DNA of 64,000 nucleotides from Eledone cirrhosa (GCA_964016885.1 OZ024740.1:38192001-38256000); one strand, 5' to 3'; positions 1 through 64,000 are shown, counted from the first letter of the stretch. Notes: generated by a model not told the origin, from the sequence alone. Translations and numbers: made by a program.

Positions 1-3000
1 ACATGTTTGAAATGGTCACATGTATCTATAGTTGATGTCTAAAGAAATTAAGTTTCTACATGTTTGAAATGGTCATATGTATCTGTAGTTAATGTGTTGA
101 GAAATGAAGTTTCTACATGTTTGAAATGGTCACATGTATCTATAGTTGATGTCTAAAGAAATGAAGTTTCTACATGTTTGAAATGGTCACATGTATCTGT
201 AGTTAATGTGTTGAGAAATGAAGTTTCTACATGTTTGAAATGGTCACATGTATCTTTAGTTAATGTATTGAGAAATGAAGTTTCTACATGTTTGAAATGG
301 TCACATGTATCTATAGTTAATGTGTTGAGAAATGAAGTTTCTACATGTTTGAAATGGTCACATGTATCTGTAGTTAATGTGTTGAGAAATGAAGTTTCTA
401 CATGTTTGAAATGGTCACACGTATCTATAGGTGATGTCTAAAGAAATGAAGTTTCTACATGTTTGAAATGGTCACATGTATCTATAGTTAATGTGTTGAG
501 AAATGAAGTTTCTACATGTTTGAAATGGTCACATGTATCTGTAGTTAATGTGTTGAGATATGAAGTTTCTACATGTTTGAAATGGTCACATGTATCTATA
601 GTTAATGTGTTGAGATATGAAGTTTCTACATGTTTGAAATGGTCACATGTATCTATAGTTAATGTGTTGAGAAATGAAGTTTCTACATGTTTGAAATGGT
701 CACATGTATCTATAGTTAATGTGTTGAGAAATGAAGTTTCTACATGTTTGAAATGGTCACATGTATCTATAGTTAATGTGTTGAGAAATGAAGTTTCTAC
801 ATGTTTGAAATAGTCACATGTATCTGTAGTTAATGTGTTGAGAAATGAAGTTTCTACATGTTTGAAATGGTCACATGTATCTATAGTTGATGTCTAAAGA
901 AATGAAGTTTCTACATGTTTGAAATGGTCACATGTATCTATAGTTAATGTATTGAGAAATGAAGTTTCTACATGTTTGAAATGGTCACATGTATCTATAG
1001 TTAATGTGTTGAGAAATGAAGTTTCTACATGTTTGAAATGGTCACATGTATCTGTAGTTAATGTGTTGAGAAATGAAGTTTCTACATGTTTGAAATGGTC
1101 ACATGTATCTATAGTTAATGTGTTGAGAAATGAAGTTTCTACATGTTTGAAATGGTCACATGTATCTGTAGTTAATGTGTTGAGAAATGAAGTTTCTACA
1201 TGTTTGAAATGGTCACATGTATCTATAGTTAATGTGTTGAGAAATGAAGTTTCTACATGTTTGAAATGGTCACATGTATCTATAGTTAATGTGTTGAGAA
1301 ATGAAGTTTCTACATGTTTGAAATGGTCACATGTATCTATAGTTAATGTGTTGAGAAATGAAGTTTCTACATGTTTGAAATGGTCACATGTATCTATAGT
1401 TGATGTCTAAAGAAATGAAGTTTCTACATGTTTGAAATGGTCACATGTATCTATAGTTAATGTATTGAGAAATGAAGTTTCTACATGTTTGAAATGGCCC
1501 CATGTATCTATAGTTAATGTGTTGAGAAATGAAGTTTCTACATGTTTGAAATGGCCACATGTATCTGTAGTTAATGTGTTGAGAAATGAAGTTTCTACAT
1601 GTTTGAAATGGTCACATGTATCTATAGTTGATGTCTAAAGAAATGAAGTTTCTACATGTTTGAAATGGTCACATGTATCTATAGTTAATGTATTGAGAAA
1701 TGAAGTTTCTACATGTTTGAAATGGTCACATGTATCTGTAGTTAATGTATTGAGAAATGAAGTTTCTACATGTTTGAAATGGTCACATGTATCTATAGTT
1801 AATGTGTTGAGAAATGAAGTTTCTACATGTTTGAAATGGTCACATGTATCTATAGTTAATGTGTTGAGAAATGAAGTTTCTACATGTTTGAAATGGTCAC
1901 ATGTATCTGTAGTTAATGTGTTGAGATATGAAGTTTCTACATGTTTGAAATGGTCACATGTATCTATAGTTAATGTGTTGAGATATGAAGTTTCTACATG
2001 TTTGAAATTGTCACATGTATCTATAGTTAATGTGTTGAGAAATGAAGTTTCTACATGTTTGAAATGGCCACATGTATCTATAGTTAATGTGTTGAGAAAT
2101 GAAGTTTCTACATGTTTGAAATGGTCACATGTATCTATAGTTAATGTGTTGAGAAATGAAGTTTCTACATGTTTGAAATAGTCACATGTATCTGTAGTTA
2201 ATGTGTTGAGAAATGAAGTTTCTACATGTTTGAAATGGTCACATGTATCTATAGTTGATGTCTAAAGAAATGAAGTTTCTACATGTTTGAAATGGTCACA
2301 TGTATCTATAGTTAATGTATTGAGAAATGAAGTTTCTACATGTTTGAAATGGTCACATGTATCTATAGTTAATGTGTTGAGAAGTGAAGTTTCTACATGT
2401 TTGAAATGGTCACATGTATCTGTAGTTAATGTGTTGAGAAATGAAGTTTCTACATGTTTGAAATGGTCACATGTATCTGTAGTTAATGTGTTGAGAAATG
2501 AAGTTTCTACATGTTTGAAATGGTCACATGTATCTGTAGTTAATGTATTGAGAAATGAAGTTTCTACATGTTTGAAATTGTCACATGTATCTGTAGTTAA
2601 TGTGTTGAGAAATGAAGTTTCTACATGTTTGAAATTGTCACATGTATCTATAGTTAATGTGTTGAGAAATGAAGTTTCTACATGTTTGAAATAGTCACAT
2701 GTATCTATAGTTAATGTGTTGAGAAATGAAGTTTCTACATGTTTGAAATGGTCACATGTATCTATAGTTAATGTGTTGAGAAATGAAGTTTCTACATGTT
2801 TGAAATGGTCACATGTATCTATAGTTAATGTGTTGAGAAATGAAGTTTCTACATGTTTGAAATGGTCACATGTATCTATAGTTAATGTGTTGAGAAATGA
2901 AGTTTCTACATGTTTGAAATGGTCACATGTATCTGTAGTTAATGTGTTGAGAAATGAAGTTTCTACATGTTTGAAATTGTCACATGTATCTATAGTTAAT

Positions 3001-6000
3001 GTGTTGAGAAATGAAGTTTCTACATGTTTGAAATGGCCACATGTATCTATAGTTAATGTGTTGAGAAATGAAGTTTCTACATGTTTGAAATGGTCACATG
3101 TATCTATAGTTGATGTCTAAAGAAATTAAGTTTCTACATGTTTGAAATGGTCATATGTATCTGTAGTTAATGTGTTGAGAAATGAAGTTTCTACATGTTT
3201 GAAATGGTCACATGTATCTATAGTTGATGTCTAAAGAAATGAAGTTTCTACATGTTTGAAATGGTCACATGTATCTGTAGTTAATGTGTTGAGAAATGAA
3301 GTTTCTACATGTTTGAAATGGTCACATGTATCTTTAGTTAATGTATTGAGAAATGAAGTTTCTACATGTTTGAAATGGTCACATGTATCTATAGTTAATG
3401 TGTTGAGAAATGAAGTTTCTACATGTTTGAAATGGTCACATGTATCTGTAGTTAATGTGTTGAGAAATGAAGTTTCTACATGTTTGAAATGGTCACACGT
3501 ATCTATAGTTGATGTCTAAAGAAATGAAGTTTCTACATGTTTGAAATGGTCACATGTATCTATAGTTAATGTGTTGAGAAATGAAGTTTCTACATGTTTG
3601 AAATGGTCACATGTATCTGTAGTTAATGTGTTGAGATATGAAGTTTCTACATGTTTGAAATGGTCACATGTATCTATAGTTAATGTGTTGAGATATGAAG
3701 TTTCTACATGTTTGAAATGGTCACATGTATCTATAGTTAATGTGTTGAGAAATGAAGTTTCTACATGTTTGAAATGGTCACATGTATCTATAGTTAATGT
3801 GTTGAGAAATGAAGTTTCTACATGTTTGAAATGGTCACATGTATCTATAGTTAATGTGTTGAGAAATGAAGTTTCTACATGTTTGAAATAGTCACATGTA
3901 TCTGTAGTTAATGTGTTGAGAAATGAAGTTTCTACATGTTTGAAATGGTCACATGTATCTATAGTTGATGTCTAAAGAAATGAAGTTTCTACATGTTTGA
4001 AATGGTCACATGTATCTATAGTTAATGTATTGAGAAATGAAGTTTCTACATGTTTGAAATGGTCACATGTATCTATAGTTAATGTGTTGAGAAATGAAGT
4101 TTCTACATGTTTGAAATGGCCACATGTATCTGTAGTTAATGTGTTGAGAAATGAAGTTTCTACATGTTTGAAATGGTCACATGTATCTGTAGTTAATGTG
4201 TTGAGAAATGAAGTTTCTACATGTTTGAAATGGTCACATGTATCTGTAGTTAATGTATTGAGAAATGAAGTTTCTACATGTTTGAAATTGTCACATGTAT
4301 CTGTAGTTAATGTGTTGAGAAATGAAGTTTCTACATGTTTGAAATTGTCACATGTATCTATAGTTAATGTGTTGAGAAATGAAGTTTCTACATGTTTGAA
4401 ATGGTCACATGTATCTATAGTTAATGTGTTGAGAAATGAAGTTTCTACATGTTTGAAATGGTCACATGTATCTATAGTTAATGTGTTGAGAAATGAAGTT
4501 TCTACATGTTTGAAATAGTCACATGTATCTGTAGTTAATGTGTTGAGAAATGAAGTTTCTACATGTTTGAAATGGTCACATGTATCTATAGTTGATGTCT
4601 AAAGAAATGAAGTTTCTACATGTTTGAAATGGTCACATGTATCTATAGTTAATGTATTGAGAAATGAAGTTTCTACATGTTTGAAATGGTCACATGTATC
4701 TATAGTTAATGTGTTGAGAAATGAAGTTTCTACATGTTTGAAATGGTCACATGTATCTGTAGTTAATGTGTTGAGAAATGAAGTTTCTACATGTTTGAAA
4801 TGGTCACATGTATCTGTAGTTAATGTGTTGAGAAATGAAGTTTCTACATGTTTGAAATGGTCACATGTATCTGTAGTTAATGTATTGAGAAATGAAGTTT
4901 CTACATGTTTGAAATTGTCACATGTATCTGTAGTTAATGTGTTGAGAAATGAAGTTTCTACATGTTTGAAATTGTCACATGTATCTATAGTTAATGTGTT
5001 GAGAAATGAAGTTTCTACATGTTTGAAATAGTCACATGTATCTATAGTTAATGTGTTGAGAAATGAAGTTTCTACATGTTTGAAATGGTCACATGTATCT
5101 ATAGTTAATGTGTTGAGAAATGAAGTTTCTACATGTTTGAAATAGTCACATGTATCTATAGTTAATGTGTTGAGAAATGAAGTTTCTACATGTTTGAAAT
5201 GGTCACATGTATCTATAGTTAATGTGTTGAGAAATGAAGTTTCTACATGTTTGAAATGGTCACATGTATCTGTAGTTAATGTGTTGAGAAATGAAGTTTC
5301 TACATGTTTGAAATTGTCACATGTATCTATAGTTAATGTGTTGAGAAATGAAGTTTCTACATGTTTGAAATGGCCACATGTATCTATAGTTAATGTGTTG
5401 AGAAATGAAGTTTCTACATGTTTGAAATGGTCACATGTATCTATAGTTGATGTCTAAAGAAATTAAGTTTCTACATGTTTGAAATGGTCATATGTATCTG
5501 TAGTTAATGTGTTGAGAAATGAAGTTTCTACATGTTTGAAATGGTCACATGTATCTATAGTTGATGTCTAAAGAAATGAAGTTTCTACATGTTTGAAATG
5601 GTCACATGTATCTGTAGTTAATGTGTTGAGAAATGAAGTTTCTACATGTTTGAAATGGTCACATGTATCTTTAGTTAATGTATTGAGAAATGAAGTTTCT
5701 ACATGTTTGAAATGGTCACATGTATCTATAGTTAATGTGTTGAGAAATGAAGTTTCTACATGTTTGAAATGGTCACATGTATCTGTAGTTAATGTGTTGA
5801 GAAATGAAGTTTCTACATGTTTGAAATGGTCACACGTATCTATAGTTGATGTCTAAAGAAATGAAGTTTCTACATGTTTGAAATGGTCACATGTATCTAT
5901 AGTTAATGTGTTGAGAAATGAAGTTTCTACATGTTTGAAATGGTCACATGTATCTGTAGTTAATGTGTTGAGATATGAAGTTTCTACATGTTTGAAATGG

Positions 6001-9000
6001 TCACATGTATCTATAGTTAATGTGTTGAGATATGAAGTTTCTACATGTTTGAAATGGTCACATGTATCTATAGTTAATGTGTTGAGAAATGAAGTTTCTA
6101 CATGTTTGAAATGGTCACATGTATCTATAGTTAATGTGTTGAGAAATGAAGTTTCTACATGTTTGAAATGGTCACATGTATCTATAGTTAATGTGTTGAG
6201 AAATGAAGTTTCTACATGTTTGAAATAGTCACATGTATCTGTAGTTAATGTGTTGAGAAATGAAGTTTCTACATGTTTGAAATGGTCACATGTATCTATA
6301 GTTGATGTCTAAAGAAATGAAGTTTCTACATGTTTGAAATGGTCACATGTATCTATAGTTAATGTATTGAGAAATGAAGTTTCTACATGTTTGAAATGGT
6401 CACATGTATCTATAGTTAATGTGTTGAGAAATGAAGTTTCTACATGTTTGAAATGGTCACATGTATCTGTAGTTAATGTGTTGAGAAATGAAGTTTCTAC
6501 ATGTTTGAAATGGTCACATGTATCTGTAGTTAATGTGTTGAGAAATGAAGTTTCTACATGTTTGAAATGGTCACATGTATCTGTAGTTAATGTATTGAGA
6601 AATGAAGTTTCTACATGTTTGAAATTGTCACATGTATCTGTAGTTAATGTGTTGAGAAATGAAGTTTCTACATGTTTGAAATTGTCACATGTATCTATAG
6701 TTAATGTGTTGAGAAATGAAGTTTCTACATGTTTGAAATGGTCACATGTATCTATAGTTAATGTGTTGAGAAATGAAGTTTCTACATGTTTGAAATGGTC
6801 ACATGTATCTATAGTTAATGTGTTGAGAAATGAAGTTTCTACATGTTTGAAATGGTCACATGTATCTATAGTTAATGTGTTGAGAAATGAAGTTTCTACA
6901 TGTTTGAAATGGTCACATGTATCTATAGTTAATGTGTTGAGAAATGAAGTTTCTACATGTTTGAAATGGTCACATGTATCTGTAGTTAATGTGTTGAGAA
7001 ATGAAGTTTCTACATGTTTGAAATTGTCACATGTATCTATAGTTAATGTGTTGAGAAATGAAGTTTCTACATGTTTGAAATGGCCACATGTATCTATAGT
7101 TAATGTGTTGAGAAATGAAGTTTCTACATGTTTGAAATGGTCACATGTATCTGTAGTTAATGTGTTGAGAAATGAAGTTTCTACATGTTTGAAATGGTCA
7201 CATGTATCTATAGTTAATGTATTGAGAAATGAAGTTTCTACATGTTTGAAATGGTCACATGTATCTATAGTTAATGTGTTGAGAAATGAAGTTTCTACAT
7301 GTTTGAAATGGTCACATGTATCTATAGTTAATGTGTTGAGAAATGAAGTTTCTACATGTTTGAAATGGTCACATGTATCTATAGTTAATGTGTTGAGAAA
7401 TGAAGTTTCTACATGTTTGAAATGGTCACATGTATCTATAGTTAATGTGTTGAGAAATGAAGTTTCTACATGTTTGAAATGGCCACATGTATCTATAGTT
7501 AATGTGTTGAGAAATGAAGTTTCTACATGTTTGAAATGGCCACATGTATCTGTAGTTAATGTGTTGAGAAATGAAGTTTCTACATGTTTGAAATGGTCAC
7601 ATGTATCTATAGTTGATGTCTAAAGAAATGAAGTTTCTACATGTTTGAAATGGTCACATGTATCTATAGTTAATGTATTGAGAAATGAAGTTTCTACATG
7701 TTTGAAATGGTCACATGTATCTGTAGTTAATGTATTGAGAAATGAAGTTTCTACATGTTTGAAATGGTCACATGTATCTATAGTTAATGTGTTGAGAAAT
7801 GAAGTTTCTACATGTTTGAAATGGTCACATGTATCTATAGTTAATGTGTTGAGAAATGAAGTTTCTACATGTTTGAAATGGTCACATGTATCTGTAGTTA
7901 ATGTGTTGAGAAATGAAGTTTCTACATGTTTGAAATGGTCACATGTATCTATAGTTAATGTGTTGAGAAATGAAGTTTCTACATGTTTGAAATGGTCACA
8001 TGTATCTATAGTTAATGTGTTGAGAAATGAAGTTTCTACATGTTTGAAATGGTCACATGTATCTATAGTTAATGTGTTGAGAAATGAAGTTTCTACATGT
8101 TTGAAATGGTCACATGTATCTATAGTTGATGTCTAAAGAAATGAAGTTTCTACATGTTTGAAATGGTCACATGTATCTATAGTTAATGTATTGAGAAATG
8201 AAGTTTCTACATGTTTGAAATGGCCACATGTATCTATAGTTAATGTGTTGAGAAATGAAGTTTCTACATGTTTGAAATGGCCACATGTATCTGTAGTTAA
8301 TGTGTTGAGAAATGAAGTTTCTACATGTTTGAAATGGTCACATGTATCTATAGTTGATGTCTAAAGAAATGAAGTTTCTACATGTTTGAAATGGTCACAT
8401 GTATCTATAGTTAATGTATTGAGAAATGAAGTTTCTACATGTTTGAAATGGTCACATGTATCTGTAGTTAATGTATTGAGAAATGAAGTTTCTACATGTT
8501 TGAAATGGTCACATGTATCTATAGTTAATGTGTTGAGAAATGAAGTTTCTACATGTTTGAAATGGTCACATGTATCTATAATTAATGTGTTGAGAAATGA
8601 AGTTTCTACATGTTTGAAATGGTCACATGTATCTGTAGTTAATGTGTTGAGATATGAAGTTTCTACATGTTTGAAATGGTCACATGTATCTATAGTTAAT
8701 GTGTTGAGATATGAAGTTTCTACATGTTTGAAATGGTCACATGTATCTATAGTTAATGTGTTGAGAAATGAAGTTTCTACATGTTTGAAATGGTCACATG
8801 TATCTATAGTTAATGTGTTGAGAAATGAAGTTTCTACATGTTTGAAATGGTCACATGTATCTATAGTTAATGTGTTGAGAAATGAAGTTTCTACATGTTT
8901 GAAATAGTCACATGTATCTGTAGTTAATATGTTGAGAAATGAAGTTTCTACATGTTTGAAATGGTCACATGTATCTATAGTTGATGTCTAAAGAAATGAA

Positions 9001-10845
9001 GTTTCTACATGTTTGAAATGGTCACATGTATCTATAGTTAATGTATTGAGAAATGAAGTTTCTACATGTTTGAAATGGTCACATGTATCTATAGTTAATG
9101 TGTTGAGAAATGAAGTTTCTACATGTTTGAAATGGTCACATGTATCTGTAGTTAATGTGTTGAGAAATGAAGTTTCTACATGTTTGAAATGGTCACATGT
9201 ATCTGTAGTTAATGTGTTGAGAAATGAAGTTTCTACATGTTTGAAATGGTCACATGTATCTGTAGTTAATGTATTGAAAAATGAAGTTTCTACATGTTTG
9301 AAATTGTCACATGTATCTGTAGTTAATGTGTTGAGAAATGAAGTTTCTACATGTTTGAAATTGTCACATGTATCTATAGTTAATGTGTTGAGAAATGAAG
9401 TTTCTACATGTTTGAAATGGTCACATGTATCTATAGTTAATGTGTTGAGAAATGAAGTTTCTACATGTTTGAAATGGTCACATGTATCTATAGTTAATGT
9501 GTTGAGAAATGAAGTTTCTACATGTTTGAAATGGTCACATGTATCTATAGTTAATGTGTTGAGAAATGAAGTTTCTACATGTTTGAAATGGTCACATGTA
9601 TCTATAGTTAATGTGTTGAGAAATGAAGTTTCTACATGTTTGAAATGGTCACATGTATCTATAGTTAATGTGTTGAGAAATGAAGTTTCTACATGTTTGA
9701 AATGGTCACATGTATCTGTAGTTAATGTGTTGAGAAATGAAGTTTCTACATGTTTGAAATGGTCACATGTATCTGTAGTTAATGTGTTGAGAAATGAAGT
9801 TTCTACATGTTTGAAATGGTCACATGTATCTGTAGTTAATGTATTGAAAAATGAAGTTTCTACATGTTTGAAATTGTCACATGTATCTGTAGTTAATGTG
9901 TTGAGAAATGAAGTTTCTACATGTTTGAAATTGTCACATGTATCTATAGTTAATGTGTTGAGAAATGAAGTTTCTACATGTTTGAAATGGTCACATGTAT
10001 CTATAGTTAATGTGTTGAGAAATGAAGTTTCTACATGTTTGAAATGGTCACATGTATCTATAGTTAATGTGTTGAGAAATGAAGTTTCTACATGTTTGAA
10101 ATGGTCACATGTATCTATAGTTAATGTGTTGAGAAATGAAGTTTCTACATGTTTGAAATGGTCACATGTATCTATAGTTAATGTGTTGAGAAATGAAGTT
10201 TCTACATGTTTGAAATGGTCACATGTATCTGTAGTTAATGTGTTGAGAAATGAAGTTTCTACATGTTTGAAATTGTCACATGTATCTATAGTTAATGTGT
10301 TGAGAAATGAAGTTTCTACATGTTTGAAATGGCCACATGTATCTATAGTTAATGTGTTGAGAAATGAAGTTTCTACATGTTTGAAATGGTCACATGTATC
10401 TATAGTTGATGTCTAAAGAAATGAAGTTTCTACATGTTTGAAATGGTCACATGTATCTGTAGTTAATGTGTTGAGAAATGAAGTTTCTACATGTTTGAAA
10501 TGGTCACATGTATCTATAGTTGATGTCTAAAGAAATGAAGTTTCTACATGTTTGAAATGGTCACATGTATCTGTAGTTAATGTGTTGAGAAATGAAGTTT
10601 CTACATGTTTGAAATGGTCACATGTATCTTTAGTTAATGTATTGAGAAATGAAGTTTCTACATGTTTGAAATTGTCACATGTATCTATAGTTAATGTGTT
10701 GAGAAATGAAGTTTCTACATGTTTGAAATGGTCACATGTATCTGTAGTTAATGTGTTGAGAAATGAAGTTTCTACATGTTTGAAATAAGTAAATATATCT
10801 GTAGTTAATGTGTAGAGAAATAATGTTTCTATATGTTTCAAATGG
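1..10845. repeat. 57-bp satellite array (~190 monomers, truncated by the left edge); consensus ACATGTTTGAAATGGTCACATGTATCT(A/G)TAGTTAATGTGTTGAGAAATGAAGTTTCT
   Basis: Head-to-tail 57-bp period read directly. The + strand repeat ORFs stay in one frame from 178 to 10788, so there is no net indel. The final monomer (~10785-10845) is degenerate. Confidence 0.98.
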
Positions 10846-10924
10846 TTGGTTGTTAGCTGATCTACTGCACTACTAACAGTTCTGAGTTAGACATATGTCG
10901 GAAGGATATGGACAGACGATTTGC

Positions 10925-10986
10925 CTAACCCATGCTAGAATGGAAAAGAGATGTTAAATGAGGATAATGATGATGATGGTGATGGT
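10925..10986 (+). mobile_element. Isolated 3' tail fragment of an RTE-type LINE or RTE-tailed SINE
   Basis: CTAACCCATGCTAGAATGGAAAAGAGATGTTAAATG followed by a (GAT)n-like run. Closely resembles the 3' end of the LINE at ~12294-12340. Confidence 0.65.
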
Positions 10987-11094
10987 GGACAAGTAATAAC
11001 TATATTGTTATAGTTTCCAGTTCTGTTTATATGTATGATAAATAGTCAGAAGAGCTTCACTTCTTCGTGCTATTTTTACAATCATTATACGGAT

Positions 11095-11270
11095 TGGCAG
11101 TATCGGTAGAGGGTCGGACGCCATGCTTTCCAGCATAGAGTTACGGCCCTTGCCATTCTGAGTTCAAATCCCTCCGAGGTTAACTTTGCCTTTCATCCTT
11201 ACGGGGTCGATAAAATAAAGTACCAGTAATACACTGGGTAATTGCTGGCCTTGTGCCAAAAGTAGAAACA
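11095..11270 (+). mobile_element. tRNA-derived SINE (called family A here), with probable 11-bp target-site duplication
   Basis: A-box-like TGGCAGTATCGGT at the start and B-box GAGTTCAAATCC at 11160. Body CTTTGCCTTTCATCCTTACGGGGTCGATAAAATAAAGTACCAG. Three homologous copies lie on the minus strand at 15267-15940. Flanked by ATTATACGGAT (11084-11094) and ATTATATGGAT (11271-11281). Confidence 0.8.
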
Positions 11271-11282
11271 ATTATATGGATA

Positions 11283-11636
11283 CCGCTTGGCTGAATGGTT
11301 AAAAAGGTTACTTCACACAGTCATTAGGACCCAGGTTCAATCCCACTATGTGGCCTCGAGAGTAAGTATTATTTACCATAGCCTTGAGTTACCTGAGCCT
11401 TGTGAGTGAAACTGGGTAGACAGAAACTGTTTGTAAGGCTGCCAGATTGACTGTATCTGTAATTTAAAGGCCAGCTTTTCAAATATTTTGTCATGCTGAA
11501 TCATCATGAAAATTACGTTAAGGGGGTATGTGTCTGTGGAATGCTCAGCCACTTGCATGTTCATTTCTCAAGCAGGGTGTGTTGTGGTTTGAACACTTGT
11601 CATCAGAAATGATGGCAGTCCAACAACCACAACAAT
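11283..11636 (+). mobile_element. tRNA-derived SINE (family B) with CAA-rich tail
   Basis: A-box TGGCTGAATGG (11288-11298) and B-box GGTTCAATCCC (11334-11344). Body GCCTTGTGAGTG...GGTAGACAGAAACTG; ends in CAACAACCACAACAA. The family resemblance is from memory and the boundaries are approximate. Confidence 0.65.
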
Positions 11637-11782
11637 CAAATATTTTGTACCCTTTTATTAGGCTCAATATAAGTCCTACTTAATTCTCTTTTATCATGTA
11701 TTTTAGTCAGTGGATGAAATATTAAAAAATATATATAATATATAGTATATAGTCTATAGTAAATGATGTTTAACTATATAAT

Positions 11783-12340
11783 GATGGAAGTTATGGAGTA
11801 GGTAGAGCCAGAAAAACCTGGGACGATCTGATAAATTCCGACCTTACACACTTACACCTCTCTAAGACAATGTCACTGGACCGAGATCTTTGGCACCACG
11901 CAGTAATACAGAAGACCCGCCTTGCCTATGTACAAAGTGAAATCTACAGTCAGTAGGCCCCTCTTAACCAAATATACACCCCAATCCACTACCCCCACAC
12001 GATCCTCCCACTTCCACCAACACCACCCTCTCTCTGTAAAGTTGATACCACAACATCCAGTCTAAATAAATTAGAAAATGAGATCGAGATCGTGTAGGTG
12101 TCACGACAAAAAAACACACAGTCCACGCTGTAATGTGGCCGTATAGGTAACACGGTAAAAAGTTTCCAGTCCACACTGTAAATGTGGTTGGTGTTAGGAA
12201 GGGCATCCAGCCGTAGAAAACCTGCCCGATAGTCCTATATGAGCGAGACACAGTCACCCGACCAACCTTGCCTCAAATTGGGACAACTCCCGTCTAACCC
12301 ATGCTAGTGTGGAAGATAGACGTTAAACGATGATGATGAT
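11783..12340 (+). mobile_element. 5'-truncated RTE-clade non-LTR retrotransposon (ORF C-terminus, 3' UTR and (GAT)n tail)
   Basis: 11783-11956 translates without interruption as DGSYGVGRARKTWDDLINSDLTHLHLSKTMSLDRDLWHHAVIQKTRLAYVQSEIYSQ*, matching the GRPxKTW...DRxxW C-terminal motif of RTE-clade ORFs. The UTR contains GGTTGGTGTTAGGAAGGGCATCCAGCCGTAGAAA and ends CTAACCCATGCTAGTGTGGAAGATAGACGTTAAACGATGATGATGAT. Confidence 0.8.
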
Positions 12341-12418
12341 GTATATAGTAAATAAGCAGATAGTAAATATGTATATAGTAAATAAGTAGATAGTAAATAT
12401 GTATATAGTAAATAAGCA
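12341..12418. repeat. 30-bp minisatellite, ~2.6 copies (GTATATAGTAAATAAG(C/T)AGATAGTAAATAT)
   Basis: Direct tandem copies at 12341, 12371 and 12401, immediately after the LINE tail. Confidence 0.9.
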
Positions 12419-12541
12419 TTTTAATTCTTTCACAATTCGTAAATTTCACTTCCTGACCTGTTTTATACAATTTAATAAGAAAGAGTTAGTTTTTAGCCCT
12501 GAGTCAATCTGATTCTAACCATGATCATCTGATCTTTTTGG

Positions 12542-12840
12542 GGGATCTAAACCTACATTATCTAATGTGTCTTTTACTTTTAAAGATATATAATACTGCA
12601 TTATCTAATGTATCCTTTACTTTTAATGGTATCTAGGACTATATTATCTAATGTATCCTTTACTTTTAATGGTATCTAGGACTATATTATCTAATGTATC
12701 CTTTACTTTTAATGGTATCTAGGGCTATATTATCTAATGTATCCTTTACTTTTAATGGTATCTAGGACTATATTATCTAATGTGTACTTTACTTTTAATG
12801 GTATCTAGGACTATATTATCTGTGTCCTTTACTTTTTAAG
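12542..12840. repeat. 43-bp minisatellite, ~7 copies (GGTATCTAGGACTATATTATCTAATGTATCCTTTACTTTTAAT)
   Basis: Near-identical copies start at 12628, 12671, 12714, 12757 and 12800. Two diverged copies lie to their left. Confidence 0.92.
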
Positions 12841-13029
12841 ATGTTATCATGTGATTTGAAAGAAATCTGACTTCTATTTTTAACAGAATGAGCAATCCTG
12901 TCAAGTTTCTTTCAAGAACTTGAAATTAAAGATTGATTTAAACAAGATAGAAACTGAACTGTAAGACGATGAAGATGTTAGTGTAAAGTATCAGGTTTGT
13001 GTCTTGTCCCTGAGGTACTTCAATTGTAC

Positions 13030-13132
13030 AGGTAACTGAAGTGTTTTTCTCAAGAACATATTGCACTGCCCAGTCCAATATTAGAACCCATAACCTTATG
13101 ATTGTGAGTCGAACACCCTAACCACTAGGCTT
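13030..13132 (-). mobile_element. Degraded tRNA-derived SINE head (family C)
   Basis: Reverse complement reads GCCTAGTGGTTAGGGTGTTCGACTCACAATC...TGTTCTTGAGAAAAACACTTCA, homologous to the head of the element at 14891-15176. Confidence 0.65.
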
Positions 13133-13327
13133 CATCTGATCATAACTGAAAACAATAAGGTTCAATCAAACCCAAATTGCTTGAGCCATTAGGAAATCAA
13201 TAATTCAGGAAATGATGCCTACATAATTGATGATCTATTTGATTGATTGATTGTAATTCAAGATTAATTATTCATTCATTAAAACTCAACAAAAAATAAA
13301 AATAACAAATTCAACTAGATTGCTAAC

Positions 13328-13583
13328 CTCCACCATTCCTGTGTACCAAATAAGGAAATCTCCATATATTTCCAAGACCAATCACATAGCCTAGACATGA
13401 GAGCATAAAATCTAGTCTTCGATTCCAGTAACCCCTCAGCTTGTTTTCTTCTGCTGTCATAGACTCATTGGTACTCTCATTGCTGGTGATGGAAATAGCA
13501 TCTGCTAAGTAACTACCCCCTGACTGTGTTGCTCCGCCAATGGTAACAGTAGGGGATACTCCAGCTTGTACATCACTCTGGTC
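13328..13583 (-). CDS. Coding exon of an SLC6 / NSS sodium- and chloride-dependent transporter (N-terminal tail, TM1, start of EL1); amino-acid-transporter type (glycine/GABA/proline-like) rather than monoamine type
   Basis: On the minus strand a pyrimidine-rich acceptor ATTTCTTTATTTCTAATTTCTAG precedes 256 nt open in frame: [85 protein letters not shown](G). The donor is GAG|GTTAGC. The R-x-x-W...DF.LS..GY..GLGN.WRFPY...NGGG signature is diagnostic of SLC6, and a phase-1 intron within NGGG is a common SLC6 intron position. Confidence 0.95.
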
Positions 13584-13612
13584 CTAGAAATTAGAAATAA
13601 AGAAATCTGTTA

Positions 13613-13647
13613 TTAGTATGGAAAATAGATGTTAAACGATGATTATT
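13613..13647 (+). mobile_element. Short RTE-type 3' tail fragment
   Basis: TTAGTATGGAAAATAGATGTTAAACGATGATT resembles the LINE terminus at ~12304-12340. Confidence 0.55.
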
Positions 13648-13726
13648 AGGCATACACAGGAGAGTAGAAAGGTTAGAGAGAAAGGAAAGAACAAGAAATG
13701 TAAGACAGTGATGACTAAAACAGTAG

Positions 13727-13774
13727 AATCATCATCATTAAACATTGACTTTCCTTGCTAACATGGGTAGAATG
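13727..13774 (-). mobile_element. Short RTE-type 3' tail fragment, inverted
   Basis: Reverse complement reads CATTCTACCCATGTTAGCAAGGAAAGTCAATGTTTAATGATGATGATT. Confidence 0.55.
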
Positions 13775-13885
13775 ATGAATGAAATACATTATAGTGCTTA
13801 GTTTTATCTTTCTTCCTTCAGAGGTCAATCTAGGATATTGGGATCAACTATACCACATAAATATTGGTCTTGTCTCCAAATAAGA

Positions 13886-13977
13886 CAGTTACAGTTAGAT
13901 GAAGTAATAAGGTTATCAGTCTAATAATACAGTATGGCAGTTACAATTAAATGAAGAGATAAAATTATCAATCTAAT
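13886..13977. repeat. Diverged two-copy direct repeat (~40-bp unit, 52-bp spacing)
   Basis: CAGTTACAGTTAGATGAAGTAATAAGGTTATCAGTCTAAT at 13886 versus CAGTTACAATTAAATGAAGAGATAAAATTATCAATCTAAT at 13938. Confidence 0.7.
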
Positions 13978-14890
13978 CTTAAACTGTCTACATCAACATG
14001 TGCACACAGATAACATAAAGTAGGTGACACAATAGAATCACAACTAAACCCCCATTACATAAACATATCTACATACTTCATCAATCAATATACAACTCCT
14101 CCAAATATCAACTTATGCTCAACACATTTAAGCACATAACAAATATTTGTGAATTTCCTTGGATTCCTTATTTAGCATCAATGAACAAAGCAAAACCACT
14201 TTAAAAAATGCCAAAGGGATAAGTTCCACTAGGAAACCAGAGTTTAACGACCCAACAATTAACCACATGTATAAAATGGAGAGAAGATGGGCTCCACCAG
14301 GTTTAAAATGTCCTAAAAATGCCATATGACAATGGGGTGCCCTATAATTCACTCAGGGGTTACAGGATTGTACATATATATATAGTATAAAATAAGGAAG
14401 ATATTTCCTTCAAAAGAAAATTCCCTGCCTCTTAAATTTTTCACAACCATTGATATACAGTCAAGCTGTGTCTTTTTATATATCTTCTCTTGTACTTTAA
14501 GGGATTATACTTCTCTAAAGGTTTAACTCTATTCAATTTTATTTCTTCTCTTCTTACTCATTCCTTCATTTCCAGATTTCACTCCTTCAACAACGCCCTC
14601 CATATCCATTTATAACACTAAACTTCATCTCATCCATTTAAAATAAATAAGCCTAGAATATTCTCTAATATAAATACAGGTACTACTCTTTGTACTAAAA
14701 TATCAAAATATCAAATTCATAAGTTTGTTAGTTAACTTTGACAATATTAAACATATCTGTAGATATATATGTAGATAGTTATAATGAGTTTCATAATTAT
14801 ATTATTACAGTTAATTCCTAAATATTTCAAGTATTTATCTGTAACAATGCCTGTATTACCTGTCGGGGCTATTTTCAAGTTTTTTCTATA

Positions 14891-15176
14891 GAGTCTAAAG
14901 TTTGTCTCAAGCCTGGAAGCTCATCAGGCCAGTACTTATCCTAGTTTCCATGAAGTTAAGCAACTGAGAGTACAAGATACCCTCTGGACAGGATGCCAGC
15001 CCATCACAGGGTTAAACCCCCAACTATTACTGGTTCTCTTTTTCAGCTGAATATACTGGAGCAATGTGAAATGAAGTGTTTTGCTCAAGAACACAATACA
15101 TGACCCAGTCCAGGAATCGAACCTATAACATAATGTTTATAAGTCCAACACCCTTACCACTAAGCCATGCACCTTC
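14891..15176 (-). mobile_element. Apparently full-length tRNA-derived SINE (family C) flanked by a 33-bp direct repeat
   Basis: Reverse complement shows A-box TGGCTTAGTGGTAAG, B-box GGTTCGATTCC, and a central CCCTGTGATGGGCTGGCATCCTGTCCAG motif resembling the V-SINE conserved domain. Flanking direct repeats at 14858-14890 and 15177-15209 are 30/33 identical. Confidence 0.8.
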
Positions 15177-15266
15177 ACCTGTCTGGACTATTTTCAAGTT
15201 TTGTCTATAACCATTTGTGCAACTTATTTTGTACATAGCTTTAAACATCTTATATTTTCAATTGTA

Positions 15267-15472
15267 AATAATGATTTCTAATTTAGAAACAAGCCCAATA
15301 AGTTGAGGGGAGAAGAAAGTCGATTTTATCAACCTAATATATGACAGGTACTTTATTTAATCAACCTCATAAGATTGAAAGGCAAAGTTGACTTTGGCAT
15401 GATTTAAATTCAGAATGTAAAGAGCTAGAACTAAGTGCTGCAAAACAATTAGTCCAACGCTCTACCAATTAC
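15267..15472 (-). mobile_element. SINE family A copy 1 of a tandem triplet (most diverged)
   Basis: GAAAGGCAAAGTTGACTTTGGCATGATTTAAATTCAGAAT is the reverse complement of the family A core. Confidence 0.75.
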
Positions 15473-15482
15473 TGTTTTCAAC

Positions 15483-15705
15483 TAATAATTGTTTCTAATT
15501 TTGGCACAAGGCCAGCAATTTGATGGGAAGGGAAAAGTCAATTAAATCAACCCCAGTGCATTGCTGATACTTTATTTTATCAACCCCATAAGGAAGAAAG
15601 GCAAAGCTAACCTCAGTAGGATTTGAACTCAGAATGTAAAGGGTGTACTATATGTCATAAAGCATGTTGTCCAATGCGCTACCAATACTGCAAATCCATC
15701 ACCAT
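15483..15705 (-). mobile_element. SINE family A copy 2 of the tandem triplet
   Basis: 15552-15635 is the reverse complement of 11155-11238 with 10 mismatches in 84 nt (hand count). B-box complement GGATTTGAACTC at 15619. Confidence 0.8.
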
Positions 15706-15712
15706 TTTTCAA

Positions 15713-15940
15713 CTAATAATGATGGTTTTTGATTTAGGCACAAAGTCAACAATTTTGGGAGAGGGGAATGTTGATTAACTCAACCCCGGTGCATTGCTGG
15801 TACTTTATTTCATCAACCCTGTAAGGATGAAAGGCAAAGCTAACCTTGGCAGGATTTGAACTCAGAATATAAAGGGCCATAACTATATGCTGCAAAGTAT
15901 GTTGTCTGACACTCAACTGACACTGTTAACCCACTGCCCT
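15713..15940 (-). mobile_element. SINE family A copy 3 of the tandem triplet
   Basis: AAGGATGAAAGGCAAAGCTAACCTTGGCAGGATTTGAACTCAGAAT. The 5' head ends near CCACTGCC at ~15938. Confidence 0.8.
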
Positions 15941-16444
15941 AATAATAATAAATTTGATCTCTTTTGATACTGAAATGAAGCAAGACTGCATTACATCAGC
16001 CACATTACTGATATTACATCTCAATTATATTTAAGAATGTGTACTGCTAATCCAGTCCTGACACATAAGCTTCTTACCTAATTTGTACCTTTAATTTATT
16101 CTTAACAATACTAATTTAAGTCTATACATCAGATTAGACAATACTGCTCTAAGGGGAAATACTTAATCAGTGAAAGATGTATGTTTGTGGAATCTCACAT
16201 TGCAATTGTGTATGATTTATTTAAAAGAAATAGACAATTTGAAAATTTATTTTTTAAACAATCTTTTTCTTTTCAAATACAACAAATTGAGATTATAGCT
16301 GTTTAGAATTTTCTTTATGTGTGCCATTCTAACAGTTTAATTATTATTTAATACTATCTCAGCCAGGTTAGTACTTTCTAAACTGGATTAACACAAAATT
16401 ATAATAATAAACTCACAGAAAATTAACATCTCAAGTGAAGTCAA

Positions 16445-19400
16445 AAACAGATGACTAACTAGGTTGTGTTTACATTAATTCTAGCTCATCTTAAACATTA
16501 CACTACAGATCAGGTACAAACAGTTGACTAACTAGGTTGTGTTTACATTAATTCTAGCTCATCTTAAACATTACACTACAGATCAGGTACAAACAGCTGA
16601 CTAACTAGGTTATTTATACATTAAACCTAGCTCATCTTATACATTACACTACAGATCATGTACAAACAGTTGACTAACTAGGTTGTGTTTACATTAATCC
16701 TAGCTCATCTTATACATTACACTACAGATCAGGTACAAACAGTTGACAAACTAGGTTGTGTTTACGTTAATCCTAGCTCATCTTATACATTACACTACAG
16801 ATCAGGTACAAACAGTTGACTAACTAGGTTGTGTTTACATTAATCCTAGCTCATCTTATACATTACACTACAGATCAGGTACAAACAGCTGACTAACTAG
16901 GTTATTTTTACTTTAATCCTAGCTCATCTTATACATTACACTACAGATCAGGTACAAACAGTTGACTAACTAGGTTGTGTTTACATTAAACCTAGCTCAT
17001 CTTATAAATTACACTACAGATCAGGTACAAACAGTTGACTAACTAGGTTGTGTTTACATTAATCCTAGCTCATATTATAGATTACACTACAGATCAGGTA
17101 CAAACAGCTGACTAACTAGGTTATTTTTACTTTAATCCTAGCTCATCTTATACATTACACTACAGATCGGGTACAAACAGTTGACTAACTAGGTTGTGTT
17201 TACATTAATCCTAGCTCATCTTATACATTACACTACAGATCAGGTACAAACAGCTGACTAACTAGGTTGTGTTTACATTAATCCTAGCTCATCTTATACA
17301 TTACACTACAGATCAGGTACAAACAGTTGACTAACTAGGTTGTGTTTACATTAATCCTAGCTCATCTTATACATTCCACTACAGATCAGGTACAAACAGC
17401 TGACTAACTAGGTTATTTTTACTTTAATCCTAGATCATCTTATACATTACACTACAGATCAGGTACAAACAGCTGACTAACTAGGTTGTTTTTACATTAA
17501 TCCTAGCTCATCTTATATATTACACTACAGATCAGGTACAAACAGCTGACTAACTAGGTTATTTTTACTTTAATCCTAGCTCATCTTATACATTACACTA
17601 CAGATCAGGTACAAACAGCTGACGAACTAGGTTATTTTTACTTTAATCCTAGCTCATCTTATACATTACACTACAGATCAGGTACAAACAGTTGACTAAC
17701 TAGGTTGTGTTTACATTAATCCTAGCTCATCTTATACATTACACAACAGATCAAGTACAAACAGTTGACTAACTAGGTTGTGTTTACATTAACCCTAGCT
17801 CATCTTATACATTACACTACAGATCAGGTACAAACAGCTGACTAACTAGGTTATTTTTACATTAATCTTAGCTCATCTTATACATTACACTACAGATCAG
17901 GTACAAACAGTTGACTAACTAGGTTGTGTTTACATTAATCCTAGCTCATCTTATACATTACACTACAGATCAGGTACAAACAGCTGACTAACTAGGTTAT
18001 TTTTACTTTAATCCTAGCTCATCTTATACATTACACTACAGATCAGGTACAAACAGCTGACTAACTAGGTTGTTTTTACATTAATCCTAGCTCATCTTAT
18101 ACATTACACTACAGATCAGGTACAAACAGTTGACTAACTAGGTTGTGTTTACATTAATCCTAGCTCATCTTATACATTACACTACAGATCAGGTACAAAC
18201 AGCTGACTAACTAGGTTATTTTTACTTTAATCCTAGCTCATCTTATACATTACACTACAGATCAGGTACAAACAGCTGACTAACTAGGTTGTTTTTACAT
18301 TAATCCTAGCTCATCTTATACATTACACTACAGATCAGGTACAAACAGTTGACTAACTAGGTTGTGTTTACATTAATCCTAGCTCATCTTATACATTACA
18401 CTACAGATCAGGTACAAACAGTTGACTAACTAGGTTGTGTTTACATTAACCCTAGCTCATCTTATACATTACACTACAGATCAGGTACAAACAGCTGACT
18501 AACTAGGTTATTTTTACATTAATCCTAGCTCATCTTATACATTACACTACAGATCAGGTACAAACAGTTGACTAACTAGGTTGTGTTTACATTAATCCTA
18601 GCTCATCTTATACATTACACTACAGATCAGGTACAAACAGCTGACTAACTAGGTTATTTTTACTTTAATCCTAGCTCATCTTATACATTACACTACAGAT
18701 CAGGTACAAACAGTTGACTAACTAGGTTGTGTTTATATTAATCCTAGCTCATCTTATAAATTACACTACAGATCAGGTACAAACAGTTGACTAACTAGGT
18801 TGTGTTTACATTAATCCTAGCTCATCTTATACATTACACTACAGATCAGGTACAAACAGCTGACTAACTAGGTTATTTTTACATTAATCCTAGCTCATCT
18901 TATACATTACACTACAGATCAGGTACAAACAGATGACTAACTAGGTTGTGTTTACATTAATCCTAGCTCATCTTATACATTACACTACAGATCGGGTACA
19001 AACAGCTGACTAACTAGGTTATTTTTACATTAATCCTAGCTCATCATATACAATACACTACAGATCAGGTACAAACAGTTGACTAACTAGGTTGTGTTTA
19101 CATTAATCCTAGCTCATCTCATACATTACACTACAGATCAGGTACAAACATCTGACTAACTAGGTTATTTTTACATTAATCCTAGCTCATCTTATACATT
19201 ACACTACAGATCAGGTACAAACAGTTGACTAACTAGGTTGTGGTTACATTAATCCTAGCTTACCTTATACATTACACTACAGATCAGGTACAAACAGCTG
19301 ACTAACTAGGTTGTGTTTACATTAATCCTAGCTCATCTTATACATTACACTACAGATCAGGTACAAACTGCTGACTAACTAGGTTATTTTTACATTAATC

Positions 19401-22400
19401 CTAGCTCATCTTATACATTACACTACAGATCAGGTACAAACAGTTGACTAACTAGGTTGTGTTTACGTTAATCCTAGCTCATCTTATACATTACACTACA
19501 GCTCAGGTACAAACAGCTGACTAACTAGGTTATTTTTACTTTAATCCTAGCTCATCTTATACATTAAAGTACAGATCAGGTACAAACAGCTGACTAACTA
19601 GGTTGTTTTTACATTAATCCTAGCTCATCTTATACATTACACTACAGATCAGGTACAAACAGCTGACTAACTAGGTTATTTTTACTTTAATCCTAGCTCA
19701 TCTTATACATTACACTACAGATCAGGTACAAAAAGCTGACTAACTAAGTTGTGTTTACATTAATCCTAGCTCATCTTATACATTACACTACAGATCAGGT
19801 ACAAACAGCTGACTAACTAGGTTATTTTTACTTTAATCCTAGCTCATCTTATACATTACACTACAGATCGGGTACAAACAGTTGACTAACTAGGTTGTGT
19901 TTACATTAATCCTAGCTCATCTTATACATTACACTACAGATCAGGTACAAACAGTTGACTAACTAGGTTATTTTTACTTTAATCCTAGCTCATCTTATAC
20001 ATTACACTACAGATCAGGTACAAACAGTTGACTAACTAGGTTGTGTTTACATTAATCCTAGCTCATCTTATACATTACACTACAGATCAGGTACAAACAG
20101 CTGACTAACTAGGTTATTTTTACTTTAATCCTAGCTCATCTTATACATTACACTACAGATCAGGTACAAACAGCTGACTAACTATGTTGTTTTTACATTA
20201 ATCCTAGCTCATCTTATATATTACACTACAGATCAGGTACAAACAGCTGACTAACTAGGTTATTTTTACTTTAATCCTAGCTCATCTTATACATTACACT
20301 ACAGATCAGGTACAAACAGCTGACGAACTAGGTTATTTTTACTTTAATCCTAGCTCATCTTATACATTACACTACAGATCAGGTACAAACAGTTGACTAA
20401 CTAGGTTGTGTTTACATTAATCCTAGCTCATCTTATACATTACACAACAGATCAGGTACAAACAGTTGACTAACTAGGTTGTGTTTACATTAACCCTAGC
20501 TCATCTTATACATTACACTACAGATCAGGTACAAACAGCTGACTAACTAGGTTATTTTTACATTAATCTTAGCTCATCTTATACATTACACTACAGATCA
20601 GGTACAAACAGTTGACTAACTAGGTTGTGTTTACATTAATCCTAGCTCATCTTATACATTACACTACAGATCAGGTACAAACAGCTGACTAACTAGGTTA
20701 TTTTTACTTTAATCCTAGCTCATCTTATACATTACACTACAGATCAGGTACAAACAGCTGACTAACTAGGTTGTTTTTACATTAATCCTAGCTCATCTTA
20801 TACATTACACTACAGATCAGGTACAAACAGTTGACTAACTAGGTTGTGTTTACATTAATCCTAGCTCATCTTATACATTACACTACAGATCAGGTACAAA
20901 CAGCTGACTATCTAGGTTATTTTTACTTTAATCCTAGCTCATCTTATACATTACACTACAGATCAGGTACAAACAGCTGACTAACTAGGTTGTTTTTACA
21001 TTAATCCTAGCTCATCTTATACATTACACTACAGATCAGGTACAAACAGTTGACTAACTAGGTTGTGTTTACATTAATCCTAGCTCATCTTATACATTAC
21101 ACTACAGATCAGGTACAAACAGTTGACTAACTAGGTTGTGTTTACATTAATCCTAGCTCATCTTATACATTACACTACAGATCGGGTACAAACAGCTGAC
21201 TAACTAGGTTGTTTTTACATTAATCCTAGCTCATCTTATACATTACACTACAGATCAGGTACAAACAGCTGACTAACTAGGTTGTGTTTACATTAATCCT
21301 AGCTCATCTTATACATTACACTACAGATCAGGTACAAACTGCTGACTAACTAGGTTATTTTTACATTAATCCTAGCTCATCTTATACATTACACTACAGA
21401 TCAGGTACAAACAGTTGACTAACTAGGTTGTGTTTACGTTAATCCTAGCTCATCTTATACATTACACTACAGCTCAGGTACAAACAGCTGACTAACTAGG
21501 TTATTTTTACTTTAATCCTAGCTCATCTTATACATTAAACTACAGATCAGGTACAAACAGCTGACTAACTAGGTTGTTTTTACATTAATCCTAGCTCATC
21601 TTATACATTACACTACAGATCAGGTACAAACAGCTGACTAACTAGGTTATTTTTACTTTAATCCTAGCTCATCTTATACATTACACTACAGATCAGGTAC
21701 AAACAGCTGACTAACTAGGTTGTGTTTACATTAATCCTAGCTCATCTTATACATTACACTACAGATCATGTACAAACAGCTGACTAACTAGGTTGTGTTT
21801 ACATTAATCCTAGCTCATCTTATACATTACACTACAGATCAGGTACAAACAGTTGACTAACTAGGTTGTGTTTACATTAATCCTAGCTCATCTTATACAT
21901 TACACTACAGATCAGGTACAAACAGCTGACTAACTAGGTTATTTTTACTTTAATCCTAGCTCATCTTATACGTTACACTACAGATCAGGTACAAACAGCT
22001 GACTAACTAGGTTGTTTTTACATTAATCCTAGCTCATCTTATAAATTACACTACAGATCAGGTACAAACAGTTGACTAACTAGGTTGTGGTTACATTAAT
22101 CCTAGCTTACCTTATACATTACACTACAGATCAGGTACAAACAGCTGACTAACTAGGTTGTGTTTACATTAATCCTAGCTCATCTTATACATTACACTAC
22201 AGATCAGGTACAAACTGCTGACTAACTAGGTTATTTTTACATTAATCCTAGCTCATCTTATACATTACACTACAGATCAGGTACAAACAGTTGACTAACT
22301 AGGTTATTTTTACGTTAATCCTAGCTCATCTTATACATTACACTACAGCTCAGGTACAAACAGCTGACTAACTAGGTTATTTTTACTTTAATCCTAGCTC

Positions 22401-25400
22401 ATCTTATACATTAAAGTACAGATCAGGTACAAACAGCTGACTAACTAGGTTGTTTTTACATTAATCCTAGCTCATCTTATACATTACACTACAGATCAGG
22501 TACAAACAGCTGACTAACTAGGTTATTTTTACTTTAATCCTAGCTCATCTTATACATTACACTACAGATCAGGTACAAAAAGCTGACTAACTAAGTTGTG
22601 TTTACATTAATCCTAGCTCATCTTATACATTACACTACAGATCAGGTACAAACAGCTGACTAACTAGGTTATTTTTACTTTAATCCTAGCTCATCTTATA
22701 CATTACACTACAGATCGGGTACAAACAGTTGACTAACTAGGTTGTGTTTACATTAATCCTAGCTCATCTTATACATTACACTACAGATCAGGTACAAACA
22801 GTTGACTAACTAGGTTATTTTTACTTTAATCCTAGCTCATCTTATACATTACACTACAGATCAGGTACAAACAGTTGACTAACTAGGTTGTGTTTACATT
22901 AATCCTAGCTCATCTTATACATTACACTACAGATCAGGTACAAACAGCTGACTAACTAGGTTATTTTTACTTTAATCCTAGCTCATCTTATACATTACAC
23001 TACAGATCAGGTACAAACAGCTGACTAACTATGTTGTTTTTACATTAATCCTAGCTCATCTTATATATTACACTACAGATCAGGTACAAACAGCTGACTA
23101 ACTAGGTTATTTTTACTTTAATCCTAGCTCATCTTATACATTACACTACAGATCAGGTACAAACAGCTGACGAACTAGGTTATTTTTACTTTAATCCTAG
23201 CTCATCTTATACATTACACTACAGATCAGGTACAAACAGTTGACTAACTAGGTTGTGTTTACATTAATCCTAGCTCATCTTATACATTACACAACAGATC
23301 AGGTACAAACAGTTGACTAACTAGGTTGTGTTTACATTAACCCTAGCTCATCTTATACATTACACTACAGATCAGGTACAAACAGCTGACTAACTAGGTT
23401 ATTTTTACATTAATCTTAGCTCATCTTATACATTACACTACAGATCAGGTACAAACAGTTGACTAACTAGGTTGTGTTTACATTAATCCTAGCTCATCTT
23501 ATACATTACACTACAGATCAGGTACAAACAGCTGACTAACTAGGTTATTTTTACTTTAATCCTAGCTCATCTTATACATTACACTACAGATCAGGTACAA
23601 ACAGCTGACTAACTAGGTTGTTTTTACATTAATCCTAGCTCATCTTATACATTACACTACAGATCAGGTACAAACAGTTGACTAACTAGGTTGTGTTTAC
23701 ATTAATCCTAGCTCATCTTATACATTACACTACAGATCAGGTACAAACAGCTGACTATCTAGGTTATTTTTACTTTAATCCTAGCTCATCTTATACATTA
23801 CACTACAGATCAGGTACAAACAGCTGACTAACTAGGTTGTTTTTACATTAATCCTAGCTCATCTTATACATTACACTACAGATCAGGTACAAACAGTTGA
23901 CTAACTAGGTTGTGTTTACATTAATCCTAGCTCATCTTATACATTACACTACAGATCAGGTACAAACAGTTGACTAACTAGGTTGTGTTTACATTAATCC
24001 TAGCTCATCTTATACATTACACTACAGATCGGGTACAAACAGCTGACTAACTAGGTTATTTTTACATTAATCCTAGCTCATCTTATACATTACACTACAG
24101 ATCAGGTACAAACAGCTGACTAACTAGGTTGTTTTTACATTAATCCTAGCTCATCTTATACATTACACTACAGATCAGGTACAAACAGCTGACTAACTAG
24201 GTTGTGTTTACATTAATCCTAGCTCATCTTATACATTACACTACAGATCAGGTACAAACTGCTTACTAACTAGGTTATTTTTACATTAATCCTAGCTCAT
24301 CTTATACATTACACTACAGATCAGGTACAAACAGTTGACTAACTAGGTTGTGTTTACGTTAATCCTAGCTCATCTTATACATTACACTACAGCTCAGGTA
24401 CAAACAGCTGACTAACTAGGTTATTTTTACTTTAATCCTAGCTCATCTTATACATTAAACTACAGATCAGGTACAAACAGCTGACTAACTAGGTTGTTTT
24501 TACATTAATCCTAGCTCATCTTATACATTACACTACAGATCAGGTACAAACAGCTGACTAACTAGGTTATTTTTACTTTAATCCTAGCTCATCTTATACA
24601 TTACACTACAGATCAGGTACAAACAGCTGACTAACTAGGTTGTGTTTACATTAATCCTAGCTCATCTTATACATTACACTACAGATCATGTACAAACAGC
24701 TGACTAACTAGGTTGTGTTTACATTAATCCTAGCTCATCTTATACATTACACTACAGATCAGGTACAAACAGTTGACTAACTAGGTTGTGTTTACATTAA
24801 TCCTAGCTCATCTTATACATTACACTACAGATCAGGTACAAACAGCTGACTAACTAGGTTATTTTTACTTTAATCCTAGCTCATCTTATACGTTACACTA
24901 CAGATCAGGTACAAACAGCTGACTAACTAGGTTGTTTTTACATTAATCCTAGCTCATCTTATAAATTACACTACAGATCAGGTACAAACAGTTGACTAAC
25001 TAGGTTGTGTTTACATTAATCCTAGCTCATCTTATACATTACACTACAGATCAGGTACAAACAGCTGACTAACTAGGTTATTTTTACATTAATCCTAGCT
25101 CATCTTATACATTACACTACAGATCAGGTACAAACAGTTGACTAACTAGGTTGTGTTTACATTAATCCTAGCTCATCTTATACATTACACTACAGATCAG
25201 GTACAAACAGTTGACTAACTAGGTTGTGTTTACATTAATCCTAGCTCATCTTATACATTACACTACAGATCAGGTACAAACAGTTGACTAACTAGGTTGT
25301 GTTTACATTAATCCTAGCTCATCTTATACATTACACTACAGATCAGGTACAAACAGTTGACTAACTAGGTTGTGTTTACATTAATCTTAGCTCATCTTAT

Positions 25401-28400
25401 ACATTACACTACAGATCAGGTACAAACAGTTGACTAACTAGGTTGTGTTTACATTAATCCTAGCTCATCTTATACATTACACTACAGATCAGGTACAAAC
25501 AGCTGACTAACTAGGTTATTTTTACTTTAATCCTAGCTCATCTTATACATTACACTACAGATCAGGTACAAACAGCTGACTAACTAGATTGTTTTTACAT
25601 TAATCCTAGCTCATCTTATACATTACACTACAGATCAGGTACAAACAGTTGACTAACTAGGTTGTGTTTACATTAATCCTAGCTCATCTTATACATTACA
25701 CTACAGATCAGGTACAAACAGCTGACTAACTAGGTTATTTTTACTTTAATCCTAGCTCATCTTATACATTACACTACAGATCAGGTACAAACAGCTGACT
25801 AACTAGGTTGTTTTTACATTAATCCTAGCTCATCTTATACATTACACTACAGATCAGGTACAAACAGTTGACTAACTAGGTTGTGTTTACATTAATCCTA
25901 GCTCATCTTATACATTACACTACAGATCAGGTACAAACAGCTGACTAACTAGGTTATTTTTACTTTAATCCTAGCTCATCTTATACATTACACTACAGAT
26001 CAGGTACAAACAGTTGACTAACTAGGTTGTGTTTACATTAACCCTAGCTCATCTTATACATTACACTACAGATCAGGTACAAACAGCTGACTAACTAGGT
26101 TATTTTTACATTAATCCTAGCTCATCTTATACATTACACTACAGATCAGGTACAAACAGTTGACTAACTAGGTTGTGTTTACATTAATCCTAGCTCATCT
26201 TATACATTACACTACAGATCAGGTACAAACAGCTGACTAACTAGGTTATTTTTACTTTAATCCTAGCTCATCTTATACATTACACTACAGATCAGGTACA
26301 AACAGTTGACTAACTAGGTTGTGTTTATATTAATCCTAGCTCATCATATAAATTACACTACAGATCAGGTACAAACAGTTGACTAACTAGGTTGTGTTTA
26401 CATTAATCCTAGCTCATCTTATACATTACACTACAGATCAGGTACAAACAGCTGACTAACTAGGTTATTTTTACATTAATCCTAGCTCATCTTATACATT
26501 ACACTACAGATCAGGTACAAACAGTTGACTAACTAGGTTGTGTTTACATTAATCCTAGCTCATCTTATACATTACACTACAGATCGGGTACAAACAGCTG
26601 ACTAACTAGGTTATTTTTACATTAATCCTAGCTCATCTTATACATTACACTACAGATCAGGTACAAACAGTTGACTAACTAGGTTGTGTTTACATTAATC
26701 TTAGCTCATCTTATACATTACACTACAGATCAGGTACAAACAGTTGACTAACTAGGTTGTGTTTACATTAATCCTAGCTCATCTTATACATTACACTACA
26801 GATCAGGTACAAACAGCTGACTAACTAGGTTATTTTTACTTTAATCCTAGCTCATCTTATACATTACACTACAGATCAGGTACAAACAGCTGACTAACTA
26901 GGTTGTTTTTACATTAATCCTAGCTCATCTTATACATTACACTACAGATCAGGTACAAACAGTTGACTAACTAGGTTGTGTTTACATTAATCCTAGCTCA
27001 TCTTATACATTACACTACAGATCAGGTACAAACAGCTGACTAACTAGGTTATTTTTACTTTAATCCTAGCTCATCTTATACATTACACTACAGATCAGGT
27101 ACAAACAGCTGACTAACTAGGTTGTTTTTACATTAATCCTAGCTCATCTTATACATTACACTACAGATCAGGTACAAACAGTTGACTAACTAGGTTGTGT
27201 TTACATTAATCCTAGCTCATCTTATACATTACACTACAGATCAGGTACAAACAGCTGACTAACTAGGTTATTTTTACTTTAATCCTAGCTCATCTTATAC
27301 ATTACACTACAGATCAGGTACAAACAGTTGACTAACTTGGTTGTGTTTACATTAACCCTAGCTCATCTTATACATTACACTACAGATCAGGTACAAACAG
27401 CTGACTAACTAGGTTATTTTTACATTAATCCTAGCTCATCTTATACATTACACTACAGATCAGGTACAAACAGTTGACTAACTAGGTTGTGTTTACATTA
27501 ATCCTAGCTCATCTTATACATTACACTACAGATCAGGTACAAACAGCTGACTAACTAGGTTATTTTTACTTTAATCCTAGCTCATCTTATACATTACACT
27601 ACAGATCAGGTACAAACAGTTGACTAACTAGGTTGTGTTTATATTAATCCTAGCTCATCTTATAAATTACACTACAGATCAGGTACAAACAGTTGACTAA
27701 CTAGGTTGTGTTTACATTAATCCTAGCTCATCTTATACATTACACTACAGATCAGGTACAAACAGCTGACTAACTAGGTTATTTTTACATTAATCCTAGC
27801 TCATCTTATACATTACACTACAGATCAGGTACAAACAGTTGACTAACTAGGTTGTGTTTACATTAATCCTAGCTCATCTTATACATTACACTACAGATCG
27901 GGTACAAACAGCTGACTAACTAGGTTATTTTTACATTAATCCTAGCTCATCTTATACATTACACTACAGATCAGGTACAAACTGCTGACTAACTAGGTTA
28001 TTTTTACATTAATCCTAGCTCATCTTATACATTACACTACAGATCAGGTACAAACAGTTGACTAACTAGGTTGTGTTTACGTTAATCCTAGCTCATCTTA
28101 TACATTACACTACAGCTCAGGTACAAACAGCTGACTAACTAGGTTATTTTTACTTTAATCCTAGCTCATCTTAAACATTAAACTACAGATCAGGTACAAA
28201 CAGCTGACTAACTAGGTTGTTTTTACATTAATCCTAGCTCATCTTATACATTACACTACAGATCAGGTACAAACAGTTGACTAACTAGGTTGTGTTTACA
28301 TTAATCCTAGCTCATCTTATACATTACACTACAGATCGGGTACAAACAGCTGACTAACTAGGTTATTTTTACATTAATCCTAGCTCATCTTATACATTAC

Positions 28401-31400
28401 ACTACAGATCAGGTACAAACAGTTGACTAACTAGGTTGTGTTTACATTAATCTTAGCTCATCTTATACATTACACTACAGATCAGGTACAAACAGTTGAC
28501 TAACTAGGTTGTGTTTACATTAATCCTAGCTCATCTTATACATTACACTATAGATCAGGTACAAACAGCTGACTAACTAGGTTATTTTTACTTTAATCCT
28601 AGCTCATCTTATACATTACATTACAGATCAGGTACAAACAGCTGACTAACTAGGTTGTTTTTACATTAATCCTAGCTCATCTTATACATTACACTACAGA
28701 TCAGGTACAAACAGTTGACTAACTAGGTTGTGTTTACATTAATCCTAGCTCATCTTATACATTACACTACAGATCAGGTACAAACAGCTGACTAACTAGG
28801 TTATTTTTACATTAATCCTAGCTCATCTTATACATTACACTACAGATCAGGTACAAACAGTTGACTAACTAGGTTGTGTTTATATTAATCCTAGCTCATC
28901 TAATAAATTACACTACAGATCAGGTACAAACAGTTGACTAACTAGGTTGTGTTTACATTAATCCTAGCTCATCTTATACATTACACTACAGATCAGGTAC
29001 AAACAGCTGACTAACTAGGTTATTTTTACATTAATCCTAGCTCATCTTATACATTACACTACAGATCAGGTACAAACAGTTGACTAACTAGGTTGTGTTT
29101 ACATTAATCCTAGCTCATCTTATACATTACACTACAGATCGGGTACAAACAGCTGACTAACTAGGTTATTTTTACATTAATCCTAGCTCATCTTATACAT
29201 TACACTACAGATCAGGTACAAACAGTTGACTAACTAGGTTGTGTTTACATTAATCCTAGCTCATCTTATACATTACACAACAGATCAGGTACAAACAGTT
29301 GACTAACTAGGTTGTGTTTACATTAACCCTAGCTCATCTTATACATTACACTACAGATCAGGTACAAACAGCTGACTAACTAGGTTATTTTTACATTAAT
29401 CTTAGCTCATCTTATACATTACACTACAGATCAGGTACAAACAGTTGACTAACTAGGTTGTGTTTACATTAATCCTAGCTCATCTTATACATTACACTAC
29501 AGATCAGGTACAAACAGCTGACTAACTAGGTTATTTTTACTTTAATCCTAGCTCATCTTATACATTACACTACAGATCAGGTACAAACAGCTGACTAACT
29601 AGGTTGTTTTTACATTAATCCTAGCTCATCTTATACATTACACTACAGATCAGGTACAAACAGTTGACTAACTAGGTTGTGTTTACATTAATCCTAGCTC
29701 ATCTTATACATTACACTACAGATCAGGTACAAACAGCTGACTATCTAGGTTATTTTTACTTTAATCCTAGCTCATCTTATACATTACACTACAGATCAGG
29801 TACAAACAGCTGACTAACTAGGTTGTTTTTACATTAATCCTAGCTCATCTTATACATTACACTACAGATCAGGTACAAACAGTTGACTAACTAGGTTGTG
29901 TTTACATTAATCCTAGCTCATCTTATACATTACACTACAGATCAGGTACAAACAGTTGACTAACTAGGTTGTGTTTACATTAATCCTAGCTCATCTTATA
30001 CATTACACTACAGATCGGGTACAAACAGCTGACTAACTAGGTTATTTTTACATTAATCCTAGCTCATCTTATACATTACACTACAGATCAGGTACAAACA
30101 GCTGACTAACTAGGTTGTTTTTACATTAATCCTAGCTCATCTTATACATTACACTACAGATCAGGTACAAACAGCTGACTAACTAGGTTGTGTTTACATT
30201 AATCCTAGCTCATCTTATACATTACACTACAGATCAGGTACAAACTGCTGACTAACTAGGTTATTTTTACATTAATCCTAGCTCATCTTATACATTACAC
30301 TACAGATCAGGTACAAACAGTTGACTAACTAGGTTGTGTTTACGTTAATCCTAGCTCATCTTATACATTACACTACAGCTCAGGTACAAACAGCTGACTA
30401 ACTAGGTTATTTTTACTTTAATCCTAGCTCATCTTATACATTAAACTACAGATCAGGTACAAACAGCTGACTAACTAGGTTGTTTTTACATTAATCCTAG
30501 CTCATCTTATACATTACACTACAGATCAGGTACAAACAGCTGACTAACTAGGTTATTTTTACTTTAATCCTAGCTCATCTTATACATTACACTACAGATC
30601 AGGTACAAACAGCTGACTAACTAGGTTGTGTTTACATTAATCCTAGCTCATCTTATACATTACACTACAGATCATGTACAAACAGCTGACTAACTAGGTT
30701 GTGTTTACATTAATCCTAGCTCATCTTATACATTACACTACAGATCAGGTACAAACAGTTGACTAACTAGGTTGTGTTTACATTAATCCTAGCTCATCTT
30801 ATACATTACACTACAGATCAGGTACAAACAGCTGACTAACTAGGTTATTTTTACTTTAATCCTAGCTCATCTTATACGTTACACTACAGATCAGGTACAA
30901 ACAGCTGACTAACTAGGTTGTTTTTACATTAATCCTAGCTCATCTTATAAATTACACTACAGATCAGGTACAAACAGTTGACTAACTAGGTTGTGTTTAC
31001 ATTAATCCTAGCTCATCTTATACATTACACTACAGATCAGGTACAAACAGCTGACTAACTAGGTTATTTTTACATTAATCCTAGCTCATCTTATACATTA
31101 CACTACAGATCAGGTACAAACAGTTGACTAACTAGGTTGTGTTTACATTAATCCTAGCTCATCTTATACATTACACTACAGATCAGGTACAAACAGTTGA
31201 CTAACTAGGTTGTGTTTACATTAATCCTAGCTCATCTTATACATTACACTACAGATCAGGTACAAACAGTTGACTAACTAGGTTGTGTTTACATTAATCC
31301 TAGCTCATCTTATACATTACACTACAGATCAGGTACAAACAGTTGACTAACTAGGTTGTGTTTACATTAATCTTAGCTCATCTTATACATTACACTACAG

Positions 31401-34400
31401 ATCAGGTACAAACAGTTGACTAACTAGGTTGTGTTTACATTAATCCTAGCTCATCTTATACATTACACTACAGATCAGGTACAAACAGCTGACTAACTAG
31501 GTTATTTTTACTTTAATCCTAGCTCATCTTATACATTACACTACAGATCAGGTACAAACAGCTGACTAACTAGATTGTTTTTACATTAATCCTAGCTCAT
31601 CTTATACATTACACTACAGATCAGGTACAAACAGTTGACTAACTAGGTTGTGTTTACATTAATCCTAGCTCATCTTATACATTACACTACAGATCAGGTA
31701 CAAACAGCTGACTAACTAGGTTATTTTTACTTTAATCCTAGCTCATCTTATACATTACACTACAGATCAGGTACAAACAGCTGACTAACTAGGTTGTTTT
31801 TACATTAATCCTAGCTCATCTTATACATTACACTACAGATCAGGTACAAACAGTTGACTAACTAGGTTGTGTTTACATTAATCCTAGCTCATCTTATACA
31901 TTACACTACAGATCAGGTACAAACAGCTGACTAACTAGGTTATTTTTACTTTAATCCTAGCTCATCTTATACATTACACTACAGATCAGGTACAAACAGT
32001 TGACTAACTAGGTTGTGTTTACATTAACCCTAGCTCATCTTATACATTACACTACAGATCAGGTACAAACAGCTGACTAACTAGGTTATTTTTACATTAA
32101 TCCTAGCTCATCTTATACATTACACTACAGATCAGGTACAAACAGTTGACTAACTAGGTTGTGTTTACATTAATCCTAGCTCATCTTATACATTACACTA
32201 CAGATCAGGTACAAACAGCTGACTAACTAGGTTATTTTTACTTTAATCCTAGCTCATCTTATACATTACACTACAGATCAGGTACAAACAGTTGACTAAC
32301 TAGGTTGTGTTTATATTAATCCTAGCTCATCATATAAATTACACTACAGATCAGGTACAAACAGTTGACTAACTAGGTTGTGTTTACATTAATCCTAGCT
32401 CATCTTATACATTACACTACAGATCAGGTACAAACAGCTGACTAACTAGGTTATTTTTACATTAATCCTAGCTCATCTTATACATTACACTACAGATCAG
32501 GTACAAACAGTTGACTAACTAGGTTGTGTTTACATTAATCCTAGCTCATCTTATACATTACACTACAGATCGGGTACAAACAGCTGACTAACTAGGTTAT
32601 TTTTACATTAATCCTAGCTCATCTTATACATTACACTACAGATCAGGTACAAACAGTTGACTAACTAGGTTGTGTTTACATTAATCTTAGCTCATCTTAT
32701 ACATTACACTACAGATCAGGTACAAACAGTTGACTAACTAGGTTGTGTTTACATTAATCCTAGCTCATCTTATACATTACACTACAGATCAGGTACAAAC
32801 AGCTGACTAACTAGGTTATTTTTACTTTAATCCTAGCTCATCTTATACATTACACTACAGATCAGGTACAAACAGCTGACTAACTAGGTTGTTTTTACAT
32901 TAATCCTAGCTCATCTTATACATTACACTACAGATCAGGTACAAACAGTTGACTAACTAGGTTGTGTTTACATTAATCCTAGCTCATCTTATACATTACA
33001 CTACAGATCAGGTACAAACAGCTGACTAACTAGGTTATTTTTACTTTAATCCTAGCTCATCTTATACATTACACTACAGATCAGGTACAAACAGCTGACT
33101 AACTAGGTTGTTTTTACATTAATCCTAGCTCATCTTATACATTACACTACAGATCAGGTACAAACAGTTGACTAACTAGGTTGTGTTTACATTAATCCTA
33201 GCTCATCTTATACATTACACTACAGATCAGGTACAAACAGCTGACTAACTAGGTTATTTTTACTTTAATCCTAGCTCATCTTATACATTACACTACAGAT
33301 CAGGTACAAACAGTTGACTAACTTGGTTGTGTTTACATTAACCCTAGCTCATCTTATACATTACACTACAGATCAGGTACAAACAGCTGACTAACTAGGT
33401 TATTTTTACATTAATCCTAGCTCATCTTATACATTACACTACAGATCAGGTACAAACAGTTGACTAACTAGGTTGTGTTTACATTAATCCTAGCTCATCT
33501 TATACATTACACTACAGATCAGGTACAAACAGCTGACTAACTAGGTTATTTTTACTTTAATCCTAGCTCATCTTATACATTACACTACAGATCAGGTACA
33601 AACAGTTGACTAACTAGGTTGTGTTTATATTAATCCTAGCTCATCTTATAAATTACACTACAGATCAGGTACAAACAGTTGACTAACTAGGTTGTGTTTA
33701 CATTAATCCTAGCTCATCTTATACATTACACTACAGATCGGGTACAAACAGCTGACTAACTAGGTTATTTTTACATTAATCCTAGCTCATCTTATACATT
33801 ACACTACAGATCAGGTACAAACTGCTGACTAACTAGGTTATTTTTACATTAATCCTAGCTCATCTTATACATTACACTACAGATCAGGTACAAACAGTTG
33901 ACTAACTAGGTTGTGTTTACGTTAATCCTAGCTCATCTTATACATTACACTACAGCTCAGGTACAAACAGCTGACTAACTAGGTTATTTTTACTTTAATC
34001 CTAGCTCATCTTAAACATTAAACTACAGATCAGGTACAAACAGCTGACTAACTAGGTTGTTTTTACATTAATCCTAGCTCATCTTATACATTACACTACA
34101 GATCAGGTACAAACAGTTGACTAACTAGGTTGTGTTTACATTAATCCTAGCTCATCTTATACATTACACTACAGATCGGGTACAAACAGCTGACTAACTA
34201 GGTTATTTTTACATTAATCCTAGCTCATCTTATACATTACACTACAGATCAGGTACAAACAGTTGACTAACTAGGTTGTGTTTACATTAATCTTAGCTCA
34301 TCTTATACATTACACTACAGATCAGGTACAAACAGTTGACTAACTAGGTTGTGTTTACATTAATCCTAGCTCATCTTATACATTACACTATAGATCAGGT

Positions 34401-37400
34401 ACAAACAGCTGACTAACTAGGTTATTTTTACTTTAATCCTAGCTCATCTTATACATTACATTACAGATCAGGTACAAACAGCTGACTAACTAGGTTGTTT
34501 TTACATTAATCCTAGCTCATCTTATACATTACACTACAGATCAGGTACAAACAGTTGACTAACTAGGTTGTGTTTACATTAATCCTAGCTCATCTTATAC
34601 ATTACACTACAGATCAGGTACAAACAGCTGACTAACTAGGTTATTTTTACTTTAATCCTAGCTCATCTTATACATTACACTACAGATCAGGTACAAACAG
34701 CTGACTAACTAGGTTGTTTTTACATTAATCCTAGCTCATCTTATATATTACACTACAGATCAGGTACAAACAGTTGACTAACTAGGTTGTGTTTACATTA
34801 ATCCTAGCTCATCTTATACATTACACTACAGATCAGGTACAGACAGCTGACTAACTAGGTTATTTTTACTTTAATCCTAGCTCATCTTATACATTACACT
34901 ACAGATCAGGTACAAACAGTTGACTAACTAGGTTGTGTTTACATTAACCCTAGCTTATCTTATACATTACACTACAGATCAGGTACAAACAGCTGACTAA
35001 CTAGGTTATTTTTACATTAATCCTAGCTCATCTTATACATTACACTACAGATCAGGTACAAACAGTTGACTAACTAGGTTGTGTTTACATTAATCCTAGC
35101 TCATCTTATACATTACACTACAGATCAGGTACAAACAGCTGACTAACTAGGTTATTTTTACATTAATCCTAGCTCATCTTATACATTACACTACAGATCA
35201 GGTACAAACAGTTGACTAACTAGGTTGTGTTTATATTAATCCTAGCTCATCTAATAAATTACACTACAGATCAGGTACAAACAGTTGACTAACTAGGTTG
35301 TGTTTACATTAATCCTAGCTCATCTTATACATTACACTACAGATCAGGTACAAACAGCTGACTAACTAGGTTATTTTTACATTAATCCTAGCTCATCTTA
35401 TACATTACACTACAGATCAGGTACAAACAGTTGACTAACTAGGTTGTGTTTACATTAATCCTAGCTCATCTTATACATTACACTACAGATCGGGTACAAA
35501 CAGCTGACTAACTAGGTTATTTTTACATTAATCCTAGCTCATCTTATACATTACACTACAGATCAGGTACAAACAGTTGACTAACTAGGTTGTGTTTACA
35601 TTAATCCTAGCTCATCTTATACATTACACTACAGATCAGGTACAAACATCTGACTAACTAGGTTATTTTTACATTAATCCTAGCTCATCTTATACATTAC
35701 ACTACAGATCAGGTACAAACAGTTGACTAACTAGGTTGTGGTTACATTAATCCTAGCTTACCTTATACATTACACTACAGATCAGGTACAAACAGCTGAC
35801 TAACTAGGTTGTGTTTACATTAATCCTAGCTCATCTTATACATTACACTACAGATCAGGTACAAACTGCTGACTAACTAGGTTATTTTTACATTAATCCT
35901 AGCTCATCTTATACATTACACTACAGATCAGGTACAAACAGTTGACTAACTAGGTTGTGTTTACGTTAATCCTAGCTCATCTTATACATTACACTACAGC
36001 TCAGGTACAAACAGCTGACTAACTAGGTTATTTTTACTTTAATCCTAGCTCATCTTATACATTAAACTACAGATCAGGTACAAACAGCTGACTAACTAGG
36101 TTGTTTTTACATTAATCCTAGCTCATCTTATACATTATACTACAGATCAGGTACAAACAGCTGACTAACTAGGTTATTTTTACTTTAATCCTAGCTCATC
36201 TTATACATTACACTACAGATCAGGTACAAACAGCTGACTAACTAGGTTGTGTTTACATTAATCCTAGCTCATCTTATACATTACACTACAGATCATGTAC
36301 AAACAGCTGACTAACTAGGTTGTGTTTACATTAATCCTAGCTCATCTTATACATTACACTACAGATCAGGTACAAACAGCTGACTAACTAGGTTATTTTT
36401 ACTTTAATCCTAGCTCATCTTATACGTTACACTACAGATCAGGTACAAACAGCTGACTAACTAGGTTGTTTTTACATTAATCCTAGCTCATCTTATACAT
36501 TACACTACAGATCAGGTACTAACAGTTGACTAACTAGGTTGTGTTTACATTAATCCTAGCTCATCTTATACATTACACTACAGATCAGGTACAAACAGCT
36601 GACTAACTAGGTTATTTTTACATTAATCCTAGCTCATCTTATACATTACACTACAGATCAGGTACAAACAGTTGACTAACTAGGTTGTGTTTACATTAAT
36701 CCTAGCTCATCTTATACATTACACTACAGATCAGGTACAAACAGTTGACTAACTAGGTTGTGTTTACATTAATCCTAGCTCATCTTATACATTACACTAC
36801 AGATCAGGTACAAACAGTTGACTAACTAGGTTGTGTTTACATTAATCCTAGCTCATCTTATACATTACACTACAGATCAGGTACAAACAGCTGACTAACT
36901 AGGTTATTTTTACATTAATCCTAGCTCATCTTATACATTACACTACAGACCAGGTACAAACAGTTGACTAACTAGGTTGTTTTTACATTAATCCTAGCTC
37001 ATCTTATATATTACACTACAGATCAGGTACAAACAGCTGACTAACTAGGTTATTTTTACTTTAATCCTAGCTCATCTTATACATTACACTACAGATCAGG
37101 TACAAACAGCTGACGAACTAGGTTGTTATTACATTAATCCTAGCTCATCTTATACATTAAACTACAGATCAGGTACAAACAGCTGACTAACTAGGTTGTT
37201 TTTACATTAATCCTAGCTCATCGTATACATTACACTACAGATCAGGTACAAACAGCTGACTAACTAGGTTATTTTTACTTTAATCCTAGCTCATCTTATA
37301 CATTACACTACAGATCAGGTACAAACAGCTGACTAACTAGGTTGTGTTTACATTAATCCTAGCTCATCTTATACATTACACTACAGATCAGGTACAAACA

Positions 37401-40400
37401 GCTGACTAACTAGGTTATTTTTACTTTAATCCTAGCTCATCTTATACATTACACTACAGATCGGGTACAAACAGTTGACTAACTAGGTTGTGTTTACATT
37501 AATCCTAGCTCATCTTATACATTACACTACAGATCAGGAACAAACAGCTGACTAACTAGATTATTTTTACATTAATCCTAGCTCATCTTATACATTACAC
37601 TACAGATCAGGTACAAACAGTTGACTAACTAGGTTGTGTTTACATTAATCCTAGCTCATCTTATAGATTACACTACAGATCAGGTACAAACAGCTGACTA
37701 ACTAGGTTATTTTTACATTAATCCTAGCTCATCTTATACATTACACTACAGACCAGGTACAAACAGTTGACTAACTAGGTTGTGTTTACATTAATCCTAG
37801 CTCATCTTATACATTACACTACAGATCAGGTACAAACAGCTGACTAACTAGGTTGTGTTTACATTAATCCTAGCTCATCTTATACATTACACTACAGATC
37901 AGGTACAAACAGTTGACTAACTAGGTTGTGTTTACATTAATCCTAGCTCATCTTATACATTACACTACAGATCAGGTACAAACAGCTGACTAACTAGGTT
38001 ATTTTTACTTTAATCCTAGCTCATCTTATACATTACACTACAGATCAGGTAGAAACAGCTGACTAACTAGGTTGTTTTTACATTAATCCTAGCTCATCTT
38101 ATATATTACACTACAGATCAGGTACAAACAGCTGACTAACTAGGTTATTTTTACTTTAATCCTAGCTCATCTTATACATTACTCTACAGATCAGGTACAA
38201 ACAGCTGACGAACTAGGTTATTTTTACTTTAATCCTAGCTCATCTTATACATTACACTACAGATCAGGTACAAACAGTTGACTAACTAGGTTGTGTTTAC
38301 ATTAATCCTAGCTCATCTTATACATTACACAACAGATCAGGTACAAACAGTTGACTAACTAGGTTGTGTTTACATTAACCCTAGCTCATCTTATACATTA
38401 CACTACAGATCAGGTACAAACAGCTGACTAACTAGGTTATTTTTACATTAATCTTAGCTCATCTTATACATTACACTACAGATCAGGTACAAACAGTTGA
38501 CTAACTAGGTTGTGTTTACATTAATCCTAGCTCATCTTATACATTACACTACAGATCAGGTACAAACAGTTGACTAACTAGGTTGTGTTTACATTAATCC
38601 TAGCTCATCTTATACATTACACTACAGATCAGGTACAAACAGCTGACTAACTAGGTTATTTTTACTTTAATCCTAGCTCATCTTATACATTACACTACAG
38701 ATCAGGTACAAACAGCTGACTAACTAGGTTATTTTTACTTTAATCCTAGCTCATCTTATACATTACACTACAGATCAGGTACAAACAGTTGACTAACTAG
38801 GTTGTGTTTACATTAAACCTAGCTCATCTTATACATTACACTACAGATCAGGTACAAACAGCTGACTAACTAGGTTATTTTTACTTTAATCCTAGCTCAT
38901 CTTATACATTACACTACAGACCAGGTACAAACAGTTGACTAACTAGGTTGTGTTTACATTAACCCTAGCTCATCTTATACATTACACTACAGATCAGGTA
39001 CAAACAGCTGACTAACTAGGTTATTTTTACATTAATCCTAGCTCATCTTATACATTACACTACAGATCAGGTACAAACAGTTGACTAACTAGGTTGTGTT
39101 TATATTAATCCTAGCTCATCTAATAAATTACACTACAGATCAGGTACAAACAGTTGACTAACTAGGTTGTGTTTACATTAATCCTAGCTCATCTTATACA
39201 TTACACTACAGATCAGGTACAAACAGTTGACTAACTAGGTTGTGTTTATATTAATCCTAGCTCATCTAATAAATTACACTACAGATCAGGTACAAACAGT
39301 TGACTAACTAGGTTGTGTTTACATTAATCCTAGCTCATCTTATACATTACACTACAGATCAGGTACAAACAGCTGACTAACTAGGTTATTTTTACATTAA
39401 TCCTAGCTCATCTTATACATTACACTACAGATCAGGTACAAACAGTTGACTAACTAGGTTGTGTTTACATTAATCCTAGCTCATCTTATACATTACACTA
39501 CAGATCGGGTACAAACAGCTGACTAACTAGGTTATTTTTACATTAATCCTAGCTCATCTTATACATTACACTACAGATCAGGTACAAACAGTTGACTAAC
39601 TAGGTTGTGTTTACATTAATCCTAGCTCATCTTATACATTACACTACAGATCAGGTACAAACATCTGACTAACTAGGTTATTTTTACATTAATCCTAGCT
39701 CATCTTATACATTACACTACAGATCAGGTACAAACAGTTGACTAACTAGGTTGTGGTTACATTAATCCTAGCTTACCTTATACATTACACTACAGATCAG
39801 GTACAAACAGCTGACTAACTAGGTTGTGTTTACATTAATCCTAGCTCATCTTATACATTACACTACAGATCAGGTACAAACTGCTGACTAACTAGGTTAT
39901 TTTTACATTAATCCTAGCTCATCTTATACATTACACTACAGATCAGGTACAAACAGTTGACTAACTAGGTTGTGTTTACGTTAATCCTAGCTCATCTTAT
40001 ACATTACACTACAGCTCAGGTACAAACAGCTGACTAACTAGGTTATTTTTACTTTAATCCTAGCTCATCTTATACATTAAACTACAGATCAGGTACAAAC
40101 AGCTGACTAACTAGGTTGTTTTTACATTAATCCTAGCTCATCTTATACATTATACTACAGATCAGGTACAAACAGCTGACTAACTAGGTTATTTTTACTT
40201 TAATCCTAGCTCATCTTATACATTACACTACAGATCAGGTACAAACAGCTGACTAACTAGGTTGTGTTTACATTAATCCTAGCTCATCTGATACATTACA
40301 CTACAGATCATGTACAAACAGCTGACTAACTAGGTTGTGTTTACATTAATCCTAGCTCATCTTATACATTACACTACAGATCAGGTACAAACAGTTGACT

Positions 40401-43400
40401 AACTAGGTTGTGTTTACATTAATCCTAGCTCATCTTATACATAACACTACAGATCAGGTACAAAGAGCTGACTAACTAGGTTATTTTTACTTTAATCCTA
40501 GCTCATCTTATACGTTACACTACAGATCAGGTACAAACAGCTGACTAACTAGGTTGTTTTTACATTAATCCTAGCTCATCTTATACATTACACTACAGAT
40601 CAGGTACAAACAGTTGACTAACTAGGTTGTGTTTACATTAATCCTAGCTCATCTTATACATTACACTACAGATCAGGTACAAACAGCTGACTAACTAGGT
40701 TATTTTTACATTAATCCTAGCTCATCTTATACATTACACTACAGATCAGGTACAAACAGTTGACTAACTAGGTTGTGTTTACATTAATCCTAGCTCATCT
40801 TATACATTACACTACAGATCAGGTACAAACAGTTGACTAACTAGGTTGTGTTTACATTAATCCTAGCTCATCTTATACATTACACTACAGATCAGGTACA
40901 AACAGTTGACTAACTAGGTTGTGTTTACATTAACCCTAGCTCATCTTATACATTACACTACAGATCAGGTACAAACAGTTGACTAACTAGGTTGTGTTTA
41001 CATTAATCCTAGCTCATCTTATACATTACACTACAGATCAGGTACAAACAGCTGACTAACTAGGTTATTTTTACGTTAATCCTAGCTCATCTTATACATT
41101 ACACTACAGATCTGGTACAAACAGCTGACTAACTAGGTTATTTTTACATTAATCCTAGCTCATCTTATACATTACACTACAGATCAGGTACAAACAGTTG
41201 ACTAACTAGGTTGTGTTTACATTAATCCTAGCTCATCTTATACATTACACTACAGATCAGGTACAAACAGCTGACTAACTAGATTATTTTTACATTAATC
41301 CTAGCTCATCTTATACATTACACTACAGATCAGGTACAAACAGTTGACTAACTAGGTTGTGTTTACATTAATCCTAGCTCATCTTATACATTACACTACA
41401 GATCAGGTACAAACAGCTGACTAACTAGGTTATTTTTACATTAATCCTAGCTCATCTTATACATTACACTACAGACCAGGTACAAACAGTTGACTAACTA
41501 GGTTGTTTTTACATTAATCCTAGCTCATCTTATATATTACACTACAGATCAGGTACAAACAGCTGACTAACTAGGTTATTTTTACTTTAATCCTAGCTCA
41601 TCTTATACATTACACTACAGATCAGGTACAAACAGCTGACGAACTAGGTTGTTTTTACATTAATCCTAGCTCATCTTATACATTAAACTACAGATCAGGT
41701 ACAAACAGCTGACTAACTAGGTTGTTTTTACATTAATCCTAGCTCATCTTATACATTACACTACAGATCAGGTACAAACAGCTGACTAACTAGGTTATTT
41801 TTACTTTAATCCTAGCTCATCTTATACATTACACTACAGATCAGGTACAAACAGCTGACTAACTAGGTTGTGTTTACATTAATCCTAGCTCATCTTATAC
41901 ATTACACTACAGATCAGGTACAAACAGCTGACTAACTAGGTTATTTTTACTTTAATCCTAGCTCATCTTATACATTACACTACAGATCGGGTACAAACAG
42001 TTGACTAACTAGGTTGTGTTTACATTAATCCTAGCTCATCTTATACATTACACTACAGATCAGGAACAAACAGCTGACTAACTAGATTATTTTTACATTA
42101 ATCCTAGCTCATCTTATACATTACACTACAGATCAGGTACAAACAGTTGACTAACTAGGTTGTGTTTACATTAATCCTAGCTCATCTTATAGATTACACT
42201 ACAGATCAGGTACAAACAGCTGACTAACTAGGTTATTTTTACATTAATCCTAGCTCATCTTATACATTACACTACAGACCAGGTACAAACAGTTGACTAA
42301 CTAGGTTGTGTTTACATTAATCCTAGCTCATCTTATACATTACACTACAGATCAGGTACAAACAGCTGACTAACTAGGTTGTGTTTACATTAATCCTAGC
42401 TCATCTTATACATTACACTACAGATCAGGTACAAACAGTTGACTAACTAGGTTGTGTTTACATTAATCCTAGCTCATCTTATACATTACACTACAGATCA
42501 GGTACAAACAGCTGACTAACTAGGTTATTTTTACTTTAATCCTAGCTCATCTTATACATTACACTACAGATCAGGTACAAACAGCTGACTAACTAGGTTG
42601 TTTTTACATTAATCCTAGCTCATCTTATATATTACACTACAGATCAGGTACAAACAGCTGACTAACTAGTTTATTTTTCTTTAATCCTAGCTCATCTTAT
42701 ACATTACACTACAGATCAGGTACAAACAGCTGACTAACTAGGTTATTTTTACTTTAATCCTAGCTCATCTTATACATTACACTACAGATCAGGTACAAAC
42801 AGCTGACTAACTAGGTTGTTTTTACATTAATCCTAGCTCATCTTATACATTACACTACAGATCAGGTACAAACAGTTGACTAACTAGGTTGTGTTTACAT
42901 TAATCCTAGCTCATCTTATACATTACACTACAGATCAGGTACAAACAGCTGACTAACTAGGTTATTTTTACTTTAATCCTAGCTCATCTTATACATTACA
43001 CTACAGATCAGGTACAAACAGCTGACTAACTAGGTTGTTTTTACATTAATCCTAGCTCATCTTATACATTACACTACAGATCAGGTACAAACAGTTGACT
43101 AACTAGGTTGTGTTTACATTAATCCTAGCTCATCTTATACATTACACTACAGATCAGGTACAAACAGTTGACTAACTAGGTTGTGTTTACATTAACCCTA
43201 GCTCATCTTATACATTACACTACAGATCAGGTACAAACAGCTGACTAACTAGGTTATTTTTACATTAATCCTAGCTCATCTTATACATTACACTACAGAT
43301 CAGGTACAAACAGTTGACTAACTAGGTTGTGTTTACATTAATCCTAGCTCATCTTATACATTACACTACAGATCAGGTACAAACAGCTGACTAACTAGGT

Positions 43401-46400
43401 TATTTTTACTTTAATCCTAGCTCATCTTATACATTACACTACAGATCAGGTACAAACAGTTGACTAACTAGGTTGTGTTTATATTAATCCTAGCTCATCT
43501 TATAAATTACACTACAGATCAGGTACAAACAGTTGACTAACTAGGTTGTGTTTACATTAATCCTAGCTCATCTTATACATTACACTACAGATCAGGTACA
43601 AACAGCTGACTAACTAGGTTATTTTTACATTAATCCTAGCTCATCTTATACATTACACTACAGATCAGGTACAAACAGTTGACTAACTAGGTTGTGTTTA
43701 CATTAATCCTAGCTCATCTTATACATTACACTACAGATCGGGTACAAACAGCTGACTAACTAGGTTATTTTTACATTAATCCTAGCTCATCTTATACATT
43801 ACACTACAGATCAGGTACAAACAGTTGACTAACTAGGTTGTGTTTACATTAATCCTAGCTCATCTTATACATTACACTACAGATCAGGTACAAACATCTG
43901 ACTAACTAGGTTATTTTTACATTAATCCTAGCTCATCTTATACATTACACTACAGATCAGGTACAAACAGTTGACTAACTAGGTTGTGGTTACATTAATC
44001 CTAGCTTACCTTATACATTACACTACAGATCAGGTACAAACAGCTGACTAACTAGGTTGTGTTTACATTAATCCTAGCTCATCTTATACATTACACTACA
44101 GATCATGTACAAACAGCTGACTAACTAGGTTGTGTTTACATTAATCCTAGCTCATCTTATACATTACACTACAGATCAGGTACAAACAGTTGACTAACTA
44201 GGTTGTGTTTACATTAATCCTAGCTCATCTTATACATTACACTACAGATCAGGTACAAATAGCTGACTAACTAGGTTATTTTTACTTTAATCCTAGCTCA
44301 TCTTATACGTTACACTACAGATCAGGTACAAACAGCTGACTAACTAGGTTGTTTTTACATTAATCCTAGCTCATCTTATACATTACACTACAGATCAGGT
44401 ACAAACAGTTGACTAACTAGGTTGTGTTTACATTAATCCTAGCTCATCTTATACATTACAGTACAGATCAGGTACAAACAGCTGACTAACTAGGTTATTT
44501 TTACATTAATCCTAGCTCATCTTATACATTACACTACAGATCAGGTACAAACAGTTGACTAACTAGGTTGTGTTTACATTAATCCTAGCTCATCTTATAC
44601 ATTACACTACAGATCAGGTACAAACAGCTGACTAACTAGGTTATTTTTACGTTAATCCTAGCTCATCTTATACATTACACTACAGCTCAGGTACAAACAG
44701 CTGACTAACTAGGTTATTTTTACTTTAATCCTAGCTCATCTTATACATTACACTACAGATCAGGTACAAACAGCTGACTAACTAGGTTGTTTTTACATTA
44801 ATCCTAGCTCATCTTATACATTATACTACAGATCAGGTACAAACAGCTGACTAACTAGGTTATTTTTACTTTAATCCTAGCTCATCTTATACATTACACT
44901 ACAGATCAGGTACAAACAGCTGACTAACTAGGTTGTGTTTACATTAATCCTAGCTCATCTGATACATTACACTACAGATCATGTACAAACAGCTGACTAA
45001 CTAGGTTGTGTTTACATTAATCCTAGCTCATCTTATACATTACACTACAGATCAGGTACAAACAGTTGACTAACTAGGTTGTGTTTACCTTAATCCTAGC
45101 TCATCTTATACATTACACTACAGATCAGGTACAAACAGCTGACTAACTAGGTTATTTTTACTTTAATCCTAGCTCATCTTATACGTTACACTACAGATCA
45201 GGTACAAACAGCTGACTAACTAGGTTGTTTTTACATTAATCCTAGCTCATCTTATACATTACACTACAGATCAGGTACAAACAGTTGACTAACTAGGTTG
45301 TGTTTACATTAATCCTAGCTCATCTTATACATTACACTACAGATCAGGTACAAACAGTTGACTAACTAGGTTGTGTTTACATTAATCCTAGCTCAGCTTA
45401 TACATTACACTACAGATCAGGTACAAACATTTGACTAACTAGGTTGTGTTTACATTAATCCTAGCTCATCTTATACATTACACTACAGATCAGGTACAAA
45501 CAGTTGACTAACTAGGTTGTGTTTACATTAACCCTAGCTCATCTTATACATTACACTACAGATCAGGTACAAACAGTTGACTAACTAGGTTGTGTTTACA
45601 TTAATCCTAGCTCATCTTATACATTACACTACAGATCAGGTACAAACAGCTGACTAACTAGGTTATTTTTACGTTAATCCTAGCTCATCTTATACATTAC
45701 ACTACAGATCTGGTACAAACAGCTGACTAACTAGGTTATTTTTACATTAATCCTAGCTCATCTTATACATTACACTACAGATCAGGTACAAACAGTTGAC
45801 TAACTAGGTTGTGTTTACATTAATCCTAGCTCATCTTATACATTACACTACAGATCAGGTACAAACAGCTGACTAACTAGATTATTTTTACATTAATCCT
45901 AGCTCATCTTATACATTACACTACAGATCAGGTACAAACAGTTGACTAACTAGGTTGTGTTTACATTAATCCTAGCTCATCTTATAAATTACACTACAGA
46001 TCAGCTACAAACAGCTGACTAACTAGGTTATTTTTACATTAATCCTAGCTCATCTTATACATTACACTACAGACCAGGTACAAACAGTTGACTAACTAGG
46101 TTGTTTTTACATTAATCCTAGCTCATCTTATATATTACACTACAGATCAGGTACAAACAGCTGACTAACTAGGTTATTTTTACTTTAATCCTAGCTCATC
46201 TTATACATTACACTACAGATCAGGTACAAACAGCTGACGAACTAGGTTGTTTTTACATTAATCCTAGCTCATCTTATACATTACACTACAGATCAGGTAC
46301 AAACAGCTGACTAACTAGGTTATTTTTACTTTAATCCTAGCTCATTTTATACATTACACTACAGATCAGGTACAAACAGCTGACTAACTAGGTTGTGTTT

Positions 46401-49400
46401 ACATTAATCCTAGCTCATCTTATACATTACACTACAGATCAGGTACAAACAGCTGACTAACTAGGTTATTTTTACTTTAATCCTAGCTCATCTTATACAT
46501 TACACTACAGATCGGGTACAAACAGTTGACTAACTAGGTTGTGTTTACATTAATCCTAGCTCATCTTATACATTACACTACAGATCAGGAACAAACAGCT
46601 GACTAACTAGATTATTTTTACATTAATCCTAGCTCATCTTATACATTACCCTACAGATCAGGTACAAACAGTTGACTAACTAGGTTGTGTTTACATTAAT
46701 CCTAGCTCATCTTATAGATTACACTACAGATCAGGTACAAACAGCTGACTAACTAGGTTATTTTTACATTAATCCTAGCTCATCTTATACATTACACTAC
46801 AGACCAGGTACAAACAGTTGACTAACTAGGTTGTGTTTACATTAATCCTAGCTCATCTTATACATTACACTACAGATCAGGTACAAACAGCTGACTAACT
46901 AGGTTATTTTTACTTTAATCCTAGCTCATCTTATACATTACACTACAGATCAGGTACAAACAGCTGACTAACTAGGTTGTTTTTACATTAATCCTAGCTC
47001 ATCTTATATATTACACTACAGATCAGGTACAAACAGCTGACTAACTAGGTTATTTTTACTTTAATCCTAGCTCATCTTATACATTACACTACAGATCAGG
47101 TACAAACAGCTGACTAACTAGGTTATTTTTACTTTAATCCTAGCTCATCTTATACATTACACTACAGATCAGGTACAAACAGTTGACTAACTAGGTTGTG
47201 TTTACATTAATCCTAGCTCATCTTATACATTACACAACAGATCAGGTACAAACAGTTGACTAACTAGGTTGTGTTTACATTAACCCTAGCTCATCTTATA
47301 CATTACACTACAGATCAGGTACAAACAGCTGACTAACTAGGTTATTTTTACATTAATCTTAGCTCATCTTATACATTACACTACAGATCAGGTACAAACA
47401 GTTGACTAACTAGGTTGTGTTTACATTAATCCTAGCTCATCTTATACATTACACTACAGATCAGGTACAAACAGCTGACTAACTAGGTTATTTTTACTTT
47501 AATCCTAGCTCATCTTATACATTACACTACAGATCAGGTACAAACAGCTGACTAACTAGGTTGTTTTTACATTAATCCTAGCTCATCTTATACATTACAC
47601 TACAGATCAGGTACAAACAGTTGACTAACTAGGTTGTGTTTACATTAATCCTAGCTCATCTTATACATTACACTACAGATCAGGTACAAACAGCTGACTA
47701 ACTAGGTTGTTTTTACATTAATCCTAGCTCATCTTATACATTACACTACAGATCAGGTACAAACAGTTGACTAACTAGGTTGTGTTTACATTAATCCTAG
47801 CTCATCTTATACATTACACTACAGATCAGGTACAAACAGTTGACTAACTAGGTTGTGTTTACATTAACCCTAGCTCATCTTATACATTACACTACAGATC
47901 AGGTACAAACAGCTGACTAACTAGGTTATTTTTACATTAATCCTAGCTCATCTTATACATTACACTACAGATCAGGTACAAACAGTTGACTAACTAGGTT
48001 GTGTTTACATTAATCCTAGCTCATCTTATACATTACACTACAGATCAGGTACAAACAGCTGACTAACTAGGTTATTTTTACTTTAATCCTAGCTCATCTT
48101 ATACATTACACTACAGATCAGGTACAAACAGTTGACTAACTAGGTTGTGTTTATATTAATCCTAGCTCATCTTATAAATTACACTACAGATCAGGTACAA
48201 ACAGTTGACTAACTAGGTTGTGTTTACATTAATCCTAGCTCATCTTATACATTACACTACAGATCAGGTACAAACAGCTGACTAACTAGGTTATTTTTAC
48301 ATTAATCCTAGCTCATCTTATACATTACACTACAGATCAGGTACAAACAGTTGACTAACTAGGTTGTGTTTACATTAATCCTAGCTCATCTTATACATTA
48401 CACTACAGATCGGGTACAAACAGCTGACTAACTAGGTTATTTTTACATTAATCCTAGCTCATCTTATACATTACACTACAGATCAGGTACAAACAGTTGA
48501 CTAACTAGGTTGTGTTTACATTAATCCTAGCTCATCTTATACATTACACTACAGATCAGGTACAAACATCTGACTAACTAGGTTATTTTTACATTAATCC
48601 TAGCTCATCTTATACATTACACTACAGATCAGGTACAAACAGTTGACTAACTAGGTTGTGGTTACATTAATCCTAGCTTACCTTATACATTACACTACAG
48701 ATCAGGTACAAACAGCTGACTAACTAGGTTGTGTTTACATTAATCCTAGCTCATCTTATACATTACACTACAGATCATGTACAAACAGCTGACTAACTAG
48801 GTTGTGTTTACATTAATCCTAGCTCATCTTATACATTACACTACAGATCAGGTACAAACAGTTGACTAACTAGGTTGTGTTTACATTAATCCTAGCTCAT
48901 CTTATACATTACACTACAGATCAGGTACAAATAGCTGACTAACTAGGTTATTTTTACTTTAATCCTAGCTCATCTTATACGTTACACTACAGATCAGGTA
49001 CAAACAGCTGACTAACTAGGTTGTTTTTACATTAATCCTAGCTCATCTTATACATTACACTACAGATCAGGTACAAACAGTTGACTAACTAGGTTGTGTT
49101 TACATTAATCCTAGCTCATCTAATACATTACAGTACAGATCAGGTACAAACAGCTGACTAACTAGGTTATTTTTACATTAATCCTAGCTCATCTTATACA
49201 TTACACTACAGATCAGGTACAAACAGTTGACTAACTAGGTTGTGTTTACATTAATCCTAGCTCATCTTATACATTACACTACAGATCGGGTACAAACAGC
49301 TGACTAACTAGGTTATTTTTACATTAATCCTAGCTCATCTTATACATTACACTACAGATCAGGTACAAACAGCTGACTAACTAGGTTGTTTTTACATTAA

Positions 49401-52400
49401 TCCTAGCTCATCTTATACATTACACTACAGATCAGGTACAAACAGTTGACTAACTAGGTTGTGTTTACATTAATCCTAGCTCATCTTATACATTACACTA
49501 CAGATCAGGTACAAACAGTTGACTAACTAGGTTGTGTTTACATTAATCATAGCTCATCTTATACATTACACTACAGATCAGGTACAAACAGTTGACTAAC
49601 TAGGTTGTGTTTACATTAACCCTAGCTCATCTTATACATTACACTACAGATCAGGTACAAACAGCTGACTAACTAGGTTATTTTTACATTAATCCTAGCT
49701 CATCTTATACATTACACTACAGATCAGGTACAAACAGTTGACTAACTAGGTTGTGTTTACATTAATCCTAGCTCATCTTATACATTACACTACAGATCAG
49801 GTACAAACAGCTGACTAACTAGGTTATTTTTACTTTAATCCTAGCTCATCTTATACATTACACTACAGATCAGGTACAAACAGTTGACTAACTAGGTTGT
49901 GTTTACATTAATCCTAGCTCATCTTATAAATTACACTACAGATCAGGTACAAACAGTTGACTAACTAGGTTGTGTTTACATTAATCCTAGCTCATCTTAT
50001 ACATTACACTACAGATCAGGTACAAACAGCTGACTAACTAGGTTATTTTTACGTTAATCCTAACTCATCTTATACATTACACTACAGATCTGGTACAAAC
50101 AGCTGACTAACTAGGTTATTTTTACATTAATCCTAGCTCATCTTATACATTACACTACAGATCAGGTACAAACAGTTGACTAACTAGGTTGTGTTTACAT
50201 TAATCCTAGCTCATATTATACATTACACTACAGATCAGGTACAAACAGCTGACTAACTAGGTTATTTTTACTTTAATCCTAGATCATCTTATACATTACA
50301 CTACAGATCGGGTACAAACAGTTGACTAACTAGGTTGTGTTTACATTAATCCTAGCTCATCTTATACATTACACTACAGATCAGGTACAAACAGCTGACT
50401 AACTAGATTATTTTTACATTAATCCTAGCTCATCTTATACATTACACTACAGATCAGGTACAAACAGTTGACTAACTAGGTTGTGTTTACATTAATCCTA
50501 GCTCATCTTATACATTACACTACAGATCAGGTACAAACAGCTGACTAACTAGGTTATTTTTACATTAATCCTAGCTCATCTTATACATTACACTACAGAC
50601 CAGGTACAAACAGTTGACTAACTAGGTTGTTTTTACATTAATCCTAGCTCATCTTATATATTACACTACAGATCAGGTACAAACAGCTGACTAACTAGGT
50701 TATTTTTACTTTAATCCTAGCTCATCTTATACATTACACTACAGATCAGGTACAAACAGCTGACGAACTAGGTTGTTTTTACATTAATCCTAGCTCATCT
50801 TATACATTACACTACAGATCAGGTACAAACAGTTGACTAACTAAGTTGTGTTTACATTAATCCTAGCTCATCTTATACATTACACTACAGATCAGGTACA
50901 AACAGTTGACTAACTAGGTTGTGTTTACATTAATCCTAGCTCATCTTATACATTATATAACAGATCAGGTACAAACAGCTGACTAACTAGGTTGTGTTTA
51001 CATTAATCCTAGCTCATCTTATACATTACACTACAGATCATGTACAAACAGCTGACTAACTAGGTTGTGTTTACATTAATCCTAGCTCATCTTATACATT
51101 ATATAACAGATCAGGTACAAACAGTTGACTAACTAGGTTGTTTTTACATTAATCCTAGCTCATCTTATACACTACACTACAGATCAGGTACAAACAGTTG
51201 ACTAACTAGGTTGTGTTTACATTAATCCTAGCTCATCTTATACATTACACTACAGATCAGGTAAAAACAGCTGACTAACTAGGTTATTTTTACTTTAATC
51301 CTAGCTCATCTTATACATTACACTACAGATCAGGTACAAACAGTTGACTAACTAGGTTGTGTTTACATTAATCCTAGCTCATCTTATACATTACACTACA
51401 GATCATGTACAAACAGCTGACTAACTAGGTTGTGTTTACATTAATCCTAGCTCATCTTATACATTATATAACAGATCAGGTACAAACAGTTGACTAACTA
51501 GGTTGTGTTTACATTAATCCTAGCTCATCTTATACATTACACTACAGATCAGGTACAAACAGCTGACTAACTAGGTTATTTTTACGTTAATCCTAGCTCA
51601 TCTTATACATTACACTACAGATCTGGTACAAACAGCTGACTAACTAGGTTATTTTTACATTAATCCTAGCTCATCTTATACATTACACTACAGATCAGGT
51701 ACAAACAGTTGACTAACTAGGTTGTGTTTACATTAATCCTAGCTCATATTATACATTACACTACAGATCAGGTACAAACAGCTGACTAACTAGGTTATTT
51801 TTACTTTAATCCTAGCTCATCTTATACATTACACTACAGATCGGGTACAAACAGTTGACTAACTAGGTTGTGTTTACATTAATCCTAGCTCATCTTATAC
51901 ATTACACTACAGATCAGGTACAAACAGCTGACTAACTAGATTATTTTTACATTAATCCTAGCTCATCTTATACATTACACTACAGATCAGGTACAAACAG
52001 TTGACTAACTAGGTTGTGTTTACATTAATCCTAGCTCATCTTATACATTACACTACAGATCAGGTACAAACAGTTGACTAACTAGGTTGTGTTTACATTA
52101 ATCCTAGCTCATCTTATACATTATATAACAGATCAGGTACAAACAGCTGACTAACTAGGTTGTGTTTACATTAATCCTAGCTCATCTTATACATTACACT
52201 ACAGATCATGTACAAACAGCTGACTAACTAGGTTGTGTTTACATTAATCCTAGCTCATCTTATACATTATATAACAGATCAGGTACAAACAGTTGACTAA
52301 CTAGGTTGTTTTTACATTAATCCTAGCTCATCTTATACACTACACTACAGATCAGGTACAAACAGTTGACTAACTATGTTGTGTTTACATTAATCCTAGC

Positions 52401-55400
52401 TCATCTTATACATTACACTACAGATCAGGTACAAACAGCTGACTAACTAGGTTATTTTTACTTTAATCCTAGCTCATCTTATACATAACACTACAGATCA
52501 GGTACAAACAGTTGACTAACTAGGTTGTGTTTACATTAATCCTAGCTCATCTTATACATTACACTACAGATCAGGTACAAACAGCTGACTAACTAGGTTA
52601 TTTTTACTTTAATCCTAGCTCATCTTATACATTACACTACAGATCAGGTACAAACAGTTGACTAACTAGGTTGTTTTTACATTAATCCTAGCTCATCTTA
52701 TACGTTACACTACAGATCAGGTACAAACAGTTGACTAACTAGGTTGTGTTTACATTAATCCTAGCTCATCTTATACATTACACTACAGATCATGTACAAA
52801 CAGCTGACTAACTAGGTTGTGTTTACATTAATCCTAGCTCAACTTATACATTACACTACAGATCAGGTACAAACAGTTGACTAACTAGGTTGTGTTTACA
52901 TTAATCCTAGCTCATCTTATACATTACACTACAGATCAGGTACAAACAGCTGACTAACTAGGTTGTTTTTACATTAATCCTAGCTCATCTTATACATTAC
53001 ACTACAGATCAGGTACAAACAGTTGACTAACTAGGTTGTGTTTACATTAATCCTAGCTCATCTTATAAATTACACTACAGATCAGGTACAAACAGTTGAC
53101 TAACTAGGTTATTTTTACTTTAATCCTAGCTCATCTTATACATTACACTACAGATCAGGTACAAACAGCTGACTAACTAGGTTGTTTTTACATTAATCCT
53201 AGCTCATCTTATACATTACACTACAGATCAGGTACAAACAGTTGACTAACTAGGTTGTGTTTACATTAATCCTAGCTCATCTTATACATTACACTACAGA
53301 TCAGGTACAAACAGCTGACTAACTAGGTTATTTTTACTTTAATCCTAGCTCATCTTATACATTACACTACAGATCAGGTACAAACAGCTGACTAACTAGG
53401 TTGTTTTTACATTAATCCTAGCTCATCTTATACATTACACTACAGATCCGGTACAAACAGTTGACTAACTAGGTTGTGTTTACATTAATCCTAGCTCATC
53501 TTATACATTACACTACAGATCAGGTACAAACAGTTGACTAACTAGGTTGTGTTTACATTAATCCTAGCTCATCTTATACATTACACTACAGATCAGGTAC
53601 AAACAGTTGACTAACTAGGTTGTGTTTACATTAACCCTAGCTCATCTTATACATTACACTACAGATCAGGTACAAACAGCTGACTAACTAGGTTATTTTT
53701 ACATTAATCCTAGCTCATCTTATACATTACACTACAGATCAGGTACAAACAGTTGACTAACTAGGTTGTGTTTACATTAATCCTAGCTCATTTTATACAT
53801 TACACTACAGATCAGGTACAAACAGCTGACTAACTAGGTTATTTTTACATTAATCCTAGCTCATCTTATACATTACACTACAGAACAGGTACAAACAGTT
53901 GACTAACTAGGTTGTGTTTACATTAATCCTAGCTCATCTTATACATTACACTACAGATCGGGTACAAACAGCTGACTAACTAGGTTGTGTTTACATTAAT
54001 CCTAGCTCATCTTATACATTACACTACAGATCAGGTACAAACAGTTGACTAACTAGGTTGTGTTTACATTAATCCTAGCTCATCTTATACATTACACTAC
54101 AGATCAGGTACAAACATCTGACTAACTAGGTTATTTTTACATTAATCCTAGCTCATCTTATACATTACACTACAGATCAGGTACAAACAGTTGACTAACT
54201 AGGTTGTGTTTACATTAATCCTAGCTTACCTTATACATTACACTACAGATCAGGTACAAACAGCTGACTAACTAGGTTGTGTTTACATTAATCCTAGCTC
54301 ATCTTATACATTACACTACAGATCAGGTACAAACAGCTGAATAACTAGGTTATTTTTACATTAATCCTAGCTCATCTTATACATTACACTACACATCAGG
54401 TACAAACAGTTGACTAACTAGGTTGTGTTTACGTTAATCCTAGCTCATCTTATACGCTACTCTACAGCTCAGGTACAAACAGCTGACTAACTAGGTTATT
54501 TTTACTTTAATCCTAGCTCATCTTATACATTACACTACAGATCAGGTACAAACAGTTGACTAACTAGGTTGTGTTTACATTAATCCTAGCTCATCTTATA
54601 AATTACACTACAGATCAGGTACAAACAGCTGACTAACTAGGTTATTTTTACATTAATCCTAGCTCATCTTATACATTATACTACAGATCAGGTACAAACA
54701 GTTGACTAACTAGGTTGCGTTTACATTAATCCTAGCTCATCTTATACATTACACTACAGATCAGGTACAAACAGCTGACTAACTAGGTTATTTTTACATT
54801 AATCCTAGCTCATCTTATACATTACACTACAGATCAGGTACAAACAGTTGACTAACTAGGTTGTGTTTACATTAATCCTAGCTCATCTTATACATTACAC
54901 TACAGATCGGGTACAAACAGCTGACTAACTAGGTTATTTTTACATTAATCCTAGCTCATCTTATACATTATACTACAGATCAGGTACAAACAGTTGACTA
55001 ACTAGGTTGTGTTTACATTAATCCTAGCTCATCTTATACATTACACTACAGATCAGGTACAAACATCTGACTAACTAGGTTATTTTTACATTAATCCTAG
55101 CTCATCTTATACATTACACTACAGATCAGGTACAAACAGTTGACTAACTAGGTTGTGTTTACATTAATCCTAGCTTACCTTATACATTACACTACAGATC
55201 AGGTACAAACATCTGACTAACTAGGTTGTGTTTACATTAATCCTAGCTCATCTTATACATTACACTACAGATCAGGTACAAACAGCTGACTAACTAGGTT
55301 ATTTTTACATTAATCCTAGCTCATCTTATACATTACACTACAGATCAGGTACAAACAGTTGACTAACTATGTTGTGTTTACGTTAATCCTAGCTCATCTT

Positions 55401-58400
55401 ATACATTACACTACAGCTCAGGTACAAACAGCTGACTAACTAGGTTATTTTTACTTTAATCGTAGCTCATCCTATACATTACACTACAGATCAGGTACAA
55501 ACAGCTGACTTACTAGGTTGTTTTTACATTAATCCTAGCTCATCTTATACATTACACTACAGATCAGGTACAAACAGCTGACTAACTAGGTTATTTTTAC
55601 TTTAATCCTAGCTCATCTTATACATTACACTACAGATCAGGTAGAAACAGCTGACTAACTAGGTTGTGTTTACATTAATCCTTGCTCATCTTATACATTA
55701 CACTACAGATCATGTACAAACAGCTGACTAACTAGGTTGTTTTTACATTAATCCTAGCTCATCTTATACATTACACTACAGATCAGGTACAAACAGTTGA
55801 CTAACTAGGTTGTGTTTACATTAATCCTAGCTCATCTTATACATTACACTACAGATCAGGTACAAACAGCTGACTAACTAGGTTATTTTTACTTTAATCA
55901 TAGCTCATCTTATACATTACACTACAGATCAGGTACAAACAGCTGACTAACTAGGTTGTTTTTACATTAATCCTAGCTCATCTTATACATTACACTACAG
56001 ATCCGGTACAAACAGTTGACTAACTAGGTTGTGTTTACATTAATCCTAGCTCATCTTATACATTACACTACAGATCAGGTACAAACAGTTGACTAACTAG
56101 GTTGTGTTTACATTAACCCTAGCTCATCTTATACATTACACTACAGATCAGGTACAAACAGCTGACTAACTAGGTTATTTTTACATTAATCCTAGCTCAT
56201 CTTATACATTACACTACAGATCAGGTACAAACAGTTGACTAACTAGGTTGTGTTTACATTAATCCTAGCTCATCTTATACATTACACTACAAATCAGGTA
56301 CAAACAGCTGACTAACTAGGTTATTTTTACATTAATCCTAGCTCATCTTATACATTACACTACAGAACAGGTACAAACAGTTGACTAACTAGGTTGTGTT
56401 TACATTAATCCTAGCTCATCTTATACATTACACTACAGATCGGGTACAAACAGCTGACTAACTAGGTTGTGTTTACATTAATCCTAGCTCATCTTATACA
56501 TTACACTACAGATCAGGTACAAACAGTTGACTAACTAGGTTGTGTTTACATTAATCCTAGCTCATCTTATACATTACACTACAGATCAGGTACAAACATC
56601 TGACTAACTAGGTTATTTTTACATTAATCCTAGCTCATCTTATACATTACACTACAGATCAGGTACAAACAGTTGACTAACTATGTTGTGTTTACATTAA
56701 TCCTAGCTTACCTTATACATTACACTACAGATCAGGTACAAACAGCTGACTAACTAGGTTGTGTTTACATTAATCCTAGCTCATCTTATACATTACACTA
56801 CAGATCAGGTACAAACAGCTGAATAACTAGGTTATTTTTACATTAATCCTAGCTCATTTTATACATTACACTACACATCAGGTACAAACAGTTGACTAAC
56901 TAGGTTGTGTTTACGTTAATCCTAGCTCATCTTATACGTTACTCTACAGCTCAGGTACAAACAGCTGACTAACTAGGTTATTTTTACTTTAATCCTAGCT
57001 CATCTTATACATTACACTACAGATCAGGTACAAACAGTTGACTAACTAGGTTGTGTTTACATTAATCCTAGCTCATCTTATAAATTACACTACAGATCAG
57101 GTACAAACAGTTGACTAACTAGGTTGTGTTTACATTAATCCTAGCTCATCTTATACATTACACTACAGATCAGGTACAAACAGCTGACTAACTAGGTTAT
57201 TTTTACATTAATCCTAGCTCATCTTATACATTACACTACAGATCAGGTACAAACAGTTGACTAACTAGGTTGTGTTTACATTAATCCTAGCTCATCTTAT
57301 ACATTACACTACAGATCGGGTACAAACAGCTGACTAACTAGGTTATTTTTACATTAATCCTAGCTCATCTTATACATTATACTACAGATCAGGTACAAAC
57401 AGTTGACTAACTAGGTTGTGTTTACATTAATCCTAGCTCATCTTATACATTACACTACAGATCAGGTACAAACATCTGACTAACTAGGTTATTTTTACAT
57501 TAATCCTAGCTCATCTTATACATTACACTACAGATCAGGTACAAACAGTTGACTAACTAGGTTGTGTTTACATTAATCCTAGCTTACCTTATACATTACA
57601 CTACAGATCAGGTACAAACAGCTGACTAACTAGGTTGTGTTTACATTAATCCTAGCTCATCCTATACATTACACTACAGATCAGGTACAAACAGCTGACT
57701 AACTAGGTTATTTTTACATTAATCCTAGCTCATCTTATACATTACACTACAGATCAGGTACAAACAGTTGACTAACTAGGTTGTGTTTACGTTAATCCTA
57801 GCTCATCTTATACATTACACTACAGCTCAGGTACAAACAGCTGACTAACTAGGTTATTTTTACTTTAATCGTAGCTCATCCTATACATTACACTACAGAT
57901 CAGGTACAAACAGCTGACTTACTAGGTTGTTTTTACATTAATCCTAGCTCATCTTATACATTACACTACAGATCAGGTACAAACAGCTGACTAACTAGGT
58001 TATTTTTACTTTAATCCTAGCTCATCTTATACATTACACTACAGATCAGGTACAAACAGCTGACTAACTAGGTTGTGTTTACATTAATCCTTGCTCATCT
58101 TATACATTACACTACAGATCATGTACAAACAGCTGACTAACTAGGTTATTTTTACATTAATCCTAGCTCATCTTATACATTACACTACAGATCAGGTACA
58201 AACAGTTGACTAACTAAGTTGTGTTTACGTTAATCCTAGCTCATCTTATACATTACACTACAGATCAGGTACAAACAGCTGACTAACTAGGTTATTTTTA
58301 CTTTAATCATAGCTCATCTTATACATTACACTACAGATCAGGTACAAACAGCTGACTAACTAGGTTGTTTTTACATTAATCCTAGCTCATCTTATACATT

Positions 58401-61400
58401 ACACTACAGATCCGGTACAAACAGTTGACTAACTAGGTTGTGTTTACATTAATCCTAGCTCATCTTATACATTACACTACAGATCAGGTACAAACAGTTG
58501 ACTAACTAGGTTGTGTTTACATTAATCCTAGCTCATCTTATAAATTACACTACAGATCAGGTACAAACAGCTGACTAACTAGGTTATTTTTACATTAATC
58601 CTAGCTCATCTTATACATTATACTACAGATCAGGTACAAACAGTTGACTAACTAGGTTGCGTTTACATTAATCCTAGCTCATCTTATACATTACACTACA
58701 AATCAGGTACAAACAGCTGACTAACTAGGTTATTTTTACATTAATCCTAGCTCATCTTATACATTACACTACAGAACAGGTACAAACAGTTGACTAACTA
58801 GGTTGTTTTTACATTAATCCTAGCTCATCTTATACATTACACTACAGATCCGGTACAAACAGTTGACTAACTAGGTTGTGTTTACATTAATCCTAGCTCA
58901 TCTTATACATTACACTACAGATCAGGTACAAACAGTTGACTAACTAGGTTGTGTTTACATTAACCCTAGCTCATCTTATACATTACACTACAGATCAGGT
59001 ACAAACAGCTGACTAACTAGGTTATTTTTACATTAATCCTAGCTCATCTTATACATTACACTACAGATCAGGTACAAACAGTTGACTAACTAGGTTGTGT
59101 TTACATTAATCCTAGCTCATCTTATACATTACACTACAAATCAGGTACAAACAGCTGACTAACTAGGTTATTTTTACATTAATCCTAGCTCATCTTATAC
59201 ATTACACTACAGAACAGGTACAAACAGTTGACTAACTAGGTTGTGTTTACATTAATCCTAGCTCATCTTATACATTACACTACAGATCGGGTACAAACAG
59301 CTGACTAACTAGGTTGTGTTTACATTAATCCTAGCTCATCTTATACATTACACTACAGATCAGGTACAAACAGTTGACTAACTAGGTTGTGTTTACATTA
59401 ATCCTAGCTCATCTTATACATTACACTACAGATCAGGTACAAACATCTGACTAACTAGGTTATTTTTACATTAATCCTAGCTCATCTTATACATTACACT
59501 ACAGATCAGGTACAAACAGTTGACTAACTATGTTGTGTTTACATTAATCCTAGCTTACCTTATACATTACACTACAGATCAGGTACAAACAGCTGACTAA
59601 CTAGGTTGTGTTTACATTAATCCTAGCTCATCTTATACATTACACTACAGATCAGGTACAAACAGCTGAATAACTAGGTTATTTTTACATTAATCCTAGC
59701 TCATCTTATACATTACACTACACATCAGGTACAAACAGTTGACTAACTAGGTTGTGTTTACGTTAATCCTAGCTCATCTTATACGTTACTCTACAGCTCA
59801 GGTACAAACAGCTGACTAACTAGGTTATTTTTACTTTAATCCTAGCTCATCTTATACATTACACTACAGATCAGGTACAAACAGTTGACTAACTAGGTTG
59901 TGTTTACATTAATCCTAGCTCATCTTATAAATTACACTACAGATCAGGTACAAACAGTTGACTAACTAGGTTGTGTTTACATTAATCCTAGCTCATCTTA
60001 TACATTACACTACAGATCAGGTACAAACAGCTGACTAACTAGGTTATTTTTACATTAATCCTAGCTCATCTTATACATTACACTACAGATCAGGTACAAA
60101 CAGTTGACTAACTAGGTTGTGTTTACATTAATCCTAGCTCATCTTATACATTACACTACAGATCGGGTACAAACAGCTGACTAACTAGGTTATTTTTACA
60201 TTAATCCTAGCTCATCTTATACATTATACTACAGATCAGGTACAAACAGTTGACTAACTAGGTTGTGTTTACATTAATCCTAGCTCATCTTATACATTAC
60301 ACTACAGATCAGGTACAAACATCTGACTAACTAGGTTATTTTTACATTAATCCTAGCTCATCTTATACATTACACTACAGATCAGGTACAAACAGTTGAC
60401 TAACTAGGTTGTGTTTACATTAATCCTAGCTTACCTTATACATTACACTACAGATCAGGTACAAACAGCTGACTAACTAGGTTGTGTTTACATTAATCCT
60501 AGCTCATCTTATACATTACACTACAGATCAGGTACAAACAGCTGACTAACTAGGTTATTTTTACATTAATCCTAGCTCATCTTATACATTACACTACAGA
60601 TCAGGTACAAACAGTTGACTAACTAGGTTGTGTTTACGTTAATCCTAGCTCATCTTATACATTACACTACAGCTCAGGTACAAACAGCTGACTAACTAGG
60701 TTATTTTTACTTTAATCGTAGCTCATCCTATACATTACACTACAGATCAGGTACAAACAGCTGACTTACTAGGTTGTTTTTACATTAATCCTAGCTCATC
60801 TTATACATTACACTACAGATCAGGTACAAACAGCTGACTAACTAGGTTATTTTTACTTTAATCCTAGCTCATCTTATACATTACACTACAGATCAGGTAC
60901 AAACAGCTGACTAACTAGGTTGTGTTTACATTAATCCTTGCTCATCTTATACATTACACTACAGATCATGTACAAACAGCTGACTAACTAGGTTATTTTT
61001 ACATTAATCCTAGCTCATCTTATACATTACACTACAGATCAGGTACAAACAGTTGACTAACTAAGTTGTGTTTACGTTAATCCTAGCTCATCTTATACAT
61101 TACACTACAGATCAGGTACAAACAGCTGACTAACTACGTTATTTTTACTTTAATCCTAGCTCATCTTATACATTACACTACAGATCAGGTATAAACAGTT
61201 GACTAACTAGGTTGTGTTTACATTAATCCTAGCTCATCTTATAAATTACACTACAGATCAGGTACAAACAGTTGACTAACTAGGTTGTGTTTACATTAAT
61301 CCTAGCTGATCTTATACATTACACTACAGATCAGGTACAAACAGCTGACTAACTAGGTTATTTTTACGTTAATCCTAGCTCATCTTATACATTACACTAC

Positions 61401-64000
61401 AGATCAGGTACAAACAGCTGACTAACTAGGTTATTTTTACATTAATCCTAGCTCATCTTATACATTACACTACAGATCAGGTACAAACAGTTGACTAACT
61501 AGGTTGTGTTTACATTAATCCTAGCTCATCTTATACATTACACTACAGATCAGGTACAAACAGCTGACTAACTAGGTTATTTTTACTTTAATCCTAGCTC
61601 ATCTTATACATTACACTACAGATCAGGTACAAACAGTTGACTAACTAGGTTGTGTTTACATTAATCCTAGCTCATCTTATACATTACACTACAGATCAGG
61701 TACAAGCAGCTGACTAACTAGGTTATTTTTACATTAATCCTACCTCATCTTATACATTACACTACAGATCAGGTACAAACAGTTGACTAACTAGGTTGTG
61801 TTTACATTAATCCTAGCTCATCTTATACATTACACTACAGATCAGGTACAAACAGTTGACTAACTAGGTTGTGTTTACATTAATCCTAGCTCATCTTATA
61901 CATTACACTACAGATCGGGTACAAACAGCTGACTAACTAGGTTGTGTTTACATTAATCCTAGCTCATCTTATACATTACACTACAGATCAGGTACAAACA
62001 GCTGACTAACTAGGTTATTTTTACATTAATCCTAGCTCATCTTATACATTACACTACAGATCAGGTACAAACAGTTGACTAACTAGGTTGTGTTTACATT
62101 AATCCTAGCTCATCTTATACATTACACTACAGATCAGGTACAAACAGCTGACTAACTAGGTTATTTTTACATTAATCCTAGCTCATCTTATACATTATAC
62201 TACAGATCAGGTACAAACAGATGACTAACTAGGTTGTGTTTACATTAATCCTAGCTCATCTTATACATTACACTACAGATCAGGTACAAACAGCTGACTA
62301 ACTAGGTTATTTTTAAATTAATCCTAGCTCATCTTATACATTACACTACAGATCAGGTACAAACAGTTGACTAACTAGGTTGTGTTTACGTTAATCCTAG
62401 CTCATCTTATACATTACACTACAGCTCAGGTACAAACAGCTGACTAACTAGGTTATTTTTACTTTAATCCTAGCTCATCCTATACATTACACTACAGATC
62501 AGGTACAAACAGCTGACTTACTAGGTTGTTTTTACATTAATCCTAGCTCATCTTATACATTACACTACAGATCAGGTACAAACAGCTGACTAACTAGGTT
62601 ATTTTTACTTTAATCCTAGCTCATCTTATACATTACACTACAGATCAGGTACAAACAGCTGACTAACTAGGTTGTGTTTACATTAATCCTTGCTCATCTT
62701 ATACATTACACTACAGATCATGTACAAACAGCTGACTAACTAGGTTATTTTTACATTAATCCTAGCTCATCTTATACATTACACTACAGATCAGGTACAA
62801 ACAGTTGACTAACTAGGTTGTGTTTACGTTAATCCTAGCTCATCTTATACATTACACTACAGATCAGGTACAAACAGCTGACTAACTACGTTATTTTTAC
62901 TTTAATCCTAGCTCATCTTATACATTACACTACAGATCAGGTATAAACAGTTGACTAACTAGGTTGTGTTTACATTAATCCTAGCTCATCTTATAAATTA
63001 CACTACAGATCAGGTACAAACAGTTGACTAACTAGGTTGTGTTTACATTAATCCTAGCTGATCTTATACATTACACTACAGATCAGGTACAAACAGCTGA
63101 CTAACTAGGTTATTTTTACATTAATCCTAGCTCATCTTATACATTACACTACAGATCAGGTACAAACAGTTGACTAACTAGGTTGTGTTTACATTAATCC
63201 TAGCTCATCTTATACATTACACTACAGATCAGGTACAAACAGCTGACTAACTAGGTTATTTTTACTTTAATCCTAGCTCATCTTATACATTACACTACAG
63301 ATCAGGTACAAACAGTTGACTAACTAGGTTGTGTTTACATCAATCCTAGCTCATCTTATACATTACACTACAGATCAGGTACAAACAGCTGACTAACTAG
63401 GTTATTTTTACATTAATCCTAGCTCATCTTATACATTACACTACAGATCAGGTACAAACAGTTGACTAACTAGGTTGTGTTTACATTAATCCTAGCTCAG
63501 CTTATACATTACACTACAGATCAGGTACAAACAGTTGACTAACTAGGTTGTGTTTACATTAATCCTAGCTCATCTTATACATTACACTACAGATCGGGTA
63601 CAAACAGCTGACTAACTAGGTTGTGTTTACATTAATCCTAGCTCATCTTATACATTACACTACAGATCAGGTACAAACAGCTGACTAACTAGGTTATTTT
63701 TACATTAATCCTAGCTCATCTTATACATTACACTACAGATCAGGTACAAACAGTTGACTAACTAGGTTGTGTTTACATTAATCCTAGCTCATCTTATACA
63801 TTACACTACAGATCAGGTACAAACAGTTGACTAACTAGGTTGTGTTTACATTAATCCTAGCTTACCTTATACATTACACTACAGATCAGGTACAAACAGC
63901 TGACTAACTAGGTTGTGTTTACATTAATCCTAGCTCATCTTATACATTACACTACAGATCAGGTACAAACAGCTGACTAACTAGGTTATTTTTACATTAA
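16445..64000. repeat. 73-bp satellite array (~650 monomers, truncated by the right edge); consensus GACTAACTAGGTT(G/A)T(G/T)TTTAC(A/T)TTAATCCTAGCTCATCTTATACATTACACTACAGATCAGGTACAAACAG(T/C)T
   Basis: The 73-bp period is confirmed by register: GACTAAC falls at 16453, 19081, 23461, 27841, 32221, 36601 and 40981 (all multiples of 73 apart). The register then shifts by -1 after a single-base deletion at ~42679. No ORFs were called in the array. Confidence 0.98.

What the first reader, a model, noticed from the sequence alone, without database searches (positions are those of the whole stretch)
10846..16444. A lone, intact SLC6 transporter exon stranded between two giant satellite arrays: a gene with satellite-filled giant introns
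Seen: one clean 256-bp SLC6 exon with canonical AG/GT sites and no stops in a 5.6-kb island. I could not find the next exon (expected to begin G-AFLIPY-like) between 13327 and the 57-bp array. Inference: the downstream intron is >13 kb and contains the >10.8-kb 57-bp array. The exon opens with a splice acceptor and 41 in-frame sense codons before its first Met, so an upstream exon probably exists; if it lies beyond the window, the upstream intron holds >47 kb of 73-bp satellite. Pol II would then transcribe hundreds of satellite monomers to make a transporter mRNA. Satellite-filled giant introns are established for Drosophila Y-linked fertility genes (kl-3, kl-5), where they need dedicated RNA-binding proteins. 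A similar arrangement in an SLC6 gene, with a different satellite per intron, could affect transcription timing or expression.
Basis: partly seen in the sequence, partly recalled or inferred. Interest (0 to 1): 0.75.

Follow-up and report, generated by a model that had tools for sequence, protein, structure and literature searches.

The report
Double SLC6 transporter with satellite introns
The lone exon is exon 14 of an intact octopod transporter gene over 826,000 bases long; a transcript-like contig joins it to both neighbouring exons across repeat-filled introns of 138 and 23 kb, the repeats are likely a trait of this chromosome region, and the predicted protein is a mollusc-wide double transporter whose first half is likely inactive.

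Summary
Confirmed and extended. The 256-bp exon is exon 14 of a 27-exon, 2,014-aa SLC6 gene in an octopod, spanning 826 kb of C1 plus three exons on unplaced C436. A 6,578-nt contig from a public run joins it exactly to exon 13 across 138,150 bp (114-kb 73-bp array) and to exon 15 across 23,441 bp (17.5-kb 57-bp array). Five introns hold five unrelated large arrays; probes for the two window arrays occur nowhere else.

A Y-loop-like programme is not supported. The flanks are as satellite-rich (52%, 94%), the neighbouring DOP1 gene likely holds arrays too, and 4 of 39 genome samples are array. This scan noted such introns in six or more other genes of this genome. The closest analogue is chicken intron 'stuttering'.

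The surprise is the protein: two SLC6 domains in tandem in all 19 mollusc proteins examined, chiton to octopus, also encoded on intron-free contigs. Domain 1 keeps the fold but lacks the TM1 Trp-Arg in 19 of 19. Domain 2 keeps its sites and has a KAAT1-like TM7 Asp. Four literature searches found no description.

The parts
13328..13583 (-). Exon 14 of the tandem SLC6 gene (aa 714-798 of 2,014): interdomain linker plus TM1 of domain 2; phase 0 in, phase 1 out. Genome place C1:38205583-38205328.
   Evidence: joined to exons 13 and 15 in contig 28 of run X4
13584..64000 (-). 3' part of intron 13 (138,150 bp in all; exon 13 lies at C1:38343919-38343734, window equivalent about 151,700-151,900)
16445..64000 (.). 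73-bp tandem array inside intron 13; whole array C1:38208445-38322765, 114,321 bp, 1,565 copies; 2.4-3.3% divergence from consensus in every 10-kb bin
   Evidence: all 922 genome-wide exact matches of a 36-base probe lie in it
1..13327 (-). 5' part of intron 14 (23,441 bp in all; exon 15 begins at C1:38181886, about 10.1 kb before the window)
1..10846 (.). 57-bp tandem array inside intron 14; whole array C1:38185301-38202846, 17,546 bp, 308 copies
   Evidence: all 213 genome-wide exact matches of a 33-base probe lie in it
12553..12836 (.). Small 43-bp tandem array (6.7 copies) in the island
11081..11278 (.). Dispersed repeat in the island (up to 92 hits in the 1.12-Mb region; called SINE-like from recall)
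11782..12354 (.). Dispersed repeat in the island (up to 59 hits)
14898..15180 (.). Dispersed repeat in the island (up to 27 hits)
15267..15952 (.). Dispersed repeats in the island (up to 85 hits)

Best explanation
The exon belongs to one intact, spliced SLC6 gene whose introns hold large unrelated tandem arrays that likely grew in place as a trait of this repeat-rich region, and the gene is predicted to encode a mollusc-wide two-domain protein in which a likely inactive first transporter domain is fused to a likely working amino-acid transporter. Shown: exon order, GT-AG sites, the open frame, the two joins around exon 14, array sizes, and single-locus probes for the two window arrays. Inferred for the DNA: short intronic pieces were amplified locally by slippage or unequal exchange and kept even by homogenisation; some small arrays nearby derive from dispersed repeats. 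They are tolerated because the monomers carry no strong splice acceptor on the transcribed strand. Pol II would read through them and the exons would be joined by ordinary exon definition. Inferred for the protein: an ancient duplication or fusion of two SLC6 genes with the same intron positions, fixed before chitons and other molluscs split. Domain 2 would co-transport Na+ with a small neutral amino acid (Gly/Pro type), with weak Cl- dependence or K+ acceptance from its TM7 Asp. Domain 1 would act as a built-in, non-transporting partner (folding, trafficking or regulation). The tail would anchor the protein through a TQT motif and a terminal PDZ-type motif.
For: Gene: 26 exons fitted with GT-AG sites give one open frame; exon 27 completes 2,014 aa; 1,763 of 1,995 residues are identical to the O. 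sinensis orthologue. Splicing: X4 contig 28 fits window 13327-13584 only, with 0 mismatches, and its loose ends equal the end of exon 13 and the start of exon 15; DNA runs X1-X3 cover 12900-14300 in one piece. Regional trait: introns on C1 are 53% satellite (438,370 of 822,156 bp), flanks 52% of 263 kb and 94% of 34 kb, against a mean of 13% in 39 fixed-position samples, 4 of them at least 80%. DOP1 exons at C1:38121135 and 38000865 bracket arrays of 3.5, 25, 3.2 and 15 kb. No run of 8 pyrimidines plus AG lies in any of the 5 large arrays. Tandem protein: two domains in 19 mollusc proteins; each domain forms its own group with SH-aLRT 100; 8 of 15 listed members of one cluster are 2,029-aa proteins on contigs of 6,400-7,752 nt, too short to hold introns; 8 of the 10 introns in domain 2 fall at the same column and phase in domain 1. 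Domain 1: TM1 Trp and Arg absent in 19 of 19, TM1 Asn kept in 5, TM6 Gln in 4, TM7 Ser in 1; domain 2 keeps all of these in 19 of 19; fold kept, TM-score 0.80-0.87 to solved SLC6 chains.
Against: Only the two joins around exon 14 are transcript-checked in this species; the other 24 are predicted. Run X4's kind is not on record (RNA is inferred from the skipped introns), and all four runs come from one study. Array lengths rest on the assembly alone, without long reads. C436 is placed in the gap at C1:38154236 by inference. Domain 1 is not decaying freely: it is 91% identical to O. sinensis and 67% to a 2,029-aa record that clusters with a cuttlefish protein, and it has Lys at the TM1 Arg position in 10 of 19, so a changed transport activity is not excluded. 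Domain 1 and 2 as sister groups has only 83% support in FastTree and is unresolved in IQ-TREE. This locus is about four times richer in satellite than the genome mean, which a neutral model must still explain. No function was tested.
Confidence: 0.75

Rival explanations
1. The arrays are a selected, gene-specific device as proposed for Drosophila kl-3 and kl-5: they delay or gate expression of this transporter and recruit dedicated RNA-binding proteins.
For: The gene is at least 826 kb; five introns are 83-96% satellite, about four times the genome mean. Transcription would take several hours at recalled Pol II rates of 1-3 kb per minute.
Against: Flanks outside the gene are equally rich; DOP1 next door likely has array-filled introns; the five monomers are unrelated, so one binding protein could hardly serve them; earlier notes of this scan list the same build in SRA1, LHPP, APLF, REXO5-like, unc79 and SPAG17 (unchecked).
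Confidence: 0.1
2. Domain 1 is a working transporter with altered substrate or ion coupling, so the protein is a true two-pore or relay transporter.
For: Domain 1 keeps the full SLC6 fold, is conserved among octopods (91%), and has Lys at the TM1 Arg position in 10 of 19. The annelid Owenia record P0053 has a domain 1 with intact motifs.
Against: The ion-site residues differ between mollusc classes rather than being replaced by one new conserved set; domain 1 is less conserved than domain 2 in all 8 species compared.
Confidence: 0.2
3. The main product is a domain-2-only transporter from an internal start near exon 13, and the tandem form is a minor isoform.
For: Domain-2-only records exist: P0163 (1,319 aa on a 4,470-nt contig, starting at the Met at the exon 13/14 join), P0067 and P0191 (987 aa), and the O. 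vulgaris model P0168. Exon 13 ends in Met codons in this genome.
Against: These records may be fragments; full tandem proteins sit on intron-free contigs (P0043 cluster, P0196, P0003); no separate domain-1 protein was found among 7,997 scored candidates of 361-1,152 aa. A start in exon 13 would still cross both arrays.
Confidence: 0.2
4. The arrays are inflated or mis-joined by the assembler, so the giant introns are not real.
For: No read spanning an array was seen here; the gene has two assembly gaps elsewhere.
Against: Introns 13 and 14 contain no gap; 24 exons are collinear across the arrays; the 73-bp array has 218 distinct monomers among 1,368; the probes match at one locus only.
Confidence: 0.06

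Closest known systems
Intron 'sequence stuttering' of chicken dot-chromosome genes (Hron et al. 2026, PMC12954441; abstract, part 1 of 2 of section 7 and passages read)
   Same: Each intron holds its own locally expanded motif of tens of bases; blocks stay inside introns; coding exons intact; a property of a chromosome region.
   Different: Arrays here are regular (92-96% TRF matches for four of five) and 17-114 kb, against 1.6-2.9 kb for the chicken example intron; no exon-derived monomer among the five large arrays; length variation between individuals not tested.
Intron gigantism of Drosophila Y-linked kl-3 and kl-5 (PMC6508621, PMC11207136; abstracts and section lists read)
   Same: Conserved coding exons separated by satellite-filled introns that must be transcribed and spliced.
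   Different: There the introns are megabases of simple repeats, over 99% of the locus, with dedicated RNA-binding proteins. Here the gene is under 1 Mb, 53% satellite, with five unrelated 22-73-bp units, and neighbours are built alike.
SLC6 amino-acid transporters GlyT2 (SLC6A5), PROT (SLC6A7), GlyT1 (SLC6A9)
   Same: Best solved-structure matches of the tandem protein P0043 are GlyT2, PROT and GlyT1 (E 1e-177 to 1e-158). Domain 2 is 46% identical to lungfish GlyT2 and has Gly at the TM1 substrate position, as they do.
   Different: They have one domain. Domain 2 does not group with them in the trees, has Asp for the TM7 Asn, and carries a degenerate extra domain in front and a 650-aa tail.
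Lepidopteran KAAT1 / CAATCH1 (review PMC8310414; passages read)
   Same: Asp at the TM7 position equal to LeuT N286 (KAAT1 D338), linked there to K+ acceptance and weak chloride dependence; domain 2 has Asp in 19 of 19 molluscs.
   Different: Domain 2 does not group with the insect nutrient-transporter rows; KAAT1's own TM1 changes were not compared; KAAT1 itself was not in the alignment.
Two-domain SLC6 database records in vertebrates and insects (e.g. P0070, P0103)
   Same: Two SNF domains in one predicted protein.
   Different: Those have two intact domains, occur in scattered single species and are likely merged models of neighbouring genes (inference). The mollusc form has one origin per domain, a consistently degenerate first domain and intron-free contigs.

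Membership tests
SLC6 / SNF (PF00209), domain 2 | Full-length match to the family profile | tested here: met
   P0001 aa 112-671 covers profile 1-523 of 524, E 3.4e-181; own model aa 742-1353, 760 bits on a local profile
SLC6 / SNF (PF00209), domain 2 | TM1 Asn and Arg, TM6 Gln and Ser/Thr, TM7 Ser (site names recalled, except LeuT N286 from PMC8310414) | tested here: met
   19 of 19 mollusc domains 2; TM7 Asn replaced by Asp in 19 of 19
SLC6 / SNF (PF00209), domain 2 | Na+-coupled substrate transport | not testable with these tools
   needs oocyte or cell uptake
SLC6 / SNF, domain 1 as a working transporter | SLC6 (LeuT) fold | tested here: met
   AlphaFold model of O. bimaculoides P0171: pLDDT mostly 70-95 over aa 101-660 apart from loops; TM-score 0.80-0.87 by target in the 50 rows listed
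SLC6 / SNF, domain 1 as a working transporter | TM1 G-N-x-W-R-F-P motif and TM6/TM7 ion-site residues | tested here: not met
   Trp and Arg absent in 19 of 19 (Lys in 10, His in 3); Asn in 5, TM6 Gln in 4, TM7 Ser in 1 of 19
Monoamine transporters (some RefSeq/GenBank records of the orthologue are named dopamine transporter-like) | Asp at the TM1 substrate position (recalled: SERT D98) | tested here: not met
   Gly in domain 2, Asn in octopod domain 1; best solved matches are glycine and proline transporters
Drosophila-type Y-loop intron gigantism | Megabase introns of simple satellite, over 99% of the locus | tested here: not met
   largest intron 272 kb (contains a gap), largest array 114 kb, 53% satellite
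Drosophila-type Y-loop intron gigantism | Satellite introns transcribed and spliced out | tested here: inconclusive
   a spliced contig across both introns implies read-through; nascent RNA over the arrays was not seen
Drosophila-type Y-loop intron gigantism | Dedicated RNA-binding proteins and stage-specific programme | not testable with these tools
   no data
Avian-type intron stuttering | Locally expanded, intron-confined motifs, different per intron, exons intact | tested here: met
   single-locus probes for 2 of the 5 large arrays
Avian-type intron stuttering | Some expansions start from exon ends | tested here: not met
   the five large monomers hit non-array DNA, exons included, with at most 14-18 nt at E 0.1-0.4
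Avian-type intron stuttering | Intron length polymorphic between individuals | not testable with these tools
   needs long reads from several animals

The most novel reading that the evidence does not exclude
Molluscs, and perhaps other spiralians, carry an undescribed covalent SLC6 pseudo-dimer more than 500 million years old: a non-transporting SLC6 domain fused in front of a K+-accepting or weakly chloride-dependent amino-acid transporter, acting as its built-in regulator or sensor. In this octopod the gene has swollen to about 850 kb by intron-private satellite growth, making it a test case both for SLC6 oligomer function and for intron stuttering outside birds.
Probability: 0.45. Interest if true: 0.75.

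Novelty: new variant of a known kind. Interest (0 to 1): 0.58.

Why it matters
Whether and why SLC6 transporters work as oligomers is an open question (recalled). A natural fusion of a degenerate and an intact domain, kept across all mollusc classes sampled, lets one test each half separately and together. Databases call the protein uncharacterised, split it, or name it dopamine transporter-like, which can mislead cephalopod neurobiology. The introns give a transcript-checked case of single-locus satellite growth inside a gene of an invertebrate; because this seems common in this genome, it matters as genome biology rather than as a device of this gene.

Tried and rejected
No RNA holder was listed for the stretch; X4 is treated as RNA only because its contig skips both introns. 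Laying X4 on exon 13 gave cover only in the bin holding the exon's last ~45 bases and none over the rest; a hole in filtered contigs proves nothing, so the join to domain 1 is untested in this species. Orphan duplicated exon: rejected (one 100% locus; all other exons found). Further exons inside the island: none. SLC6-family habit of satellite introns: rejected, three paralogue stretches had 2%, 11% and 2% (exon pairing taken; the C8 stretch covers 50 of about 53 kb). A higher-order repeat in the window arrays: lag identities are flat or fall smoothly. Scarcity of poly(A) signals in the arrays (0-8 AATAAA each) had no control and is not used. The careful IQ-TREE search did not finish, so the quick tree is used; two partial rows (P0010, P0199) were left out of both trees. 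Stand-alone domain-1 relatives: only generic SLC6 at 27-31%; the representatives search added no domain-1-like rows outside molluscs among the 60 further top hits considered for the tree. Only 45 of 215 long frames in the downstream flank were scanned with Pfam. One of 40 baseline samples did not exist. The tandem core exceeds the folding limits, so domain packing was not modelled. Literature: searches (tandem SLC6; cephalopod satellite introns) found no description; the library holds open-access text only. Passages of 10.1101/301192, PMC9815951 and PMC9476566 did not mention this gene; their supplements were not seen and the SLC6 tree tables of 10.1101/301192 may include its pieces.
Full report
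Observation. The window is a 5.6-kb island between a 57-bp array (1-10846) and a 73-bp array (16445-64000). On the minus strand, 13583-13328 is a 256-bp exon with AG and GT ends, an open frame with 41 codons before the first Met and a Pfam SNF hit. The window is G000:C1:38192001-38256000 in a 3.0-Gb genome; the exon matches only itself at 100%, the best of 23 other matches being 56%. The closest protein is an Argonauta record at 93% over the whole exon, so the animal is an octopod.

The gene. With octopus orthologues as guides, exons were found from an ATG at C1:38981503 down to C1:38155210, in order and on one strand. The rest lies on unplaced contig C436; an assembly gap follows exon 24 at C1:38154236, so C436 likely belongs there. 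Fitting splice sites gave 26 exons, all GT-AG, in one open frame, 1,763 of 1,995 residues identical to O. sinensis P0041. A last exon completes 27 exons and 2,014 aa. The window exon is exon 14. Intron 13 is 138,150 bp and intron 14 is 23,441 bp; neither has a gap.

Splicing. Four public runs hold the stretch, all from one study, none on record as RNA. X1-X3 cover window 12900-14300 in one piece. In X4 a 6,578-nt contig fits only 13327-13584, with no mismatch. Its loose ends are the last bases of exon 13 and the first of exon 15. So a spliced molecule crosses both arrays, which implies that both are transcribed.

The arrays. Five introns are 83-96% satellite: intron 3 (99 kb, 61-bp unit), 8 (66 kb, 41 bp), 9 (94 kb, 44 bp built of 22), 13 (114 kb, 73 bp) and 14 (17.5 kb, 57 bp); the units are unrelated. 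All 922 and all 213 genome-wide exact matches of probes for the two window arrays lie inside them. Divergence from consensus is even along each (2.4-3.3% and 1.8-2.4%), and none of the five arrays holds a pyrimidine run plus AG. The large monomers have no source in the surrounding non-array DNA, but several small arrays nearby match dispersed repeats with 79-133 hits, which shows how such arrays can start.

Is it special to this gene? Introns on C1 are 53% satellite, but so is the flank: 52% of 263 kb downstream and 94% of 34 kb upstream. Dopey_N and DOP1_C frames 120 kb apart bracket four arrays in the downstream flank, so DOP1 is likely built the same way. Thirty-nine fixed-position 10-kb samples average 13% satellite and 4 are at least 80%; three long introns of other SLC6 paralogues have 2-11%. 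Earlier notes of this scan describe the same build in at least six other genes of this genome (unchecked AI notes). They pointed to chicken intron stuttering, which I read: intron-confined, locally expanded motifs with intact exons. It fits better than the Drosophila Y-loop genes, whose abstracts describe megabases of simple repeat and dedicated RNA-binding proteins.

The protein. The orthologues are 1,385-2,131 aa and have two SNF domains. The window exon encodes the linker and TM1 of the second. Nineteen mollusc proteins (three cephalopod, five gastropod, ten bivalve, one chiton; two are unnamed records placed by the tree) share the build. Each domain forms one group with support 100 in both trees, so the tandem predates the split of chitons from other molluscs. 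It is not a gene-model merger: 8 of 15 listed members of one cluster are 2,029-aa proteins on contigs of 6,400-7,752 nt, and P0196 (2,061 aa) and P0003 (1,555 aa) sit on contigs of 6,416 and 6,099 nt. Eight of ten domain-2 introns have a domain-1 intron at the same column and phase; since SLC6 genes often share intron sites (recalled), this fits duplication or fusion alike. Sisterhood of the two domains is weak (83). The annelid records Owenia P0053 and Dimorphilus P0099 are also tandem, with the TM7 Asp in domain 2 and a TQT motif in the tail, so the fusion may be older; these are unverified gene models.

Function, inferred. Domain 2 keeps the TM1 Asn and Arg, TM6 Gln and Ser/Thr and TM7 Ser in 19 of 19, and has Gly at the TM1 substrate position; the best solved matches are GlyT2, PROT and GlyT1. 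Its TM7 Asn is Asp in 19 of 19; a review links this Asp in KAAT1 to K+ use and weak chloride dependence (PMC8310414, passages). Domain 1 lacks the TM1 Trp and Arg in 19 of 19 and keeps TM1 Asn in 5, TM6 Gln in 4 and TM7 Ser in 1; the listing of PMC2792339 says GAT-1 mutants of the conserved Gln291 cannot transport (abstract start only; equivalence to this TM6 Gln is recalled). Yet domain 1 keeps the fold and is conserved, though less than domain 2 in all 8 comparisons. Against inactivity, Lys stands at the Arg position in 10 of 19. The tail has a TQT or IQT motif in 22 of 27 proteins scanned and ends in a T-x-L/F-type motif in most mollusc records; reading these as dynein-light-chain and PDZ ligands is recalled. 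I therefore favour a pseudo-transporter fused to a working amino-acid transporter.

Novelty and verdict. Satellite-filled introns are known in kind and common in this genome; this case adds a transcript check of both joins. The tandem SLC6 was not found in searches, nor in this scan's notes; the library is open-access only. New variant of a known kind; interest 0.58.

Noticed in passing
G000:C1:38121135-38000536 (L028:8770-9135 and L071:8536-8865, minus strand): Exons of DOP1/Dopey (Pfam Dopey_N and DOP1_C) 120 kb apart, with four tandem arrays between them: a neighbouring gene likely built the same way.
   Followed up: partly
G000:C1:38113772-38117230, 38174071-38174489; C436:135521-138168: Small arrays (48-bp, 48-bp, 61-bp units) whose monomers match dispersed repeats of the region with 79-133 hits: arrays likely born from mobile-element pieces.
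   Followed up: partly
G000:C436, near 164,640-164,450, minus strand: An extra exon matching O. sinensis aa about 1380-1441, absent from the Argonauta and O. bimaculoides records: likely a cassette exon between exons 24 and 25.
   Followed up: no
G000:C1:38709136-38981398 (intron 1): The longest intron (272 kb, one gap) is only 8% satellite but 23% long AT-type microsatellite runs of 1-6 kb.
   Followed up: no
G000:C1:38983415-39016000: A 22-bp array starts 1.9 kb upstream of the ATG exon and switches orientation at 38994345.
   Followed up: no
proteins P0053 (Owenia), P0099 (Dimorphilus), P0106 (Macrostomum), P0100 (Lingula): Non-mollusc records near the mollusc group in the trees: three are tandem with TM7 Asp in domain 2; Lingula has one domain and the same kind of tail motif.
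   Followed up: partly
proteins P0074, P0079, P0088 (pulmonate snails): Domain 2 is itself on a long branch and has lost the TM8 Gly-Leu-Ser pattern, so both domains may be drifting in pulmonates.
   Followed up: no
L069, L070, L076, L077, L078, L028 (C1:37.97-38.12 Mb): Several LINE-like frames with reverse transcriptase, four of them with a PHD finger just downstream.
   Followed up: no
window 13030, 14000, 14055: Two substitutions and a 16-base insertion in contigs of X1 and X3 but not X2: likely the second allele.
   Followed up: no
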